Shown here: one piece after another, positions 1-64,000 of the stretch
Position numbering within the stretch: the stretch's first letter is position 1
Layout: each line of letters starts with the position of its first letter
The notes under the pieces: model-generated
The model's database searches: none
What the model was told of the DNA's origin: nothing
The model's input: the letters and a program-made list of their open reading frames with translations, nothing else
Made by a program: the position numbers and the translations under genes
Assembly: GCA_963823335.1 (NCBI GenBank)
Contig: CAWGLD010000001.1
Span: forward strand, 1,056,001 to 1,120,000
Source: an uncultured delta proteobacterium
GTDB taxonomy: Bacteria; Desulfobacterota; Desulfobacteria; Desulfobacterales; B30-G6
DNA length: 64,000 nt
Direction: 5' to 3'

Positions 1-47
1 CTTTATGGATTTAATTTACTCGATCGGGTTAACAGAAGGGACGTTGA

Positions 48-854
48 ATGAGCACTGATGATTATTTTATGGAGAGCGAAGAAGAAGCCAAGCGTCTTGA
101 CCTAAAGACGGATCCGACGGTAGTAGACAGGCATGCCCGGTGGGCAGGCCTTCAGCCGGGTATGCGTGTGGCCGACCTGGGCTGTGGATCTGGAAAGACA
201 ACTTTATGTCTCAGTAAAATATCCGGGGCAAAGGGTGAAACCGTCGGCATTGATAACGCCAACCAGCGAATTGAATTTGCAAAAAAGCATTATTCCGCAG
301 AGAAAATTGATTTTGTACTGGCAGATATTCGCTCCGAGTTAAGCCACCTGGGAAAATTTGACTTTGTCTGGGTTCGATTTGTTATGGAATACTATGGATC
401 TTCAGCATATGAGATTGTTCAAAATATCAGCAAAATTCTTAAACCGGGGGGAATATTGTGTCTTATCGACCTCGATTATAACTGTCTGACCCATTTCGGC
501 CTGCCAAAAAGACTTGAATCCGCCATACAGGGAATCAAGCGGACACTGGAAAGAAAAGCGGATTTTGATCCATATGCCGGCCGTAAGCTCTATTCATATC
601 TTTACGACATGGAATATGAAAATATCGATATGACCATAGAGGCGCATCATTTGATTTTTGGAGAGTTGAACGAAGTGGACGCGTTTAACTGGACCAAAAA
701 AGTTGAAGTGGGTGGAAAACTGTCAGGCTATCCATTCGACGATTATGAAGGCGGCTATGAAGAGTTCTTTGAAGAGTTTAAAAGAATTTTTTCACATCCA
801 AGAAGATTTACCTACACACCGATTATCCTGTGCAGAGGCAAGAAACCTTATTGA
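48..854 (+). CDS. Class I SAM-dependent methyltransferase
   Basis: VADLGCGSG motif I, GID motif II, LKPGG post-motif. Confidence 0.9.
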   Translation: MSTDDYFMESEEEAKRLDLKTDPTVVDRHARWAGLQPGMRVADLGCGSGKTTLCLSKISGAKGETVGIDNANQRIEFAKKHYSAEKIDFVLADIRSELSHLGKFDFVWVRFVMEYYGSSAYEIVQNISKILKPGGILCLIDLDYNCLTHFGLPKRLESAIQGIKRTLERKADFDPYAGRKLYSYLYDMEYENIDMTIEAHHLIFGELNEVDAFNWTKKVEVGGKLSGYPFDDYEGGYEEFFEEFKRIFSHPRRFTYTPIILCRGKKPY

Positions 855-855
855 T

Positions 856-2208
856 ATGAAAAAACTTTTATTGATCAACCCGGTTGGCCGGAAAAGTGGC
901 TATCTAATGAGCAGGTTTTCAACCTTTTCGCCCCTGGGGCTAGCGTATGTTGCTGCGGTTACTCCTGGCAACTGGGATGTTAAAATAGCGGATGAAAACT
1001 TCCAGCCATTCGAATTTGAAGAGGCTGACCTGGTGGCCATAACGGCCTTTACCAGTAACGTCAACAGGGCATATGAAATCGCCGGAATGTATCGGGACTG
1101 CGGAACAAAAGTGATCATGGGCGGCATCCACGCCTCCATGCTTCCCGATGAAGTGATGATGTTTGCAGATGCGGTTATCGTCGGAGAGGTGGAGGACATC
1201 TGGAAGGATGTCCTGAAAGACTTTGAAGAGAATAAGCTTGCTAAAAAATACATTGGGCCGAGAGTCGATCTGGAAAACTATGATATTGTTCCCCGAAGAG
1301 ATCTGCTCAATCCTGGCTATATGTGGCAATCGGTTCAAACCTCACGGGGCTGTCCTTTCAATTGCCATTTTTGTTCTGTGTCAAGATATCTTGGCAAAAC
1401 TTATCGTTGTCGCAAGGCTGAAGATGTTCTGAAAGAACTCAGCAGTATTGAAAAGCGTCATATCGCCTTTGTAGATGATAACCTCATTGGTTATAGCCCG
1501 GAGAGCGTCCGGCGAGCTAAAAAATTGTTTCAAGGCATGATAGATCAAAACCTGCAAAAAAAATGGTGGATGCAGACATCCATCAATGCCGCAGATGACG
1601 AAGAAATTGTCGAACTTGCGGCCAGAGCGGGATGCATGTTTGTTTTTATCGGTTTCGAAGCGATCAGTTTGACATCACTAAAAGAAATGAAAAAGGGTAT
1701 CAATGTCAAAACCGGTGTGGAAAACTACAGGCGCGTGGTGGATACGTTTCATAAATATGGTATCGGGGTGTTCGGTGCCTTCATCATCGGGAACGAGTTT
1801 GAAACAAAAGAATACTATAGGGAGCTGGCTGATTACCTGGTTCATTCCAGGATAGACATGTTTCAGATAAGCATTCTTACACCGTTGCCCGGAACCGATT
1901 TGATGAAGGAAATCACCACCTGTGATGGGCTGATTTATAAAGAGTTTCCCCAGGATTGGGATAAATACAGGTTTTCCTACGTGGTATACAAGCCTAAAGA
2001 GATCGACCTGGAAACAATATACACTGCAGACAACTATATCAAAACCAAGCTGTACTCTTTTCCAGCCTATCCGATTCGGTTGCTGAGGGCGCTCATCAGT
2101 CTGCGTCGCCTGAAAAGGGTCTATGCCATATACAAGTTTAATCAGGCGCTCAAACTCAGTTGGCAAAACGCCCATTATTATGATAAGTATCCGAAAGATA
2201 TCATCTAA
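856..2208 (+). CDS. B12-binding-domain radical SAM protein
   Basis: N-terminal PLGLAYVAA...MGGIHAS cobalamin-binding domain; SRGCPFNCHFC (CX3CX2C); start moved to ATG 856, 1 nt after the upstream stop. Confidence 0.9.
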   Translation: MKKLLLINPVGRKSGYLMSRFSTFSPLGLAYVAAVTPGNWDVKIADENFQPFEFEEADLVAITAFTSNVNRAYEIAGMYRDCGTKVIMGGIHASMLPDEVMMFADAVIVGEVEDIWKDVLKDFEENKLAKKYIGPRVDLENYDIVPRRDLLNPGYMWQSVQTSRGCPFNCHFCSVSRYLGKTYRCRKAEDVLKELSSIEKRHIAFVDDNLIGYSPESVRRAKKLFQGMIDQNLQKKWWMQTSINAADDEEIVELAARAGCMFVFIGFEAISLTSLKEMKKGINVKTGVENYRRVVDTFHKYGIGVFGAFIIGNEFETKEYYRELADYLVHSRIDMFQISILTPLPGTDLMKEITTCDGLIYKEFPQDWDKYRFSYVVYKPKEIDLETIYTADNYIKTKLYSFPAYPIRLLRALISLRRLKRVYAIYKFNQALKLSWQNAHYYDKYPKDII

Positions 2209-4175
2209 GCAGAAGTTTTTTGTTGTAGCGATGGGGCAAGAGGGGGCTCTTTTGACTTGTTTGCCGGTCCATTAAAATATCTGAAGAATGCATCAACAAT
2301 TTCTTCCTCAAAATGCAGGCCGCTTTCTTCCTGGAGTAACCTTGTGGCTTTTTCTATGGGCATGGGATTTCGATAATGTCTTTTGGCCGTGATCGCTTCA
2401 AAAAAATCTGCAACAGCGATAATTTTTGCCCCTAATGGGATCTTGTCTCCTCTCAGCCCATTGGGATACCCGCTACCGTCTATTTTTTCGTGATGTGATC
2501 CTGCAATGTCCGGTACCTGGCTGAATATTCCTTCAAAATGAACCCGTTCCAGTATACTCCTGGTTTTTTCTGAGTGGGTTTTTATCACCTCAAATTCTTC
2601 TGGTGTTAACTTTCGGGGCTTTTTCAGCAACGAGTCAGGAACGCCGATCTTTCCATAATCGTGGAGCAGTGCTGCTACCTGAATCATCTCTCGATAGTCT
2701 TTATCGAGGTTCAGCTCATCGCAGATGCCGAGTGAAAATTCGGTGACCCTTTCAGAATGTCCTGCAGTCAGGGGGTCGCGTGCATCGATACTGGCCGCTA
2801 GCGTCGCCAGTATTGATCTGAACTGACGTTCTTTTGCTTCAAGGAGTTCTGCATTACGGATGCAGATACCCAGAATCGATGCAACACCGATAATCAGGCT
2901 GATATCACTTTGAATCAAGGGTCTTTTAGACGTCAAGTTATCAACGGCCAGAACGCCCAGAGATTCATTGTCACAGATGATCGGACAGCAAACAAAAGAT
3001 TTGGATCCCAGTAACTTTGCAAACGACAGGCTGCGAGGAGAGAGGGTTTCCTCGATTTCATCAATATCATTTACTAAAAAAGGCTTTTTTTCATGAAACG
3101 ATACAACAAAAACACCCTTTGACTCAGGGTTGTTTAGATGAAAGGCAGCATTTTTTATTATTTTATACTGCTCAGGGGAATAACCGAACCCAGCCTTGAA
3201 TTGTAACCTGGTTTTGTCAGCACTTGCCAGGAGAATAATTCCCCTGTCATAATCCAAACGGTTTTCTGATATTCTAATAATATTGGTCAGGATATCTTCT
3301 TTTCTGGTGTACTTGCTGATGGCAAGCCCAATTTCGTTTGTCATCAAGGCATTGTTATAATTTATTTCAATGTTTTCAATCATCTGATCGCTGAGATCTC
3401 TCAAATGATTGAGGCTTTTCAACATTTCAAGTTTTTCAGTTCGGTCACTTATGGATGTAAGCAAGAAGACAAGAAAAACGGAGATAGGTAATATTGCAGA
3501 AAGTGTAAAAATGGGATCGATGAATATAGACACTGCTACAATGATAGCGAAGAATAAAAGGGCATAATTTCGAAGTCTTTTCCAGATATCCGAGAATGAT
3601 TTTTCCCAGGTGACCACATATCTACAGGTGGCCCCCCCTCGAAACACGCATTCAGGATGGTCGATGTCGGGGAGCTTTTTTGTGAAAATCATTGTTATTG
3701 CTTCAAAAAGGCCTTTTCGATTTTCACACTGGAAGGGGTTTTCCTGAACACCCTCCAGAGGGGTAACACAGATTTCAACTTTATTATAGGCTATCTTTTT
3801 TGATTCATAGGTGGTTGATTTTGTGAATTTTTCTGCGGCTTTACCTGCAAACTCGTAGGCTTTTGAATGGCTAATCATTCCGAGAACATATTTTTGGATA
3901 GTACCAAGCGACTCAGGTGACGCAGTAAATCTTCCAGCTTCTCTGGCAATATTTTCATTATTCGTTACTTGGGAAAGCTTTTCATGAAAAAGATTTATCT
4001 GTTGTTGGGTGAACCAATGACCTTCATCCGCAACTTGATAAGGGGTCATGTTTGCTGCATTTAACAATTGTGCTATATTTACTGATGGATAGTTTTTTTT
4101 TATTAACTTAATATAATTGTCAATAATTCTACTATTATAAAGAGGAACATCAGTTTTGGTTTTATTTTTAGCCAT
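2205..4175 (-). CDS. HD-GYP c-di-GMP phosphodiesterase with N-terminal V4R-like sensor, 2 TM helices and GAF domain
   Basis: AGHSERV, LLHDYGKIG, HHEKIDGSGYP motifs; GAF (FVCCPII...LGVLAVDN); CENRKG...HPECVFRGGATCRY V4R-like Cys pattern. Confidence 0.88.
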   Translation of the reverse strand: MAKNKTKTDVPLYNSRIIDNYIKLIKKNYPSVNIAQLLNAANMTPYQVADEGHWFTQQQINLFHEKLSQVTNNENIAREAGRFTASPESLGTIQKYVLGMISHSKAYEFAGKAAEKFTKSTTYESKKIAYNKVEICVTPLEGVQENPFQCENRKGLFEAITMIFTKKLPDIDHPECVFRGGATCRYVVTWEKSFSDIWKRLRNYALLFFAIIVAVSIFIDPIFTLSAILPISVFLVFLLTSISDRTEKLEMLKSLNHLRDLSDQMIENIEINYNNALMTNEIGLAISKYTRKEDILTNIIRISENRLDYDRGIILLASADKTRLQFKAGFGYSPEQYKIIKNAAFHLNNPESKGVFVVSFHEKKPFLVNDIDEIEETLSPRSLSFAKLLGSKSFVCCPIICDNESLGVLAVDNLTSKRPLIQSDISLIIGVASILGICIRNAELLEAKERQFRSILATLAASIDARDPLTAGHSERVTEFSLGICDELNLDKDYREMIQVAALLHDYGKIGVPDSLLKKPRKLTPEEFEVIKTHSEKTRSILERVHFEGIFSQVPDIAGSHHEKIDGSGYPNGLRGDKIPLGAKIIAVADFFEAITAKRHYRNPMPIEKATRLLQEESGLHFEEEIVDAFFRYFNGPANKSKEPPLAPSLQQKTSA

Positions 4176-4192
4176 TATTATTTGAACATTAT

Positions 4193-6265
4193 TTAATGTT
4201 GAATAAATTTTAATAGTCTATTGAGATATTTAAAATAATTGTCAGTATTGTTCATGTTCAAAACCCATAGATTGTAAATTCTTTCAAATGGAATCTGCTC
4301 TTTTTCCATGTATTCAACTGGGTATACCATTACTGGAGCGTTCTCCATTTTAAATTTTTCAGAAATTATCCTAATAATTGAATGTATTATATCAGATGGC
4401 AGATTATCAGGATCAACTACATATGCTGTAATATTATTTGTCAGGTCTGATAGATTTAAACCTTTATCTGATAGATTGACAATAAAAATGGCTTTTAACA
4501 TACCGTTATTTTTTAGTGAAAAAAGAAATCGCTCTCTTTTCAAGCCTATTTTTTTATATTCATCAGAAAGTTCATTCATCATAAATGTAATAGGTGAAAG
4601 ATCGAGCGCTTTTAGCATCAGGCCATCTGATTTATAATTATAGTAGATATTAAGTTCCTCTAAATCCTCTTTAATACTATCAGATAGCTCCCAATCCCAA
4701 GGAATAACGTTATTTTTTTTATATTCATCAGATAAGTAAAAATAAGCAAAAGGATCAAGAGAGCACGCTTTTGGATTATTTATATTTCTATATGCCCCGC
4801 CAAACACACGGTTTGGAAATTTATTTGTATCTCGAAAATAGCAAAAAAGAAAATCCATTTTTGCAGAATGTAACCTATGAGAATTATTGAAAAAAAGTCC
4901 TATCTGATTGAGCACAGATAAACCACCAGTCTTAAATGATGAGCGTCTAGCGGCGTGATGATGGATGAGCCATGAATTTTCATAAAACCTGATTGAAGAC
5001 ATATGGGCCTGTATGAGGTCTTGTGTTTTATAAATAAAATGTCGTGCTATATCAGGGCGTTGAGTGTATAGAATCTTGTAGGTCTTTAAAATGTCTGATT
5101 TATTTTGATGGATATGTCCAAATTTTTTTGGGTAAAGAAAACCAGATTCGAAAAAAAAGTCCCAAAGTTTGTCGATTTCTATTTCATTGCTGATAAATGA
5201 GTTTTTATCACTTTTCTGGTGAAGCAATCCTATAATAGTTTCATGGTAATTTAATGTGATATCAATTATTACAATCCCACATTTTGACATGTCTCCCGAG
5301 TCTGATGATTCAAGCTTTTTTCGGTAAACCACCTGGGCTTTGAAATGTATCTTGAAGCTGTTGGCAATGAGCATTTCAACATCAGGGAGAATTATGCCCG
5401 GCAGGAGAACGCTCGTGTTTTCGGTTTCTTCGACAGAAAAACCCGAGCCTGAAAGATCAACGACTTTAAAGTCATGCACTTTGCCGGTTAATGGGTGTGT
5501 GAAACGGATGGTAGGGGCTGGGGTGATATCTTCGCGGGAGCTTCGGAACCTTTTTTTCTTAAAGCGCTTTACATTATGACTTGTGGGTTCAAGCAGAAAA
5601 TCGATGGTGCTTCCGTTCGATGTCTCCTTAATAATTTTACATTCACCAGAATAGAGGGTTTCTTCTTCACTGGTCAGGAGAATATTGACGGTGACATTCG
5701 GGTTGAGCCATTGTGATGTCTGGGGAGGCTCCAGTCTGGTTTTGACACTGAATTCGGTTGCACAAAAATCGATGAGTGTACCGTCAAAGATAACGCTGTT
5801 TTGAAACATTTGTGCTCTGATGCCATGGCAGGACACGCGCAGACTTTTCTTCGATATCATTTGAGAATATATCTCGGGGATTCGAAAATGGATGAACTCC
5901 TCGTTAAGGTCTACCAGCTCCAGGCGCAGTTCCAAATCCCAGCGCCTATCTTTCAACAGGATGCTTTCAAATTCATATGTCCTGAGCCGGGTCTTTAGTT
6001 TTGATGTATCCATCCACGTGCAGAGCAGGTCTTCTCCCATGCTGGGTTGGGGTTTTGCCGGGCATGCAAAGACATGTCCGAATTTTTTATGTCTGAAATT
6101 TATCAGGATAGTTTCATCTTGAAAGTTGATGAAATTCAGTTTATTGACGAGTTGTTGTCTGCTTATCTTTTGGGGCGTTGTATGTTCTGGCTTTTTATTG
6201 AGGCCGTTTTCAGGAATCCTGACCGGGCAGGCGACATCACCCGATTTTATCAGTTGATAGCTCAT
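4193..6265 (-). CDS. PilZ-domain protein with C-terminal GNAT-like domain
   Basis: RSSRE...VVDLSGSGFS (RxxxR-like / DxSxxG); C-terminal AHMSSIRFYENSWLIHHHAA region resembles an acyltransferase fold (inference). Confidence 0.7.
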   Translation of the reverse strand: MSYQLIKSGDVACPVRIPENGLNKKPEHTTPQKISRQQLVNKLNFINFQDETILINFRHKKFGHVFACPAKPQPSMGEDLLCTWMDTSKLKTRLRTYEFESILLKDRRWDLELRLELVDLNEEFIHFRIPEIYSQMISKKSLRVSCHGIRAQMFQNSVIFDGTLIDFCATEFSVKTRLEPPQTSQWLNPNVTVNILLTSEEETLYSGECKIIKETSNGSTIDFLLEPTSHNVKRFKKKRFRSSREDITPAPTIRFTHPLTGKVHDFKVVDLSGSGFSVEETENTSVLLPGIILPDVEMLIANSFKIHFKAQVVYRKKLESSDSGDMSKCGIVIIDITLNYHETIIGLLHQKSDKNSFISNEIEIDKLWDFFFESGFLYPKKFGHIHQNKSDILKTYKILYTQRPDIARHFIYKTQDLIQAHMSSIRFYENSWLIHHHAARRSSFKTGGLSVLNQIGLFFNNSHRLHSAKMDFLFCYFRDTNKFPNRVFGGAYRNINNPKACSLDPFAYFYLSDEYKKNNVIPWDWELSDSIKEDLEELNIYYNYKSDGLMLKALDLSPITFMMNELSDEYKKIGLKRERFLFSLKNNGMLKAIFIVNLSDKGLNLSDLTNNITAYVVDPDNLPSDIIHSIIRIISEKFKMENAPVMVYPVEYMEKEQIPFERIYNLWVLNMNNTDNYFKYLNRLLKFIQH

Positions 6266-6595
6266 ACTTGTTGCAACCTCACTAGTTAAAAGACATCAAG
6301 CATTCTGTTGACGCAGCCGGAAGGCTGCGGCTATTATGTTTCATCAAATAGATTGAATGATTTTTCAAGTCCCACGATCGGGGATATTTAACACGGATAA
6401 AGAGATTATACAAGAAAAGATAGCTGTTTATCGCTTGGCCCATTTGATTGAATCCGCGGAATTCATCGGTATTTTTCTAAAAAGCTTGAACACTTCTAAA
6501 AGTTAGACATCATCAGGTGAATACCAGACAGCTGGATAATTTTGGGGATTCATTTTGCCGGCGCGAACATAACGCTGAATAAACAGGAGGTCGTC

Positions 6596-7417
6596 ATGTG
6601 TATGCTTTCACATTTTTTCATGGTTCTGATTCTTGCCGCTTCAATGATCTTTTTTCCAAACACATTGACGACTGCCCATGCTGATGACCCTAAAGCACGT
6701 GAGATAATGGAAAAAGTAGATGCGCGGGAGGATGGAGACAATCAGACAGCGGACATGGAGATGGTCTTGATAGATAAAGGAGGGAAGGAGCGCTTCCGTG
6801 TGATCAGAACCTTCAGCAAAGATATGAATGAAGACACTTTTCGGCTGATGTTTTTTAGTTCGCCCGCGGATGTCAAACACACCGGATTTTTGACCTATGA
6901 TTATGATGACCCCGAAAGAGATGATGAACAGTGGCTTTACCTGCCCGCTCTGAAAAAAACAAAGCGAATAGCATCGAGCGATAAGAGCGGATCTTTCATG
7001 GGTTCGGATTTAAACTATTCCGACATGACGTCAAGGAATCTCGAGGATTATAATTTTACAATGAAAGATGAACTGGATGTCAATGGTCATCCTGCCTGGC
7101 TCATTGAATCTATTCCCCGAACAAAAAAAGTGGTTAAGGAAACGGGTTATTCCAAATCACTTCTTTTTATACGCCAGGACAATTTTTATGTTATTCGGGC
7201 GATTCACTGGGTCGACGATGGTGGATATTTAAAATATGTGGACGTTAAGAGTCTGGAACAGATCGATGGCATCTGGATTGGTACTGAAATGCATGTTTTC
7301 AAGAAAAAGGGCAAATCGGTCGTTCACAGAACAGAATTAAGATGGAAAAACATCCAATTCAACCAAAACTTAGAGGAGGAACTGTTTACAATTCGACGAC
7401 TTGAAAAAGGTCTTTAA
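6596..7417 (+). CDS. Outer-membrane lipoprotein-sorting (LolA-like) protein
   Basis: Signal peptide; FSSPADVKHTGFL, QWLYLPALKKTKRI, SFMGSDLNYSD motifs; RBS AGGAGG before ATG 6596. Confidence 0.85.
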   Translation: MCMLSHFFMVLILAASMIFFPNTLTTAHADDPKAREIMEKVDAREDGDNQTADMEMVLIDKGGKERFRVIRTFSKDMNEDTFRLMFFSSPADVKHTGFLTYDYDDPERDDEQWLYLPALKKTKRIASSDKSGSFMGSDLNYSDMTSRNLEDYNFTMKDELDVNGHPAWLIESIPRTKKVVKETGYSKSLLFIRQDNFYVIRAIHWVDDGGYLKYVDVKSLEQIDGIWIGTEMHVFKKKGKSVVHRTELRWKNIQFNQNLEEELFTIRRLEKGL

Positions 7418-7420
7418 AGG

Positions 7421-8902
7421 ATGAAAACAGTCAAAGTATTGTCGATCATCTTTTTCTCATCACTCTGCTTGATCTTTGCGCAATCAGTCTTTCCGGTGTT
7501 TGCCGAAACAGGAGATGAGGATCTGGATCGTGTGATCGAGGGGTTTGAGGACGAACCTGTCAATAAGCCTGAAGAAGTGTTTGATGGCATATTAGAAGGG
7601 TTTGAAGATCAGCCGGCCGAAGATAGTCCCCGGGAGATTGATGCCGGAGAATCACCAACCCGGAACGACCATCAAGAAGGAGTGTTCGCTGTGAGTTTCA
7701 ACGGGCATACCAGTGTGAGGTCGACCTATAACTACGAACATGACGAGCCCGTCGAAGATGAGACAGACTGGAGAGGCCTTTCAAGCCTTCGTTCGGAGTT
7801 GATGCTTGAGGTCGACACAAAGCTGGGAAAGAACTGGTCGGCCAGAATCAGCGGCAGTGCCTTCTATGATGCCGCCTATGACATAAACGGCAGGGATTCG
7901 TATACCGATGAAGTTCAGGATAACTATATCAGCGAAACTGAGCTCCTGGAAACGTATGTCCAGGGCAGCCTTCTGAAGTATCTGGATGTAAAAGTCGGGC
8001 GGCAGATTGTCGTATGGGGGAAACTGGACAATATTCGGGTGACGGATGTCCTGAATCCTTTGAACCTCAGGGAAATTGGTGCCACCGATATCGAAGATCT
8101 CCGTCTTCCTGTCAATATGTTGAAAATCAGCGCCTATATCTTCAACTGGAGCCTTACCGGCATCGCGATACCTGAAATACGCTTCAATAAAAATCCCGAG
8201 TACGGCAGTGATTTTTATCCCGCCGATCTTCCTCCGGCGCATGAAGAAAAGCCTGAAAGCGGATTTGAGAACATGGAATATGCTCTTTCGGCCAGTAGTG
8301 TATTCAGTGGCTGGGATGTTGCTTTTTACTGGGCGGATGTATACAGCGATGCATCCCATCTGGAGAAACTTCCGGGTTTTTTCCAAGTGGAATTAGCCCA
8401 TGCGCGTTTAAAGCTATATGGAGCAGCCTTTGACATTGCGTATGGAAACTGGCTTCTATCGGCCGAAGCCGCTCATATTTCCGGTTTGCAATATTTTAAT
8501 ACGGATGATGAAACCTTTTCCAGGACAGATGTCGGAGCAGGCATCGAATTCTCCGGATTTAGTGAGGCGACCCTGGGCATCGAGGTGGTTCAGCGATATA
8601 TTCATGATTATAAAGACATATTGAAAAACGAACCGGACAACCTGGAAAAGACTTCAACACAATCAGTGGTTAGGCTGACAAAAACCTGGCTCAACAAAAC
8701 GCTCACCCTGACAATATTGGCGTCGGCATTTGGATCCGACTTTAAAAAGGGGTCGCTTCAGCGCTATGAACTGGACTATGATATTTCTGATAACCTTCTT
8801 GTCAAAGGAGGGCTGATTGCCTATCAATCTGGAACCACCACCGGTTTTGGCAGTATAGGGGACAACGACCGTTTGTTTCTTGAATTCAAATATAGCTTTT
8901 AG
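7421..8902 (+). CDS. DUF1302-like outer-membrane beta-barrel protein
   Basis: Signal peptide; VGRQIVVWG...TDVLNP motif; C-terminal EFKYSF barrel signature; follows the LolA-like gene. Confidence 0.75.
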   Translation: MKTVKVLSIIFFSSLCLIFAQSVFPVFAETGDEDLDRVIEGFEDEPVNKPEEVFDGILEGFEDQPAEDSPREIDAGESPTRNDHQEGVFAVSFNGHTSVRSTYNYEHDEPVEDETDWRGLSSLRSELMLEVDTKLGKNWSARISGSAFYDAAYDINGRDSYTDEVQDNYISETELLETYVQGSLLKYLDVKVGRQIVVWGKLDNIRVTDVLNPLNLREIGATDIEDLRLPVNMLKISAYIFNWSLTGIAIPEIRFNKNPEYGSDFYPADLPPAHEEKPESGFENMEYALSASSVFSGWDVAFYWADVYSDASHLEKLPGFFQVELAHARLKLYGAAFDIAYGNWLLSAEAAHISGLQYFNTDDETFSRTDVGAGIEFSGFSEATLGIEVVQRYIHDYKDILKNEPDNLEKTSTQSVVRLTKTWLNKTLTLTILASAFGSDFKKGSLQRYELDYDISDNLLVKGGLIAYQSGTTTGFGSIGDNDRLFLEFKYSF

Positions 8903-8979
8903 AAGAACTCGAGGCAGCTCAAAGATGGAAAATGCCGAGCAATTATGGGAAACAACCCCCTGTTCGAGGTCGTTTATGC

Positions 8980-9008
8980 TTGACAGGATATGGCAAGTTG
9001 ACTATAGC
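8980..9008 (+). promoter_or_regulatory. Putative sigma70 promoter of dsrTMKJOP
   Basis: TTGACA-17 nt-TATAGC upstream of dsrT. Confidence 0.55.
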
Positions 9009-9076
9009 ACATTTTTTGGATATACGTCTTGTGGGATATGCTTTTCAGCCAAAACAACCAGGGAAACTGCATCGGT

Positions 9077-9610
9077 ATGAGGTTAAGGGAGTTACTGAAA
9101 AATAAGAAGTCTTCCATTGTAAAAAAATGGTTTGAATTTGTGATTGATACCTATGCACCTGATGCGGCGCTGTTCTTTAAAAGTCAAAAAGACAATTTTT
9201 TAAATCCTGTCGGTGGAACCACACACAGTATTCTTGAGACACTGTTTGAAACCCTCCTGGAAAATGTTGATGCCGATAACGTTGCTGTCACGCTGGAACC
9301 GATTATTAAAATTCGGGCGGTACAAAAATTTTCGCCATCCCAGGCTGTCGGATTCCTTTTTGCCCTAAAAACAATTATTCGCAATGAATTGAAAAAAGAA
9401 TTAAAAAAGATACATCCTGAGGAGCTGGAATTGGTCGACACCAGAATTGACACACTGGCGTTGATCGGGTTCGACGTTTTCGTTCGATGCAGAGAGAAGA
9501 TTTACGACCTCAAGACCAATACAGAGAGGAGTAAAATCTATACGGCGTTCGCACGGGCCGGGCTAATTAAAGAGATTGCGGCAGATGAACCGGATCTCAA
9601 ATTTGTTTAA
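9077..9610 (+). CDS. dsrT: DsrT (RsbRD N-terminal domain protein)
   Basis: IVKKWF...FLNPVG...IIKIRAVQKFSPSQAV...CREKIY; directly upstream of dsrM. Confidence 0.88.
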   Translation: MRLRELLKNKKSSIVKKWFEFVIDTYAPDAALFFKSQKDNFLNPVGGTTHSILETLFETLLENVDADNVAVTLEPIIKIRAVQKFSPSQAVGFLFALKTIIRNELKKELKKIHPEELELVDTRIDTLALIGFDVFVRCREKIYDLKTNTERSKIYTAFARAGLIKEIAADEPDLKFV

Positions 9611-9634
9611 TATCTATCAGCGAGGTAATGTTAA

Positions 9635-10702
9635 ATGAATACTAAGTACATGTATTCCCTGCTATCGGTTATTGTACTGTCTTTGATTTCCTATTTTCTG
9701 GTCGAGGCTGCATCAGGATTCAGGGTTCTATTCGGTATCATCATTCCTTATCTGGCCTTAATTGTTTTCATTGCAGGATTTATTAACCGCATGATGTATT
9801 GGACCCGCTCTCCTGTGCCGTTCTGTATTCCCACAACATGCGGCCAACAGAAGTCGTTGCCATGGATCAAACCGAACCGGATCGACAATCCTTTTTCCAA
9901 ACGTGCGGTGGTCGTCAGGATGCTTTTGGAAGTCGTGTTTTTCCGTTCGCTCTTCCGAAATACCCGTCTAAAGTTGAAATCAGGACCCAAGATTGTCTAC
10001 AATCTTGAAATATTTTTATGGGTGGGTGCCCTGGCCTTTCACTGGGCTTTTTTAACCGTCTTGCTCAGACATTTACGTTTTTTTGTCGACCCTGTTCCAA
10101 TGCTGGTTAAGGCTCTTGAAAACGTGGATGCTTTTTTCCGTTTGGAAATACTTTATGACGTGGCTCAATTTGGACTGCCGGGTGTATACCTGTCAGGAAT
10201 CGTTTTATTGGCAGCCGTTACATACCTGCTCCTCAGAAGGGTATTCATACCCAGTGTTCGTTACATTTCCCTGGCTGCCGATTTTTTTCCTCTGTTTCTT
10301 CTCTTCGGCATCGCGTTTACAGGGATAATGATGCGCTATGTGACCAAAATCGATGTTGTCGCAGCCAAAGAGCTTACCATGGGGCTGGTTACCTTTCACC
10401 CTACAATCCCCGAAGGTGTGTCTTCCATCTTTTATGTTCATCTATTTTTTGTCAGCATTCTTTTGATGTATTTTCCTTTCAGCAAGCTCATGCATATCGG
10501 CGGCGTCTTTTTGAGCCCCACCCGAAACCTGCCCGCAGACACACGTGCCACCCGGCATGTCAACCCCTGGAATTACCCGGTACATGTTCACACATATGAA
10601 GAGTACGAAGATGAATTCAGAGAGAAAATGGTAGAAGCTGGTTTGCCGGTAGTGAAACAGCCAGTTGAAACACCTCCCGATGAATCAGAGGAAAAGGAGT
10701 AA
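9635..10702 (+). CDS. dsrM: DsrM, membrane b-type cytochrome (NarI family)
   Basis: PVPFCIPTTCGQQKSL, heme His residues (AFHW, RH, YVH, KLMH), multiple TM helices. Confidence 0.96.
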   Translation: MNTKYMYSLLSVIVLSLISYFLVEAASGFRVLFGIIIPYLALIVFIAGFINRMMYWTRSPVPFCIPTTCGQQKSLPWIKPNRIDNPFSKRAVVVRMLLEVVFFRSLFRNTRLKLKSGPKIVYNLEIFLWVGALAFHWAFLTVLLRHLRFFVDPVPMLVKALENVDAFFRLEILYDVAQFGLPGVYLSGIVLLAAVTYLLLRRVFIPSVRYISLAADFFPLFLLFGIAFTGIMMRYVTKIDVVAAKELTMGLVTFHPTIPEGVSSIFYVHLFFVSILLMYFPFSKLMHIGGVFLSPTRNLPADTRATRHVNPWNYPVHVHTYEEYEDEFREKMVEAGLPVVKQPVETPPDESEEKE

Positions 10703-10705
10703 CAT

Positions 10706-12331
10706 ATGGCAGATCTTCAGAAACCCGAAGAACTATACAAAACAGACAACCATCCGCCCAAAACAGACTGGATGGATACGCCCGCCGAAATTACAAAGGG
10801 CATTGCCTGTTATGCGGGAAACCCAAAAAGCCTTGAATACGTCGGGTTGCCCAATCCGCGTACCTGGAGTTGCTTCGACGAGGATTGGCAGTTACCGGAG
10901 AATTGGCAGCAGATCATCCATGAAGGATTCAGGGAGCGTCTCGAAAAATTTCGCTCCTTCAAGGTTTTTATGGATATCTGTGTCAGGTGTGGCGCCTGTG
11001 CGGACAAGTGTCACTATTTTATCGGGACAGGGGATCCGAAAAACATGCCTGTCTTGCGGGCTGAGCTGTTAAGATCGGTCTATAGGAATGATTTTACAAC
11101 AGCGGGTAAAATACTTGGCCGGCTCGGGGGCGCCCGACCCATGACCATTGAGGTTCTCAAAGAGTGGTGGAGTTATCTGTTTCAGTGTTCCGAGTGTCGC
11201 AGATGTTCCGTGTTCTGCCCGTATGGAATCGATACTGCCGAAATCACCATTATGGGACGTGAGCTACTAAACCTGCTGGGATTGAATATCGACTGGATCG
11301 CAACCCCGGTTGCCAACTGCTACCGGACCGGCAATCACCTGGGAATTCAGCCGCATGCGTTTAAAGATATGCTTGACTTTTTTCAAGATGATATTGAAGA
11401 AATTACAGGCGTACGCGTAGAGCCCCAGTTCAACAAAGTTGGAGCGGACATCCTTTTTATTACCCCGTCAGGAGATGTGTTTGCAGATCCCGGCACGTAC
11501 ACCTGCATGGGGTATATGATGCTTTTTCATTTTCTAAAGGAAAAATATGGGTTTGATGTAACCTGGAGCACCTATGCTTCCGAGGGGGGCAATTTCGGCT
11601 TCTTTACCTCGCATGAAATGATGAAGCGCTTGAATTCGAAGATGTATGCCGAAGCCAAACGGCTGGGTGTCAAATGGATTCTGGGCGGGGAGTGCGGTCA
11701 TATGTGGCGGGTTATCAACCAGTACATGGATACGATGAACGGCCCTGCCGATTTTCTGGAAGAACCGGTGTCACCCATCACAGGAACCAAATTCGAAAAT
11801 GCCAAATCGACAAAAATGGTTCATATTACGGAGTTTACGGCGGACCTGCTCAAGCATGGCAAACTGGATCTTGATATATCACGGAACGACAACCTTAAAG
11901 TGACATTTCACGATTCCTGTAACCCCTCAAGGGGCATGGGGTTGCTGGAAGAACCAAGATATGTCATCAAAAATGTCTGCAATCATTTTTATGAAATGCC
12001 GGAAAACACTATTCGAGAGCAGACATTCTGCTGTGGAAGCGGCTCAGGTCTCAATGCCGGCGAAGATATGGAGTTAAGGATGGCAGGAGGGCTTCCCAGG
12101 GCCAATGCAGTGAAATTTGTTCATGAGAACAAAGGTGTCAACACACTGGCAACGATCTGTGCAATAGACCGCGCCGCCTTGCCGGACCTCATGTCCTACT
12201 GGGTTCCGGGGGTGGAGGTTTACGGCGTACACGAAATGGTGGGGAACGCCCTGCTGCTACCAGGTGAAAATGAGAGACAGACAGATCTGCGCGGCGAACC
12301 GCTGCCGGGAATGGAGGCTGCAGATGAATGA
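10706..12331 (+). CDS. dsrK: DsrK, HdrD-like Fe-S protein
   Basis: CVRCGACADKC, CSECRRCSVFCP, GECGH, HDSCN, FCCGSGSG (CCG domain). Confidence 0.97.
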   Translation: MADLQKPEELYKTDNHPPKTDWMDTPAEITKGIACYAGNPKSLEYVGLPNPRTWSCFDEDWQLPENWQQIIHEGFRERLEKFRSFKVFMDICVRCGACADKCHYFIGTGDPKNMPVLRAELLRSVYRNDFTTAGKILGRLGGARPMTIEVLKEWWSYLFQCSECRRCSVFCPYGIDTAEITIMGRELLNLLGLNIDWIATPVANCYRTGNHLGIQPHAFKDMLDFFQDDIEEITGVRVEPQFNKVGADILFITPSGDVFADPGTYTCMGYMMLFHFLKEKYGFDVTWSTYASEGGNFGFFTSHEMMKRLNSKMYAEAKRLGVKWILGGECGHMWRVINQYMDTMNGPADFLEEPVSPITGTKFENAKSTKMVHITEFTADLLKHGKLDLDISRNDNLKVTFHDSCNPSRGMGLLEEPRYVIKNVCNHFYEMPENTIREQTFCCGSGSGLNAGEDMELRMAGGLPRANAVKFVHENKGVNTLATICAIDRAALPDLMSYWVPGVEVYGVHEMVGNALLLPGENERQTDLRGEPLPGMEAADE

Positions 12332-12719
12332 TAAGAAATTGATCATAGCGGGTGTTGTCATTTTTATTGCTTTGATCGCTTTTCCGTTCTGGTTCAACAT
12401 GGGCAAGGCTGCACCTGCACCCGAACTGGCGCTTACCGAACATGCCAAAGCAGCCAATGCGGGGAAGTGCGTCATGCCGACGGATTTTATGAAAGCAGAG
12501 CACATGCAGCTGTTGGATGTATGGCGGCATTCGGTTGTGAGAAATGCCCAGAGAACTTTCGTCAATACGAGCGGACAAGAATTTAACATGAGTCTTTCCA
12601 ACACATGCCTGGATTGTCATTCGAATAAAGCCGATTTTTGTGACAGATGTCACAATTATGCGTCGGTAAGACCATACTGCTGGGATTGCCATATCGACAA
12701 CCCGAAGGAGACAGAATAA
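12324..12719 (+). CDS. dsrJ: DsrJ, triheme cytochrome c
   Basis: CLDCH, CDRCH, CWDCH; N-terminal TM/signal; position in operon. Confidence 0.95.
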   Translation: MNDKKLIIAGVVIFIALIAFPFWFNMGKAAPAPELALTEHAKAANAGKCVMPTDFMKAEHMQLLDVWRHSVVRNAQRTFVNTSGQEFNMSLSNTCLDCHSNKADFCDRCHNYASVRPYCWDCHIDNPKETE

Positions 12720-13504
12720 TGGAAGACAGCAGAAGACGCTTTCTAATGCTGGCCGGTATTTCGGCGGTGGGCTTAACTGCTAAACCTGTATTGGATGCAT
12801 TTGCCGCGGAGCAAAAGCAAGACCCAAAAATCGGTCTAAAAAAGGGTGACGATGCGCTGATTGCGAAACAGTGGGGAATGGTGATAGACACCAGAAAAAT
12901 CGAGTCTGTAGAAGACCTTGAGCCCATCATCGAAGCCTGTCACAAAACGCACAATGTCCCAGCCATAGAAAACGAAAATCATGAAGTTAAATGGATATGG
13001 GAAACGCATTTTCACAATGCCTTTCCAGGTCTGGGCCAGCGTTATCAGGATGAAAAGACCGAGCATACCCCGTTTCTGGTTCTCTGCAATCACTGCGAAA
13101 ATCCGCCCTGCTGCCGGGTTTGCCCAACCAAGGCAACATTTAAAAGGGAATCCGACGGAATTGTGTTGATGGACTTTCACAGGTGTATCGGATGCCGGTT
13201 TTGCATGGCAGCCTGTCCATATGGATCACGGAGCTTCAACTTCAGGGATCCACGACCATTTATCGAGGAGACCAACAAAGCCTTTCCAACCCGTATGAAG
13301 GGTGTGGTTGAAAAATGTAATTTCTGTGCTGAACGGCTGGCTGTTGGAAAGGAGCCGGCCTGTGTCGAAGTATCCGAAGGCGTCATGGTCTTTGGCGATC
13401 TTGCCGATCCGGAGTCCGAAATCAGGGAGCTATTGAGAACCAACTATACCATTCGCCGCAAACAGGGCCTCGGAACAGAGCCCTCTATTTACTATATCGT
13501 ATGA
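12719..13504 (+). CDS. dsrO: DsrO, periplasmic 4Fe-4S protein
   Basis: Tat signal SRRRFL; CNHCENPPCCRVCP, CIGCRFCMAACP, CNFC; TAATG coupling to dsrJ. Confidence 0.95.
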   Translation: MEDSRRRFLMLAGISAVGLTAKPVLDAFAAEQKQDPKIGLKKGDDALIAKQWGMVIDTRKIESVEDLEPIIEACHKTHNVPAIENENHEVKWIWETHFHNAFPGLGQRYQDEKTEHTPFLVLCNHCENPPCCRVCPTKATFKRESDGIVLMDFHRCIGCRFCMAACPYGSRSFNFRDPRPFIEETNKAFPTRMKGVVEKCNFCAERLAVGKEPACVEVSEGVMVFGDLADPESEIRELLRTNYTIRRKQGLGTEPSIYYIV

Positions 13505-13511
13505 GGTGACT

Positions 13512-14669
13512 ATGCTTGAATTAGCAATAAAAGGAAGCAAGAAATATTACGGATGGATAACATTATTGCTGGTCGTTATCGGCATCGGCTTTCTCGTGTA
13601 CTTGAAGCAGCTGTCATTTGGCCTGGCCATAACCGGTCTGAGCCGGGATGTTTCCTGGGGATTTTACATCGCCAATCTTACGTTTCTCGTGGGTGTTGCC
13701 GCCGGTGGCGTCATGGTTGTGCTGCCTTACTACCTGCATGATTACAAAGCCTTTGGAAAAATCACCATCCTGGGCGAATTCCTGGCGATTGCGGCCATTA
13801 TCATGTGCATCACCTTTGTCGTGGTCGATCTGGGGCAACCCATGCGGGTGTTTAATACCCTGTTATATCCGTCCCCCAACTCTGTCCTTTTCTGGGATAT
13901 CGTTGTTTTGCAGGGATATCTGTTTTTGAATCTAATTATCGGCTGGAACGTCCTGGAAGCGGAGAGAAACGGAGCTCATTATCAAGCCTGGGTAACACCG
14001 CTTATTTATCTGTCGATTCCCTGGGCGATCAGCATTCATACCGTAACGGCCTTCCTCTACGCGGGACTTCCCGGAAGAGGGTTTTGGATGACGGCCATTA
14101 TGGCGCCCCGCTTTTTGTCATCGGCCTTTGCGGCGGGTCCTTCCCTGCTGATTCTTTTGAGTCTGATCATACGGCGAGTCACCAATTTTGACCCGGGCAG
14201 AGAGCAAATCCAATCCCTGGCCAAGATCGTGGCCTATGCCATCTGTATCAATGTATTTTTCTTTTTATGTGAAGTGTTTACGGCTTTTTACAGCAATATC
14301 CCCGAACATATGGACCACATCAAATATCTGTTCGTGGGTTTACAGGGCAAAAGTTCACTGGTGCCATGGATGTGGACTTCTTATGGCTTGATGGTTATTG
14401 CCATTATTCTTTTGGTAAATCCCATCACACGCAAGCATGAGGGCGTACTGGCAGTAGCCTGTATTACGGTTTTTGTGGGGACCTATATCGACAAAGGCCT
14501 GGGTATGATCTCCGGTGGTTTTGTGCCCAACCCCCTGCACCAGGTTAATGAATATGCGCCAACCATTCCGGAACTTGTAATATCATTGGGCATATATGGT
14601 TTTGGTGCCCTGGTTTTAACGGTATTGTATAAAATATCCGTGGGAGTCAAAGAGGAAGTAGCTGTTTAG
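13512..14669 (+). CDS. dsrP: DsrP, NrfD-family membrane protein
   Basis: VSWGFYIANLTFLVGVAAGG, DLGQP, SIHTVTAF; many TM helices. Confidence 0.95.
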   Translation: MLELAIKGSKKYYGWITLLLVVIGIGFLVYLKQLSFGLAITGLSRDVSWGFYIANLTFLVGVAAGGVMVVLPYYLHDYKAFGKITILGEFLAIAAIIMCITFVVVDLGQPMRVFNTLLYPSPNSVLFWDIVVLQGYLFLNLIIGWNVLEAERNGAHYQAWVTPLIYLSIPWAISIHTVTAFLYAGLPGRGFWMTAIMAPRFLSSAFAAGPSLLILLSLIIRRVTNFDPGREQIQSLAKIVAYAICINVFFFLCEVFTAFYSNIPEHMDHIKYLFVGLQGKSSLVPWMWTSYGLMVIAIILLVNPITRKHEGVLAVACITVFVGTYIDKGLGMISGGFVPNPLHQVNEYAPTIPELVISLGIYGFGALVLTVLYKISVGVKEEVAV

Positions 14670-14692
14670 CGGTACCGTAATTTAACTGTCAT

Positions 14693-14726
14693 AAAGGCTC
14701 ATCCCAAAAAGGTGAGCCTTTTTTTT
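14693..14726. terminator. Bidirectional intrinsic terminator
   Basis: AAAGGCTCAtcc-caaaaa-ggTGAGCCTTTTTTTT between convergent dsrP and the HTH gene. Confidence 0.8.
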
Positions 14727-15006
14727 ACAGAATTCGATAATAGGGATCTTGGATATGTGAGTCCTTGCAGAGAGGGCATCTGCCGGGGGCTGAAAGCCGC
14801 CGACGGCTTTTGAACTCATATCCGCACTTCAAACATTTTGCAGGGGTCATTTTAAAGGTTCTTTTCTGGGCCTCCATCGATCGTTTAATGTGCGGAAGAT
14901 GGCCTCTAATCTCCGCTTCCTTTTGGCCGACAAGCTGTGAAAGCTCTCTGATCCCCTGTTCGTTTTTCTTCAGGAGTATGATTATCTGTTGTCGGATGGT
15001 ATTCAT
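14725..15006 (-). CDS. HTH transcriptional regulator fused to a Zn ribbon
   Basis: TIRQQII...IRELSQLVG...HLPHI helix-turn-helix; CLKCG...RCPLC. Confidence 0.8.
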   Translation of the reverse strand: MNTIRQQIIILLKKNEQGIRELSQLVGQKEAEIRGHLPHIKRSMEAQKRTFKMTPAKCLKCGYEFKSRRRLSAPGRCPLCKDSHIQDPYYRIL

Positions 15007-15044
15007 TTCAATATAGTCACCCTAAAGTAGGAGGAATCAAACCC

Positions 15045-15950
15045 GTGTATCCCGGCACTATATTCGATGTCAAGCAGTATGCACTTCATGACGGTCCCGG
15101 TATCCGCACGACTGTATTTTTAAAAGGGTGTCCCCTCTGTTGTCAGTGGTGCCACAACCCTGAAGGCGTTGAGACGAACCCGCAGATCTTTTATCGGCAA
15201 AAGAGATGTATTGGCTGTGGTGAATGCCTGCTTGCCTGTCCGGAAAATGCTTTGTCCCTTACACCCGAAGGTGTCATCACAGACAGCGTTTTGTGTAAAT
15301 CAGAGGGCACTTGTGCCGCGGTCTGTCCCGCGGAAGCCAGGGAGTTGGTTGGAAAAACAGTTTCATCTGAGGAGATCGTTGAGATCGTCAAAAGAGATTC
15401 ACCTTTTTACAACCAGTCCGGCGGCGGAGTGACTTTTTCCGGTGGCGAGCCACTGATGCAACCGGATTTTCTTTTTGATTGTTTAAAACTGTGCGGCCGG
15501 GAGGGAATTCATCGTGCGGTGGACACCTCTGGATATGCCGAGTTAGAAATTATCAAGCAAATTGCCGGAGAAACCGACCTGTTCCTTTATGATCTGAAAT
15601 TTATTGACCCAGAGAAACACAGGCATTACACGGGTGTTTCAAATTCGTTGATTCTGGCGAATCTCAACTATCTGGCACGTTCGGGTGTCCAGGTCACGAT
15701 CCGCTTTCCCTTAATACCGGGTGTCAATGACAACGATGAAAGTATCGACCTCTTGGGTATGTTTCTCCGTAGCTTGCCAGAAATCAAAATAGTACATATC
15801 TTGCCCTATCATAGATATCAGGAGAAAAAGTATGTTCACCTCGATACGGTATACACTGTAAAAGATATTCCACTACCCACACCGGGCGATCTTACCCGGG
15901 TAAAAAAGCGACTGGAAAGCTTTGGCTTGAAGGTCGGCATAGGAGGCTGA
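15045..15950 (+). CDS. Glycyl-radical enzyme activating protein (HypD activase)
   Basis: HDGPGIRTTVFLKGCPLCCQWCHNPE; ferredoxin insert CIGCGECLLACP; GGVTFSGGEPL; GTG start with AGGAGG RBS. Confidence 0.93.
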   Translation: MYPGTIFDVKQYALHDGPGIRTTVFLKGCPLCCQWCHNPEGVETNPQIFYRQKRCIGCGECLLACPENALSLTPEGVITDSVLCKSEGTCAAVCPAEARELVGKTVSSEEIVEIVKRDSPFYNQSGGGVTFSGGEPLMQPDFLFDCLKLCGREGIHRAVDTSGYAELEIIKQIAGETDLFLYDLKFIDPEKHRHYTGVSNSLILANLNYLARSGVQVTIRFPLIPGVNDNDESIDLLGMFLRSLPEIKIVHILPYHRYQEKKYVHLDTVYTVKDIPLPTPGDLTRVKKRLESFGLKVGIGG

Positions 15951-15958
15951 CAGGAACA

Positions 15959-18319
15959 ATGAATGAGCGCATTGAAAAACTTCGTGAAGAGAGTTTTCGT
16001 GCTGAACCCTGTATCTCCATTGAACGGGCATTGCTGGAAACGGCTTTTTATAAGCAAAACCTTGGTATGTATTCCATACCGGTCATGCGGGCTTTGGTCT
16101 TTAAACACCTATGCGAAAAGAAAACAGTGTATATCGGAGAAGGCGAACTCATCGTGGGCGAGCGTGGTCCTTTCCCCAAAGCCGTCTCCACCTTTCCGGA
16201 GCTGACCTGCCACACGGCGGAAGACCTCATGACCTTGAATGAACGGAAAATGACGCGCTTTTCCATATCAGAAAACGACATTCTTATATATGAACGGGAG
16301 GTCATTCCCTACTGGCGCGGAAAGAGTATGCGTGATCGCGTCTTCAACCAGGTACCAAAAGAATGGCAAGACGCGTATCGATCGGGTCTCTTTACCGAAT
16401 TCATGGAACAACGTGCCCCGGGCCATACAAGCCTCGATGGCATCATATACGAAAAGGGAATGCTCGATTTTAAGAAAGATATCCACCAGACACTTGTCGA
16501 ACTCGACTATCTCAACGATCCGGAGGCCACCGAAAAGGCCGAAGAATTGAAAGCCATGGATATTTCCTGTGATGCCGCCATTGTTTTTGCTGAAAGACAT
16601 GCATCCCTGGCAGATACCATGGCGGTCTCCGAAGCGGATCCTAAGAGAAAAGCAGAGCTGCAGCAGATTGCCAGGGTTTGCAGGCGGGTACCTGCACATG
16701 CGCCGCAAGATTTCTGGGAGGCGATCCAGATGTACTGGTTTGTTCACCTGGGTACGATAACCGAGTTGAATGGTTGGGATGCCATGAGCCCGGGTCACCT
16801 CGACCAGCACCTGTATCCTTTTTATCTGAGGGGACTGGACAAAAAAACATTGGATCGCGATACGGCAAAGGAACTTCTCAGTTGTCTCTGGATCAAGATC
16901 AACAACCATCCCGCTCCTCCCAAAGTAGGTGTTACCGCCAAAGAGAGTGGTACCTATAACGATTTTACCAACATCAATCTGGGCGGTCTCCTGCGAGACG
17001 GCAGTGATGGCGTCAACGAGGTCTCATACATTATACTGGAAGTGATCGAAGAGCTTCATTTACTTCAGCCCCAGAGCAATGTGCAGATCAGTGAAAAAAC
17101 ACCGGATCGGTTTCTCCAGAAAACCGGTCGAGTTATCCGCAAGGGTTTTGGATACCCATCGGTTTTTAATGCCGATGCGGTGGTGATGGAGCAGATGAGA
17201 GTCGGCAAAAGTATCGAGGATGCCAGGGAGGGCGGGTGTAGTGGATGTATCGAAACCGGTGCGTTTGGAAAAGAAGCCTATATCTTGACCGGTTATCTGA
17301 ATATTCCGAAGCTCCTTGAACTGGCCTTGCACAATGGCGTGGATCCGCTTACGGGGAAGTCCGTCGGTGTAGAGACCGGTGACCCGGTCACGTTTGAGAC
17401 GTTCGATGACCTGTATGAAGCTTTTGAGCGTCAGCTTTGTTACATTGTGGACCTGAAAATCCGGGTCAACAACTACATCGAACGCATGTTTGCAGTAAAT
17501 GCCCCGGCCCCGTTCTTGTCGGTGGTCATCAGGGACTGCATTAAAAATGGAAAAGATTATTACAACGGCGGACCCCGGTACAACACCAATTATATCCAGT
17601 GCTGTGGTATCGGCACTGTTACGGACAGCCTTTCGGCAATCAAAAAGCACGTTTTTGAAGAGAAAACACTTACCCTGGATGCATTGCTCGATGCACTGAA
17701 GCTCAATTTCAGGGATCAGGAAGCGCTCAGGCTGCGCCTGGTGAACAAAACACCTTTTTTCGGCAACGATGATGACCGCGCAGATACCATCATGCAGCGG
17801 GTATACGAGTCTCTTTTCAACGCCATTGACGGGAAACCCAACACCAAGGGAAGTTCATATCATCTGAACATGCTTTCCACCACGTGCCATATCTACTTTG
17901 GCAAGATGCTCGGCGCTACACCCAATGGCAGATTTGCTGAAAAACCCATTTCCGACGGCACGTCACCGTCCCACGGCGCAGACCGCCATGGGCCCACTGC
18001 GGTTATTAAATCACTTTCCAAAATGGATCAGATCAAATCCGGAGGAACTCTTCTGAACCAGCGGTTTTTACCCAGCGCGCTGGAAAAAGATGAAGATATT
18101 GTCAAACTCTGGCACCTTATTCGTACATATTTCAAGCTCAAGGGGCACCATATCCAGTTCAATATTGTTGGAACGGAAACCCTTAAAAAAGCCCAGGCAG
18201 CACCGGAGGACTACAGAGATCTACTGGTGCGAGTCGCCGGCTACAGCGACTATTTTGTTGATCTGGATGAATTTCATCAGGAAGAAATTATTGCACGGAC
18301 GGAAAACGAGGTACTTTAG
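15959..18319 (+). CDS. hypD: trans-4-hydroxy-L-proline dehydratase (glycyl radical enzyme)
   Basis: EFMEQRAPGH, ELNGWDA, KESGTYNDF, SGCIE Cys loop, EAYILTGY, STTCHIYFG, RVAGYS Gly loop; these match the HypD active-site set as I recall it. Confidence 0.88.
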   Translation: MNERIEKLREESFRAEPCISIERALLETAFYKQNLGMYSIPVMRALVFKHLCEKKTVYIGEGELIVGERGPFPKAVSTFPELTCHTAEDLMTLNERKMTRFSISENDILIYEREVIPYWRGKSMRDRVFNQVPKEWQDAYRSGLFTEFMEQRAPGHTSLDGIIYEKGMLDFKKDIHQTLVELDYLNDPEATEKAEELKAMDISCDAAIVFAERHASLADTMAVSEADPKRKAELQQIARVCRRVPAHAPQDFWEAIQMYWFVHLGTITELNGWDAMSPGHLDQHLYPFYLRGLDKKTLDRDTAKELLSCLWIKINNHPAPPKVGVTAKESGTYNDFTNINLGGLLRDGSDGVNEVSYIILEVIEELHLLQPQSNVQISEKTPDRFLQKTGRVIRKGFGYPSVFNADAVVMEQMRVGKSIEDAREGGCSGCIETGAFGKEAYILTGYLNIPKLLELALHNGVDPLTGKSVGVETGDPVTFETFDDLYEAFERQLCYIVDLKIRVNNYIERMFAVNAPAPFLSVVIRDCIKNGKDYYNGGPRYNTNYIQCCGIGTVTDSLSAIKKHVFEEKTLTLDALLDALKLNFRDQEALRLRLVNKTPFFGNDDDRADTIMQRVYESLFNAIDGKPNTKGSSYHLNMLSTTCHIYFGKMLGATPNGRFAEKPISDGTSPSHGADRHGPTAVIKSLSKMDQIKSGGTLLNQRFLPSALEKDEDIVKLWHLIRTYFKLKGHHIQFNIVGTETLKKAQAAPEDYRDLLVRVAGYSDYFVDLDEFHQEEIIARTENEVL

Positions 18320-18418
18320 TCCGGAAATATCACAAACTTGAACCGTAACAGCGAGCACTGACCGCGTAGGTTCTGCCTGTGCCAGAACCGATCAGGTTTG
18401 TGAAATTTCCGGGCTAAA
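18315..18418. repeat. MITE/REP-like inverted-repeat element (family A)
   Basis: 27-nt arms TTTAGTCCGGAAATATCACAAACTTGA / TCAGGTTTGTGAAATTTCCGGGCTAAA (24/27 complementary); inner hairpin GGTTCTG..CAGAACC. Confidence 0.75.
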
Positions 18419-18437
18419 CTGTTCGGATTCGGTTTTT

Positions 18438-19250
18438 CTACCCCAGGGCAACGTCGAGCGTCATCATCACGGCAAACCCCATCATTGCCCCAATGGTTGC
18501 CACATCCGTGTGTTTTTCAAGCTGAGATTCCGGGATTAATTCTTCTACAACAACATAAATCATTGCTCCGGCGGCAAACGAAAGCGCATAGGGTAAAATG
18601 GGTTTCATAAAGATAACCGCAACTGCGCCAAAGACGCCGGCTATAGGTTCTACGAGGCCGGACAGCTGACCGTACCAAAAACTTTTTAATCTTGAAAAGC
18701 CTTCTCTGCGAAGTGGTACTGAAACAGCAGTACCTTCGGGGAAATTCTGAATTCCAATTCCAACTGCTAATGCAATGGCACCGCCGAGCGAAGCGGAGGG
18801 TAGGTCCGCTGCCAATGCCCCAAAAGCGACACCGACGGCTAACCCTTCCGGTATATTATGAATGGTAATGGCCAACACCAGCAAAACACTTCTGCGCCAA
18901 CTGGTGCTGATTCCTTCTGCCTCCTCCTTTGGAAAGCCAGGGTGCAGGTGGGGTAATAGTTTGTCTATAATCCAAAGGAATGCACCACCCGCCAGAAAAC
19001 CAGATGTTGCTGGAACCCAGGAAGGCAAACTTGATTCTTCAGCCATTTCAATGGCCGGGGCAAGCAGGGACCAATATGAGGCCGCAATCATTACACCTGC
19101 GGCAAAGCCAAGCATTGCGTCTAACGCATTCCGTTTGATGGTTTTAAAGAAAAAGACCAAACCAGCACCCGCTGCGGTCATAAACCAGGTAAAAAGAGTT
19201 GCGATAAGCGCCTGATAAACAGGATGCAAGCCAGAAAAATATTCGAACAT
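18438..19250 (-). CDS. ZIP family metal transporter (GufA/ZupT-like)
   Basis: [33 protein letters not shown]; alternative start at 19256. Confidence 0.92.
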
Positions 19251-19377
19251 AATCATTCACCTTGATAACGATTGCTGAAACAGATTGTAGGTACCCCACG
19301 GCCAGGATCCCTGATTCTTTCCGGCGTTGATTGCCGGCGGGCATCAATCTGCGGGGAATGGGCCCGCTATACCGGGG

Positions 19378-20175
19378 TCAATTCCCTTTAAACCGGGGGT
19401 CGCGTTTTTCAAGAAATGCCGTGATACCTTCCGTGAAGTCTTCGGTTTTTGATGAGAGTAAAAACTGATCCGCATCCATGTGCATAATGGCCTGATCCAG
19501 TGCCGAAACAATGGCGTTGACACTCCGTTTTACCATCTGAGCAGCTATGGGCGGTTTTGAAGCATATGTTTCGGCCATCTTCCTGGCGCTTACAAGAAGA
19601 TCTTCTGCGGTCACTACCTCATCCAGGAAGCCCCAGTTTAAGAGTGTGGCGGCATTTTCTTTTTTTGCCAAGATAACCATCTGCTTGGCTTTTGAAGGAC
19701 CGATCAGGTTGACGCACATGGGCAGGGCCACCCAACTCAGGTTCATACCCAGTCCGACTTCAGGATATCCAACAAGGCAGTCTTCAGCACCCACGCGAAA
19801 GTCGCAGGCTGCGGCAATACACGCCCCCCCGCCGGTAGCGGCACCATTGACAGCGGCAATGGTTATCTGATCCATATTGTATATGGCCTTGATCATACGG
19901 GGCCCAAGCTTTAAAAATCGCGACTTCATCAACATGGAATCTTCTTGAAAGCGTTGGATATATTCGATGTCGGTAAGGTCCAGACCTGCAGAGAAGCATC
20001 TTCCAGCGCCGGTAAAGATGACCACACGGGTCTCGACGTCTTCCCGGAAATCCTCTGCAGTCGCTATAATTTCATGCATGAGTTGAACATTCAATGCATT
20101 CAGCGAATCCGGGCGATTGAAGATGACGGTTGCCACATGACGATCTTTCTCGATGGTCAGGTGCTTGACGTTCAT
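19378..20175 (-). CDS. Enoyl-CoA hydratase/isomerase family protein
   Basis: NRPDSLNAL, FSAGLDL, AAVNGAATGGG, PEVGLG. Confidence 0.9.
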   Translation of the reverse strand: MNVKHLTIEKDRHVATVIFNRPDSLNALNVQLMHEIIATAEDFREDVETRVVIFTGAGRCFSAGLDLTDIEYIQRFQEDSMLMKSRFLKLGPRMIKAIYNMDQITIAAVNGAATGGGACIAAACDFRVGAEDCLVGYPEVGLGMNLSWVALPMCVNLIGPSKAKQMVILAKKENAATLLNWGFLDEVVTAEDLLVSARKMAETYASKPPIAAQMVKRSVNAIVSALDQAIMHMDADQFLLSSKTEDFTEGITAFLEKRDPRFKGN

Positions 20176-21365
20176 TTTACCTCGCCTGGTCGGTTTAGAC
20201 CGCTTTGATTCTTTTTGTTTGTAACAGATGCCAGCAATTGCATGACCTTTTCCCGATGGTAAACGGATGTTCCGAGCGCTGCCTGATTGGCCTTTGCCCT
20301 TTTGAGATACAGGTGCATCTCGTTCTCCATGGTAAAACCAGTGCCTCCCAGCACTTGAATACCCCTGGCGGCAACCTTGGTAAAAGCATCAGCACAGTAG
20401 GATTTTGACGAAGACGCTGCGATGGCGGCTTCCTTTTCGGTGCCATAATCCTGAGCCCAGGAGGCCCAATACAACATGCTTCGGGAACTTTCAGTCTCCG
20501 TAAACATCTGGGCGCACATGTGCTTGACCGCCTGGAACGATCCAATGGGCTGATCATACTGAACCCGCACCTTGGCGTAGTCGGAAGCGAGTTCCATGGC
20601 TTTCTGGGCACCGCCGACAGCTTCGGCGCACAACCCCACCTGTGCCCGCTGAAGGGCCTGAAGCAGCGGTTGCCAGCCCTTGTTCAGTTTGCCGAGTATC
20701 GATTCCTGGTTCAGCCGTACGCCTTTACATATTACCGCGCTCAGTTTTCGTGTCCCGTCCATGGTTGGCAAGGGCGATATGGTGATGCCTTTCTCCTTGG
20801 CGCTCAAGATAAAAAGAGAGATGCTGTCCGCTGGTTTGCCGGTTGTACCGGTACGGACAGGCATCACGATAAAATCGGCCAGGTGAGCATCGGGTACATA
20901 CAGTTTGGTGCCGTCGAGAATATAGTCATCCCCGCTCTTGATGCCGGACATGTGAATATAACCGGGGTCGGAGCCCCCGTCGGGTTCATGAAGAGCCAGG
21001 GTTGCCAGGTTTTTACCGTCGGCAATGGCGCGCAGGTATTGTTTTTTCTGGCCGTCTGTCCCAGCGGCCATGATCGTCTCGCCGGCCAGGATGACTGTTG
21101 AGAAAAATGGCCCGGGAACCACGGCCCGACCCATCTCTTCCAGCAGCAGGCTCATATCGATCTGCTCCATTCCCATACCCCCGTAGGTTTCCGGGACCCG
21201 CATGGCCATCCAATCCATTTCAGCCATTTTCTGCCAGAGGTCGTCGGTTATCCCCCGTTCATCTTTAAGCATCTCCTGGACATATTCCGGTGGACACTCT
21301 TTTTTTAAAAACCGCCGCGCTTCCTGTGCGATATTCTGCTGTGTTTTGCTGAGGGTGATATCCAT
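20172..21365 (-). CDS. Acyl-CoA dehydrogenase family protein (probable non-catalytic partner subunit)
   Basis: EEMGR, LDGTKLYV, RVQYDQPIGSFQAVKH, LGGTGFT; no Glu at the LxxER position. Confidence 0.85.
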   Translation of the reverse strand: MDITLSKTQQNIAQEARRFLKKECPPEYVQEMLKDERGITDDLWQKMAEMDWMAMRVPETYGGMGMEQIDMSLLLEEMGRAVVPGPFFSTVILAGETIMAAGTDGQKKQYLRAIADGKNLATLALHEPDGGSDPGYIHMSGIKSGDDYILDGTKLYVPDAHLADFIVMPVRTGTTGKPADSISLFILSAKEKGITISPLPTMDGTRKLSAVICKGVRLNQESILGKLNKGWQPLLQALQRAQVGLCAEAVGGAQKAMELASDYAKVRVQYDQPIGSFQAVKHMCAQMFTETESSRSMLYWASWAQDYGTEKEAAIAASSSKSYCADAFTKVAARGIQVLGGTGFTMENEMHLYLKRAKANQAALGTSVYHREKVMQLLASVTNKKNQSGLNRPGEVK

Positions 21366-21433
21366 GGTAACCTAACTCCTTTGATGTATTCTATCTTTTG
21401 GGTTCTATCAATCAAATGCCTCGTCGAACTAAA

Positions 21434-22651
21434 TCAGGAAGTGCTTTTGTCTCGAGAAGCATCTTTAGGTAGTCCCAATACACGCTCGCCAATAATGTTG
21501 CGCTGAATTTCCGATGTCCCGGCTTCGATGGTATTTCCTTTTGACCTTAAAAACGCATACTGCCAGCTGCCGTTTTGAACTGACCAAGGGCCGCCGGTTA
21601 CCTGCCCGGCCGGGCCCTGCATGTCCATGGCAGCCTCGGTGATGCGTTGATTCGGCTCGCTCCATAAAAGCTTACCGATGGAGCCCTCCGGCCCCGGGAT
21701 TCCTGTTTTGATGTGACTGCTGAAATTTCGCAAGCCATGATATTTCAGGGCCATAATTTCTATGTAAGACTGGGCGATCTGTTGCCGGTACACGGGGTCT
21801 TCAATAACGGGCTTTCCCGAATTCTTGGTGGTTGCGGCCATGCGAATCAGTTTTTCAACATTTGTTTCATAGGCGGCGCTGATAACGACATCACCCATGG
21901 CACGCTCGAACATCAGTGTGGTGATGGCCATTTTCCACCCCTGCCCCTCTTCACCGATGAGACTGCTTACAGGCACCCGGACATTGTCAAAAAAGACTTC
22001 GTTAAATTCCGCTTCCCCGGTTATCTGTGTCATGGGCCTGGGATCGATACCTGGCAGGGACATGTCTACCAACAGATAGCTGAGTCCTTTGTGCTTTCGG
22101 GACTCCGGATCCGTGCGGACTACCAGAAGGCAGTAGTCTGCAAAGTGTGCCATGCTGGTCCAGACTTTCTGGCCGTTTACAATATAATCGTTCCCATCCC
22201 GTACAGCCATGGTTGAAACATTGGCTACATCGGAACCAGCGTCCGGCTCACTGAAACCCTGGCACCAAAGATGAGAGCCGTCGAGAATCTTTGGGATAAA
22301 TTTTTTCTTCTGATTCTCTGTTCCACAGAAATAGATGAGAGGAAGTGCCATGCCATGCGTGATGACGCCGGGCATGACCAGGGAGATACACCTTCGGCCC
22401 ATCTCCTGGGAGACAATCACCCCCTCCATGAGCGATCTACCCTGTCCGCCATAAGCTTTGTCGTAATGCATACCGGCATAACCTGCCTCGGACAGCTTTT
22501 TTTGAAAATCCCTGTAGGCGTCTCGGATCTTTTCGGGCTCCTTGAAGGTCGGTTGATTAAACGGATCCCAGCCACCCGGCAGGGTCTGATTTAGCCACTC
22601 CCGGAATTCCTGTCTGAAGGCCTCTTCGGCGGGTGTCAATCGAAAATCCAT
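21434..22651 (-). CDS. Acyl-CoA dehydrogenase (FadE-like, catalytic subunit)
   Basis: WCQGFSEPDAGSD, NGQKVWTS, EFNEVFFDNVRVP, LMFER, IEAGTSEIQRNII. Confidence 0.9.
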   Translation of the reverse strand: MDFRLTPAEEAFRQEFREWLNQTLPGGWDPFNQPTFKEPEKIRDAYRDFQKKLSEAGYAGMHYDKAYGGQGRSLMEGVIVSQEMGRRCISLVMPGVITHGMALPLIYFCGTENQKKKFIPKILDGSHLWCQGFSEPDAGSDVANVSTMAVRDGNDYIVNGQKVWTSMAHFADYCLLVVRTDPESRKHKGLSYLLVDMSLPGIDPRPMTQITGEAEFNEVFFDNVRVPVSSLIGEEGQGWKMAITTLMFERAMGDVVISAAYETNVEKLIRMAATTKNSGKPVIEDPVYRQQIAQSYIEIMALKYHGLRNFSSHIKTGIPGPEGSIGKLLWSEPNQRITEAAMDMQGPAGQVTGGPWSVQNGSWQYAFLRSKGNTIEAGTSEIQRNIIGERVLGLPKDASRDKSTS

Positions 22652-22803
22652 AAAGTAGCTCCTTTGCTAAAGTGGGTCATCCCTTGGTTGGACAATTGTT
22701 TTTACTCATACCCGATTTATTTCTTTTGGTGCAATATGAAACTGAAGGACCCAACGACAAGCCACGGGGACTGCACTCGTTGTCTTGACGCTATGTTGTA
22801 ATA

Positions 22804-23748
22804 TCAGGGTTCCATGTGGCGGAGGGCTATCACTCGATCACCTCCCTGGCGTTTGGCCTCATACATGGCCACATCGGCCCGTTTAATAAAGGATTCGGTG
22901 GTTTCATTCTCTTCCAGCTGGGCCACACCGGCACTGAGTGTTACCGGCCTAAGATCCATGTCTTTATAGGTGATATCATATGGCCAATGTGCATTGAGAC
23001 TTGTCCTGATTTTTTCACCGGTTTGTTTTGCATTCTGTAATGAAGCTTCAGGCAGAAGAACGAAAAACTCGTCGCCGCCATATCGATATGCCGTATCAGA
23101 TTTTCGGACAATATCCAAAAGCAGTTTTCCAACGATTCGTAGAATGTTATCTCCTTCCAGGTGTCCCAACTGGTCGTTACAGTCCTTGAAATGATCCAGG
23201 TCAAAACAAATGAGGCTCAATGGGCGCTTGTACCTCATGGAACGTCCTATTTCTTTTGAAAGGGTAGAATAAAAATAGCGTTGATTGTAAAGACGGGTTA
23301 ACCCATCGGTTATGGAGAGTTGACGCAGCTTTTTTTCAACCTCTTTTTGGGGGCTCAAGTCATGAAAAAAGCCCACGCTGCCGATTTCTTCATTGTTATT
23401 GTAGATTAAGGCAGCGGAAAGACGTATGGGAACTTTCTTTCCGGCCTGTGTTTTAATCTCAATGCCATAGCCTTCTAGATATCCTTTGTCTCCGTACATG
23501 TCGGAATAGAGATGCCTTTTTATTTCTCTGGCAATCTCTGAAGAAGGATAAATCTCAATGATGTTTTTTTTGCCGATGGTTTTCCCGGCACTGTGACCGG
23601 TCAAAACTTCCGCGGCCCGGTTGAAAATGGTGATCAATCCGGAACGATTGATGGCAATAACGCCATCCGGACACAGAGCCACAAGGTTGACAAGAAATTC
23701 TTTTTCGTTTGATTGAATGTGTTGTAGGGAAACGATTTCCTCGCGCAT
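22804..23748 (-). CDS. PAS-GGDEF diguanylate cyclase
   Basis: PAS (DGVIAIN...FNRAAE); TDGLTRLYNQR, DLDHFK, RKSD I-site and intact GGDEF; GGAGG RBS before ATG 23748. Confidence 0.92.
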   Translation of the reverse strand: MREEIVSLQHIQSNEKEFLVNLVALCPDGVIAINRSGLITIFNRAAEVLTGHSAGKTIGKKNIIEIYPSSEIAREIKRHLYSDMYGDKGYLEGYGIEIKTQAGKKVPIRLSAALIYNNNEEIGSVGFFHDLSPQKEVEKKLRQLSITDGLTRLYNQRYFYSTLSKEIGRSMRYKRPLSLICFDLDHFKDCNDQLGHLEGDNILRIVGKLLLDIVRKSDTAYRYGGDEFFVLLPEASLQNAKQTGEKIRTSLNAHWPYDITYKDMDLRPVTLSAGVAQLEENETTESFIKRADVAMYEAKRQGGDRVIALRHMEP

Positions 23749-23775
23749 TCGACACCTCCATGTCAACAGATCAAA

Positions 23776-25005
23776 TCATTCAGAAAGATACTTATTCAGT
23801 TCTTCCTTGGGTATTCCCAGGCAGTAGAGCACATTTAGAAGCTGGTCATTGCTGAGCACGCCATCGGTCATGATACTCGGATTTTCAGGTTTCAACGCAA
23901 TAGAAAGGCCAACATTCTCAATGAAATGGGATGATTTAGAGCCATCTCCCACCGCAATGACCTGTTCCCTGCGGATGTTTTCATTCTGCATAATAAACTC
24001 GAGCAATTCTTCCTTGGTGTCGTTGGTAATAATGGGCTGCTCCAGGTTTCCAGTGAATACGCCGTTTTCGTCTATCTCAAGGGTATTTGAAAAAGCATAA
24101 TCCACGCCGGCGGTCTCAAAGATTCTTTTTATGAAAAAGTTGAATCCGGATGACAACAGGGCGATTTTAAAGCCCATGGATTTCAATATCTTGATAAGTT
24201 CAAAAGTTCCAGGATTCAACTGAAGGATATCAACATATTTTTTAAGATCATCGGCAGATAATCCTTTCAGTCTTTTGGCATTGTAAACCAGCGCTTCCAT
24301 CTGGCCGGCAATTATCTCTCCCGGCCTGGAAACATCGGTTTCCGGTCGCATTCTTCCATTGATTGTCTTAATAAATTTTTTGAGGGAAACCCGTTGTACC
24401 AGACTGGATTCAACATCAAATACGACCAGTTTCTTACTTCTTTGATAAATATTTCCACTTTGAATTACCACACTCTGATCTATTTCAGTACATAGTTTTT
24501 TCAGGTCGGATTTCATCTTCTTGATGCAGGCATCATGGGACATTTCAGGGGTGTCATTCATTGTGCTGGTATCGATGATCACCTCCATGGAAAAGAAAGC
24601 ACCCCGGGCGATCATTCGGCACTTTTCAATGGCAATTCGATAGCTGTGAAACAGGCTCGATACCTTGGCGATAATACCCGGTTGATCAACACCGATGATG
24701 GTTACAAGATGGCTTTCGTGTTGGGATGGCAAAAAGGATGTCTTGTCATCATAGCGGTCGAGAATGATTTTGATACCGGTCTTTTCCTGGATCGCTTTCA
24801 ACCTTGAAATGATATGCGCTATGGTGTGTTTTGATGACGAGAAATCAATCACAAGAAAAATAGAAAACAGACCTCGTCTGCAATTCTCTTCAACATCTAC
24901 GATGTTGCCGTCCATTTCGAATATGGTATTCGTAATTAACGCAAACAAGCCGGGCGTATAGGGTCCAACGGCAGATACGCTGATCAGTTTTTGTTTTGTT
25001 TTCAT
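23776..25005 (-). CDS. ACT-ACT-HAD SerB-like protein with degenerate catalytic motifs
   Basis: Two ACT domains (GPYTPGL, GVDQPGI) plus a PSP-like HAD domain; motif I FDVESSL and motif IV GDGSKSS differ from DxDST/GDGAND. Confidence 0.8.
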   Translation of the reverse strand: MKTKQKLISVSAVGPYTPGLFALITNTIFEMDGNIVDVEENCRRGLFSIFLVIDFSSSKHTIAHIISRLKAIQEKTGIKIILDRYDDKTSFLPSQHESHLVTIIGVDQPGIIAKVSSLFHSYRIAIEKCRMIARGAFFSMEVIIDTSTMNDTPEMSHDACIKKMKSDLKKLCTEIDQSVVIQSGNIYQRSKKLVVFDVESSLVQRVSLKKFIKTINGRMRPETDVSRPGEIIAGQMEALVYNAKRLKGLSADDLKKYVDILQLNPGTFELIKILKSMGFKIALLSSGFNFFIKRIFETAGVDYAFSNTLEIDENGVFTGNLEQPIITNDTKEELLEFIMQNENIRREQVIAVGDGSKSSHFIENVGLSIALKPENPSIMTDGVLSNDQLLNVLYCLGIPKEELNKYLSE

Positions 25006-25895
25006 TGAGAACCCTTTTGTTTTGAGCTGAAAAAAACGAACAGCTCTTCTTCATAGTAGCGGCCATCGATAATCTGACCAGGTCCGAACCGCCGCATCTG
25101 TTTTGCCTGCAAGAACCTTTCGAATCGTTGGTTGATTTCTTTCAGAGAAATGTTCTCATTAAGCCAATACCCTGGGAAATTGACATTAAGAGGTCTGGCA
25201 GGAATTACGTGACGGGTTGTTTTGGGTGCAAATATTTTTCTTTTCTTTGCGGAGGCGATGACGATTTTTTTGGTCAGTATAGGTGTCCAAACGACGGCTT
25301 GGTTGGCATTCAATTTCTGGCAAAACTGTTCTGTGTGAACCGCAGTGCAAGGAATATAGTCCAGGGATATCTGCATGGATATCAATTGTTGCTGAATTTG
25401 ATGCAGCAGATCGAATGTCGCCACCGCATCCCGCGATAAGCACTTCGGGAATTCTATAAAAATGCAGTCATCTGTCCGTTGAATGCCGCACGCATCCGTG
25501 TTGGCCTCCAGGGCCTCCATCAGTGATGATTTGTTTGGAACTGGATGGAGACGGCATCCTAATGATTCAAAGGTATTTCTAATGATATCGAAATTTGAAA
25601 TGTGCCCGAGCAGCCTGAACCAGCGTCGCAATTTTGTGTTGTCATTCAGGTAGTCTATTTTACAAACAGGAATATATCTTAAGTTCAAGGCATTGAAAAC
25701 ATAGGTCCGGTGGTTTCCATCCAGGACCACATGATTTTCATCGACAATGATCGGGTTTTGAAGATGTGCGAGGTTCTTAAACTCATAGGTAAGCTTAACG
25801 GCTTTTTGCGGAAGGATCCGTTCATGTTGCAACAGTGTTTTAACCGGCACAACTTCCAGTTCCAATCTTAATGTGTTTGTTTTGATACAATACAT
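25002..25895 (-). CDS. serK: SerK/SbnI-family free serine kinase (ParB/Srx fold)
   Basis: QHER, VLDGNHR, IDY...RRWF, IFAPKTTRHVIP and C-terminal RYYEEELFVF; match recalled Thermococcus SerK (PHEQ, DGHHR, FSPKTTRHVLP) and the SbnI C-terminus. Confidence 0.7.
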   Translation of the reverse strand: MYCIKTNTLRLELEVVPVKTLLQHERILPQKAVKLTYEFKNLAHLQNPIIVDENHVVLDGNHRTYVFNALNLRYIPVCKIDYLNDNTKLRRWFRLLGHISNFDIIRNTFESLGCRLHPVPNKSSLMEALEANTDACGIQRTDDCIFIEFPKCLSRDAVATFDLLHQIQQQLISMQISLDYIPCTAVHTEQFCQKLNANQAVVWTPILTKKIVIASAKKRKIFAPKTTRHVIPARPLNVNFPGYWLNENISLKEINQRFERFLQAKQMRRFGPGQIIDGRYYEEELFVFFSSKQKGSQ

Positions 25896-26092
25896 TTTTT
25901 AAGAAAGACCTTGATTCTGTCCGGGTCTGTAATGGCAGATAGATCCATACGTAACAGCACAAGTATACCAGGCTGCTATCGGAGAGAAATGGATGCATTT
26001 TGCCGGTAAGCGGCAATGTTGCCTCAAATAGCATCGCAAAGGAGTTTATTGAATCATCGCCGATGATGTCAAATAGAAATTATCTGGGCGGG

Positions 26093-27376
26093 CTAGGCGG
26101 CCCTGCTAGTATGCTTTGCAGGCCTCATCGTGTCAGGCTCAAAGTTCAAAGTGGCAAAATAATCTTCGACATGTTCTTCCCTTCGAATCAACGCGACGGT
26201 TCCGTCTGCGCAAAGCAGGAGCTCTTTTGGTCGCAACCGTCCGTTGTAGTTGAATCCCATGGAGTAGCCATGTGCCCCGGTATCGTGTATACAAAGAATA
26301 TCTCCTGCATCGATATCCGGAAGACGTCGCTGAATGGCGAACTTGTCGTTGTTTTCACAAAGGGACCCCACCACATCGACCTTTTTATCGTTTTCAGTTG
26401 CACGTTTTCCGAGAATATCGATGTGGTGATAGGCGCCGTATATGGCAGGACGCATGAGGGATGACATGGAAGCGTCCACACCGATATAGGTGCGATAAAT
26501 ATCCTTTCGGTTTATGGCACTTGTCACCAGCACACCGTGAGGTCCGGTAATGTAGCGACCGCTTTCCATATAGAGTCTGGGAACATATCCGTTTCTGTCT
26601 TTGAACGAAATAAAAAGCGTTGTAATAGCTGCGGCCATCTCTTTCAGATTCAAAGGCGTTTCCGACGGGTGATAGGGTATTCCGAGGCCGCCCCCCATGT
26701 TGACAAATTCAAATCGTTGGCCAAGAGCGCCTGACAGTGTTTCCACGGTTTCCAACAGCATCTGAACCGTATGGATCATGTAGTCATGGTTCAATTCGTT
26801 GGATGCCAGCATGGTATGAATTCCCAGTTTTTTAGCGCCCCTTTGAATGGCCATCTGATATGCCTGGCATAACTGGGTGGAACTGACCCCATATTTGGAC
26901 TCGAGTGGATCACCGATGATGTTGTTCCCGGTTCTTTTTGCTCCGGGATTGTATCGGAAACTGATCCGCTCCGGCATCTGTGGTACCTTGGAGACCAGAG
27001 AAATATCGTCGAGATTCAAGATGCATCCACCACCGGATGCCGCCTTTTCAAACTCTGTGGTACTGGTGTTGTTGGATGTAAACATGATATCTTCCCCACG
27101 CGACCCGATCTTGCGGCTAAGCAACAGTTCAGGAACGGAACTGCAGTCGAAACCGAACCCAAGATCTTTTAATATCCTGAGTATGCGCGGGTTGGGTAGC
27201 GCCTTTACAGCATAATATTCCCGGAATAGATCAATTTCCGAAAATGCAGCTATCAGGTCTGTGCCTGTTTCCTGGATGCCCTTTGCGTCATACAGGTGGA
27301 AGGGGGTGCCAAAGTGGTTTACAATATCTTTCAGCAAGGGGAAAAGCCGGTTTTTGAATGATGCCGACATGGGCAT
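26093..27376 (-). CDS. lysA: Diaminopimelate decarboxylase
   Basis: YAVKALPN (PLP Lys), FDCSS, NMGGGLG, ESGRYI, GSLCENND, GAHGYSMG. Confidence 0.92.
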   Translation of the reverse strand: MPMSASFKNRLFPLLKDIVNHFGTPFHLYDAKGIQETGTDLIAAFSEIDLFREYYAVKALPNPRILRILKDLGFGFDCSSVPELLLSRKIGSRGEDIMFTSNNTSTTEFEKAASGGGCILNLDDISLVSKVPQMPERISFRYNPGAKRTGNNIIGDPLESKYGVSSTQLCQAYQMAIQRGAKKLGIHTMLASNELNHDYMIHTVQMLLETVETLSGALGQRFEFVNMGGGLGIPYHPSETPLNLKEMAAAITTLFISFKDRNGYVPRLYMESGRYITGPHGVLVTSAINRKDIYRTYIGVDASMSSLMRPAIYGAYHHIDILGKRATENDKKVDVVGSLCENNDKFAIQRRLPDIDAGDILCIHDTGAHGYSMGFNYNGRLRPKELLLCADGTVALIRREEHVEDYFATLNFEPDTMRPAKHTSRAA

Positions 27377-27466
27377 GGTTGTATCTCTCCTCTCTCACAA
27401 ATTTCCAGGATAGCGTCTGGGCGTTTCGACCCCGCCCGAACTGCATTCTGATATACATGGGTGTGG

Positions 27467-28690
27467 CTAAAACAGGGCTGATTTAATGCGATCCATGGCA
27501 ATGGCCACATTTTCATAATTGTTAAAGGCACTGATTCTGACAAAGCCCTCACCACACAGCCCAAAACCTGCTCCAGGGGTGCAGACGACACCGGCTTTAT
27601 CCAGAAGCAGATCAAAGAATTCCCATGATTTTCGCTGACAGTCGACCCAGATATAAGGAGAATTGACACCTCCGATACAGATAAACCCCATTTTTGTTAT
27701 TTCTTTTAATATCAGTGCAGCGTTCTGCAGGTAATAATCAATCAATATACGGGTTTGTTGCCTTCCTTCAGGACTGTAGACAGCCTCGGCAGCTTTTTGG
27801 ACCGGATACGAGACACTGTTGAACTTTGTTGTGTGCCTGCGATTCCACAGATCGTTCAGCGAACAGGATTCACCGCTCTCGGTATAGGCGGTGCAGTCTT
27901 TGGGCACCACGGTATAAGCGCAACGGGTACCGGTAAATCCAGCTGTTTTAGAAAAGCTCCTGAACTCAATGGCAACTTGCCGGGCACCTTCGATTTCAAA
28001 TATCGATCTGGGGAGGGTGTCGTCCCGGATAAACGCCTCATAAGCGGCATCGTATAATATCAAAGCACGATGGTCTCTTGCATACGCGACCCATTCACGT
28101 AATTGCTCTTTGGTAATCACGGCACCCGTTGGGTTGTTTGGGTAACATAGGTATATCAAGTCCACTGATGTTGACGGCAGCCGGGGCACAAACCCGTTTT
28201 CCTGACGACATTCCAGATAGGTGATGCCTTCATACCTGCCTTCATGATAAGGCCCGGTACGGCCCGCCATAACATTGGTGTCTACATAAACGGGATATAC
28301 GGGATCCGGGATCGCCACCGTGATATTTTGGGAGAAAATTTCTTGAATGTTACCGGTGTCACATTTGGCACCGTCACTGATAAAGATTTCGTTGGCCTGG
28401 ATATCGGCACCATATTTCTGAAAGTCCTCTTTGGCAATGATTTCCCGTAAGAACGGATACCCCTGTTCAGGACCATATCCTCGAAATGTATGGTCGTGTG
28501 CCATTTCATCGACAGCCAGGTGAAGGGCCTGAATACAGGCTTTTGGCAATGCCCGGGTCACATCGCCGATTCCCAGTTTGATAATTTCTTTGGTCGGGTT
28601 TTCCGCTTGGTGCTGATTTACCCGCCTGGCTATTTCGGCAAATAAGTAAGATGATTGCAGTTTTTGGTAGTTTTCGTTGATTCGGATCAT
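27467..28690 (-). CDS. dapL: LL-diaminopimelate aminotransferase
   Basis: [46 protein letters not shown]. Confidence 0.95.
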
Positions 28691-28805
28691 ATGCCACCTC
28701 TCGTTTATATGAGTTTAACTTTAGTTTTCTGCGCAGTGTGGTAATAATGCTGCCTTGCTGAATCCAATGACCCTGTCCGTCTGAGTTGTGCGGGGAAAAA
28801 TCAGC

Positions 28806-29273
28806 TTAGGCGATATCATGGGTGTCTATCGGAATTCGTGCTGTTTCTTTGAAGGTAGACATGACAATGGCGGTATGGGTCTTTTTTACATCTGCTATCC
28901 TGAGAATTTTATCCTGGATAAGTTTGCCCAGTTCCGCGACATCGGAAACACGGACCTTCACTAAAAAACCGTCTTCCCCCGTAATATGGTGAACCTCCTG
29001 AATTTCAGGAATCGCTGTGAGCCGCTTGCCTGTCAGGGCCACACTCTCGCGGGAACTTGTGACGACGGTAATAAACGCAACCAGATTTCGTTTGAATTTT
29101 TCAGGGTTCAGGCGGACTTCATACCCATCGATAAACCCTTTTTGTTCAAGCTTACGGATTCGTTCCAATACTGCAGACGGTGCCATATCGACCTGTCTTG
29201 CAACTTCTACGTTCGGAATTCTGGCCTTTGTTTGTAATATCTTCAGTATTTTTAAACTTATTTCGTCTAACAT
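28806..29273 (-). CDS. Lrp/AsnC family transcriptional regulator
   Basis: LDEISLKILKILQ..ARI..EVARQV..VLERIRKLE..G HTH plus RAM domain (HITGED). Confidence 0.92.
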   Translation of the reverse strand: MLDEISLKILKILQTKARIPNVEVARQVDMAPSAVLERIRKLEQKGFIDGYEVRLNPEKFKRNLVAFITVVTSSRESVALTGKRLTAIPEIQEVHHITGEDGFLVKVRVSDVAELGKLIQDKILRIADVKKTHTAIVMSTFKETARIPIDTHDIA

Positions 29274-29297
29274 TCTTAAATCCTCTATTTTCGGAAA

Positions 29298-29337
29298 CTA
29301 ATATTCGTTAATAAGCACCTTGTCAAGAATATAATTC
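29298..29337 (-). promoter_or_regulatory. Putative sigma70 promoter of lrp-dapL-lysA with an adjacent near-palindrome
   Basis: Minus strand TTGACA-17-TATTAG; GAATATAATTC at 29327-29337 abuts the -35. Confidence 0.5.
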
Positions 29338-29435
29338 AAAACAGCTCAGGCGGCACCAATGCCCATGTTTCAGGCTGGAAGGAGCGCGTTGTGCTGCCCA
29401 TTGAGTTCATTTGGTGCAGCATATGATTTCTGTGG

Positions 29436-29464
29436 TTGACTTTGAGTTTTTTATTTAGTATTAT
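29436..29464 (+). promoter_or_regulatory. Putative sigma70 promoter of the usp gene
   Basis: TTGACT-17-TATTAT. Confidence 0.5.
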
Positions 29465-29561
29465 CAAGGCATTAAACTACGATAAGTCTGACCGCTTGAT
29501 CTGTCAGCCCATGACTGACCGAATGCACATGCTGAAGAAACCCAACACCGGATAATAACAG

Positions 29562-29999
29562 ATGAAATTTTTCAAAAGCAGAGAAAATCGCGGCAACCTG
29601 ATGGTGTGTTACGAAGATACCGATGTTTCCAAGGAAACCTTAAAGCTTGCCCAGAAATATGCCAAGGCGTGGCAGGTTGCCGTAGATGTCGTCTCCTCCT
29701 TTAAAAGAGAAGAACCGCTGGCGATATCTGAGGTAAGAGGAATGGAGGATGCCTTCCAGATCCAGATTAAGGAACAATTCACCAATAGCGATATCCCATA
29801 CCGTGCCCACCTGCTCGTGGATATCTATTCACCCGGAGAACAACTGGTTACGTTTTCCGAGGGCAAAGACTATGAATTCATCTTTATCGGGATATCCAAA
29901 AGATCAAAAGTCGGAAAACTTCTGTTCGGATCCACTGCGCAGTATATCATTTTAAATGCACCTTATCCGGTAATAACTGTTAACGGATTAAGCCGCTAG
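29562..29999 (+). CDS. Universal stress protein family
   Basis: SPGEQLV...IFIGISKRSKVGKLLFGSTAQYIILNAPYPVITV. Confidence 0.88.
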   Translation: MKFFKSRENRGNLMVCYEDTDVSKETLKLAQKYAKAWQVAVDVVSSFKREEPLAISEVRGMEDAFQIQIKEQFTNSDIPYRAHLLVDIYSPGEQLVTFSEGKDYEFIFIGISKRSKVGKLLFGSTAQYIILNAPYPVITVNGLSR

Positions 30000-30023
30000 C
30001 TTCGGAGGTTGAGCATGAACCCT

Positions 30024-30059
30024 TTCTCCCAGCTAATTGGGAGAAGAGCCTCTTTTATT
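30024..30059 (+). terminator. Possible terminator after usp
   Basis: TTCTCCCA-gctaat-TGGGAGAA stem followed at a distance by a T-rich tract. Confidence 0.4.
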
Positions 30060-30341
30060 ATCCGTGTCAACTTATCACAACCACCCCATAGACAGGTCTT
30101 TTCATGATCATTTCTTCAAGCCACAAAGCTACAGCTGATGGATAATGTTCAGTGGTCTCCTGTAAATATGTTATCGACTGTGTCAGGTTTGGATTGCTTT
30201 CTTTGAATTAAATGTATATGAAGCAGCATTTGCGACATTGTTCCATTATCTCAGAATTGACCAATGCTCACTGAAAACCGTGTGTTTTTGAACGTTTCAT
30301 AAGAAAACAGATATGGGTTTCCATAAAAAGGAAATACTATC

Positions 30342-31814
30342 ATGGACTCGTTCGATACGGCTATTCATTTTCCCCACCTTCGAGTTTTATCGGATGATCA
30401 ACTTCGCAATATCTATCGGGCAACATTGAGCTGTCTGCAGCGAACAGGTGTTGAGGTTCACAACCAGGAAGCAAGAGAGCTTCTATACGATGCCGGTGCG
30501 GACATCGATGATCATCGCGTTCGTATCCCCTCTCATGTTATTGAAACCATTCTGAACGATGTGCCTAAAACGTTTACGATCTATGGTCAAAATCAAAAAT
30601 GGGATATGTTGATTGAATCAGGTCAGGTCAGATATGGAACAGGGCCGACCTGTACCTATTTCATGGATCCAGAAACCGGAAAAAAACACAAGACCCAAAA
30701 AAGCGACCCGGCCCTTACTGCTCTGGTTTGTGGTGCATTGGAAAATATAGATTATGTAATGTCCCTTGGACTGATAGACAATGTCACATCCACTTTGGCC
30801 TCTGTCCACGAGTTTGCCCAAATGATCACCCACACAGGCAAGCCGATTCTTGGCTGGGCTTTCAAGAAAGACCATCTCGAGGACATTTATAAAATTGCTT
30901 CCGCCGTTTCAGGAAGCGAAGAGGCTTTTCAGCTGCGACCCAATTTCGGCTTCTTTTCTACCTGGCAGGCACCTCTGGCGCATATGGATGAGGATCTGAG
31001 CAACTGTCTGTGGGCCCTGGAGAGGAATATTCCGATCATATATATCGGTGGCGGAGTGGCGGGGTTAACTGCGCCGGTAACTGGCGCCGGTCTCCTGGTT
31101 TCCAACCTTGCCAGCATGCTCAGCGGCATGGCCATATTTCAACTGAAGAAACCGGGGGCGCCCGTTTGCCTGGGCGCAGTTCCAGCACCCATGGATCTTC
31201 GTACCGCACGGATGGCCTATGGCGGACCCGAAATGAGTCTGTACTCTGCAGCGCTTTCAGAGATCACGCAATTTCTAAATATTCCCTTTATGGGGACTGC
31301 CGGCGCATCAGAATCCAAGGTAATGGATCTTCAGGCTGCCATCGAAAGCACTTTTCAAGTGGTACTGTCGCAGATGAGCAAAGCCAATATGGTACATGAT
31401 GTTGGCTTTCTCGACTGTGCCGATATTGGTTCACTTGAAATGCTGGTGATGACCGATGAGATCATTTCCCAGGCAAAACGGATTACCAGGGGTATAGAGG
31501 TTAGCGAGGAAACCTTGATGCTTGATCTCATCGATGAGGTAGGGACCAAAGGCAGTTTTATTGCAACCCCGCAAACGGCCAGGCGATGCCGGGAGGAAAT
31601 TTATACATCCGACCTGATGGATCGAAATGCATGGGCAACCTGGCAGGAAAGCGGTGCCAAAACCATGCTGGAGCGGGTACAAGAGAAACTTGCTGACATT
31701 CTATCCCAGCCTCCTTCAATTCAACTGTCTAGTGACGTCCTCGATCGTATATCGGGGATAATCCAGGCGGCTGAACAAAGAGAAGGTATTTTTCTTTTTG
31801 AAAACACAGGGTAA
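30342..31814 (+). CDS. Non-pyrrolysine MttB-family (trimethylamine methyltransferase superfamily) corrinoid methyltransferase
   Basis: LSDDQLRNIY..L...GV, TAPVTGAG, YGGPE, GTAGASESK, HDVGFLD, SLEMLVMTDE; no in-frame TAG. Confidence 0.9.
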   Translation: MDSFDTAIHFPHLRVLSDDQLRNIYRATLSCLQRTGVEVHNQEARELLYDAGADIDDHRVRIPSHVIETILNDVPKTFTIYGQNQKWDMLIESGQVRYGTGPTCTYFMDPETGKKHKTQKSDPALTALVCGALENIDYVMSLGLIDNVTSTLASVHEFAQMITHTGKPILGWAFKKDHLEDIYKIASAVSGSEEAFQLRPNFGFFSTWQAPLAHMDEDLSNCLWALERNIPIIYIGGGVAGLTAPVTGAGLLVSNLASMLSGMAIFQLKKPGAPVCLGAVPAPMDLRTARMAYGGPEMSLYSAALSEITQFLNIPFMGTAGASESKVMDLQAAIESTFQVVLSQMSKANMVHDVGFLDCADIGSLEMLVMTDEIISQAKRITRGIEVSEETLMLDLIDEVGTKGSFIATPQTARRCREEIYTSDLMDRNAWATWQESGAKTMLERVQEKLADILSQPPSIQLSSDVLDRISGIIQAAEQREGIFLFENTG

Positions 31815-31827
31815 GAAGGAGAAGGCT

Positions 31828-32613
31828 ATGTTTTCATCTCGTGATATGGGCATCAGAAACATCAGGGCACGCAAGGAGCACCGGTGCTATGGCATGGGAC
31901 TGGGCATCATTATTCTGGACGATGTGTATCCCGGGTTTCCCGGTGACGTTAGAAATGCCAGCGCCTACCCATTTCCCATTCAATTCGAGATTGCTGAAGA
32001 GGTAGATATCAAAGCGCTGGTGGTGGTGGAAGATAAGACACCCTGCCTGGAGCCGATTCAGGAGGCCGCTAAAAAACTGGAGAGAATGGGCTGTCGGGCC
32101 ATTGTCGCAGAGTGCGGTTATTTTGCTCTTTTTCAGAAGGAAATAGCCAAACACGTGAATGTCCCGGTTTTCATGTCCAGTCTCTTACAGGTCCCATGGG
32201 CACAGCAACTCGTGGGCCCAGATAAGCTCGTTGGTATCCTGGTGGCCGAAAAAATGTATCTTACGGATGCACATCTCGCCGCAGTTGATGTCGAGATCGG
32301 CAGCAACTATGTGATCGCCGGTGCTGAGGATGAATATCACTGTCCTGAATTCGAGCACCTGTGGAGCCAGTCAAAACGGACGGACCCGCCGGGTGCCAAT
32401 TATGAAAAAGCAGAATTCGATTTTGTTGCTGCAGGTGTCGACTTCTATCGTAAACATCCGAAAATGAGTGCCATGGTACTTGAATGTACAGGATTTCCCC
32501 CCTTTGCCAGAGCACTTCAGCGTGAGATCAACATTCCTTTGTTCAGTTGGGGAACACTTCTCGATTTTGCCTACGGCATCAGCGTCCACCGCGATTATTA
32601 CGGACATGTTTGA
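31828..32613 (+). CDS. Asp/Glu racemase superfamily protein, Alma1 DMSP-lyase-like clade
   Basis: LGIIILD..YP..PGDV, AECGYF..FQ, PVFMSSL, LECTGFPP; both catalytic Cys present. Confidence 0.75.
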   Translation: MFSSRDMGIRNIRARKEHRCYGMGLGIIILDDVYPGFPGDVRNASAYPFPIQFEIAEEVDIKALVVVEDKTPCLEPIQEAAKKLERMGCRAIVAECGYFALFQKEIAKHVNVPVFMSSLLQVPWAQQLVGPDKLVGILVAEKMYLTDAHLAAVDVEIGSNYVIAGAEDEYHCPEFEHLWSQSKRTDPPGANYEKAEFDFVAAGVDFYRKHPKMSAMVLECTGFPPFARALQREINIPLFSWGTLLDFAYGISVHRDYYGHV

Positions 32614-32680
32614 ATCGTCCACTATAAACATGCTTGAGCAATACAGGGAGTCGCGGCGATACGAAGAGAAAATGTCACGC

Positions 32681-32723
32681 TATACCGTTTGCCAGAATGA
32701 CGTTCCGAAACTGCGTCGGCAAA
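32681..32723. repeat. Partial repeat (family B)
   Basis: TATACCGTTTGCCAGAATGACGTTCCGAA resembles the arms of the 57722-57815 element. Confidence 0.4.
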
Positions 32724-32807
32724 TAACCTCAAACAACAGTTATAAAAGCCCCAAGAATCCTTTTGGCCGAAAACTGGCAGGAGAGCGACCTTTTCAAAAG
32801 GAGTAAA

Positions 32808-34028
32808 ATGATGGATTTCGGAGCGCCTCACAAAGAGAACTTTTTAAGATATCTTGAAAATGAAACAACTGCCTTGAAGGAAAGCGGTCTTTACAAGACA
32901 GAACACGAGATTACCACTCCCCAGGCAGTGGAAATTACCATTCAAGATGATAAAAACTGTATCAACTTCTGTGCCAACAACTATCTTGGCCTCGCCAATC
33001 ATCCGGAGTTGATCAAGGCGGCACAGGACGGTGCAGGGCGATACGGGTTTGGCATGGCTTCTGTGCGGTTTATCTGTGGCACGCAGATACTTCATAAAGA
33101 CCTGGAAGCGCGCTTGAGTCGATTTCTGGGCACAGGGGACACCATTCTGTACTCTTCCTGTTTTGATGCCAATGGAGGTTTGTTTGAAACCATTCTTGGC
33201 CTGGAAGATGCTGTTATTTCAGATGAATTGAATCATGCATCCATCATCGATGGTGTTCGGTTATGTAAAGCCATGCGTTTCCGATATAAGAACAATGATA
33301 TGGATGATCTTGAAGCAAAACTTCGGGAAGCAGATAACGCAGGTGCCCGCTTCAAACTGATTGCCACCGATGGTGTCTTTTCCATGGACGGTATCATCGC
33401 CAATTTAAAAGTTATTTGTGATCTTGCCGACCAATATGGCGCCCTGGTCATGGTGGACGATTCTCATGCGGTGGGTTTTATGGGTAAAAATGGCCGCGGC
33501 ACACCGGAGTTTTGCGGTGTTGAAGACCGGATCGACATCCTGACCGGCACATTGGGAAAGGCCCTGGGGGGGGCGTCCGGGGGGTATACCAGCGGGAGTA
33601 AAGAACTGGTTGCCTGGCTGCGTCAGCGATCTCGGCCTTACCTGTTTTCCAACACCCTGGCACCCATGATTGCCGCAGCGTCTCTAAAAGTGCTGGACTT
33701 GTTAGACGAGAGCGATGAGCTTCGTGTCAAACTGATAAAAAACAATCAGTACTTCAGAACAGAAATGGAAGACCTGGGTTTTAACCTGGTACCGGGAGAG
33801 CATCCCATCATTCCAATCATGCTTGGTGATGCCAAGCTCGCATCGGAAATGGCCGATCGAATGCTAAAAGAAGGCATCTACGTTACCAGTTTCAGCTATC
33901 CGGTTGTCCCCAAAGGCAGGGCCCGCATTCGGACACAGATGTCTGCCGCTCACGAGAGACACCATCTGGACAAGGCTATCGCAGCTTTTGCAAAAGTGGG
34001 CCGTGATCTGGGTGTCATTTCATCATAG
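32808..34028 (+). CDS. kbl: 2-amino-3-ketobutyrate CoA ligase (glycine C-acetyltransferase)
   Basis: [42 protein letters not shown]. Confidence 0.95.
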
Positions 34029-34131
34029 ACGCGGAAACGTTACATCACATAAATCGCGAGGTTATACTATCGTGCAAAACCGGGTTTTTTAAGCCCGGGA
34101 ATCAATTCTTTTTTCCTCACCGGAGGATAAT

Positions 34132-35163
34132 ATGAAAGCGCTTGTAAAGGCAAAGCCGGAACCGGGTGTTTGGCTCTCAGATGTGGCCGAACCGGATGTC
34201 GGTATCAACGATGTGTTGATCCGGGTTCATAAAACCGCCATCTGTGGCACGGATGTCCATATCTATAACTGGAATGCCTGGGCCAGGAAAACAATTCCCA
34301 TCCCCATGCATTTTGGTCATGAATTTGTTGGTAAGGTGGTGGACACCGGTCAAAATGTTCACGATTTCAAACCAGGTGATATCGTGTCGGGTGAAGGACA
34401 CCTGGTTTGTGGAAAATGTCGCAACTGCCTGGCCGGCAGGAGACATCTGTGTATGAAAACCAGCGGTGTGGGTGTCAATCGACCGGGTGCCTTTGCTGAA
34501 TACCTGAGTATTCCGGTTACCAATGTCTGGTACTGTGACCCAAAGATCCCCATGGATATTCTGGCATGTTTTGACCCTCTGGGAAATGCGACCCATACCG
34601 CCCTCAGTTTTGATTTGCTGGGAGAGGATGTTCTTATCACCGGCGCAGGTCCCATTGGATGCATGGCCGCGGCCATCGCCAGGCACGCAGGAGCAAGGCA
34701 CGTGGTTGTCACCGATGTAAATACCTATCGTCTTGGGCTGGCAAAATCCATGGGAGCCACCATGACCCTGGATGTACGTAAAGAAAAAATTGAAGATGCC
34801 CAGGCGGCTCTGGGTATGAAGGAAGGGTTTGATGTGGGCATGGAAATGTCCGGCAACCCTGAAGCGCTTCAAAATATGCTTTCCAACATGTGTCACGGCG
34901 CCAAAATTGCACTTCTGGGAATACTTTCGCCGGAAACGACCATTAATTGGGATTTTGTCATTTTCAATGGTTTGACCATCCAGGGTATCTATGGTCGGGA
35001 AATGTATGAAACCTGGTATAAGATGACCGTCATGATTCAATCGGGTTTGGATATTCAGCCGATCATCACCCATCGATATGATTTCAGCGAGTACGAAGCC
35101 GCCTTTCAGGCAATGCGCTCCGGCCAATCAGGAAAAGTGATTTTAAACTGGTTTAGTGATTGA
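34132..35163 (+). CDS. tdh: L-threonine 3-dehydrogenase
   Basis: [51 protein letters not shown]. Confidence 0.95.
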
Positions 35164-35241
35164 ATTTTAGGAACAGCTATTTTATAGAGGATTCTGATAA
35201 ATGCGAGAGGTCCCACAAACCCGAATAGGAGATATCTAAAC

Positions 35242-35877
35242 ATGAACGATCTGTATGAAAAAATGGCCCAGGAGTTGATTACAGGAAATGTAGTGGAGGT
35301 CAAGAAGCTGACCCAGGAAGCCTTGGACAAGGGGGCTAATCCAAAGGAAGTGCTCGACAAAGGATTGTTGGCAGGTATGGAAGTTGTGGGTAAACGTTTC
35401 AAGGCTGGGGATATGTTTATTCCGGAAGTGCTGCTCTGCGCCAGAACCATGCATGCCGCCATGGATATTCTCAAGCCCCTTCTGTCGGATGCCGATGCAG
35501 CCGGGGCAGGTACCGTTGTTATCGGAACAGTAGAAGGAGACTTGCATGATATTGGAAAAAATCTGGTGGCGATGATGCTCCAGGGGGCAGGCTTCAAGGT
35601 CATCGATCTGGGTGTCAATATCAAGCCTCAGGGATTTGTCGATGCCGTCAAAGAACACAAACCCAATATCCTCGGCATGTCAGCACTTTTGACGACCACC
35701 ATGCCCAAGATGGCGGAAACCATCACGGCGCTCAAGGAAGCCGGTATTCGCGACCAGGTAAAAATCATGGCGGGTGGTGCACCTGTAACCCAGGATTTTA
35801 TCGAAAAAATCGGCGCGGATGCCTATGGTGCAAACGCTGCGTCCGCATCTGAAAACGCCAAAGCACTTATTGCCTGA
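35242..35877 (+). CDS. Methyltransferase cognate corrinoid protein (MttC/MtgC-like)
   Basis: Cap domain GMEVVG..F...FIPE; EGDLHDIGKN (DxHxxG); SALLTTT; GGAPV. Confidence 0.92.
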   Translation: MNDLYEKMAQELITGNVVEVKKLTQEALDKGANPKEVLDKGLLAGMEVVGKRFKAGDMFIPEVLLCARTMHAAMDILKPLLSDADAAGAGTVVIGTVEGDLHDIGKNLVAMMLQGAGFKVIDLGVNIKPQGFVDAVKEHKPNILGMSALLTTTMPKMAETITALKEAGIRDQVKIMAGGAPVTQDFIEKIGADAYGANAASASENAKALIA

Positions 35878-35897
35878 TCATTCTCTTTAATTAAACA

Positions 35898-37481
35898 ATG
35901 ATTACTCTCCTCGATTATGGCGCAGGTAATGTCCGAAGCGTTATCAACGCCATCGAAAAGCTGGGCGAGACCGTCCGGGTTGTAAAAAAGAGCCAGGATA
36001 TTCTATCCGCTGAAAAACTCGTTTTCCCCGGTGTGGGCAATTTTGGAAACATGATCCATATATTGAACAAAAAACAGTATATGGATCCCTTGAAAATTTA
36101 CCTGCAAAACAATCGACCGTTTTTGGGTATCTGCCTGGGCCTGCATGCCTTGTTTGAAGAGAGCGAAGAAGCCCCCGGTCTCAAGGGGCTCGGTATTTTC
36201 AAAGGGTGTGCCCGCCGATTTCGTGTGAAGCAATCAGTCCCTCACATCGGATGGAACGGTATCAAGGTGGAACAATCGTCCATCCTGTTTGACGGGTTAA
36301 AAGGTGATGAAAAGTTCTATTTTGTTCATTCCTACTATGTCGACCCCACTGATGCATCGGTTGTCATGACAACCACGGACTATGGCATAGAATTTGTCAG
36401 CGGTATCCAGAAGGGCAATATTCTGGCCACACAATTCCATCCTGAAAAGAGCGGTTCTGCGGGGCTTACACTCCTGAAAAATTTCATTCAAAAAGACAGC
36501 CAAGCGACATCACCCGCGATTCGGCCTGTGAAAACAAAGCTTGCCAGACGGATTATTGCCTGCCTGGACGTTCGATCCAATGATCAGGGTGATCTCGTGG
36601 TAACCAAAGGGGATCAGTACGATGTACGGGAAGAAGGGGCGGTCAGAAATCTTGGCAAACCAGTAGAACTTGCCCAACGATATTACGATGAATGCGCCGA
36701 TGAAATCACGTTTTTGAACATTACGGGATTTCGGGCTTTTCCTCTCGAAGATATGCCCATGCTGGAGGTCTTGAAGCAGACTTCCAAGACGGTGTTTGTG
36801 CCGCTGACCATCGGCGGCGGCATTCGGGATTATACAGATAAAGACGGCCGGCAGTATTCCGCACTGGCGGTAGCCGAAGAATATTTCAGGTCAGGTGCCG
36901 ACAAGATCTCCATTGGAAGCGATGCCGTGTATATCGCCGAGACCTATCTGAAAACAGGCGTAAAGACTGACAAAAGCTCCATAGAGCAGATTTCAAAGAT
37001 ATATGGCAACCAGGCGGTAGTCATTTCCATTGACCCCAGGCGTGTATACGTTCACACCTCCGATGCCGTGAACCACCCTGTTATCGAAACCCGAATACCC
37101 GGTCCGGACGGTGAGACCTTGTGCTGGTTTCAATGTACCGTCCAAGGTGGAAGAGAAGGCCGGGATCTGGATGCCATCACGCTTGCCAGGGTGTGTGAAG
37201 TTCTGGGAGCCGGTGAAATATTGCTTAACTGCATCGACAGGGATGGTACCAACATTGGTTTTGATATCGAGTTGATCAATGCGGTCAAGCAGGCTGTAAG
37301 CATTCCGGTGATTGCCTCGAGTGGTGCCGGATGTGTTGAGCACTTCCAGGAAGTGTTCGAGGAGACAGATGTCGAATCAGCCTTGGCGGCAGGTATCTTT
37401 CATCGAAGAGAGGTCCCCATTTTTCAGGTAAAAAATTTTCTAATGAGCAAACAGGAAATCCGTCCTTGTCCCGGTTTTTAG
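35898..37481 (+). CDS. hisHF: Fused imidazole glycerol phosphate synthase HisH-HisF
   Basis: GATase DYGAGN, GICLG, QFHPEKSG, then cyclase RIIACLDVRSND, SSGAG, ALAAGIFH in one ORF. Confidence 0.93.
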   Translation: MITLLDYGAGNVRSVINAIEKLGETVRVVKKSQDILSAEKLVFPGVGNFGNMIHILNKKQYMDPLKIYLQNNRPFLGICLGLHALFEESEEAPGLKGLGIFKGCARRFRVKQSVPHIGWNGIKVEQSSILFDGLKGDEKFYFVHSYYVDPTDASVVMTTTDYGIEFVSGIQKGNILATQFHPEKSGSAGLTLLKNFIQKDSQATSPAIRPVKTKLARRIIACLDVRSNDQGDLVVTKGDQYDVREEGAVRNLGKPVELAQRYYDECADEITFLNITGFRAFPLEDMPMLEVLKQTSKTVFVPLTIGGGIRDYTDKDGRQYSALAVAEEYFRSGADKISIGSDAVYIAETYLKTGVKTDKSSIEQISKIYGNQAVVISIDPRRVYVHTSDAVNHPVIETRIPGPDGETLCWFQCTVQGGREGRDLDAITLARVCEVLGAGEILLNCIDRDGTNIGFDIELINAVKQAVSIPVIASSGAGCVEHFQEVFEETDVESALAAGIFHRREVPIFQVKNFLMSKQEIRPCPGF

Positions 37482-37529
37482 AGAACTGTACGATGATGAT
37501 TCTTTCTAATTAATTTCAGGGATGCAACA

Positions 37530-38564
37530 CTATCGGTTCGGTTTGATAACCGTTCGCACTTGACCTTTGAATTGTTCGAGCTCTTCGAGGACCTTGTTGA
37601 TAGCGTCGGCATCCAGGGATACGGAATCTGTGATGACATGAGAAAGATCAATTCTGCCCTGGCGCAAAAACTCCAGAAGAATCGGCAATTCCTCTAGAAG
37701 GTGATCTGAACAGCCGATAATTTCAACCTCCTTACCCAGCAATTCCCGGTAGGAATCAACCTCGAACGGGGATTCAGCGATGCCTGCCAGGGCGGCCCGC
37801 CCGAATACACCCAGACAACGAACCGCCTGCTGCATGGTTTCCGGCAATCCGATAACCTCCAGAGAAACATCAACACCCTTTCCCCGGGTTTTTTGATGAA
37901 GTGTTTCAACCGGGTCGCATGCCGAAGCATCCACCGGGAGGGCACCATATGTCTCAGCCGTTGCTAATTTTTGCGGACTGATATCGATGGCAAAAACAGC
38001 CGAGGCGCCCATGGCGTAGGCCAGTTGAATGGCGGACATACCCAGACCTCCGGCACCGAAAACGGCAACGGTTTCGCCGGCACTCAATCGGGCCTTGCGC
38101 AGCGCATGAAAGGAGGTGGATGTCGAACACATGAGAACCGCACCCTGTTCAAAGGAAACTGCATCCGGGAGGGGAACGGCATTCCGTGCCGGAACCGCAA
38201 TGTACTCTGCATATCCTCCATCCCGATGTTTTCCGATCATCGTGCCTGTCACACAGAACTGTTCCCGGCCTTGTCTACAGTAATCACAGTCGCCGCAGGT
38301 CAGCAGATAATGAAGGCTGACCCTTTCCCCGACGCGGTCATTCGATACGCTGGTGCCAACCTTTTCAATGAGGCCGGCAACTTCATGTCCCAAGGTCTGG
38401 GGCAAAATACCCACCGGAGACTTGCCTGCCCGGTAGTGCACGTCCGAGTGGCAGATACCGGCTGCCATCACGCGAACTAGGACATCGTGTTCTACCACAG
38501 CTGGAATGGGGACTTCCTGTTCCTGTAGTGGTTTTCCAATTTCCACCAACCTGACGGCTTTCAT
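37530..38564 (-). CDS. Zinc-binding alcohol dehydrogenase family
   Basis: GICHSD, GHE, CGDCDYC..C, GAGGLG. Confidence 0.9.
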   Translation of the reverse strand: MKAVRLVEIGKPLQEQEVPIPAVVEHDVLVRVMAAGICHSDVHYRAGKSPVGILPQTLGHEVAGLIEKVGTSVSNDRVGERVSLHYLLTCGDCDYCRQGREQFCVTGTMIGKHRDGGYAEYIAVPARNAVPLPDAVSFEQGAVLMCSTSTSFHALRKARLSAGETVAVFGAGGLGMSAIQLAYAMGASAVFAIDISPQKLATAETYGALPVDASACDPVETLHQKTRGKGVDVSLEVIGLPETMQQAVRCLGVFGRAALAGIAESPFEVDSYRELLGKEVEIIGCSDHLLEELPILLEFLRQGRIDLSHVITDSVSLDADAINKVLEELEQFKGQVRTVIKPNR

Positions 38565-38607
38565 GACGACTCCTTTTTTTCACCTAAACACTCAATTTAG
38601 ATATCGT

Positions 38608-39357
38608 TTATGATGGTATTGTCTCCATACTCGCGAATTTTGGCTCGTGAAGCGGGATTAACACGTCTGCCATTTTCTTGACCGTTGTCATGATGTCATA
38701 GGCTTCATAGGTGTTCACATGGGTTCCAGGAGGTATGACATCCATCTCCATGGCGCGGATTTCTCTTGGGGGGTTGAAATTCTCATCGATAACACAAAAG
38801 CCGGTGATGGCGGCGCTTCCCTTTTTCGTGTCAATGAACACCGTCATGCCGCCTTTCGTGTGGACGGGGGTGTGCATAACGCTTATCCCGGGAACGATTT
38901 CCGTATCCCGGGAAAGGGATCTGACCTGGCCGTTATCTTCAACGTCTTCAATATAATCTTCCAGGTAGCGGTAATCCAGGGGGTGCGGATTGTGAATACT
39001 TTCCAGTTCTTTTTCGTGAACAAAAATTTCGGCATTGCTGCACTTGTAGTCATTTTCACAATGATCATTGTGCAGGTGGGTATGGATTACAATATCGATG
39101 ACTTCTGGTGTGAGCCCCCATCGGGCAAGCCCCTCCTCGAAACTGTATATCCTGCCATTGATGGCGGTCTCCCTTTCTTTTGACTGGATCGGGCTCATCT
39201 CACCGGTGTCGACGAGTATTTTTTTTTCTCCTCCTTCGATATACCAGCAATAGATGGGGATGGTATAGGTTTCACCGTAGCCATGCTGGTAGGTCATCAT
39301 GGTTTTGTCGAAAATTTTTGTGCCCATTACGATTGGATGTATTTTAAATTTTGGCAT
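38608..39357 (-). CDS. Metallo-beta-lactamase fold hydrolase (N-acyl homoserine lactonase-like family)
   Basis: ILVDTG, HTHLHNDH, HTPVHT, IPLHE. Confidence 0.8.
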   Translation of the reverse strand: MPKFKIHPIVMGTKIFDKTMMTYQHGYGETYTIPIYCWYIEGGEKKILVDTGEMSPIQSKERETAINGRIYSFEEGLARWGLTPEVIDIVIHTHLHNDHCENDYKCSNAEIFVHEKELESIHNPHPLDYRYLEDYIEDVEDNGQVRSLSRDTEIVPGISVMHTPVHTKGGMTVFIDTKKGSAAITGFCVIDENFNPPREIRAMEMDVIPPGTHVNTYEAYDIMTTVKKMADVLIPLHEPKFASMETIPS

Positions 39358-39456
39358 ACTGTAACATTCCTTAATATAAAGACTTTTTATGTGACAAAGA
39401 TGCAGCCATTTGTACGCTTCTGGCGTAGGGACCGGCTTTATTTGATCTGTTGACGG

Positions 39457-40857
39457 TTATTCCTTGATGCAGGCTAAAACATTTCCAATAAAGGCTTCGT
39501 GGCTCCAGGAATCATCGTGGGTGACACCCAGCCTCACGATGACGATATCACGTGACGGTATGATCGCAACGATCTGGAAATTGAAGCCACCCAGATAGGC
39601 CATGTCTTTTGGAAGCGATGGATACAATGTGTCTTCCGACTGGTCTTCTCGCCCGGCATTTAGCCAGAATTGTGCACCATACTTCCCTTTGGGTGCCTGG
39701 GGCGTCGGTGTCAGGGAATAATTCACCCAGCCTTCCGGCAGGATACGCACACCGTTCCAGACTCCGTCGTTCTTTATAAAAACGCCGAACCTGGCCCAAT
39801 CTCTGGCCGTGGCAAACATATAACTGGAGCCCACAAACGAACCGGATGCATCTGCTTCGATGATGGCTGAGTACATGTTGATGCGATCAAACAGTTCTCT
39901 TTGTGCAAAACTAATGACAGCGGGCAGAGAGCCACCAACTGTATCACGAACGATCCTGGCTAAAATGTTGGTTGTTCCACTGGAATAATACCATTCTTGA
40001 TCCGGTTTTGCCCTCAGGGGTTTTGCCGCGGCAAAGTCGGCCATGCTTTTTGATTTGTAAAGCATCTGGGTGGCATCTTTGAAGGGTGCATAGACCTCCT
40101 CGAATTCGAGTCCACTGGACATGCGAAGCATTTGATCGAGGGTTATGGCCCCTCTTTCATCACCAGGTGTCTGCCAGGCATCAACAGGCGCCGGCTGCAT
40201 GATGTCGAGTTTGCCTTTCCCTACCAGTATGCCTATCAGTGCATTGGTTATGCTTTTTGTCATGGACCATCCCAGCATGGGTGTTTGTAGGGAAAACTGC
40301 GTTTCATATTTTTCGGCAATGACCCTGTCCCGGTAAACGACGACAATCGCTTGCGTGTTTCGCATCGTGTCTGCTCCTGGTTCCTGAAATGCTTCTTCGA
40401 TTACCGCCATCAGCTTGTCCTGATCGACATTTTTAGGGATGCTGCCATAGTCAATGGTTTCACCCTGAGGCCAGTTTTCGTCGGACACTTTCTGCAGCTC
40501 CAGTTTTAGTCCCTTGCTCTGTTCCAACAGGTCATCGCGCGATGAGTCGACTGTCAAGGTGCACCCACAGCCGTCGCGATAAACGGCTGTGGCTTTGCTT
40601 AAAAACCCGAAAGCGGTAGCCGTCACTGTTTTATTGTCTCTGTCCACAGTGTTTGTGATGAATCTGAAAAGTGGATGTGTCGGGAGTACGTCATTCTTAA
40701 AGACCAGATCAGGATTCCTGTCTGCCAGAAAAACCTGAGAGCAGAGATATTTGGATGAATATCCAGAACCGACGATTAGGGCTGAATTTAGAAAATAAAT
40801 GCCTATGCCGATAGCAACGGCAAAAAATAATATCATTACTTTCAGGATTTTTTTCAT
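39457..40857 (-). CDS. Serine hydrolase (beta-lactamase class C-like), membrane-anchored or exported
   Basis: N-terminal hydrophobic segment; WSMTKS (SxxK), LRMSSGL, YYSSG; start at ATG 40857 with RBS. Confidence 0.88.
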   Translation of the reverse strand: MKKILKVMILFFAVAIGIGIYFLNSALIVGSGYSSKYLCSQVFLADRNPDLVFKNDVLPTHPLFRFITNTVDRDNKTVTATAFGFLSKATAVYRDGCGCTLTVDSSRDDLLEQSKGLKLELQKVSDENWPQGETIDYGSIPKNVDQDKLMAVIEEAFQEPGADTMRNTQAIVVVYRDRVIAEKYETQFSLQTPMLGWSMTKSITNALIGILVGKGKLDIMQPAPVDAWQTPGDERGAITLDQMLRMSSGLEFEEVYAPFKDATQMLYKSKSMADFAAAKPLRAKPDQEWYYSSGTTNILARIVRDTVGGSLPAVISFAQRELFDRINMYSAIIEADASGSFVGSSYMFATARDWARFGVFIKNDGVWNGVRILPEGWVNYSLTPTPQAPKGKYGAQFWLNAGREDQSEDTLYPSLPKDMAYLGGFNFQIVAIIPSRDIVIVRLGVTHDDSWSHEAFIGNVLACIKE

Positions 40858-40897
40858 TAGCACCTCTTTTTTAATTGAAGAATCTCGCGGCCTCGAC

Positions 40898-40938
40898 AAA
40901 CCGGAATTTTCGACAAGTTTCGGTGATAGCGCTCACTG
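40898..40938. repeat. Degenerate half copy of family A repeat
   Basis: AAACCGGAATTTTCGACAAGTTTCGGTGATAGCGCTCACTG aligns with 18318-18360 (CCGGAAATATCACAAACTT...GTAACAGCGAGCACTG). Confidence 0.5.
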
Positions 40939-41122
40939 TTGCAGTTCGGGTGTTTTTATTTTTATCCGAATAGGCTATGATCAAATACGTTAGGTATTTA
41001 TTCGGAATCCATGATTGGAGCATATCGCAAAAAAGAGAATATTTGGAATGGCTACCCATGTCAAACAGTTTACTGCTCATCCTTTGATCAATTATACACA
41101 TGGGTAGTGAGAGAATTTCATT

Positions 41123-42958
41123 ATGGGCATCTACGGCAAGATACTGAATGTCGACCTGACAGAAAAGCGACATTTTTTTTCACCTCTTCAGGACCTGACA
41201 TTAAAAACTTCCATCGGCGGAAGAGGGTTCAACGTGGCCTATCTGTATGACCGTTTTTCAGAGGAGATCGATCCTCTTGGAAAAGACAACTGTTTGCTCT
41301 TCAGTTGTGGTCTTCTCACCGGGACCGCCGCCCCGGCATCTTCACGTCTGCATATCAATGCCGTCTCACCCCTGACCGGTCTTTTGGGGAGTTCGAACAT
41401 CGGAGGCCAGGCCGGCGCATGGCTGCGGTCCTGCGGCCTGCAAAGCATCATTGTCCGAGGCCGATCAGACAATCTTGTATACCTGTATATTGAAGATGCT
41501 CGTGCAGAAATCCGCGATGCCCGCTTTTTAAAAGGTCTTGATACCTTTGAGACTCAGGAAAGAATCAAGGATGTCCTGGGAAACCGTCACCTGACCTGCC
41601 TGGTCATTGGTCCTGCAGGGGAAAACTTGGCCAGGTTCGCCTGTATCATATCCGGCAGGGATCACGCAGCCGGAAGGACCGGTATGGGTGCTGTCATGGG
41701 GTCAAAAAACCTCAAGGCCATTGTATTGGCAAAAGGGGGTAAAAGGAAGTTCCCGGTAAAAACATCCCTGGCCAGGGAGGCTGTCAAGCTATATGCCAAA
41801 AAGATCAAAGCCTCTCCAGACTTTAAAACCTTTGCGCAATATGGTGGCGCCGGATATGTGAAATGGGCCGACGACATGGGTATCATGCCCGCACGTAACT
41901 ATCGGGAAAATCGCTTTTCTCAGGTGGACAGCATCGATGGAAAACATCTGGACGTATTCAAACTCAAATCCAGCGGGTGCTACAATTGTCCGGTTCAGTG
42001 CAAAGCGATTCTCAGCTTTGACCGGAAAAAAAAACCTGAGAAAACAGCAACCCGGCCAGAGTTCGAACCCATGCTGAATATCGGTGCCAAATGTGGTCTG
42101 AATGATCTTGAGGCCATCGTTTATCTCGACAATCTTTGTTCAAAATTCGGCATCGATTCCACGTCAGCCGCCGCCACCATGGCGTTTGCCATGGATCTCT
42201 ATGGTCGCGGTATTTTGACCCGGAAAGACACCCATGGTCTGGACCTGACCTGGGGCAATGCCCATGTGATGGAAACCCTCATAACCCAAATGGCGTTTGC
42301 AGAAGGTTTTGGCGCGCTTCTCTCGAAAGGCGTCAGACAGGCCGCCAGGGTTATCGGTAAAGGTGCTGATCAATACGCCGCCCATGTCAAGGGGCTGGAG
42401 CTGTCTGCATATCACCCGGGAAGTATCATGGGTACGGCCCTGGGATACGCTGTTTCCAGTCGTGGTGGTGATTATAACAATGTGTATGCCTCCCTTGAAT
42501 ACCGCTGGTCCAAGGAGCAGGCCACCAGACATTTCGGTAGTCCGGAAGCCGTTGACATGCAGGCCACCCGCGGTAAGGGAAAGCTGATTCGCCGGGCCGT
42601 TCTGGTGAATATCGTTCTTGATTCCCTGGGGATATGCAAGGTGCCGGCCCTAAGTATGATCGGGACCTTCGACCTAAAAAGTGAAGCGACCCTTGCCAGT
42701 TCCCTGTTGAATCTTCCCGTTACAGCCGACGAACTCTTTGCAGTTGGAGATCGTATCGCAAGTCTGGAAAGGGGATTCAACCTGAGACAGGCGCCCGGTA
42801 TGGCCGGGGATACCCTGCCGTCCATGTTTATGGATCAACCCGGTTCTAATCTGAACCAGGAGACACTCGACGAAATGATAGGTGATTATTACACGGCCAT
42901 GGGCTGGGATAAAAATGGAAACCCGGACCCAGACTTACTGAAAGGCACAGGTAAATGA
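41123..42958 (+). CDS. Aldehyde:ferredoxin oxidoreductase family (W/Mo-pterin) protein
   Basis: IGGRG, SPLTG, IGPAGEN, GRTGMGAVMGSKNLKAI, CYNCPVQC, DSLGIC, YY..MGWD. Confidence 0.92.
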   Translation: MGIYGKILNVDLTEKRHFFSPLQDLTLKTSIGGRGFNVAYLYDRFSEEIDPLGKDNCLLFSCGLLTGTAAPASSRLHINAVSPLTGLLGSSNIGGQAGAWLRSCGLQSIIVRGRSDNLVYLYIEDARAEIRDARFLKGLDTFETQERIKDVLGNRHLTCLVIGPAGENLARFACIISGRDHAAGRTGMGAVMGSKNLKAIVLAKGGKRKFPVKTSLAREAVKLYAKKIKASPDFKTFAQYGGAGYVKWADDMGIMPARNYRENRFSQVDSIDGKHLDVFKLKSSGCYNCPVQCKAILSFDRKKKPEKTATRPEFEPMLNIGAKCGLNDLEAIVYLDNLCSKFGIDSTSAAATMAFAMDLYGRGILTRKDTHGLDLTWGNAHVMETLITQMAFAEGFGALLSKGVRQAARVIGKGADQYAAHVKGLELSAYHPGSIMGTALGYAVSSRGGDYNNVYASLEYRWSKEQATRHFGSPEAVDMQATRGKGKLIRRAVLVNIVLDSLGICKVPALSMIGTFDLKSEATLASSLLNLPVTADELFAVGDRIASLERGFNLRQAPGMAGDTLPSMFMDQPGSNLNQETLDEMIGDYYTAMGWDKNGNPDPDLLKGTGK

Positions 42959-44403
42959 CCGATATGGGAAATGGATTCAAACCCGAATTAAGAGTGTTGT
43001 CTCTGGAAGATAAAGAGAAAATTTTCAATGCTGCCTTACAGGTATTGGAAGGTGTGGGTATGCAGTTGTTCCATGACGAGGCTCTTGCTCTCATGGAAAG
43101 GGCCGGCAGTGTTGTGACAGGCAAGCAAACCGTCAAGATACCCCGAAAACAGGTGCTAAAAGCCATTGCTTCCGCACCGGAGAATATCCCCGTCTACAAC
43201 CGCGAGGGGGAACACGTAATGGATCTGGGCGGGCGAAGGGCCTATTTCGGTACCGGCTCCGACCTGATGTACGCTTACGACGCGGATAAAGGGGAACGTC
43301 ATTTGACCGGTCTGCCCGACATTGAGCGTGCGGCACGGGTGTGTGATGCCCTGCCGAATATCGATTTTATCATGTCTTTTGCACATCCCCAGGAACTGCA
43401 CCCCGACGCAGCCTATCTGGAGAGCTTTCAATGCATGGCGTTAAATTCCGTCAAGCCCATCGTGAATACAGCCAAGGACCGAGGCGATCTGTCCGCCATG
43501 TGGGAAATCAGCAAAATATTGCGGGGCAGCGAGGCGGATTGCCGTCAGAAACCCTACACCATCCAGTATGCAGAACCCATCAGTCCCCTCAAGCATCCCT
43601 ATGCGAGTATTGACAAACTTATTTTCTGTGCGGAAAAAGGCATGCCGGTCATCTACTCACCCGCTCCCATTGCCGGATCGACGGCGCCCATGACCATTGC
43701 CGGCCATGTTGTCCAGGGGTTGGCGGAATGTCTATTCGGGCTTGTCATACACCAGTTGATCACCGAAGGCGCACCGTTCCTGATGGGTATCGGCACCGCC
43801 GTGCTGGACATGAGCACGAGCCAGTGTTCCTACAATGCACCGGAATACCTGATGGCCTACCTGGCAACGGTTGAAATGAGTCACCATCTCAACTTGCCGA
43901 ACTGGGGCTATGCCGGAACCAGTGATGCGCAGATACCGGATGGCCAGGCAACCTTCGAGGCCGGCTTGATGTCTTATCTATCACTTGTTGCAGGATCGAA
44001 CCTGAACCATGATGTGGGGTATCTCGATTTTGGGCTGACCGGGTCTCTCGAAATGGTGGTCATCATGGACGAGGTAATCGATCAGATTCGCAGGATGCAA
44101 CAGGGAATACCCGTAAACGAGGAGACTCTGGCTGTACAGGTTATCGAGGAAGGCGCCCGCCGGGGCGAGTTTTTGTCCCACCCACACACCTTGACCCATT
44201 TGCGCAGCACCCAATGGCGACCCCAGCTCATGAACCGCATGGGGCATGATCAGTGGGATCTATCCGGCAGGAAAGATCTTCTGTTACGGGCCCGGGAAGT
44301 GTTGAAAAAAATCATGGATACGCATCAGGCAAGATCCGTCTCCAAGGACCAGGTCGTTCAGATTCAGGCCTGTATGGATCGGTTTCATAAAAATGTTCTA
44401 TAA
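42955..44403 (+). CDS. Non-pyrrolysine MttB-family methyltransferase
   Basis: YAEPISPL, GSTAPMTIAG, YNAPE, GYAGTSDAQ, HDVGYLD; ATGA overlap with the AOR gene. Confidence 0.9.
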   Translation: MTDMGNGFKPELRVLSLEDKEKIFNAALQVLEGVGMQLFHDEALALMERAGSVVTGKQTVKIPRKQVLKAIASAPENIPVYNREGEHVMDLGGRRAYFGTGSDLMYAYDADKGERHLTGLPDIERAARVCDALPNIDFIMSFAHPQELHPDAAYLESFQCMALNSVKPIVNTAKDRGDLSAMWEISKILRGSEADCRQKPYTIQYAEPISPLKHPYASIDKLIFCAEKGMPVIYSPAPIAGSTAPMTIAGHVVQGLAECLFGLVIHQLITEGAPFLMGIGTAVLDMSTSQCSYNAPEYLMAYLATVEMSHHLNLPNWGYAGTSDAQIPDGQATFEAGLMSYLSLVAGSNLNHDVGYLDFGLTGSLEMVVIMDEVIDQIRRMQQGIPVNEETLAVQVIEEGARRGEFLSHPHTLTHLRSTQWRPQLMNRMGHDQWDLSGRKDLLLRAREVLKKIMDTHQARSVSKDQVVQIQACMDRFHKNVL

Positions 44404-44482
44404 AAGGTGTTTTGCCGGGAGCAAATAAAAAGTAACCGTCGGGAGAAGGAAATCGGCTTCTGTTGACGGAGGGGCTTCTGTT

Positions 44483-44662
44483 TTATTCTGTTTGTTTCAG
44501 TTTCTCGATCTGTATCAGAAGGGCGTCATACGCATCCTCGAGTGTCAAAAGATCCATCATTACCGGTGGTTTCACGGAGTGAGCCGGTAGTCGTTTTTTT
44601 GTTTCGGTGATTTCTTCATCCAATTCTCGAAGTCTTTTTTTAAGCGTTTCCAATCGGTTCAT
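44483..44662 (-). CDS. Small coiled-coil hypothetical protein
   Basis: 59 aa with GGAGG RBS; heptad pattern flanking LPAHSVKP; follows gntR. Confidence 0.65.
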   Translation of the reverse strand: MNRLETLKKRLRELDEEITETKKRLPAHSVKPPVMMDLLTLEDAYDALLIQIEKLKQTE

Positions 44663-44707
44663 GCGTCCTCCAGACAGCAAACTCTCCAATAAAATCGTAC
44701 AACAATT

Positions 44708-45421
44708 TTACTTTTGGATAAGGTGATGCCATACATTGTCGAACATCTCCTGAGATGCTTTGTAGGCGGCCTCGGGGTCTTTTTGATCAATACCATTCAC
44801 GATGGCGACATGAAACGGCAGGGACTCTTTCTGAACGCCGATATCCGCCGTGTCGCTTTCTCTGGCTTTGTGCACCGCATTTCGGACCGTACTGCCTATT
44901 TGGGATAAAAGATCATTGTGACTTGCCCTGAGAATTTTTGAATGAAAGAGGATATCCAGGGACAGGTAGTCATCATACACATATCGATTTCCGTCACTTA
45001 ATATGGTCTGCATTTGCGACAGGGTGCCCCTGATGTCCGCCACTTCAGAACGCGTGGCCCTGCGGGCAGCCTGGCGGGCGGCCTCGGACTCGATCATTCG
45101 GCGCACCTCGGTGACATCTTTTAAAAACGTGGTCTTGTCTTCGATCTGCAGTCGCCAGACCAGGACATCCGGATCAAACAGATTCCAGTTTTCACGCGGC
45201 AGCACCTGGGTGCCCACCCGGGGACGGGTTTGGATCAGTCCTTTCTGCGTCAATACTTTGATGGCTTCGCGCAGAACACCGCGGCTTACGTGCAATTCCC
45301 CGCTCAGCTGATCTTCGGTGGGCAGCACTTCTTGTATACGATACTTTCCCCTGATAATCCGCTGGCCGATTTCATCGACAATATATTGATAAAGTTTGCG
45401 GTGGTAGGTGTTGGCATGCAT
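44708..45421 (-). CDS. GntR/FadR family regulator (DgoR-like)
   Basis: LPTEDQL..VSRGVLREAIKVL..KGL..RPRVGT; FCD domain D..FH..I..ASHN. Confidence 0.93.
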   Translation of the reverse strand: MHANTYHRKLYQYIVDEIGQRIIRGKYRIQEVLPTEDQLSGELHVSRGVLREAIKVLTQKGLIQTRPRVGTQVLPRENWNLFDPDVLVWRLQIEDKTTFLKDVTEVRRMIESEAARQAARRATRSEVADIRGTLSQMQTILSDGNRYVYDDYLSLDILFHSKILRASHNDLLSQIGSTVRNAVHKARESDTADIGVQKESLPFHVAIVNGIDQKDPEAAYKASQEMFDNVWHHLIQK

Positions 45422-45432
45422 GTTGTCACTCC

Positions 45433-45616
45433 ATAATTATATAATCATTGAATGATTATATCTTAAGTCATGTCGGACGTCAACTCAACCCCGACAGGGC
45501 ACAGTCATCGCGGGTCAACACCTAATAAAATAATTATATCAGTTAATTAATTGACAAAACAACCCTGTGGCGTAAAGGAAAAAGACTTGACATCAAAAAT
45601 ATAATTATATAATCAT
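45433..45616. promoter_or_regulatory. Divergent promoter region with duplicated operator ATAATTATATAATCAT
   Basis: Identical 16-mers at 45433-45448 and 45601-45616; half-sites at 45452 and 45530; TTGACA at 45551 and 45587. Confidence 0.7.
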
Positions 45617-45681
45617 ACTACAAATAAAGCATATTTAAAGGGGTGCAAGATGGTTTATAAAATTCTGAAAGGGAGGCGGAG

Positions 45682-46878
45682 ATGTCTTTAAAATACATTG
45701 CACTGGAAGAGCAATATGGTGCGCACAACTACAAGCCCCTGGATGTCGTTCTCAGCAGAGGAGAAGGTGTCTGGGTTTGGGATGCGGATGGAAACCGCTA
45801 TATGGATTGCCTGTCTGCCTATTCCGCGGTAAATCAAGGTCACTGCCACAAGAAAATTTTGCAGACACTCATGGATCAGGCACAGAAACTGACCTTGACA
45901 TCAAGGGCCTTTCGCAACGATCAACTCGGTCCCTTTTATAAAGAGTTGTGTGAACTGACCCGCTCTCACAAAGCCCTGCCCATGAACAGCGGGGCTGAGG
46001 CCGTCGAAACCGCCATTAAAACAGTACGCAAATGGGGGTATACGGTCAAGGGTGTTCCGGAAAACGAGGCCGAGATCGTTGTGTGTGAAAACAATTTTCA
46101 TGGCAGAACCATATCCATCGTCAGTTTCAGCACAGACCCACATGCACGCAAAGGATTCGGCCCTTTTACACCGGGCTTCAAGGTAATCCCCTATGGTGAT
46201 GCTGCTGCACTTGAGGCAGCCATTACACCAAAAACCGTGGCGTTTCTTGTGGAACCGATTCAGGGGGAGGCTGGTGTCATTATTCCCCCTGAGGGGTATC
46301 TCAAAAAAATCAGGAAGATATGTACCCAGGAGAACGTCATGCTTATTCTGGATGAGATTCAGACAGGATTGGGTCGTACGGGTAAGCTTCTAGCCGAAGA
46401 ACACGAAGGAATTGAAGCGGACCTGACCCTCATCGGCAAAGCGTTGTCAGGCGGTTTTTATCCGGTATCGGCTGTCCTGTCGAATTCAGAGGTCATGAAT
46501 GTCCTGCAACCCGGTGAGCACGGCTCGACATTTGGTGGCAACCCCCTGGCATGTGCTGTGGCGCGAACAGCCCTGAAGGTGCTAATTGACGAGGGTATGA
46601 TCGAAAATGCAGAAAAAATGGGTGCTGTCTTTTTAAACGGATTAAAACAGATCGCCAATCCCCTGATTAAAGATATTCGGGGGAAAGGCCTGATGCTCGC
46701 CGTGGAGTTTTACCCCAAAGCCGGTGGCGCTCGTCAATACTGTTTAAAGCTCAAAGAAAAAGGATTGCTCTGCAAAGAGACCCATCAAGACACGATCCGT
46801 TTTGCGCCGCCACTGATTATCACCCAATCGGAGGTTGAATGGGCTTTGGATATAATTGCCAACGTTGTCACTGCATAA
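45682..46878 (+). CDS. rocD: Ornithine--oxo-acid aminotransferase
   Basis: [68 protein letters not shown]. Confidence 0.93.
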
Positions 46879-46948
46879 ACCGTCAACGAACAAGCGACAC
46901 CGTCGCGGATTATAAAATCGGTCCAACGATTTTATGGAGGAAACAGAA

Positions 46949-48265
46949 ATGGTGGAAAATGTTATTATCATGGGCGCTGCCGGTCGGGATTTTCATAATT
47001 TTAACGTCTATTTCAGAGATAATCCGAGGTACAATGTCATCTGTTTTACCGCCACGCAGATTCCTGACATCGATGGGCGCCAGTACCCTTCCCAGCTTGC
47101 CGGGTCCATGTATCCCCATGGGATTCCCATAAGAAGTGATGAGCGATTGATGGAAATGATCAAAGAGGACAAGATCGACCTGGTAGCCTTTTCATACAGT
47201 GATGTCCCCCACACGGAGGTGATGCACAAAGCTTCTCAGGCCATCGCCGCCGGGGCAGATTTTATCATCATCGGCGCATCCTATACCATGATCCCCTCCA
47301 CGAAAAAGGTTGTTTCGGTTTGTGCCATACGGACCGGCTGCGGGAAATCCCAGACCAGCAGACAAATCGTACAGGTTCTCAAAGACGCGGGGGAGAAAGT
47401 CGTTTCCGTTCGTCATCCCATGCCTTACGGGGATTTGACCAAGCAGATTGTTCAGCGCTTTGCCACCTATGAAGATTTTGCGAAACATGCCTGCACCATT
47501 GAAGAACGCGAAGAATATGAACCGGTGGTTGATATGGGGGCCATCATATATGCAGGCGTGGACTACGAGAAAATACTCCGTCTGGCCGAACAGGAAGCGG
47601 ACATTATCGTTTGGGACGGCGGTAACAATGATACACCGTTTTACAAACCGGATGTGCATGTGGTGGTTTTCGACCCGCACCGTGTTGGTCATGAAACAAC
47701 GTTCCATCCCGGCGAAGCAAACATGCTGCTGGCCGATATCGCTGTCATCAACAAGGTGGACAGTGCCGATCCTAAGGATGTGGAAACGCTGAAGAAGACT
47801 ATCGCACGGCACAACCCCAATGCCCGAATTGTTTTAGCCGATTCAGAAGTAAGCGCTGATAACGGAGAAAGCATGCTGGGCAAACGTGTTCTGGTCATTG
47901 AGGATGGACCGACCCTTACGCATGGGAATATGACATTCGGTGCCGGTGTCATTGCAGCGCAGCGTTACGGGGCGGCAGAGATGGTGGATCCACGGCCGTA
48001 CCTGGTGGGATCTCTCAGGCAAACCTTCCAGACCTATCCGGAAATCGGTAAGGTGCTTCCGGCCATGGGATATGGCGACCAACAGGTGAAAGACCTGGAG
48101 GCGACCATTGATGCATGTGCGTGTGATATGGTTGTTTCGGCCACGCCCATAGATCTGACACGACTGGTGAAAATCAAGAAACCGATCCTCCGGGTCCGCT
48201 ATAACTACCGGGACAACAGCGTACCCACCCTGGGTGAACTTGTCATAGAAATGCTCAATTGTTAA
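46949..48265 (+). CDS. arcE: Arginine synthetase ArcE-like protein (usually annotated cyclic 2,3-diphosphoglycerate synthase/GTPase)
   Basis: MGAAGRDFHNFN, FTATQIP, RTGCGKSQT P-loop, RHPMPYG, TIEEREEYE, WDGGNND, EDGPTLTHG; flanked by rocD and carbamate kinase. Confidence 0.78.
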   Translation: MVENVIIMGAAGRDFHNFNVYFRDNPRYNVICFTATQIPDIDGRQYPSQLAGSMYPHGIPIRSDERLMEMIKEDKIDLVAFSYSDVPHTEVMHKASQAIAAGADFIIIGASYTMIPSTKKVVSVCAIRTGCGKSQTSRQIVQVLKDAGEKVVSVRHPMPYGDLTKQIVQRFATYEDFAKHACTIEEREEYEPVVDMGAIIYAGVDYEKILRLAEQEADIIVWDGGNNDTPFYKPDVHVVVFDPHRVGHETTFHPGEANMLLADIAVINKVDSADPKDVETLKKTIARHNPNARIVLADSEVSADNGESMLGKRVLVIEDGPTLTHGNMTFGAGVIAAQRYGAAEMVDPRPYLVGSLRQTFQTYPEIGKVLPAMGYGDQQVKDLEATIDACACDMVVSATPIDLTRLVKIKKPILRVRYNYRDNSVPTLGELVIEMLNC

Positions 48266-48279
48266 AACACTGTCCCCAA

Positions 48280-48303
48280 ACCGCCCATGCTTTGGCGGGC
48301 GGT
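48280..48303. other. Intergenic stem-loop between arcE and arcC
   Basis: ACCGCCC...GGGCGGT, no U tract. Confidence 0.4.
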
Positions 48304-48345
48304 CTATCGGAAAATATTTCTTTTTATTGATGAGATAGGAGGGGC

Positions 48346-49296
48346 ATGATGAATCATGACAGCATTGCTCCAGTAAAACCTACTTTGGTGATTGCCCTGG
48401 GGGGAAATGCGCTGATCCGGAAAGGGCAGCAGGGGACGATTTCAGAACAATTCGAGAATCTCAGAATTCCCATTGGCCAGATTGCAGGACTTGTCCATGA
48501 ATATAACATCATCATCACCCATGGCAACGGTCCACAGGTAGGGAATCTGATGCTGCAGCAGGAATCCTGTTTTGCAGTGCCTAAACTGCCCCTGGAAATA
48601 CTTGTGGCCCAGACCCAGGGACAGATCGGGTATATGATCGAATCGGTTCTGGACGAAGCGCTCATGGAACAGGGTGCGGATTTTCACCCCCTTGTTTCGT
48701 TGATCACCTACGTGGTTGTGGACAGAAAAGACCCTGCATTTGTCCATCCCACAAAACCTATCGGACCATGCTTTACAGCGGCCGAAGCCGAAAAACTGCC
48801 ATATCCCACCACCCAGACACCCAAGGGATTTCGACGTGTTGTGGCATCGCCCAATCCCGTAACCATCATTGAAAAAAGAGAAATCAAGCGATTAATAAAT
48901 GCCGGGTTCCTTGTTATCTGCTGTGGCGGCGGCGGCATTCCCGTGGTTCGAAACGGACGGGCTTTCAATGGTGTAGATGCTGTTATCGACAAGGACCTTG
49001 CCAGTTCTCTTCTGGCCATGGAAGTCGGCGCTGAACTGCTGGTGATCGCCACGGATGTGGATGGTGTTTTGGCTGACTTTGGTACGGATAAGGAAAAGCT
49101 GATACAACGTCTTTCAGTAAAAGAGGCCAGAGCGTTTTTAAACCATGACCATACCGGCAAGGGGTCCATGGAACCCAAGGTGGCGGCGGCTGTTCAATTT
49201 TTGGAACAAGGTGGCAAGCGTGTCGTTATCACCTGTCTTGATGCGATTGTCACGGGGGTCAAGGGAACGGCAGGCACTCAGATTGTTTGTGGATGA
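48346..49296 (+). CDS. arcC: Carbamate kinase
   Basis: ALGGNAL, THGNGPQVG, PTKPIGP, RRVVASP, GGGGIPV, AVIDKD, GSMEPK. Confidence 0.95.
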   Translation: MMNHDSIAPVKPTLVIALGGNALIRKGQQGTISEQFENLRIPIGQIAGLVHEYNIIITHGNGPQVGNLMLQQESCFAVPKLPLEILVAQTQGQIGYMIESVLDEALMEQGADFHPLVSLITYVVVDRKDPAFVHPTKPIGPCFTAAEAEKLPYPTTQTPKGFRRVVASPNPVTIIEKREIKRLINAGFLVICCGGGGIPVVRNGRAFNGVDAVIDKDLASSLLAMEVGAELLVIATDVDGVLADFGTDKEKLIQRLSVKEARAFLNHDHTGKGSMEPKVAAAVQFLEQGGKRVVITCLDAIVTGVKGTAGTQIVCG

Positions 49297-49342
49297 AGGT
49301 CTTCTATCATGACGGAAAATGATGAATCGATAAGCTGCAAGC

Positions 49343-50290
49343 TTATGGCTCATTGAGCTTCCGGGTCAAGGCCGGGAGAATGGTAAACAGATCGCCAATG
49401 ACATAATAGTCGCTGTGGGCCAGGATGGCGGCTTTTGCATCGGTATTGATGGCGATGATCAAGCCGGCTGTTTTCATGCCGGCCAGATGCTGGATAGAGC
49501 CGGAAATACCACAGGCGATATAAACCTTGGGGTTGACCTTGGTACCAGTCTGGCCCACCTGCATGGCATAGGGTACCCAACCCTCGTCCACTGCAACCCG
49601 AGAAGCACCCACTGCGGCGTCTTCGATAGACTCGGCACACTCAAAGAGAAAATTGAAATTTTCCCCATTTATCATACCGCGCCCACCGGAAACGATTACA
49701 TGCGCTTCCGACAGATTCTGAGCCCCCGGTTTTCCCGGAATCACTTCCAGAACACGCAATTTTATCTCTTCCGGGATATCTATGACCTGTTGCGTGATGT
49801 GAGGTGTTGTCGGGTGAACAACGGCGGCAATGGCATTGGGTCGCATGCCATATAGGATCCGTTCCCCGGTCAGGTGAAAGGTGGCCATGGTTTTGCCCGA
49901 ATACTGGGATGTTTTTGCCACCTGGCGGTCGATATCCACATGAACGCAGTCCATCACCAGGGGCGCATCGAGGATAGCGGCAATTCGCGGCAGGAGATCT
50001 TTTCCCTGGGCAGAGGTTATTCCCATGAGTATATGGATGTCCAGGGTCTCAAGAACCGTGACAACGGCCTGAGCCCAGCGCGCGGGGTTCCAGTCGGGTC
50101 GATTCATCACAACGTTCACGATATGATCGACCCCATACCGGGCCAGTTGTTGCTGAATGTCTGATGTCACTGCTTCCATCAGGACAGCGAAAATCTCGTG
50201 CCCTTCCTTTACGGCGGCAGTAATCATTCCCAGATTTGCCGGTTTTAGGGCTCCCTCTTTTAGCTCGATGAGTAGACCGATTTTTTTCAT
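49343..50290 (-). CDS. etfA: Electron transfer flavoprotein alpha subunit
   Basis: VSGGRG, GASRVAVD, QVGQTG, GISGSIQHLAGM, AINTD. Confidence 0.95.
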   Translation of the reverse strand: MKKIGLLIELKEGALKPANLGMITAAVKEGHEIFAVLMEAVTSDIQQQLARYGVDHIVNVVMNRPDWNPARWAQAVVTVLETLDIHILMGITSAQGKDLLPRIAAILDAPLVMDCVHVDIDRQVAKTSQYSGKTMATFHLTGERILYGMRPNAIAAVVHPTTPHITQQVIDIPEEIKLRVLEVIPGKPGAQNLSEAHVIVSGGRGMINGENFNFLFECAESIEDAAVGASRVAVDEGWVPYAMQVGQTGTKVNPKVYIACGISGSIQHLAGMKTAGLIIAINTDAKAAILAHSDYYVIGDLFTILPALTRKLNEP

Positions 50291-50373
50291 ACTTTTTTTA
50301 TCTTTTGCCCTGTTTTAAAACGAACACCCACCGACCTCCGTGATCAGTGTCACTTGAACTCTCGCTCCCTTCC

Positions 50374-51141
50374 TTATATCACCCGGGCCTCCTCCTTAAG
50401 AATGGTGACGAGCTGTTCTGCAATGGATGTGGTTGTGCCGGTTATCTCTTTGGGCTTTCGTTTCTCCTGTGCCGGTGTAAGGCGCACCAGCTCTACGCGG
50501 CCGGCCGGTTCCGGAATGCCGAGTGTTTTGAAATCGATGGTTTTGATTTCTTTTTTGCGCGATGTGACAATATCTGGAAAGGTCGGGTACCTGGGGGTAT
50601 TGAGGCCCTTGCCGGCGGCCAGAACGCAAGGCATTTCCAGTTTCAGTATCTCACGGACGCCGGCCTCTTTTTCACAGGTTGCCAGGGCAGCATTCTCTGC
50701 AGTTTCGATCTTAACGACATTGGTTGCTGCCGGCATGTCAAAGAGATGTGCCAGTCGAAACATGGTCTGCATGCCCTCCCTGTCGATGGATTCTTTCCCC
50801 GTGAGGATGAGATCGGGTTGACCGTCCCGGGCGATAGCCGTCTTCAAGATTCTGGCGGTCATGATGGGGTCATGGTCATTTTCGGCGGTTATCAGGATGC
50901 CGCGGTCGGCTCCCATGGCCAGGGCCGATCTCAGGGTGCCTTCGGCCTCGGGTTTGGAAAAGCAGACGGCGATCACCTCCGACCCGGGAAAGTGCTCACT
51001 CAACCGACGCGCTTCGGTCACTGCATGTTCGTCATAGGGATTCATGAGAAAGGTGATTCCTTCTTCGATCCCGGTTTCTCCCTTGACAGTGATGGTGGCG
51101 GCTGAATCGGGGACGTGCTTGACGCAGACGTAAATCTTCAT
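50374..51141 (-). CDS. etfB: Electron transfer flavoprotein beta subunit
   Basis: MKIYVCVKHVPD, MNPYDEHAV, ALAMGAD, GKESID, PRYP. Confidence 0.93.
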   Translation of the reverse strand: MKIYVCVKHVPDSAATITVKGETGIEEGITFLMNPYDEHAVTEARRLSEHFPGSEVIAVCFSKPEAEGTLRSALAMGADRGILITAENDHDPIMTARILKTAIARDGQPDLILTGKESIDREGMQTMFRLAHLFDMPAATNVVKIETAENAALATCEKEAGVREILKLEMPCVLAAGKGLNTPRYPTFPDIVTSRKKEIKTIDFKTLGIPEPAGRVELVRLTPAQEKRKPKEITGTTTSIAEQLVTILKEEARVI

Positions 51142-51145
51142 CAAT

Positions 51146-52483
51146 CTAACCGTTGACGGAGAAACTGGAATTGTAATTGATTTCTCGTTTGCGCGAGTAA
51201 AAACCGACATCCATTTTGCGACCGGTGTATTTCATGGTGAATTGAAACGGCTCTTTATCGTGATCCAGGCCTTTTTCACAGGCATCGATGAGTTCTGCCA
51301 TCATGGCACCCACCACGGGGGCATTCTTGTACTGGTTACCGCTGGTGCCGATGGCCATATAAAAACCGCCCAGATCGGATTTGTCGTAAACCGGAATCCA
51401 GTCATCGGAGCAATCGTAGAGATCCACAACCCCTTTGGGCTGGTTGGGTACCTGCAGGGTGGGGATGCGGCGGCCCAGACGATAGCACTGGGCTTTCCAC
51501 TGTTCCTCGCTGAGCTGGTTGTTGCGGCCATGGCCTCCTTTTCCAGCATAGAATTCGTCCGGGTCAACCCATTCCTGGGGATCGCAGTCCGGGTCTTCGG
51601 AGCCGATGAGGAACATGTTGCCGGTTTCCGGACGAATGTAACAACCAATATCACCATCACTCTGGTGATAACCGGTATTGATATAATCATAGTCCTCAGG
51701 TGATGGGCAGTACATGACTTCGTGGCGCAGGGCCTTGGTTTTGATGTTGCAGCCTTCCCAGACACCCTCGGCCATCTGATTGATTTTGTATGAATGAGGT
51801 CCGGCACAATTGACAACAACAGGAGCATCGATCAGGGTCCCGTCTGCCAGGGTGATACCCTGAACTTTTCCATGGGCACTTCGGATCGCAGTAACTTCGG
51901 CATTGAAAAGGAATTCGGCGCCTTTGGCCTCGGCGGCACGCATGATATTGTGAGCTGAAAGGGCGGGATCATTTACATAACCGCCTTCCGGGCAGAAAAG
52001 CCCCCCTTCGAGTTCTTTTTCGGGTTCGTCAAAGAAGGTGGGATCTTCGGGTCGTCGCACCGGCCAGAACTCGTGCAGGTCCAGTACGGGGACGTGTTCA
52101 AGAATCTTTTGGTTGTCCCATTCCTCGTATTTTACACCTACAGCGTCATAATGTTTTTTGACTTCCTGCCATTTATGACCCTGGGACTTAAGAAGAATGG
52201 ATCCGGTGTTCATGTACCTGGCTAAGCCTTTTTCATCCTCCACATGATCCAGATAATTTTGCCAGTCCAGCCAGTATTTGAAGCCTTCATAGGCAAAAGC
52301 AACACCATCTTCGGTAGAGTAATGGGCTCTTACGATAGCGCAGGACCCAGCTGTCGAACCCTCACCAGCATCAGGCAGCTTGTCAACACTCAGGGTTTTA
52401 TATCCCTTTTTTGTCAGTTCGTATGCGATGGGAGCCCCGATGACTCCGACTCCGATGATAATGGCGTCAAAATTTTTGTTCAT
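51146..52483 (-). CDS. FAD-dependent oxidoreductase (DAO/sarcosine-oxidase-beta-like)
   Basis: IIGVGVIG, GSTAGSCAIVR, VVNCAGP, LYDCSDDWIP, GTSGNQYK. Confidence 0.85.
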   Translation of the reverse strand: MNKNFDAIIIGVGVIGAPIAYELTKKGYKTLSVDKLPDAGEGSTAGSCAIVRAHYSTEDGVAFAYEGFKYWLDWQNYLDHVEDEKGLARYMNTGSILLKSQGHKWQEVKKHYDAVGVKYEEWDNQKILEHVPVLDLHEFWPVRRPEDPTFFDEPEKELEGGLFCPEGGYVNDPALSAHNIMRAAEAKGAEFLFNAEVTAIRSAHGKVQGITLADGTLIDAPVVVNCAGPHSYKINQMAEGVWEGCNIKTKALRHEVMYCPSPEDYDYINTGYHQSDGDIGCYIRPETGNMFLIGSEDPDCDPQEWVDPDEFYAGKGGHGRNNQLSEEQWKAQCYRLGRRIPTLQVPNQPKGVVDLYDCSDDWIPVYDKSDLGGFYMAIGTSGNQYKNAPVVGAMMAELIDACEKGLDHDKEPFQFTMKYTGRKMDVGFYSRKREINYNSSFSVNG

Positions 52484-52569
52484 GATCTCCTCCTGTGCAG
52501 ATTGATTCTATATGATATTAAAAGAGAATAAACATAAAAGAAAGTTTATGCAAAGGCATTATTTATCAA

Positions 52570-53220
52570 TTACATTGTCTGGTCTTGAACCGCCTGAACC
52601 CAGTTGGCAAACCGTTTTTCACCGGCCGGGCAAAGGCCAAACTCTTGGCCGGAATCGAGTACGGCATGGGTCATGCTGTCAGCATATCCACGGCTACAGG
52701 TCAGCAGAAACCCGCCGGACATATCTTCATTTTTCTCCAGAATTACGATTTGGCACGGGACATGGCACAAAGGACCCTGCAGCAGAAATGGAGCGGTTCT
52801 GGCGGGATCGGTTAAGTCAAGCGCCGTCAATTTTTCAGCTACATGGAATGTATCCGGGCCAAAAAGGGCCAGAAAGACCGTTGCTTCGGTGACATCCGTG
52901 CAGCCTTTGAAGTCCGGTAATATCATTTCCCGTTTCCCCAGATGCCAGATGGCAGCCTGGGTTCCATTCATACGATTGACCAGGATATCTTTATTAAAAG
53001 CGCATGTTCCCGGGTCAGCCGGCACGGTGATCCCGCTGGGTGAGAGATCATCGATCTGACTGTCCTGCAGGTCCCAGCGTGTTTTGTGACTCAGGTCCAC
53101 CAACCAGGGGCCGGGGCCTTCCTCATGGTAGGCCAAAACAACCTCCCAGTTGTCACGGATTTCAGAATTTTTTACGCTGGATTCAAACGTCACCGGTGAA
53201 TATCTTTGTATACCTGTCAT
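52570..53220 (-). CDS. soxG: Sarcosine oxidase gamma-subunit-like protein
   Basis: GcvT-fragment-like (DLSH, DVTEA, ALFGP, CSRGYA); follows soxA. Confidence 0.7.
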   Translation of the reverse strand: MTGIQRYSPVTFESSVKNSEIRDNWEVVLAYHEEGPGPWLVDLSHKTRWDLQDSQIDDLSPSGITVPADPGTCAFNKDILVNRMNGTQAAIWHLGKREMILPDFKGCTDVTEATVFLALFGPDTFHVAEKLTALDLTDPARTAPFLLQGPLCHVPCQIVILEKNEDMSGGFLLTCSRGYADSMTHAVLDSGQEFGLCPAGEKRFANWVQAVQDQTM

Positions 53221-53230
53221 TTCTCTTTCC

Positions 53231-56146
53231 TCACATTTTCATGCGTTCGCCTTCAGGGTCATAAAAGGGCATGGGAACCACCCTGGCGTTCAACCGTTTT
53301 TCGTTGCATTCATCTTCATAAATTTGCAGTCGTGAGCCCGGTTTGCTGAGTTGGGATTCCACCAGGGCCATGCCCACGGCTTCTCCGGTGGTAAAGCTTT
53401 TTCGGGCCGTAGCCACGTATCCGCGAACGCGGGTGTCTACGATCAAGGCCCCGTCCCGGGGTGCCCGGGTATCGTCTTCCATACGTATGCCCACCAATTT
53501 GAACCGGCCGGGGTCGTTTTCGGCCTGACGGAGGGCCACAGAGCCGACAGTTTTGGCATCTGCTTTTTTTCGATCCCAGAGGAATCCCAGGCCCAGGTCC
53601 AGGAGGTTGGTCCGTTGCTCTGACTCCTGCCCGAGAATAATGTGGCCTTTTTCCATACGCAGCACATTCTGGGCTTCCAGGCCAAAATTCTGGATATTAA
53701 ATTCAGCGCCAGCGGCCATCAGCATGTCCCAGACAGATTGCATGTAAGAGGCGGGCACATGAAGTTCATATGATAATTCGCCCACAAAACCCAGACGCAT
53801 GGCGCGTACCGGAATCGTGTTTTTAATAGTGAACTCACAGTATCCGGCATAAGGGAAGGCTTTGTTGGATATGTCGGCATCCACTATTTTTGTTAAAACC
53901 TTGCGGGCATTGGGTCCGGAAACGTTGATCACACCCATGGCATCGGTGAGGTTGACCATGTGGTATTTCCACCCATCGTAGCGCGTGTGAAATCGGAACC
54001 ACTCCACGGTATTACCGGCCCGTCCGCTGGATGTCGTGATGTAGTAGTCATTATCACCCCGTTTAATCACGATTCCGTCATCGATAACACAGCCGTCATC
54101 ATTGCACATGGCGGAATATTTGATACGGCCTGTTTTGATGCGGCTCATGTCAGACACATAAAGACGTTGAAGGGCCTTGAGTGCATCCGGACCGAAAATT
54201 CGAAATTTTCCCAGGGTAGAACTGTCCAGCATGCCCACGTTATTGCGTACATTGAGAATTTCATTCTTGCATTCGAAATCCTGGGAAAAGTACCGAGCTC
54301 TCTGCCAAACACCAATGTTGCGGAAGATACCGCCCTCTTTTTTCTGGGACACATGTAAAGGAGTTCGTTTGAACATATGATGGTGGGCACCTGCATAGGT
54401 TGCCAGAAGCGTGGGCACCAGCGGTGGCCGCACGGTTGTGGGCATAGGCTTGGAAACAGCGGCCGTGTATTTAGACACATAGAGTGGCAGATTATGACCC
54501 GGAATGCCCCCCTGACCCGGTCCGGTGCCTGCCGAGGTAAATCGCTTGATCAGCTCTGGGACATCAAAGCCCATATCGATGGCCTGCTTGATATTTTTGA
54601 TGGTGGTGTCCTCGTCAAAGCAGATAAAACTTTTCCGTCCTTTTACCGGGGCTGTGACCAGTTTGCAGCCCCGGTCTGCTCCGGGCAGTAGATCTGCTGC
54701 CTTTTGAGCGCTGGAGACTGTATCATCATCGGCCAGGCCTATGACGGCTAATGCCTTTTTAGCGGCCAATCGGCCTGAAGCCTCAATAGATAGCGGATGA
54801 TTGCATCCGGTCATTCGGCCTGCTGAAAACATCTTTTCAGGTAGTTTCTGGGGCAGGAAATATCCGGTGTGGTTGTCATAGGTCATTTTGGCCTGAGCCA
54901 GAATCAAGGGACCATTCACAGGTGTGTGCCCGGCTGACGCTACCAGCAGGTCGCAGGGGATTTGACGCCTGATGGTTCCGTCCAGCGTGCTCAGGGTCAC
55001 CTTGGTTACCTTTTTGCAGCCATAAGTTTTGGCGGCAACCCAGCCCTTGAGTACCGGCACCTTTCTTTGAGCGAGTGCCTCAAGCAGGCTGTCGTCATGG
55101 CCATCCTCGCGGATATCGGCCACGGTTTGGATCTTAAGACCCAGGTCAAACAAATCAAGTGCAGCCTCGAGCCCCAGGTCATGACCTACGCTGAAAACAG
55201 CTTCTTTACCGGGCAGAAGACCATAGCTTCGAGCCAGGCGATGGGCGCAGGCCACCTGCATGACGCCGGGTCTTTCGTTGTTCTCAAAAACCAGGGGTCG
55301 CTCGATACAACCGGTGGCGACCACCACGCTTTTGGAACGGATTTCGATATAGCGCTCCGTAAAGGCATCGTCACGCTTGCCCACCTGAAAGGCCGTGATT
55401 AGATTGTTGTTGTAAGCGCCCACCATGGAGGTATGTTTAAACACCCGGAGATTGGGAGCATTTTCCACCTGTTTCGCCAATTCTCTGGACCGGGTGAAAA
55501 GCGGTGTGCTTTCATTGTACGCGGCCGTCCGGTAATCCCAGCTTCCGCCCAGGTATGGTCGCGATTCCAATAGAACAACCCGAACGCCCGCTTCCGCAGC
55601 AGTCAGGGCTGCCATCATACCGGCAGCACCACCGCCGATAACACACACATCGGCTGTCAGGAAGATTTCATCATAGCGGCCTTTTACCTCGTAATTGGCG
55701 GAGATGGTTCCCACGCCTGCGGCTTTACGGATAGCTTTCATGGCAACGGGCCAGATCGCTGCCGGCTTGTGCATGGTCTTGTAATAGAAACCAGCCGGCA
55801 TCATCCAGTCTAATTTATCGGTAAATGCCATCAAGTCAAATTCCGCCGAGCCCTTGACGTTCTGGGCCTTGACCACCATTCCGTCTTTAAGCAGTGTGTT
55901 TTCAGTTCTCACATTGGGCACGCCATCCACTTCCATACAGGTGTTGCTGGATTCACCGTCAAGGCTGTACAACCCCCTGGGGCGATGATATTTCAGGCTG
56001 CGCGAAAAAATCCGGATACCATTGGAATAAAGAGCAGTTGCAACCGTATCTCCGGAAAATCCCTGATATGATTTTCCCCGATAGGCCAGAGAACGTGTTT
56101 CACCGGTATCGATCCGCAGCGTTGGCAATTCATGAAGCCTGTTCAT
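53231..56146 (-). CDS. soxA: Sarcosine oxidase alpha-subunit family (NAD-binding plus GcvT folate domain)
   Basis: GDTVATAL, SRSLKYHRPRG, AGFYYKT, GGGAAG, FENNERPG, IKRFTSAGTGPGQG, GFVGELSYE, LRMEKG. Confidence 0.9.
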   Translation of the reverse strand: MNRLHELPTLRIDTGETRSLAYRGKSYQGFSGDTVATALYSNGIRIFSRSLKYHRPRGLYSLDGESSNTCMEVDGVPNVRTENTLLKDGMVVKAQNVKGSAEFDLMAFTDKLDWMMPAGFYYKTMHKPAAIWPVAMKAIRKAAGVGTISANYEVKGRYDEIFLTADVCVIGGGAAGMMAALTAAEAGVRVVLLESRPYLGGSWDYRTAAYNESTPLFTRSRELAKQVENAPNLRVFKHTSMVGAYNNNLITAFQVGKRDDAFTERYIEIRSKSVVVATGCIERPLVFENNERPGVMQVACAHRLARSYGLLPGKEAVFSVGHDLGLEAALDLFDLGLKIQTVADIREDGHDDSLLEALAQRKVPVLKGWVAAKTYGCKKVTKVTLSTLDGTIRRQIPCDLLVASAGHTPVNGPLILAQAKMTYDNHTGYFLPQKLPEKMFSAGRMTGCNHPLSIEASGRLAAKKALAVIGLADDDTVSSAQKAADLLPGADRGCKLVTAPVKGRKSFICFDEDTTIKNIKQAIDMGFDVPELIKRFTSAGTGPGQGGIPGHNLPLYVSKYTAAVSKPMPTTVRPPLVPTLLATYAGAHHHMFKRTPLHVSQKKEGGIFRNIGVWQRARYFSQDFECKNEILNVRNNVGMLDSSTLGKFRIFGPDALKALQRLYVSDMSRIKTGRIKYSAMCNDDGCVIDDGIVIKRGDNDYYITTSSGRAGNTVEWFRFHTRYDGWKYHMVNLTDAMGVINVSGPNARKVLTKIVDADISNKAFPYAGYCEFTIKNTIPVRAMRLGFVGELSYELHVPASYMQSVWDMLMAAGAEFNIQNFGLEAQNVLRMEKGHIILGQESEQRTNLLDLGLGFLWDRKKADAKTVGSVALRQAENDPGRFKLVGIRMEDDTRAPRDGALIVDTRVRGYVATARKSFTTGEAVGMALVESQLSKPGSRLQIYEDECNEKRLNARVVPMPFYDPEGERMKM

Positions 56147-56403
56147 TTGCTATCCTCCGGTGCGCTTACTTCAAGGTTGCTGATGGTGTTACGAAAGGTG
56201 CTGAACCATGATCCGCATCCATCCCGGTGAAACCACCACTCTTTCTGAACACCTGCTATACAGGTGTTCATGTGGACATAATCGCACCATTCAGCAGGTG
56301 TCAGGCCGTCTTCATCTGGTCGGGGTCCTTTATCTTCTCCACCATAGCGAAATTCATACCCATTGCGTTTCCCGCAGATGGGACAGGTGAGAGTCAGTGC
56401 CAT
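56143..56403 (-). CDS. soxD: Sarcosine oxidase delta subunit
   Basis: CPICG.R...EF.YGGE, EWWFHRDGC zinc ligands. Confidence 0.9.
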   Translation of the reverse strand: MALTLTCPICGKRNGYEFRYGGEDKGPRPDEDGLTPAEWCDYVHMNTCIAGVQKEWWFHRDGCGSWFSTFRNTISNLEVSAPEDSK

Positions 56404-56427
56404 TGTTTTCCTCCTGTTATATTGCGG

Positions 56428-57651
56428 CTAATTGTCAGGCGTATAACTCACCAGCGCCGCTGTTTCACCCATGAGCTGGTGTTTTTCATAACGTCGCAGG
56501 TTAAACGGTTTAAGCATATCGGGGCAGTTCTCCGTCGCCAGGTACTGGGCCATGTATTTTCCGGCGGCGGAACAGGATTTAAATCCAAAATACCCCCAGC
56601 CACAGTCCATGTAAAAACCCTCGATGGGATCATTGCCATCCAGAATTGGTGCCATGTCCGGGGTCATGTCGGCCAGACCACCCCAGATCCGCATGAACCT
56701 GACGCCCCGCAGGCAGGGCAGCCAGTCCGACAGGGCTTCAGCCTGATGCTTGATGTAGTGTGCTGTGTTTTGGGTTGTGTAATTGGGCCATGGATCCATG
56801 TGAGCACCGGTGGCAATTTCACCTTTAAGTGTCTGGTTGGCATAGCAGTGATAGGCACCGGAAGAAACCACGTGGTTGAGCAGTGGTTTCAGCGGTTGGG
56901 TGACCATGGCCTGGATGGTCAATACACTGATGGGAAGTCTGATACCCAGCATCTGGTTGATGACGCCTGCGCTGTAACCACCGGCGGATACCAGCACCCT
57001 GGGGGTATTAATGTGACCGCGGCTGGTGGTGACACCGGTGACTTTACCTCCCTGCGTGTGAATGGCTGAGGCCTCTGTCCGCTGGTGGATGTGAACCCCA
57101 TTTTTTGCACAGCCCTTGGCCAGACCCCACACAACCGCGTCATGGCGAACAATACCTCCGGGGGGATGATACATGGCGCCTTGTATGGGAAAGGTAATAT
57201 CTTCTGAAATGTTCAGTGCCGGTACCATCTCTTTGGCCTGTTTGGCATCGATGAGGTGACTCTCTACACCGTGGAACTGCGCCGTTGCGATGGTCATGCG
57301 GGCGGCCTTCATGGCGGCTTCACTGTGCATCAGATTCAGGTTCCCGCAATTGTTGAACATTAAATTGAAATCGAGCTCTTTCGTAAGTACCGGCCAGAGG
57401 TCGAGTGCCTCTTTGTAGAGGGGGACATTATACTGTGTCCGCTGGTTAGCACGCACGATGGCGGTGTTTCTCCCGGCCCCGCCAAACCCAATGTATCTTT
57501 TTTCAATAATGGCCACATCGGTGAGACCATAATCCCTGGCCAGATAGTAGGCTGTGGCAAGACCATGAAGCCCACCCCCTATGATCACCGCTTCGTAACT
57601 GGATTTCAGTTTGGGCTGTTTTCCCCACAGGGGTTTATGTTTAGAAAACAT
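56428..57651 (-). CDS. soxB: Sarcosine oxidase beta subunit family
   Basis: GGGLHGLATAYYLA, GRNTAIVRAN, GGIVRHDAVVWG, QAMVTQP, WGG..DMTPD, GWGYFGFK. Confidence 0.9.
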   Translation of the reverse strand: MFSKHKPLWGKQPKLKSSYEAVIIGGGLHGLATAYYLARDYGLTDVAIIEKRYIGFGGAGRNTAIVRANQRTQYNVPLYKEALDLWPVLTKELDFNLMFNNCGNLNLMHSEAAMKAARMTIATAQFHGVESHLIDAKQAKEMVPALNISEDITFPIQGAMYHPPGGIVRHDAVVWGLAKGCAKNGVHIHQRTEASAIHTQGGKVTGVTTSRGHINTPRVLVSAGGYSAGVINQMLGIRLPISVLTIQAMVTQPLKPLLNHVVSSGAYHCYANQTLKGEIATGAHMDPWPNYTTQNTAHYIKHQAEALSDWLPCLRGVRFMRIWGGLADMTPDMAPILDGNDPIEGFYMDCGWGYFGFKSCSAAGKYMAQYLATENCPDMLKPFNLRRYEKHQLMGETAALVSYTPDN

Positions 57652-57721
57652 TATCGGTGCTCCTTTTTGGTGTCACGTCATATTGCGATGGGTAGTTACG
57701 GTGCTTCCTAAAAGGGTCATA

Positions 57722-57815
57722 ATATCATTTGTCAAATAACGTTCGGTTTACTCCGAAAAGTGAAACCCCTGGCGTCGTGAAACGCATTCGGAACCTAGTT
57801 ATGACAAGCCCTATA
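57722..57815. repeat. Imperfect inverted-repeat element (family B)
   Basis: Left arm TTGTCAAATAACGTTCGG; right arm reverse-complement TTGTCATAACTAGGTTCCG; related pieces at 32681 and 62964. Confidence 0.5.
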
Positions 57816-57947
57816 GCACTATGCCAATGTAAGAAAACATGTCAAGCAAAAAAGAAAGTATGTCTTTGATTATTTCAAAATCAATTGACATCTTTTGTTG
57901 GTTATGGTTATTTTCTATTATATCTTTATGGTTATGGGCTTTAATGC

Positions 57948-57969
57948 AAATGAAAGAAATGTTTCATTT
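57948..57969. promoter_or_regulatory. Putative RpiR-family operator
   Basis: Perfect 8-bp arms AAATGAAA-N6-TTTCATTT, 20 nt upstream of the rpiR start. Confidence 0.6.
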
Positions 57970-57989
57970 ATGTGCCTGGGAAATAATTT

Positions 57990-58877
57990 ATGAAAGAAAA
58001 TCAGTCGCACCCAGTTATTAAGCAAATTATGATGAATCTGGCCTCCTTGACACCCAAGGGGCGAATTCTCGGAAAATATATCATACAGTATCCGCGCAAA
58101 GCGGTGTTCATGACCACGAGGGAACTAGCCGAAACCTGTGATGTCAGTGAAGCGACGGTGGTCAGATTTGTCAGTCAGCTGGGATATGGCGCCTATGGGG
58201 AATTTCTCCAAGCCTTGCGGGATTTCGTCGACACCGGGTTGACCCTGCAGGATCGGGTCGATCTCCCGGGTATGAAAGAACCGGGAGCCGACCGATTTCA
58301 CCGGGTCGTGTTTGATGAGATGAGCAATTTAAAGCAGTTCTACGAAGCCATCGACATGAATACCATGCAGATCTTCCTGGAAGCCATTTCGGAAAGTCCC
58401 TGGGTTTATGTTGTCGGATCCCGTCTTTCCTATACCTTTGCCTATTACTTGGGCTGGTCTCTGACCAAGGTGCGCAAGGGGGTGCATATTTTGAATGGCA
58501 GCGACAGCACAGCCATCGACTGGCTTACCAATGCCCCTGCCGACAGCCTGATCGTGATGATCGCTACATCACGGTATCCCAATGAATTGATCAAACTGGG
58601 TAAAGTGGCACGGCGCCTGGGGCATCGACTTCTGGTTATCGCAGACAGCACCCTTTGTCCCCTGATTCAATTTGCGCACACATCTTTGGTTGCCCCATCA
58701 AAATCGATTCCCCTGATCGGCAATCCAAGCACAATTACCTGTATAGCAAACTATCTAGTGCTGGAACTGGCCAGTCGCCAGGACAACCGTTTTAGTTTAC
58801 ATCAGGAAAAGCTGGAACAGGTTTATCTGGAGAATGATATTCTGTTTAATCTGCGTATGGAAGATTTTGACCAATAG
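57990..58877 (+). CDS. MurR/RpiR family transcriptional regulator
   Basis: RELAETCDVSEATVVRFVSQLGY HTH; SIS domain (VVGSRLS, SRYP, ADS..CPL). Confidence 0.92.
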   Translation: MKENQSHPVIKQIMMNLASLTPKGRILGKYIIQYPRKAVFMTTRELAETCDVSEATVVRFVSQLGYGAYGEFLQALRDFVDTGLTLQDRVDLPGMKEPGADRFHRVVFDEMSNLKQFYEAIDMNTMQIFLEAISESPWVYVVGSRLSYTFAYYLGWSLTKVRKGVHILNGSDSTAIDWLTNAPADSLIVMIATSRYPNELIKLGKVARRLGHRLLVIADSTLCPLIQFAHTSLVAPSKSIPLIGNPSTITCIANYLVLELASRQDNRFSLHQEKLEQVYLENDILFNLRMEDFDQ

Positions 58878-58911
58878 ATATCCTCAACAGGTAGCAATGG
58901 AAGGAGTTATC

Positions 58912-61329
58912 ATGAAAAAACATGCTAGAGTCGTTGTCATCGGCGGTGGTGCCATTGGTGTAAGCGTGGCTTATCACCTGGCAAGATATGGTTGGCAGGA
59001 TGTGGTCCTGGTTGAAAAACACGAACTGACTTCAGGGTCCACCTGGATGGCTGCTGGGAACTGCTCTTTTTTTCATGGGAATTATTATTGCACCCAGGTT
59101 AATATGAAAAGCATCGAATTGTACCAGCAACTGGAAAAGGAAACGGGGCAGTCTGTGGGCTGGCACACCACCGGATCCATAAGGACGGCTGACAATCCGG
59201 GTCGAATGGAAGAGCTTGGGTACATTTACAGCATGAACCGCTGTTTGGGATTGGATGTGAACTGGGTGACTCCGGAAGACATGGCGAAGATGCATCCACT
59301 GCTCAACGCGGATGGTTTTATCGGAGGTCTTTACTGGCCTGATGACGGCGATGTCGATCCCAATGGCATCACCATGGCCATGAGTATGGGAGCTAAAAAA
59401 TTTGGTGCGGAGATTAATACTCACACCCGTGTGACCGACATCGAGCAGACCCCTTCCGGCGAATGGCGGGTGCACACCGACAAGGGTGACATCACCTGTG
59501 AGGTTGTGGTCAACGCTGCAGGCCTCTGGGCACCGCAGGTTGCTAAAATGGTAGGTCTGGAGATTCCCTCTATCGCGGGTGAACATACCCACATTCTATT
59601 TGAAACAATTAATGCCGTGGAAGAGCGAGACAGTTATCTACCTCTGGTGCGTGATCCCGACCGCTCCATATACATACGTCAGGAAATGGACAGCCTGATC
59701 CTGGGTCTGTACGAAAGCAAGGTTAAACAGTGGCATCCTGAAGGCGTACCCTGGGATTATGCACAGAACGAGTTGCAACCGGACATCGATCACATCGCAG
59801 ACTTTATCGAAAACGGCATCTATCGTTTTCCCATCATGGGCGAAACCGGTTTCAAACATGTCACCGACGGACCCATTACCTACACTCCGAATGGAGATCC
59901 GCTGGTGGGACCGGCTTATCCACTAAAAAATTTCTATCACGCCTGCGGCTACAGCTTCGGTATTACCCAGGCAGGGGGTATCGGCCACTACCTGGCAGGC
60001 TGGATCATGGAAGGCGAACCAGAAATCGACCTGTGGCCGGTAGACAGCCGACGTTACGGTGCCTCTGTCAACTGGGCCTACAACCATGAAAAGATCGAAG
60101 ACACCTATCCAAGGCTTTACGCCATTATCTGTCCCAATGATTGGCGGGACGCTGCCCGTCCCAACAGGACCAGCCCCATCTATGAATACCAGAAGCAGGC
60201 GGGTGCTGTTTTTGGAGATTATTACGGATGGGAATGCCCCAACTATTTTACTCAAACAGCGGCGGACAAGCGGGAAACCCCCGGCTGGAGCCGCAACAAT
60301 ACTTTTCCCTATGTGGCAGAAGAGTGTCGGCATGTGATGAATCATGTGGGTTTGCTTGATCTGACCCGTTTTGCAAAGACGAGAATCAGCGGCCCCGGCG
60401 CGGAAAAATGGTTGAACAGTATGACCTGCCAGAAGGTTCCTTCGAAAGAGGGACAGATCGCTTTGAGCCCCATGCTGGATCACAACGGGAATTTCAAATC
60501 CGATATGACCATTACCAAAATTAGGGATGAGGAATATTTCTGTGTGACCGCCAGTGTCGGGAAGCGCCACGACCAGCACTGGCTGATGCAGAATCTGCCG
60601 GAGGATGGTTTGGTGGAAATGACCGATATGACCTATCAACAGGGATGTCTGGTCGTTACGGGACCCAAAAGCCGTGACCTGTTACAGGCTGTTTGTTACG
60701 GTGACCTGTCCGATGAGGTGTTTCCCTTTGGAACCAGCCGGGAAATTTATGTGGGCCGGGTCAAATGCCGGATCAATCGCATGACCTATGTGGGAGAGTT
60801 GGGTTATGAAATATTTCATCCCATCGAACAGCAGATTTCGGTATATTTGGCCCTGACCGGTGCGGGAGATACTTTTGACCTGCGGATGTTTGGTATGTAT
60901 GCCATGGAGTCCATGAGATTGGAGAAAGGCTATCTGGCCTGGAAGAGTGAAATGAATGTTCACCATACACCCCTTGAGACACCCGTGGCCTGGACCGTCA
61001 AATGGGATAAGGATTTCATTGGAAAGCGTGGCCTGGAAAAACAAAAAACTGCCGGAATCCCCCGTCAGTTGGTATGTATGACAGTTGCGGCGGAAGATGC
61101 TGATCCATGGGGCTACAATCCCATTTTTAGCGGTGATGAGATTATCGGCATGACATCATCGGGTGGGTATGGTCATCGCGTGGAGCAAAGCATGGCCCTA
61201 GGATACATACCGCCCGAATTTGCAATCCCTGGAACCCGTTTGGCGGTTGAGGTTCTGGGAAAAAAACTGCCGGCTGAGGTTATGACCATGCCATTGTACG
61301 ACCCTGAAAATAAGCGTATGAAAGTATGA
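58912..61329 (+). CDS. Dimethylglycine/sarcosine dehydrogenase-like flavoprotein (FAD plus GcvT domains)
   Basis: IGGGAIG, LTSGSTWMAAG, DGDVDP, GPITYTPNG, GWECP, YVGELGYE, SMRLEKGY, SGGYGH; AAGGAG RBS before ATG 58912. Confidence 0.88.
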   Translation: MKKHARVVVIGGGAIGVSVAYHLARYGWQDVVLVEKHELTSGSTWMAAGNCSFFHGNYYCTQVNMKSIELYQQLEKETGQSVGWHTTGSIRTADNPGRMEELGYIYSMNRCLGLDVNWVTPEDMAKMHPLLNADGFIGGLYWPDDGDVDPNGITMAMSMGAKKFGAEINTHTRVTDIEQTPSGEWRVHTDKGDITCEVVVNAAGLWAPQVAKMVGLEIPSIAGEHTHILFETINAVEERDSYLPLVRDPDRSIYIRQEMDSLILGLYESKVKQWHPEGVPWDYAQNELQPDIDHIADFIENGIYRFPIMGETGFKHVTDGPITYTPNGDPLVGPAYPLKNFYHACGYSFGITQAGGIGHYLAGWIMEGEPEIDLWPVDSRRYGASVNWAYNHEKIEDTYPRLYAIICPNDWRDAARPNRTSPIYEYQKQAGAVFGDYYGWECPNYFTQTAADKRETPGWSRNNTFPYVAEECRHVMNHVGLLDLTRFAKTRISGPGAEKWLNSMTCQKVPSKEGQIALSPMLDHNGNFKSDMTITKIRDEEYFCVTASVGKRHDQHWLMQNLPEDGLVEMTDMTYQQGCLVVTGPKSRDLLQAVCYGDLSDEVFPFGTSREIYVGRVKCRINRMTYVGELGYEIFHPIEQQISVYLALTGAGDTFDLRMFGMYAMESMRLEKGYLAWKSEMNVHHTPLETPVAWTVKWDKDFIGKRGLEKQKTAGIPRQLVCMTVAAEDADPWGYNPIFSGDEIIGMTSSGGYGHRVEQSMALGYIPPEFAIPGTRLAVEVLGKKLPAEVMTMPLYDPENKRMKV

Positions 61330-61410
61330 ACATTTTCTATAAAGCACCAACCCGAAGTGGGCTTTTGATAAAATCGTGAAACATTTTTTAACCCGTGGAA
61401 AGGTTCGCCG

Positions 61411-62916
61411 ATGAGGAAGCGGAATAAGAAACTCATCAAGCTGTTTGATAATGCAGTTTTCTCGGAAAAAGAATATAATTTTCAGAAAGCGAAGGATTAC
61501 TATCAACAAGTCGTGGTGCTGCACCCAAACAGTCCTGAGGCAGATATCGCCAGGGAGCGAATCCAGGATATGGAGACCCTCTCCAAGGAGAAGGGGATAT
61601 ATCAGCGGATACATGCCAACGCCAAGAGAATACTGACCGAAATCGGCATGGATATATCGGCCAGTCCTGTCTTGATGGAGCTTCTCCTTTCCGCCGATGC
61701 TATTGATACGAATAGTGAACAGGCGTTGTTCATTCCCATAAAGACAGATTATCTGGAAGCCTGTCTGGATGCAGTGCCCAGGGACATGCCGGAAGATCCC
61801 GGTGAAAACGCTTTCGGCACCGGCGCTACGCCACCATTTCTACTCCGCCCTGGAAGAGACGATCTTGCTCCTGCTAATCGTGGGGAATTCGAAGAAATTG
61901 TCAGAAATGCCGCTCAATATGCCGACTCACTGGGCATTTTCAGTATCCCCGTGGCAACGGATAAATCGATTTCCGTTTTTGAGAGCTCCATGATGATGGA
62001 GAAACATTTTCCAGATCTCAAGATGACCTACACTCGAAATATGTCGGACGCCGAGACAGCCTATTTTCAGAACAGAGAGGATTGGATGGATGGTACCAGC
62101 CTGTTGACATCCATGACCTTCATGCCCAACATGGTGGATCCGTTTATAAGAAGTGCCAGGGCCGGCAACAACCTGCTGCTTCTGGATCTCACCATAGCCG
62201 GGGCTTCGGGGCCTGCAAGCCCGGAGGCTCTGCTGACCCAGATACACGCCCAGGTGTTGTTTATGATGATGCTGGCCCAGACCATCCATCCCGGCATCGG
62301 GTGTGTTCATGGGGGTATTCCCGATGTTCTGGGTGTTGGCGGCGATCTTGATTACAGCGATCCGGGGCAGCCGATTATCAATTCTGCCATGGCGCGTCTC
62401 AATCTGTGGGTGACGGGCTTTCCATCGGCTCAATCGGGCGGCAGTACCAGCATCGTCAACGATATACCGGCGGCGGTCGAGGAGTCGGAACGTTCTCGAA
62501 ATACACTGAGATTATATGGCGTGCATATCCTGCGCCATGCTATGGGCGCCATGGGGAACTTGAACTATTTCAGTCTAGAAAAATTTGTGGAGGATTGTAA
62601 GCGCGAAAGAACCGCCAGGTTACAATGGCTCAGGACCCGACATGATTTTGTGGTGCCACTTCACCTGCCGGAAGATCCTGATGCGGTATCGGGAATTCGG
62701 GAAATAGCACAGAAAGGGGGTGCCAAATATGCAGATCACACCCTTAACCATGTGGATGCATTTGCCCGGTGGCACAAGATATTAGAAGCTGCTGGTGAGA
62801 AAAAGGCCTATTTCCCGGAGCTAAGGGATGTCGCCGCGGATATCGGAGAAGAGGTAGAACGCGGTCCCGAAGAAGAAACCATTACCCAACTCCAGGAGAC
62901 CTTCCTTAAAAGCTAA
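61411..62916 (+). CDS. Divergent MttB-family protein with N-terminal TPR-like extension
   Basis: YQQVVVLHPNSPEA TPR-like; IHANAKRILTEIG, FGTG, AGASGPASPE, GFPSAQSGGS, HAMG..FSLEKF MttB-like landmarks. Confidence 0.7.
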   Translation: MRKRNKKLIKLFDNAVFSEKEYNFQKAKDYYQQVVVLHPNSPEADIARERIQDMETLSKEKGIYQRIHANAKRILTEIGMDISASPVLMELLLSADAIDTNSEQALFIPIKTDYLEACLDAVPRDMPEDPGENAFGTGATPPFLLRPGRDDLAPANRGEFEEIVRNAAQYADSLGIFSIPVATDKSISVFESSMMMEKHFPDLKMTYTRNMSDAETAYFQNREDWMDGTSLLTSMTFMPNMVDPFIRSARAGNNLLLLDLTIAGASGPASPEALLTQIHAQVLFMMMLAQTIHPGIGCVHGGIPDVLGVGGDLDYSDPGQPIINSAMARLNLWVTGFPSAQSGGSTSIVNDIPAAVEESERSRNTLRLYGVHILRHAMGAMGNLNYFSLEKFVEDCKRERTARLQWLRTRHDFVVPLHLPEDPDAVSGIREIAQKGGAKYADHTLNHVDAFARWHKILEAAGEKKAYFPELRDVAADIGEEVERGPEEETITQLQETFLKS

Positions 62917-62947
62917 CCCGAACATTTCATGAAATATTCCGGGCTAA
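62914..62947. repeat. Internally deleted family A repeat
   Basis: TAACCCGAACATTTCA-TGAAATATTCCGGGCTAA; right arm closely matches 18401-18417. Confidence 0.65.
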
Positions 62948-62963
62948 GACGAGTATTTGAGGA

Positions 62964-62988
62964 CATTTGCCGAAAGACGTTCGGTCTA
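62964..62988. repeat. Family B repeat arm
   Basis: CATTTGCCGAAAGACGTTCGGTCTA vs 57726 CATTTGTCAAATAACGTTCGGTTTA (20/25). Confidence 0.45.
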
Positions 62989-62989
62989 A

Positions 62990-64000
62990 TCAGTTTGCCT
63001 CCATCAATTTCTCACCATTTTCTCTGATTTTGCGGATCGCCGACAAGGTTTTATCAGCGAGGGCTGGTGACTCATGAGTCTCGAGAATCTCTTGCAGTTT
63101 TTCCTGGATCACGGCAGCCAGATCTTTGGAGCCTGCCTGGTGCCATGTCTCGCGGGGCTCTCGTGTCATCAAACCCGGCACCCAGAGTTCATCCTTAAAA
63201 TGTTCAAGGGTATGGGTTTCCTGTAAGAAATGCCCGCCGGGCCCCACGTTTTCAATCACTTTACGAGCTAGTGTTTCCTGATTGACCGTAATGCCACGGA
63301 TGAAGCGTTTGGTCATGCCGATATTTTCATTGCCCAAAACCAGTTGAGCCGTCGAGCAAATCATACCGTTGTCCATATAGCCCACGTCATGGATCAGGTT
63401 GAGACCGCCAAGACCTTGGGCCAGAATCGAAAAGGCCGACTCGGCACCGGCTTGTGCATCCAGTACTTTCGCACCTGTTGACCCAGCTAAGCCCCATGTG
63501 GGCAAGCCAAAAGACAATGCCACTTCGGCCTGAGCCGCCAGGGCCAGACTCATTTCAGGGCATGCCAGGGACAGAAGTCCGGAGGACATGTCTAATGCAC
63601 CGAAATTACATCCCATACTGCAAGGACATCCTGGATTCCTGAGTTGGGCCAGCACAACGCACATGAGGGCTTCCGCCGTTCCCTGGACAAGTCCACCAGC
63701 AAGGGTCACCGGGGCTGTCGCCCCGAATTGGATCGATGGGCCCTGCATTTGAGGCAGATTCAGGTCGGCACATGCGAAAATCCTGTCGACGACATCTGCG
63801 GGATGGACCAGGGGAGATATGGGTTCGGGATAGAAAATGAGAAAAGGGCGATCCTGGAGATTTTCCAGTCCCCCGGCAACTTCCGCCGCCATTTCATACA
63901 CCAGTTCCACGCCTTTAGGCGTGTAGCCGATAAAGACAATGGGCTTGGTGGTATTTGTTACAACGGCTTCAAATTCATACAGGTCTGCAACGGTAGGTGG
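62990..64000 (-). CDS. Non-pyrrolysine MttB-family methyltransferase (5' end outside the window)
   Basis: Frame open to 64000 (PPTVADLYEF..NTTKPI); YPEPISPL, GATAPVTLAG, GLAGSTGAK, HDVGYMD, VGPGGHFL. Confidence 0.9.
   Translation of the reverse strand, partial: PPTVADLYEFEAVVTNTTKPIVFIGYTPKGVELVYEMAAEVAGGLENLQDRPFLIFYPEPISPLVHPADVVDRIFACADLNLPQMQGPSIQFGATAPVTLAGGLVQGTAEALMCVVLAQLRNPGCPCSMGCNFGALDMSSGLLSLACPEMSLALAAQAEVALSFGLPTWGLAGSTGAKVLDAQAGAESAFSILAQGLGGLNLIHDVGYMDNGMICSTAQLVLGNENIGMTKRFIRGITVNQETLARKVIENVGPGGHFLQETHTLEHFKDELWVPGLMTREPRETWHQAGSKDLAAVIQEKLQEILETHESPALADKTLSAIRKIRENGEKLMEAN

Follow-up and report, generated by a model that had tools for sequence, protein, structure and literature searches.

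What does a homolog of free serine kinases do next to a remodelled paralog of the phosphatase that opposes it, and does the diguanylate cyclase encoded behind the two belong with them? This question is raised by three genes on the minus strand of the window, as we call the whole stretch of 64,000 nucleotides that was analyzed. Enzymes that phosphorylate free serine have been described in a few hyperthermophilic archaea and in the siderophore synthesis of staphylococci. A preliminary description of the locus had combined all three genes into one signalling system with the kinase at its start, a catalytically crippled SerB-like protein as sensor and the cyclase as output.

Direct reading of the sequence confirmed the arrangement described there, that is three co-oriented genes, an ATGA overlap between the first two, a spacer of 27 nt and an intact PAS-GGDEF gene (Table 1). 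The TGA stop codon of the kinase gene (25004-25002) shares bases with the ATG of the SerB-like gene (25005-25003). This geometry is repeated in the closest loci (L008-L015), with position 6891 both the end of the kinase match and the start of the SerB-like match. The open reading frame of the cyclase (22804-23766) has 320 codons when counted from an upstream TTG; the ATG given in Table 1 is the likely start. All three genes are covered by contigs of four estuary RNA libraries, and such contigs bridge the junction between the kinase and SerB-like genes (X1 record 6, X3 record 22) as well as, in two runs, the junction between the SerB-like and cyclase genes (X2 record 11, X3 record 18). The contigs lend weak support to expression and cannot prove a single transcript; DNA may also be present in such libraries.

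Table 1. Features of the kinase locus and its upstream region (window coordinates).
Feature	Coordinates	Strand	Remarks
SerK/SbnI-like free-serine-kinase homolog	25002..25895	-	297 aa; ParB/Srx-like N-domain; C-terminal beta-hairpin tail (~residues 266-291)
ACT-ACT-HAD phosphoserine phosphatase paralog	23776..25005	-	409 aa; fixed D-x-E motif I, GDGSxxS motif IV
ATGA overlap, kinase stop/SerB-like start	25002..25005	-	direct sequence reading; translational coupling
PAS-GGDEF diguanylate cyclase	22804..23748	-	314 aa from ATG 23748; intact GGDEF and RxxD I-site; lineage-specific neighbour
Spacer, SerB-like stop to cyclase ATG	23749..23775	-	27 nt; GGAGG ribosome-binding site 6 nt before ATG 23748
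Intergenic region 5' of kinase gene	25896..26092	-	197 nt; promoter-like TTGACA-18-TAAACT at 26072-26043
Upstream context in the window's genus	26093..29273	-	LysA 26093-27376, DapL 27467-28690, Lrp/AsnC regulator 28806-29273; profile matches

The cyclase contains a PAS domain (E 7e-12, 45.8 bits in Pfam) and a GGDEF domain (PF00990, E 5e-43, 147 bits against a cut-off of 23.8). Its translation holds RKSDTAYRYGGDEF, in which the GGDEF motif is intact and preceded at a distance of five residues by an RKSD (RxxD) site. The gene follows the kinase/SerB-like pair in the window and in 6 of 70 related loci; counted over the 57 loci where both genes of the pair are present, it follows in 6 and is missing in 51. 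All six loci fall in one genus-level clade of nine rows that also holds the window, and the arrangement reaches down to about 60% kinase identity (L014, L015). The window's nearest relatives in this clade, L010, L013 and L016, lack the cyclase and have an ACAD gene directly behind the pair. Conservation of the trio was thus not borne out by the gene-neighbourhood search that had been suggested as a check, and the claim that the cyclase is the output of a conserved three-gene module largely falls. The PAS-GGDEF gene was inserted behind the pair in one genus, where it is probably no more than co-transcribed. A signalling module in which the serine/phosphoserine status sets c-di-GMP synthesis, via protein contacts between the kinase, a SerB-like sensor and the cyclase, is very unlikely in our view. 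The short spacer with its GGAGG, the recurrence in six related loci, the bridged junction and the intact GGDEF motif and I-site speak for it, but they are set against the 51 pairs without a cyclase behind them, the loss in L010, L013 and L016 and the metabolic nature of the conserved context (see below).

Conservation of the kinase and the SerB-like protein as a pair is a different matter. The SerB-like gene is located directly downstream of the kinase gene on the same strand in 57 of the 70 loci. The remaining 13 include four that are cut by contig ends, three with distant homologs (25-29% identical) and six from the same family in which the kinase has no SerB-like gene downstream (L032, L042, L052, L060, L061, L062). 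In the five of these genomes that were searched (all but that of L032), no ortholog with the D-x-E motif was found anywhere (best matches 23-25% identical); thus, the partner is dispensable. Among 61 related genomes, the kinase and the SerB-like protein (the latter at 60% identity or more) are present in the identical 15, and the other 46 have neither; the SerB-like matches listed there are only 34-35% identical and of the true SerB type.

Structure prediction for the two proteins, which had also been proposed as a check, resulted in a complex with a score of 0.76, compared to 0.01 for the best of three controls. This score is attained by 116 of 157 solved complexes and by 2 of 215 mismatched pairs, counts that hold roughly since own alignments were used. 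At least 71% of the contacts are common to the runs, and the partner pLDDT is at least 73. In the predicted interface, kinase residues 266-291 contact HAD residues 283-308, including the invariant D302-Y303-A304-F305 and N307. The C-terminal docking tail of the kinase is retained in the lineages without a partner and partly retained in the distant homologs L073, L075 and L076, showing that it is not a partner-specific adaptation; a sticky edge strand could be all that lies behind the predicted interface. Taken together, the adjacency in 57 of 70 loci, the co-occurrence (15 of 15 genomes against 0 of 46) and the predicted complex bear out the proposed coupling of the two proteins, and a real functional unit is supported. 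The literature searched, with subscription journals outside its coverage, contains no description of the pair or of the gene cluster.

The kinase-like protein yielded no match in a Pfam profile search, DUF1015 included. On the NCBIfam models it reaches 55.1 bits for SerK (NF053625, E 5.8e-15; curated equivalog cut-off 380) and 24.2 bits for SbnI (NF033589, E 1.9e-5; cut-off 350); since the SerK score is far below the equivalog cut-off, the substrate could differ. A predicted model (pLDDT 81.5) was compared with the PDB using Foldseek, and the first nine matches are SbnI or SerK without exception (E 2.8e-11 to 6.6e-9; TM 0.45-0.62 over 238-279 aligned columns), so that the two-domain SerK/SbnI fold is recovered, whereas matches to classical ParB structures span only about 78 columns. 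In a profile alignment, the invariant H24-E25 falls on H29-E30 of SerK; the position of the catalytic Glu, E30, was taken from the PDB titles of the E30A and E30Q mutants. The residues D59, G60, H62, R63, K225, T227, R228 and H229, which belong to the DGNHR and PKTTRH motifs, are invariant in 21 sequences of the kinase family. We infer that the protein phosphorylates L-serine to O-phosphoserine. It could instead use another small-molecule substrate or act as a ParB-type nucleotide-binding switch, and the metabolic reading would then be wrong. The low SerK score (55 bits, cut-off 380) and the missing Pfam match fit such a role, as does an archaeal SerK-like protein that is reported to bind CTP rather than ATP (PMC12704722). 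We nevertheless regard it as improbable, because the SerK/SbnI fold is matched over 240-280 columns and ParB over about 78, neither the catalytic Glu nor either substrate motif varies, and close and distant homologs have a serine-centred gene context.

Compared with the ADP-dependent SerK of Thermococcus kodakarensis (PDB 5X0B and others), the window kinase has the same two-domain fold (Foldseek E ~1e-9), an aligned catalytic Glu and the DG(H/N)HR and PKTTRH motifs, but identity is only about 17% and a C-terminal region of about 55 residues is extra. The role proposed for SerK likewise leads from serine and glycine towards 3-PG (PMC5120207, PMC11032457). The window kinase is bacterial, whereas clear-cut SerK homologs were not found in bacteria according to PMC5120207; unlike SerK, it is also linked with a GcvT–SHMT-like fusion and with a SerB paralog. 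The best structural matches come from SbnI, the serine kinase and regulator of staphyloferrin B synthesis in Staphylococcus (5UJE, E 2.8e-11; 6NR6, E 6.7e-10), with which the N-terminal ParB-like region aligns. In contrast to SbnI, the window kinase has no siderophore context, and its C-terminal part and its partner differ. SbnI-like serine kinases linking serine synthesis and utilisation have likewise been proposed among DUF1015 proteins ('SerBK', GapMind 2026; PMC13759103); these are a different family, as the window kinase has no DUF1015 match, and SerBK, one single protein, lacks a SerB-like partner.

The SerB-like protein consists of two ACT domains and a HAD domain (Pfam; Hydrolase and HAD matches). 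It scores 108.8 bits on the serB model TIGR00338, under the cut-off of 144.15, and 26.8 bits on the ThrH model NF010109, where 133 would be required; M. avium SerB2 is matched in the PDB with an E value of 2.7e-27. The SerB2 proteins of M. avium and M. tuberculosis (PDB 3P96, 5IS2) have the same ACT-ACT-HAD architecture and about equal length, with the HAD part aligned over 164-403. Motif I is F-D-V-E-S(-S) instead of the D-x-D-S-T of SerB (D-V-D-S-T in SerB2), and motif IV is GDGSKSS (GDGSxxS in the orthologs) instead of GDGAND, leaving the second motif-IV Asp absent. All 53 orthologs have the Glu of motif I (E199). Also affected are the two columns that we take to be phosphoserine-binding and name after E20 and R56 of M. 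jannaschii: the Glu position varies between A, S, P and E, and at the Arg position 41 of 53 orthologs have Asn. In a control set of 12 true SerBs, D-x-D-S-T as well as Glu and Arg are found throughout. No other part of the SerB-like protein is as poorly conserved as the substrate cap, with a value of 0.36 in the orthologs compared to 0.67 in these 12 SerBs, which were matched in mean pairwise identity (0.55).

The description of this copy as catalytically crippled holds for motifs I and IV and for the replaced substrate Glu and Arg; it does not hold for the nucleophile Asp197, Ser285, Lys331 and the Mg-binding Asp354, which are kept in the window and in most orthologs (D197 in 53 of 53, S285 in 49 with T in the other four, K331 in 52 and D354 in 51). 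ThrH belongs to the same HAD-IB family and has the same change of Asp+2 to Glu in motif I; unlike the SerB-like protein, it lacks ACT domains and keeps the Glu, the Arg and GDSYND. Since the genome's own ThrH, annotated as an active phosphatase/phosphotransferase, has the D-x-E motif too, the Glu is no proof of lost catalysis. Judged by these residue patterns, the SerB-like protein is a fixed variant and not a product of decay. That it is something other than an ordinary phosphoserine phosphatase, as suspected earlier, is supported by the altered motifs in all 53 orthologs and by the relaxed cap. A separate canonical SerB is encoded in the genome (C4:426375-427025, 263.6 bits).

A gene encoding a fusion of GCV_T with an SHMT-like domain lies directly upstream of the kinase gene in 27 of the 70 loci, together with glycine-cleavage genes; Lpd and a divergent Lrp-GcvH-GcvP cluster are often found nearby. 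The fusion is carried by all 15 kinase-positive relatives. In the window's genus the pair no longer adjoins the glycine-cleavage genes, whose cluster stands about 690 kb apart (C1:388-393 kb). The distant kinase homologs L073, L075 and L076 adjoin genes for SerA-like 2-hydroxyacid dehydrogenases, L073 and L076 also have a gene for a SerC-like class-V aminotransferase, and L076 has a glutamate dehydrogenase gene as well. Judged from gene order, what is conserved around the pair is metabolism, with glycine cleavage and the SHMT-like fusion, and not signalling. The window's own genome encodes two PGDH (SerA) proteins and one SerC, all above cut-offs. Genes of the serine dehydratase type occur in 13 of 14 genomes of the kinase-bearing family, with two copies in the own genome, so the kinase route is not the sole exit from serine.

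ThrH scores above its cut-off in 54 of the 61 relatives, including the own genome, where it adjoins hom (L004:1516-2136; motif A-D-M-E-G, 298 bits against 133), and classical ThrB was above cut-off in none of the 61. Threonine synthesis in the window's order thus appears to lean on ThrH and not on a classical homoserine kinase. Phosphoserine is reported as the phosphate donor of ThrH (PMC1079889), and this reliance would make the phosphoserine pool doubly important.

SerK is described as starting a route from serine to 3PG that can be used for glycine assimilation (PMC5120207), and for T. kodakarensis a sequence from Gly via Ser and SerK to 3-PGA has been proposed (PMC11032457). Along these lines, we favour a two-gene glycine/serine-to-phosphoserine module with the SerB paralog as non-hydrolytic partner of the kinase, and give this reading about an even chance. 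Gene order, conservation, co-occurrence, motif states, fold and a predicted complex are what the analysis shows; what the kinase acts on, which way the flux runs and how the partner regulates are inferred. The core is the two-gene unit and not the trio, placed ancestrally directly behind the GcvT–SHMT-like fusion and the glycine-cleavage genes. Glycine would be converted to serine by glycine cleavage and SHMT, serine to phosphoserine by the kinase, and phosphoserine to 3-phosphoglycerate by SerC and SerA in reverse, and phosphoserine would also supply phosphate for ThrH-dependent threonine synthesis. Missing from the SerB-like protein are the residues that bind phosphoserine, the Asp of the general acid/base (replaced by an invariant Glu) and a conserved cap; the phosphate/Mg site and both ACT domains are retained. 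This protein would dock on the kinase and adjust its activity to amino-acid status without undoing the product, so that the futile cycle of a real SerB would be avoided.

If this reading is true, free serine kinases reach a family of anaerobic relatives of sulfate reducers. The fixed position of the kinase behind the glycine-cleavage/SHMT-like fusion points to a way from glycine to 3-phosphoglycerate without passing through pyruvate, with the reductive glycine pathway or the breakdown of glycine-containing osmolytes as possible sources of glycine, and thus concerns how carbon exits the glycine node in such organisms. A kinase with a remodelled paralog of the opposing phosphatase as dedicated partner would be an uncommon regulatory design.

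Other roles of the SerB-like protein were weighed against that of a non-hydrolytic partner. It could work as a ThrH-like phosphotransferase; ThrH itself is reported to move phosphate from phosphoserine via a phospho-enzyme (PMC1079889). In that case the phosphate of phosphoserine made by the kinase would be taken onto Asp197 of the docked HAD domain and passed to another alcohol acceptor, serine would be a catalytic phosphate carrier, and the pair would be a two-step kinase for an undefined substrate. The predicted complex with the kinase fits this, the change of Asp+2 to Glu is common to the SerB-like protein and the genome's own ThrH, and Glu199 in 53 of 53 orthologs together with the conserved nucleophile Asp, Ser, Lys and Mg-Asp argues for a working site instead of drift. 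We consider it doubtful all the same, because the protein lacks the Glu and Arg common to SerB and ThrH as well as the second motif-IV Asp, the cap, the expected seat of acceptor specificity, is the least conserved region, and the gene context points to no acceptor. A version with homoserine as acceptor is unnecessary because ThrH itself is present beside hom.

Less probable still is a SerB-like protein that remains a phosphoserine phosphatase with Glu as acid/base, operating in a regulated substrate cycle or in a serine-producing branch for the glycine/C1 cluster. The residues of the phosphoryl-transfer core are kept, SerB proteins are its closest relatives in the PDB and NCBIfam, and D-x-E is found in ThrH, which is annotated with phosphoserine phosphatase activity; yet the phosphoserine-binding Glu and Arg are replaced, the cap is relaxed compared to true SerBs of the same divergence, the serB cut-off is missed, a canonical SerB is already present, and a kinase coupled to its own phosphatase would waste ATP. 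As unlikely as the ThrH-style phosphotransferase, but deserving mention, is a docked phospho-relay domain: the kinase would charge serine, and the D-x-E HAD domain would take the phosphate onto its Asp and either hold it, as a receiver-like sensor of the phosphoserine pool with feedback on the kinase, or pass it on to an undefined acceptor. A relay of this type would be a new kind of small-molecule kinase in complex with a paralog of the opposing phosphatase, and would control the serine/phosphoserine node in anaerobes that need phosphoserine (ThrH) for threonine.

The promoter-like element 5' of the kinase gene is a consensus match only and no evidence of function, as the scan found 6 such sites compared to 7.7 expected from shuffled sequences. 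The genes further upstream were assigned by profile matches to lysA (297.3 bits), DAPAT_plant (585 bits) and Lrp (E 3.9e-32), and the same order of LysA, DapL and Lrp is also found in L008-L015 and L018.

The gene of the SerK/SbnI-like kinase, that of the SerB-like ACT-ACT-HAD paralog and that of a PAS-GGDEF cyclase are co-oriented minus-strand open reading frames (see table), as stated in the preliminary description. Its account of the layout held in detail: kinase and SerB-like gene overlap in an ATGA at 25005-25002, read directly from the sequence, and 27 nt separate the stop codon of the SerB-like gene from the cyclase ATG, which has a GGAGG in front of it. Upstream of the kinase/SerB-like pair lies an Lrp–DapL–LysA block. 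A promoter and terminator scan of the region yielded site counts at or below the shuffle expectation.

The window proteins were compared by tblastn with 70 related loci, most of which come from MAGs of Desulfobacterales or Desulfobacteraceae. In 57 of the 70, the kinase gene is immediately followed on its own strand by a SerB-like gene. The remaining 13 comprise four loci cut by contig ends (L039, L072, L074, L077), three distant homologs with 25-29% identity (L073, L075, L076) and six loci of the same family that lack the partner (L032, L042, L052, L060, L061, L062). Among whole genomes, the kinase was detected in 3 of 401 sampled evenly across the phylum and in 15 of 61 relatives (own genus 9/9, own family 13/14, the order's other families 1/46). 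The SerB-like protein (60-100% identity) is present in precisely those 15 genomes; the remaining matches, 34-35% identical, are true SerB. A fusion protein of GcvT with an SHMT-like domain occurs in 34 of the 61 relatives at E ≤ 1e-40, all 15 kinase carriers among them, so that the distribution of kinase and partner is nested within the wider one of the fusion. No ortholog with the D-x-E motif I of the SerB-like protein was found in five genomes that have fusion and kinase but no adjacent partner, and L042, L052 and L060 fall inside partner-bearing clades of a quick tree, which argues that the partner was secondarily lost and is dispensable. In L026, L042, L052 and L060, whether the SerB-like gene is present or not, the next gene after the cluster is a convergent one for glutamyl-tRNA synthetase; this neighbour marks the cluster's ancestral position. 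Kinase homologs with 43-54% identity to that of the window were also seen in MAGs that carry an archaeal or Pseudomonadota label (L055, Promethearchaeota; L072, Bathyarchaeota; L019; L040), which may reflect binning contamination or gene transfer. The SerB-like gene comes next after the kinase in L055, L019 and L040, and the L072 contig stops before the partner position; in the quick tree L055 has a long branch and falls within the Desulfobacterales rows.

Pfam gave zero matches for the kinase. It matched the NCBIfam models SerK (E 5.8e-15, 55 bits, cut-off 380) and SbnI (E 1.9e-5), and its PDB sequence matches are likewise SerK and SbnI. H24-E25, D59-G60-x-H62-R63 and K225-x-T227-R228-H229 are invariant in alignment A1 (21 kinase-family sequences), where H24-E25 corresponds to H29-E30 of SerK in the profile alignment; E30A and E30Q mutants of SerK are named in PDB entry titles. 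The best of five AlphaFold models had a pLDDT of 81.5 and a pTM of 0.73, the pLDDT of the other four being only about 50-53. Foldseek with the kinase model returned SbnI or SerK at all ranks 1-9, and classical ParB proteins aligned over about 78 columns only. Members of the kinase family have about 55 additional residues at the C terminus, ending in PGQxxDGRYYEEELFVF.

The SerB-like protein contains two ACT domains and a HAD domain. It scored 108.8 bits on TIGR00338 serB (cut-off 144.15) and E 2.7e-27 against M. avium SerB2; a canonical ACT-ACT-SerB (263.6 bits, with D-C-D-S-T and GDGAND) is encoded elsewhere in the same genome. SerB-like ORFs were taken from the 57 related loci, and 53 full-length sequences were aligned, L020, L046, L048 and L070 being dropped as truncated or split. 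Conservation is lowest in residues 205-238, which form the first half of the cap, with a mean top-residue frequency of 0.36 versus 0.74-0.78 in the HAD core. In a control set of 12 true SerBs with matched mean pairwise identity (0.546 vs 0.548), the matching cap region reached 0.67 and the core 0.77-0.82, and D-x-D-S-T, Glu and Arg are retained in all 12. The relaxed cap together with the strongly kept core residues shows that the paralog lost its phosphoserine-binding cap and retained a strongly constrained phosphate/Mg site. The earlier view of this SerB copy as crippled is partly right. Decay of the copy is ruled out by the invariant changed residues and the strongly conserved core. The D-x-E motif alone does not show that the enzyme is dead, since the ThrH of this genome also has it (A-D-M-E-G in motif I), with Glu, Arg and GDSYND retained. 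D-x-E may also occur in enolase-phosphatase E1; a literature search on HAD enzymes with this motif yielded nothing of use.

Features of the window and of other parts of the same genome (contigs C1, C4, C6 and C7; L004 and L084 are stretches of this genome), with positions compared among 53 SerB-like orthologs
Feature	Location	Strand	Remark
Kinase-like ORF	25002-25895	-	297 aa
SerB-like ORF	23776-25005	-	409 aa
Cyclase ORF	22804-23766	-	probable start ATG at 23748
SerB-like protein, motif I	D197		present in 53/53
SerB-like protein, motif I	E199		acid/base Asp position of SerB; Glu in 53/53
SerB-like protein	S285		49/53; T in remaining 4
SerB-like protein	K331		52/53
SerB-like protein	D354		51/53
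SerB-like protein	motif IV		GDGSxxS; second Asp absent
SerB-like protein	column of SerB/ThrH Glu		variable among 53
SerB-like protein	column of SerB/ThrH Arg		Asn in 41/53
Canonical ACT-ACT-SerB	C4:426375-427025
GcvT–SHMT-like fusion region	C1:388076-395443 (L084:3076-10443)
GlyA-like gene	C1:1266010-1267122
hom–ThrH	C1:1758133-1760116 (L004:153-1481 and 1516-2136)		ThrH directly downstream of homoserine dehydrogenase; 298 bits (cut-off 133)
D-3-phosphoglycerate dehydrogenase, full-length	C6:118602-120176		641 bits, above cut-off
D-3-phosphoglycerate dehydrogenase, full-length	C7:304992-306554		617 bits, above cut-off
MttB-family methyltransferase	window 30342-31814	+	PF06253, 254 bits; side observation
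B12-binding corrinoid protein	window 35242-35877	+	side observation

The suggested partnership of kinase and SerB-like protein was backed by complex prediction, with a score of 0.76 (runs 0.77, 0.74 and 0.76) against 0.01 for the best of three controls. The mark for this score was attained by 116 of 157 solved complexes versus 2 of 215 mismatched pairs, a calibration that is only rough here because self-made alignments (A1, A2) served as input. Contact agreement between runs was at least 71% and partner pLDDT at least 73. In the predicted interface, kinase tail residues 266-291 face HAD residues 283-308, 322-324 and 337-343, of which D302, Y303, A304, F305, N307 and P324 are invariant in the SerB-like orthologs. 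Partner-less lineages conserve the tail just as well, and it can still be recognised in the distant homologs L073, L075 and L076, showing that it is not adapted to the SerB-like partner alone; a role of the tail as a partner-specific docking device is therefore unsupported as stated.

For the upstream context, 60 neighbouring ORFs of 16 loci were searched with Pfam, and tblastn was then run over all 70 loci. In 27 of the 70, the fusion gene lies directly upstream of the kinase on the same strand, its product of about 880-916 aa combining GCV_T (about 250 bits) with an SHMT-like domain of divergent sequence (about 110-120 bits). Ahead of the fusion gene there are often a gene for dihydrolipoyl dehydrogenase and, in divergent orientation, an Lrp-GcvH-GcvP cluster. 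In the genome of the window, the fusion (GcvT part 321 bits, cut-off 300; SHMT part 241 bits, cut-off 335) is located about 690 kb from the pair in an Lrp–GcvT/SHMT-like–GcvH–GcvPA–GcvPB–LipB cluster; a separate, more typical GlyA-like gene is also present. The literature searched yielded no description of this fusion. Among the distant homologs, the kinase of L076 comes last in a row that starts with glutamate dehydrogenase and continues with class-V aminotransferase and 2-hydroxyacid dehydrogenase; in L073 the kinase is followed by a 2-hydroxyacid dehydrogenase, with a class-V aminotransferase close by, and in L075 a 2-hydroxyacid dehydrogenase and SerRS lie upstream. These serine-pathway neighbours mirror the serK neighbourhoods of Desulfurococcales described in PMC5120207.

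A metabolic reading of the pair is the best-supported one. Glycine would be converted to serine by glycine cleavage and the SHMT-like domain, serine would be phosphorylated by the SerK-like enzyme, and phosphoserine would be led back through SerC and SerA to 3-phosphoglycerate. Such a route from glycine/serine via phosphoserine to 3-phosphoglycerate was shown or proposed for T. kodakarensis (PMC5120207, PMC11032457). The genome encodes one SerC and two PGDH above the cut-offs, and one of the two PGDH genes might act in the backward route that leads from serine to 3-PG. The simplest view of the SerB paralog is that, with its ACT domains, it partners the kinase without hydrolytic activity, since coupling an active SerB to the kinase would be futile and a canonical SerB is encoded elsewhere. 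Alternatively, it may have a ThrH-like role in phosphotransfer, given its invariant Glu and a phosphoryl site that is intact.

Two further roles were considered and rejected. One was a two-component homoserine kinase, in which the kinase and a ThrH-like HAD protein would together replace a missing ThrB; the genome has no ThrB (20.8 bits), no HomK (17.1 bits) and no thrB_alt (18.3 bits), and one shikimate-kinase-type gene. Classical ThrB above the cut-off is missing from all 61 relatives, with or without the pair, and HomK exceeds its cut-off in only 2. ThrH is above the cut-off in 54 of the 61, both HomK genomes being among the seven without it, and in the genome of the window a true ThrH stands beside hom; the ThrB gap is thus already filled, and the homoserine-kinase idea falls. 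Replacement of serine dehydratase by the kinase route was dismissed for want of complementarity: SDH_alpha is present in 29 of the 61 relatives and in 13 of the 14 genomes of the kinase-bearing family. Phosphoserine is the phosphate source for ThrH according to PMC1079889, and threonine synthesis in this order seems to depend on it as phosphate donor. With serine made from glycine rather than from 3-PG, as in the metabolic reading, a serine kinase would keep the ThrH donor pool filled.

The fold of the kinase family and the serine-to-3PG route are already known from SerK; what is new relative to these is that the family is bacterial, has a fixed partner and shows this clustering. Neither a bacterial pair of SerK-like protein and SerB paralog nor a link to the GcvT–SHMT-like fusion was found in the literature covered, most subscription journals and supplements lying outside its scope. 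According to PMC5120207, no clear-cut SerK homologs were found in bacteria, and the DUF1015 'SerBK' of GapMind 2026 is a family distinct from the window kinase. The word 'kinase' is absent from a 2026 study of the reductive glycine pathway of Desulfobacterota.

The cyclase is intact, as previously proposed, with PAS and GGDEF domains (147 bits), a whole GGDEF motif and an RxxD site. A PAS-GGDEF gene follows the pair in 6 loci only (L008, L009, L011, L012, L014, L015). In the quick tree (65 rows with SH-aLRT support; 6 loci with matches below 240 residues left out), a single 9-row clade with 100% support unites these six loci with the window, L010 and L013. L010 and L013, the nearest neighbours of the window, are without the cyclase, and so is L016. 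The distribution within the clade and the missing cyclase in L010 and L013 point to one gain in a genus-level group with later partial loss. Thus, the idea that the three genes form a conserved signalling module did not withstand the gene-neighbourhood comparison.

Contigs from four estuary metatranscriptome libraries cover all three genes with 95-99+% identity. Contigs of the RNA-library runs X1 to X3 span the junctions of kinase and SerB-like gene (X1 record 6, X3 record 22), SerB-like gene and cyclase (X2 record 11, X3 record 18) and cyclase and ACAD gene (X1 record 1). They are only consistent with co-transcription of the three genes, as a single transcript is not provable from contigs and DNA is possible in such libraries; stretches of the region without contig cover carry no meaning.

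L008, L011, L012, L013 and L015 carry a second, different GGDEF gene, which lies on the minus strand at a distance of about 1.1-1.2 kb upstream from Lrp. It precedes the Lrp-DapL-LysA block and is 36-41% identical to the GGDEF part of the window cyclase. No counterpart was found at that position of the window, where a Usp gene and an MttB-family gene come after Lrp instead. The MttB-family gene and a gene for a corrinoid protein lie 1-6 kb past the Lrp gene, and the corrinoid activator RACo is encoded in front of the kinase in L019. MttB-family members presumably demethylate quaternary amines such as glycine betaine, an activity that would fit the glycine-related neighbourhood.

Follow-up and report, generated by a model that had tools for sequence, protein, structure and literature searches.

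Gene organization of the locus

The window, i.e., the whole stretch of 64,000 nt that was analysed, contains on its forward strand an MttB-superfamily methyltransferase gene directly followed by the gene of a two-cysteine protein, hereafter called Rac. The features considered are as follows:

30023–30046, + strand: terminator-like hairpin with a T-run, 3' of the upstream usp gene (10-pair stem; consensus match only)
30342–31814, + strand: MttB-superfamily methyltransferase, non-pyrrolysine, 490 aa, belonging to «clade X» (PF06253, 253.7 bits)
31815–31827, + strand: spacer of 13 nt, GAAGGAGAAGGCT, holding the ribosome-binding site of the Rac gene
31828–32613, + strand: Rac, 261-aa two-cysteine protein of the PRK07475/Alma-related branch of the Asp/Glu racemase superfamily
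32763–34028, + strand: kbl, glycine C-acetyltransferase (NF005394, 680.6 bits, cut-off 460)
34132–35163, + strand: tdh, L-threonine 3-dehydrogenase (NF003808, 566.1 bits, cut-off 380)
35242–35877, + strand: corrinoid (B12-binding) protein (PF02310 and PF02607; TIGR02370, 219 bits, cut-off 215.3)

The hairpin is likely the 5' boundary of the MttB transcription unit. The MttB reading frame runs without interruption to a TAA stop (31812–31814) and the Rac gene extends from ATG 31828 to 32613. An alternative Rac start, TTG 31798, overlapping the MttB gene, was rejected: ATG 31828 is preferred since the ribosome-binding site fits and since the length of 261 aa matches that of most listed homologues. 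The corrinoid gene begins 2,629 nt past the Rac stop. The two reading frames, their 13-nt gap and a corrinoid gene located 2.6 kb downstream on the same strand had been reported in a first-pass annotation of this DNA and are confirmed.

Two bona fide genes absent from that annotation, kbl and tdh, stand between the MttB-Rac pair and the corrinoid gene. The true start of kbl is likely ATG 32808, located after GGAG, and no terminator is predicted in the interval between Rac and kbl. Among 80 Rac-clade loci, kbl is next to the pair in five, solely in close Desulfobacterales relatives. Whether kbl and tdh belong to the module is uncertain; their position may reflect no more than synteny.

RNA-library contigs cover the locus, some parts of it having no cover in single runs. 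The MttB-Rac junction is bridged in three of the four estuary runs and one contig spans tdh into the corrinoid gene (34303–35624), it being understood that such contigs do not prove one single transcript and that such libraries may contain DNA. The profile scores, the 1,862 Rac homologues (E ≤ 0.001, word-index search) and these contigs lead to the conclusion that the MttB and Rac genes are not chance ORFs.

The methyltransferase and its presumed corrinoid protein

The PF06253 match is a full-length MTTB domain match (residues 9–472, cut-off 25), and the score against the Pyl-type MttB model TIGR02369 is 360 bits, i.e., under the cut-off of 525. The protein is a non-Pyl MttB: its gene has no in-frame stop and Ala322 is aligned with the pyrrolysine position of chain 7xcl_A. 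It matches the solved MtgB chains 9yce and 2qne with 167.6 bits and is presumably a substrate:corrinoid methyltransferase (MT1).

The glycine-betaine-binding residues of MtgB are Y97, R312, H348 and F356 (PMC13080624). When mapped by hand from the 9yce_A alignment (chain index offset 2), they correspond to Pro102, Met317, His352 and Ala360 of the window MttB. Only His352 is thus kept out of four, and Met, Pro and Ala are found where MtgB has a carboxylate-binding Arg and two aromatics. Pro102, Met317 and Ala360 are invariant among 21 clade members; Asp353, Asp358 and Asp361 are invariant too. Unlike MtgB, the window MttB belongs to a clade of 62 rows (support 99, clade X), which includes none of the 18 other paralogues of its own genome present in the tree; this genome has about 19 full-length MttB genes. 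Judged from its binding site, the enzyme has a substrate other than glycine betaine.

The replacement of the Arg and aromatics of MtgB may be read in favour of S-methylmethionine, and Asp353, Asp358 and Asp361 could bind a second positive charge. MttB would then make methionine from this sulfonium amino acid, a Cys/Met-type PLP gamma-lyase would convert it into 2-oxobutyrate, and Rac would handle the stereochemistry of the alpha-carbon in one of these amino acids. Natural S-methylmethionine is the L form, so that a racemase would have no obvious role, and a literature search combining MttB and S-methylmethionine found nothing.

The corrinoid protein scores 249.1 bits against the MtgC model NF047996, i.e., under the cut-off of 370; it is presumably the methyl acceptor of MttB. 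Elsewhere, the genome encodes a homologue of the pterin methyltransferase (36% identity) and RACo-like ones (26–29%). The Chloroflexota loci also hold homologues of the pterin methyltransferase and of the RACo-type activator.

The described non-Pyl MttB systems use glycine betaine (MtgB/MtgC/MtgA), proline betaine (MtpB), carnitine (MtcB), gamma-butyrobetaine (MtyB) and phosphocholine (MthB). As in those systems, a PF06253 TIM-barrel methyltransferase without pyrrolysine and a B12-binding protein are found in one gene string of the window, and homologues of the pterin methyltransferase and RACo-type activator in the genome. A racemase-superfamily partner was found in no MttB system described in the literature searched: (i) a text search of PMC12478193 gave no occurrence of «racemase»; (ii) the only racemase named in PMC9303578 is lactate racemase; (iii) a search for Alma1 together with MttB found nothing; (iv) a search for MttB with racemase terms found no paper joining both among those listed; (v) a search for MttB with DMSP found nothing on an MttB-Rac pairing, at the level of titles and beginnings of abstracts.

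Rac belongs to the PRK07475/Alma branch of the racemase superfamily

Rac exceeds the cut-off of the NCBIfam «hypothetical protein» subfamily PRK07475 (NF005679, 251.1 bits, cut-off 231, residues 12–260 of 261). PF01177 is just under its cut-off (30.6 vs. 31 bits) and covers residues 60–116 only; the asp_race and CuyB models give 16–18 bits, and of the four NCBIfam models matched at E ≤ 0.01 none is EutA. The representative library contains 1,743 homologues.

The translation contains LGIIILDDVYPGFPGD, AECG, FQ, PVFMSSL and LECTGFPP, i.e., every motif quoted in the first-pass annotation, with both cysteines. Of 53 family members, all have C220 and at least 90% have C96; neither residue varies among 21 members of the Rac clade. 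C96 is aligned with Cys82 of 1jfl, a solved aspartate racemase in which we take this residue to be catalytic, and C220 can be placed by means of the family motif. These residues are presumably the two catalytic cysteines of Rac.

Among solved structures, 1jfl alone is found by sequence (E 0.54). The AF2 model of Rac (pLDDT 92.6) comes closest in fold to aspartate racemase, arylmalonate decarboxylase and hydantoin racemase. Foldseek against the PDB returns generic racemase-superfamily folds (TM about 0.5–0.6), no entry among the matches listed being titled Alma; the ESM Atlas search returns only clusters named «aspartate/glutamate racemase family protein». The racemase-superfamily fold and the two conserved thiols were counted in favour of a racemase or epimerase. 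It must be added that an Alma-type lyase would account for the two cysteines equally well, which counts against this assignment.

The closeness to Alma-type proteins, postulated from motifs in the first-pass annotation, is borne out by sequence comparison: a tandem protein of Gymnodinium smaydae is found at E 7e-31 against the library (pairwise E 2e-22, 27% identity), vs. E 0.54 for the best solved racemase. This protein carries LGVIRLDYNYPP..GD, GDCGF, PVFMSS and LECTELPP, and all four motif blocks and both cysteines are common to Rac and the dinoflagellate Alma-like proteins (alignment with P0230 and P0258). By sequence, Rac is far nearer to these proteins than to solved racemases. The label «Alma-like» is our assumption, from the organism name given by the source and the Alma1 motifs. 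Rac shares its racemase-superfamily branch, its motif blocks and both cysteines with the Alma family (the DMSP lyases of Emiliania huxleyi and Symbiodinium), a likeness judged on dinoflagellate Alma-like sequences. It differs by its low identity to these sequences and by its architecture, i.e., a single domain of 261 aa vs. tandem proteins of 687 and 718 aa in the case of two eukaryote-like proteins.

In the Rac tree (FastTree, 144 rows, none of them named Alma1 by a source), the eukaryote-like rows group in a clade apart (support 100, stem 1.29), the window protein falls in a separate bacterial clade of 44–45 rows (support 99), and the single canonical Asp/Glu racemase used as outgroup stands on a branch of 3.0. 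The grouping with ordinary Asp/Glu racemases, which would have spoken against the first-pass annotation, is thus not observed. The relationship to Alma-type proteins stands, whereas Rac is not a member of the eukaryotic Alma-like clade; DMSP-lyase activity therefore cannot be transferred to it.

That Rac is nevertheless an Alma-type beta-elimination lyase was considered. It would take the alpha-proton of a beta-onium carboxylate (DMSP or beta-alanine betaine) and expel dimethyl sulfide or trimethylamine, leaving acrylate; in a variant it would act on the demethylated product (3-methylthiopropionate or N,N-dimethyl-beta-alanine). The homology, motif blocks and cysteines shared with dinoflagellate Alma-like proteins argue for it; the position of Rac outside their clade argues against it. 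A thiolate or an amine is harder to eliminate from a free carboxylate than a sulfonium group is, which also weighs against it. A lyase and a demethylase on one substrate would moreover compete. In the review PMC5395565, beta-elimination with abstraction of the alpha-proton is given as the mode of action of Alma1 and bacterial homologues of it are mentioned, both of which support this alternative; against it, the same review reports DMSP cleavage by just some of the Alma paralogues tested.

Linkage between Rac and MttB genes

In 80 Rac-clade loci, from 80 species genomes, an MttB gene lies within 300 nt of Rac in 47 cases (44 on the same strand). One gene intervenes in 10 further loci, MttB is further off in two, and 21 have none. 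The pairing is found in Chloroflexota, Thermodesulfobacteriota and Spirochaetota.

The Anaerolineae (201 genomes) and Desulfobacteria samples were not picked via Rac loci. Seven of the nine Rac-clade genes of Anaerolineae adjoin an MttB gene; in Desulfobacteria, MttB is within 300 nt of 6 of the 11 Rac-clade genes and within 1.7 kb of nine. As a control, none of 40 second-tier Rac relatives (27–39% identity), taken from MttB-rich Desulfobacteria, adjoins an MttB gene; a linkage of the whole PRK07475-like family to MttB was rejected on this basis. The pairing is real and specific to the Rac clade, and the co-occurrence with MttB suggested in the first-pass annotation is both conserved and non-random (47/80 vs. 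0/40).

The dependence is one-way. In the Anaerolineae genomes, Rac adjoins only 2 of the 31 clade-X MttB genes, and a Rac-clade gene is present in just 6 of the 29 genomes bearing a clade-X MttB. A first MttB tree had suggested a constant need for Rac, solely because Rac had served to find all its loci; an obligate dependence of clade-X MttB on Rac was rejected by this sample. MttB does not need Rac, which is an optional add-on and not a core subunit. The «pair» of the first-pass annotation holds as a recurrent adjacency, but is better described as a core methyltransferase with an optional accessory.

MttB precedes Rac in Desulfobacterales and follows it in the Chloroflexota subclade X2, i.e., the two gene orders are found in two separate branches of clade X. 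Rac-adjacent MttB genes are also found in at least five clades other than clade X. MttB genes of several clades have repeatedly acquired Rac as a partner. In the window genome, a second, broken Rac copy is also beside an MttB gene.

The 21 loci without MttB include all five alphaproteobacterial loci, the single betaproteobacterial one and the single Bathyarchaeota one; 10 of the 21 are flanked on each side by 5 kb or more. The contexts of Rac without MttB (alphaproteobacteria, Bathyarchaeota and others) are heterogeneous, a divergent LysR regulator being the sole recurrent neighbour.

These loci, including the alphaproteobacterial ones, are in favour of an absence of any coupling, Rac being an ordinary amino-acid racemase (e.g., of Asp or Glu) for the metabolism of D-amino acids, carried along in the operons of gene-dense methylamine islands. 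The fold and the weak sequence matches, which are those of Asp, Glu and hydantoin racemases, point in the same direction, and with about 19 full-length MttB genes in the genome some adjacency is expected. However, chance adjacency is estimated at about 1% (some 20 MttB genes in 4.4 Mb) vs. the observed 47/80, 7/9 and 6/11; the second-tier relatives of the same genome class show no adjacency; the association recurs across gene orders, phyla and MttB clades; PF01177 is just under cut-off and the best solved racemase is a distant match. An uncoupled racemase is thus very unlikely.

The 13-nt spacer, suggestive of tight translational coupling, and the same-strand adjacency in 44 of the 80 loci would also suit a non-catalytic or regulatory partner binding MttB or the corrinoid protein. 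The invariance in the clade of the cysteines and surrounding motifs argues for catalysis instead, and most clade-X MttB genes of Anaerolineae stand without Rac, so that such a role appears extremely improbable. A complex prediction for MttB and Rac gave scores of 0.00 and 0.00 with no verdict, and was given no weight.

Other recurrent neighbours of Rac

A Cys/Met-type PLP enzyme (Cys_Met_Meta_PP) is present in 34 of the 80 Rac loci, mostly directly upstream. Its best models are O-succinyl/O-acetylhomoserine sulfhydrylases, below every NCBIfam cut-off. It is kept beside MttB proteins of other clades, or with a URO-D-type methyltransferase in place of MttB (locus L062). A Thr-dehydratase/EutB-like PALP enzyme is found in 14 of the 80 loci, class I/II aminotransferase-like matches in several, and RidA is recurrent. 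A SAM synthetase adjoins Rac in a Bathyarchaeota locus. A conserved neighbour of 433 aa («C8») has no Pfam or NCBIfam match; its AF2 model (pLDDT 64.9) gives weak TIM-barrel-like Foldseek rows (E ≥ 3e-3), and it does not help to name the substrate.

The persistence of the Cys/Met-type enzyme beside MttB proteins of other clades, and even in L062, the recurrence of RidA and of the Thr-dehydratase-like enzyme, both tied to 2-oxobutyrate/enamine chemistry, and the SAM synthetase all agree with an S-methylmethionine/methionine module. On the contrary, the PLP enzyme reaches none of the cut-offs, its nearest copy in the window genome is only 34% identical and lies elsewhere, and the pair of the window sits with kbl and tdh. 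Taken with the L form of the natural compound, this makes an S-methylmethionine module quite unlikely.

For an Alma-type lyase, the sulfhydrylase-like PLP neighbour could capture methanethiol. Against it, the partners of Rac are MttB and, frequently, amino-acid enzymes, and no acrylate-handling gene family occurs among the 45 commonest neighbour clusters, which are partly annotated. Both versions of the lyase, taken together, are judged unlikely. According to the first-pass annotation, demethylation of DMSP and glycine betaine is established for some Desulfobacterium-type sulfate reducers, and DMSP was among its candidate substrates; the onium reading is kept, while nothing points to DMSP itself and a DMSP-specific role has no support.

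EutA/EutB, of hydroxyectoine catabolism, associate a racemase-superfamily protein with a threonine-dehydratase-like PLP enzyme. The Chloroflexota Rac genes similarly lie directly after the PALP enzyme, whose best NCBIfam match is EutB. This enzyme is under the EutB cut-off (230 vs. 413 bits), Rac has no EutA match at E ≤ 0.01 and no other ectoine genes were seen.

Proposed function of the MttB-Rac module

The interpretation that we tentatively retain, as quite possible if short of probable, is a corrinoid-dependent demethylation of a chiral onium compound resembling an amino acid, with Rac as accessory racemase or epimerase. MttB would move one methyl group from an onium compound other than glycine betaine to the Co(I) form of the corrinoid protein 35242–35877, from which it would pass to tetrahydrofolate via a pterin methyltransferase whose gene lies elsewhere in the genome. 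Rac would be a cofactor-independent two-thiol enzyme removing and returning the proton on the carbon beside the carboxylate. By racemising or 2-epimerising the chiral substrate or the product of its demethylation, it could open the pathway to a second stereoisomer or make this isomer available to stereospecific enzymes acting downstream. Betaines have a more acidic alpha-proton than amino-acid zwitterions.

The optional character of Rac fits an accessory widening the range of usable stereoisomers better than an obligatory step. Within the «demethylation plus elimination or racemisation» of the first-pass annotation, racemisation is therefore a better candidate than an obligatory demethylation followed by elimination. 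The amino-acid enzymes near Rac (Cys/Met-type PLP, PALP, aminotransferase-like, kbl and tdh) were also counted in favour of the accessory racemase or epimerase. The 21 loci without MttB were counted against it, and no D-specific or epimer-specific enzyme was identified downstream. Moreover, Rac is 63–91% identical across loci while the partner MttB proteins are often just 21–38% identical to that of the window; a constant Rac substrate and many MttB substrates are thus hard to reconcile, unless Rac reads a shared head group.

A functional analogy is provided by HpbD, the 4-hydroxyproline betaine 2-epimerase/proline betaine racemase of aerobic betaine catabolism, which belongs to the enolase superfamily. 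As proposed for Rac, it has the alpha-carbon of a betaine as its target and forms part of a demethylation pathway. It differs from Rac by an unrelated fold, by its metal dependence and by its association with oxygenase-type demethylases instead of MttB.

In anoxic sediments, methylated osmolytes are major sources of methane, trimethylamine and dimethyl sulfide, and the MttB-Rac pairing, recurrent in many sediment anaerobes, probably helps these organisms to feed on one such osmolyte; a module for onium compounds, as first proposed for this DNA, is a fair description of its putative function. The clade-specific and repeatedly evolved link between Rac and MttB provides a testable hypothesis for both families, together with a short list of substrates. 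As the dependence is one-directional, Rac should be treated as an accessory, most likely governing which stereoisomer is usable, and not as a part of the methyltransferase. It is conceivable, if doubtful, that the Rac clade comprises the first two-thiol racemases or epimerases able to act without a cofactor on onium carboxylates, be they betaines or sulfonium amino acids, that at least seven MttB lineages have recruited them independently, and that the whole PRK07475/Alma family consists of enzymes working on the alpha-proton of onium carboxylates, the algal DMSP lyase being one offshoot. If so, both stereoisomers of chiral methylated osmolytes would serve sediment anaerobes as methyl donors.

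Organization of the locus

The non-pyrrolysine MttB-superfamily gene of the window (window MttB) and its two-cysteine racemase-superfamily partner (Rac) are arranged as follows.

30342-31814, + strand: MttB-family ORF, 490 aa, uninterrupted, TAA stop at 31812-31814
between the MttB stop and the Rac ATG: spacer GAAGGAGAAGGCT, 13 nt
31828-32613, + strand: Rac ORF, 261 aa, ATG at 31828
35242-35877, same strand as the pair: corrinoid protein gene, 2,629 nt downstream
30023-30046: terminator-like hairpin, 3' of the upstream usp gene

These coordinates agree with the first-pass annotation, which had placed the partner gene 13 nt after MttB and a corrinoid protein 2.6 kb downstream on the same strand. 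The hairpin is a plausible start boundary of the MttB unit; the Rac-kbl interval has no predicted terminator. Genuine kbl and tdh genes, each exceeding its equivalog cut-off and absent from the first-pass annotation, lie between the pair and the corrinoid gene. They are found beside the pair in 5 of the 80 Rac loci analyzed (see below), i.e., in close relatives of the window only. Since other amino-acid genes (serB-like, serK-like, lysA, dapL, hisHF) flank kbl/tdh, their association with the pair may be simple synteny.

Four estuarine metatranscriptome libraries contain contigs matching the locus. Contigs from three libraries bridge the MttB/Rac junction (31548-32180, 31603-32007 and 31740-32223), and one contig spans tdh into the corrinoid gene (34303-35624). 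These contigs give modest support to expression in situ, as a single transcript is not provable from them and such libraries may hold DNA.

Family and tree position of Rac

Rac exceeds the cut-off of NCBIfam PRK07475 (251.1 bits, cut-off 231) and is narrowly under that of Pfam Asp_Glu_race (30.6 bits, cut-off 31). A word-index search gave 1,862 homologues at E ≤ 0.001; the 120 listed are 71-89% identical, most of them without names. A representative library gave 1,743 matches, 111 of them at E ≤ 1e-30. Among the latter is a 687-aa tandem protein (27% identity) assigned by its source to the dinoflagellate Gymnodinium smaydae. It carries the blocks LGVIRLDYNYPP..GD, GDCGF, PVFMSS and LECTELPP, which we take to be the Alma1 motifs. 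The label «Alma-like» comes from the organism name and these motifs, no compared sequence being named Alma1 by its source.

All the Alma1-like motifs quoted in the first-pass annotation are present in the Rac translation. Both presumed catalytic Cys are retained, as it had claimed: among 53 family members C96 is conserved in at least 90% and C220 throughout, and both are invariant among 21 Rac-clade members, next to which a non-catalytic role of Rac as partner of MttB is scarcely credible. The closest solved racemase is matched at E 0.54 only. The AF2 model of Rac (pLDDT 92.6) has aspartate racemase, arylmalonate decarboxylase, hydantoin racemase and glutamate racemase as top structural matches (TM ~0.5-0.6).

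A FastTree of 144 rows places Rac among 44-45 rows that group together with support 99. Apart from this Rac clade, inside the bacterial radiation, stands a clade of the eukaryote-like rows (support 100, stem 1.29), and a canonical Asp_Glu_race protein has a branch length of 3.0. Rac is thus a member of the Alma-containing family and not of the Alma clade. That Rac is an Alma-type lyase, as its motifs might suggest, is unlikely given this position. According to a review (PMC5395565), certain bacteria have Alma1 homologues and only some of the tested Alma paralogues showed DMSP cleavage.

Conservation of the Rac-MttB pairing

A scan of species-representative genomes gave 123 Rac relatives, of which the best 80 loci (Rac 63-91% identical) were kept.

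Position of the nearest MttB in the 80 Rac loci
within 300 nt of Rac: 47 loci, 44 on the same strand
one gene away: 10 loci
farther off inside the locus: 2 loci
no MttB in the locus: 21 loci, 10 of them flanked by 5 kb or more on either side

The taxa with the pairing are Chloroflexota, Thermodesulfobacteriota and, in one locus out of two, Spirochaetota; all five alphaproteobacterial loci among the 80 lack it, as do the only betaproteobacterial and the only Bathyarchaeota locus. Because these loci were picked via Rac, samples not picked in this way were added. The 201 Desulfobacteria genomes contain 11 further Rac-clade genes, with MttB within 300 nt in 6 and within 1.7 kb in 9; in 201 Anaerolineae genomes MttB adjoins 7 of 9 Rac-clade genes. 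The same Desulfobacteria, which are rich in MttB, also supplied a control set of more distant «second-tier» Rac homologues (27-39% identity): MttB adjoins 0/40 and is within 5 kb in 2/40. Thus the linkage is confined to the Rac clade, and it far exceeds the chance adjacency of ~1% that we estimate from ~20 MttB genes in 4.4 Mb. The co-occurrence that the first-pass annotation had proposed as a check is borne out; setting this linkage against the 21 loci without MttB, it is very unlikely that Rac and MttB lack functional coupling.

The dependence is one-way. Clade X, the tree clade that contains window MttB (62 rows, support 99), excludes all 18 further own-genome MttB paralogues placed in the tree. 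A constant accompaniment of clade X by Rac, seen in a first tree, was rejected as an artefact of how loci were picked and is contradicted by the Anaerolineae sample. There, the Chloroflexota query has 31 clade-X-like matches (47-100% identity) distributed over 29 genomes; Rac adjoins only 2 of the 31, and only six genomes out of the 29 have any Rac-clade gene. Among the sampled Desulfobacteria, clade X (≥45% identity to window MttB) is restricted to three genomes (G000, G157 and G124), with Rac adjacent in all three. Subclade X1 comprises 26 Anaerolineae rows (24 without Rac nearby, 2 in loci with Rac farther off) and 7 Rac-adjacent Desulfobacterales rows, the window's included, in the order MttB then Rac. 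Subclade X2 comprises 29 Chloroflexota rows, mostly Rac-adjacent, in the order Rac then MttB. At least five MttB clades besides X also contain Rac-adjacent members. Locus L081 of the window's own genome (contig C8:1-16000) contains another Rac copy at 4842-5619, which has 55% identity and is broken by stop codons; it adjoins fragmentary MttB sequences and one intact MttB (5826-7316, minus) of a different clade from X. With few clade-X genes of the Anaerolineae sample adjoining Rac, and Rac beside several MttB clades, Rac is therefore an optional accessory, recruited to MttB genes repeatedly.

The next genes of L081 encode an amidase, a HutI-like amidohydrolase, a histidine/aromatic ammonia-lyase, an M20 peptidase and ABC transporter components. 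Loci L054 and L071 share its MttB clade and HAL context.

Substrate of window MttB

Window MttB matches PF06253 at 253.7 bits and the pyrrolysine-type model TIGR02369 at 360 bits, under the 525 cut-off. In alignment with the solved Methanosarcina enzyme, its Ala322 falls at the pyrrolysine site. MtgB binds glycine betaine through Y97, R312, H348 and F356 (PMC13080624); in an alignment mapped by hand, these correspond to Pro102, Met317, His352 and Ala360 of window MttB. None of these four window residues varies among 21 clade members, nor do Asp353, Asp358 and Asp361. Because three of the four binding residues differ, glycine betaine is an unlikely substrate. The loss of the carboxylate-binding Arg and the conserved acidic residues hint at a substrate that may bear an extra positive charge.

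Neighbours of Rac

Commonest neighbours of Rac besides MttB (loci out of 80 Rac loci)
Cys/Met-type PLP enzyme, under every NCBIfam cut-off: 34
Opp/Dpp-type ABC transporter components: 27
DUF1638: 15
Thr-dehydratase/EutB-like PALP enzyme: 14
conserved 433-aa protein without family assignment: 11
RidA: 5
pterin methyltransferase: 5
RACo-type activator: 3
histidine ammonia-lyase + amidohydrolase: 3

No acrylate-handling family is found among the annotated neighbour clusters of the 80 loci, and the neighbours are amino-acid enzymes; DMSP, an earlier candidate substrate, is thus not favoured. A pathway centred on S-methylmethionine/methionine, which the Cys/Met-type enzyme would suit, is distinctly unlikely. 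In the literature searched, no paper joins MttB with either Alma1 or S-methylmethionine, and the portions of the MttB-system literature examined make no mention of a racemase-superfamily partner.

The ~430-aa protein without Pfam/NCBIfam family (L051:4509-5810 and 10 other loci; mean column identity 75% for 11 copies) lies, in Chloroflexota, between RidA and the PALP enzyme, immediately upstream of Rac. Its AF2 model has a pLDDT of 64.9 and weak TIM-barrel-like matches. A copy in the window's own genome (C5:315872-317128, 53% identical) has MttB ~6 kb and Opp-type transporter genes ~9 kb away.

A DapF-type diaminopimelate epimerase (218.8 bits, cut-off 114.65) directly follows Rac in two close relatives (L007:7786-9751, L001:2504-3400), and in L007 it is followed by an MtaA/CmuA-like URO-D methyltransferase (under cut-offs), then a second MttB. 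The window is without this insert. On a Bathyarchaeota chromosome (L019:5826-9121), Rac lies between S-adenosylmethionine synthetase (upstream) and an enolase-superfamily (MR_MLE) protein (downstream), with no MttB within 7 kb. A Thr-dehydratase/EutB-like PALP gene is within 5 kb in 6/40 second-tier relatives (L096, L101, L103, L105, L106, L120; Desulfobacteria), which may reflect a pairing of the EutA/EutB kind, independent of MttB.

Other features of the window and genome

15959-18319, +: HypD, glycyl-radical trans-4-hydroxy-L-proline dehydratase, 1215.6 bits (cut-off 1100)
15045-15950, +: HypD activase, 356 bits (under the 425 cut-off)
4193-6265, -: 690-aa ORF, no Pfam family at E ≤ 1e-5
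41123-63910: methylated-amine island, with
aldehyde:ferredoxin oxidoreductase, then a second non-Pyl MttB (42955-44403)
GntR regulator, ornithine aminotransferase, carbamate kinase
443-aa ORF without family (46934-48265)
ETF alpha and beta
SoxA-like protein (53231-56146) and SoxB-like protein
DMG-dehydrogenase-like fusion (58834-61329)
very divergent MttB-like ORF (61411-62916), 72.6 bits only
further MttB, truncated by the window end

HypD and its activase are in a different operon, 12 kb upstream of the pair. HypD could link the island to hydroxyproline(-betaine) use; no hypD-type gene recurs near Rac at the other loci. The genome encodes PylS (C2:79183-79914, 326.6 bits, cut-off 178) and has six full-length MttB genes that each contain a single in-frame TAG (C1:1189294, C1:641204, C6:92898, C7:56467, C2:84112, C1:162064), besides one MttB fragment; the organism probably uses pyrrolysine. 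Genetic code expansion in marine Deltaproteobacteria is the topic of PMC8318568.

Proposed function

It is tentatively proposed that MttB would methylate the Co(I) corrinoid protein from a chiral onium amino-acid-like compound, and that Rac would carry out a two-base 1,1-proton transfer (i.e., racemisation or 2-epimerisation) at the carbon beside the carboxylate of the MttB substrate or product. This is favoured over the demethylation plus elimination suggested earlier because: (i) Rac is optional; (ii) it attaches to many MttB clades; (iii) its neighbours are amino-acid enzymes; (iv) acrylate genes are not recurrent. The main difficulty for the racemase/epimerase reading is that Rac is far better conserved than its diverse MttB partners, so Rac would recognise a common head group. 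The neighbours fit a picture in which an amino-acid-like compound is imported and its demethylated product enters amino-acid catabolism, which does not look like DMSP cleavage.
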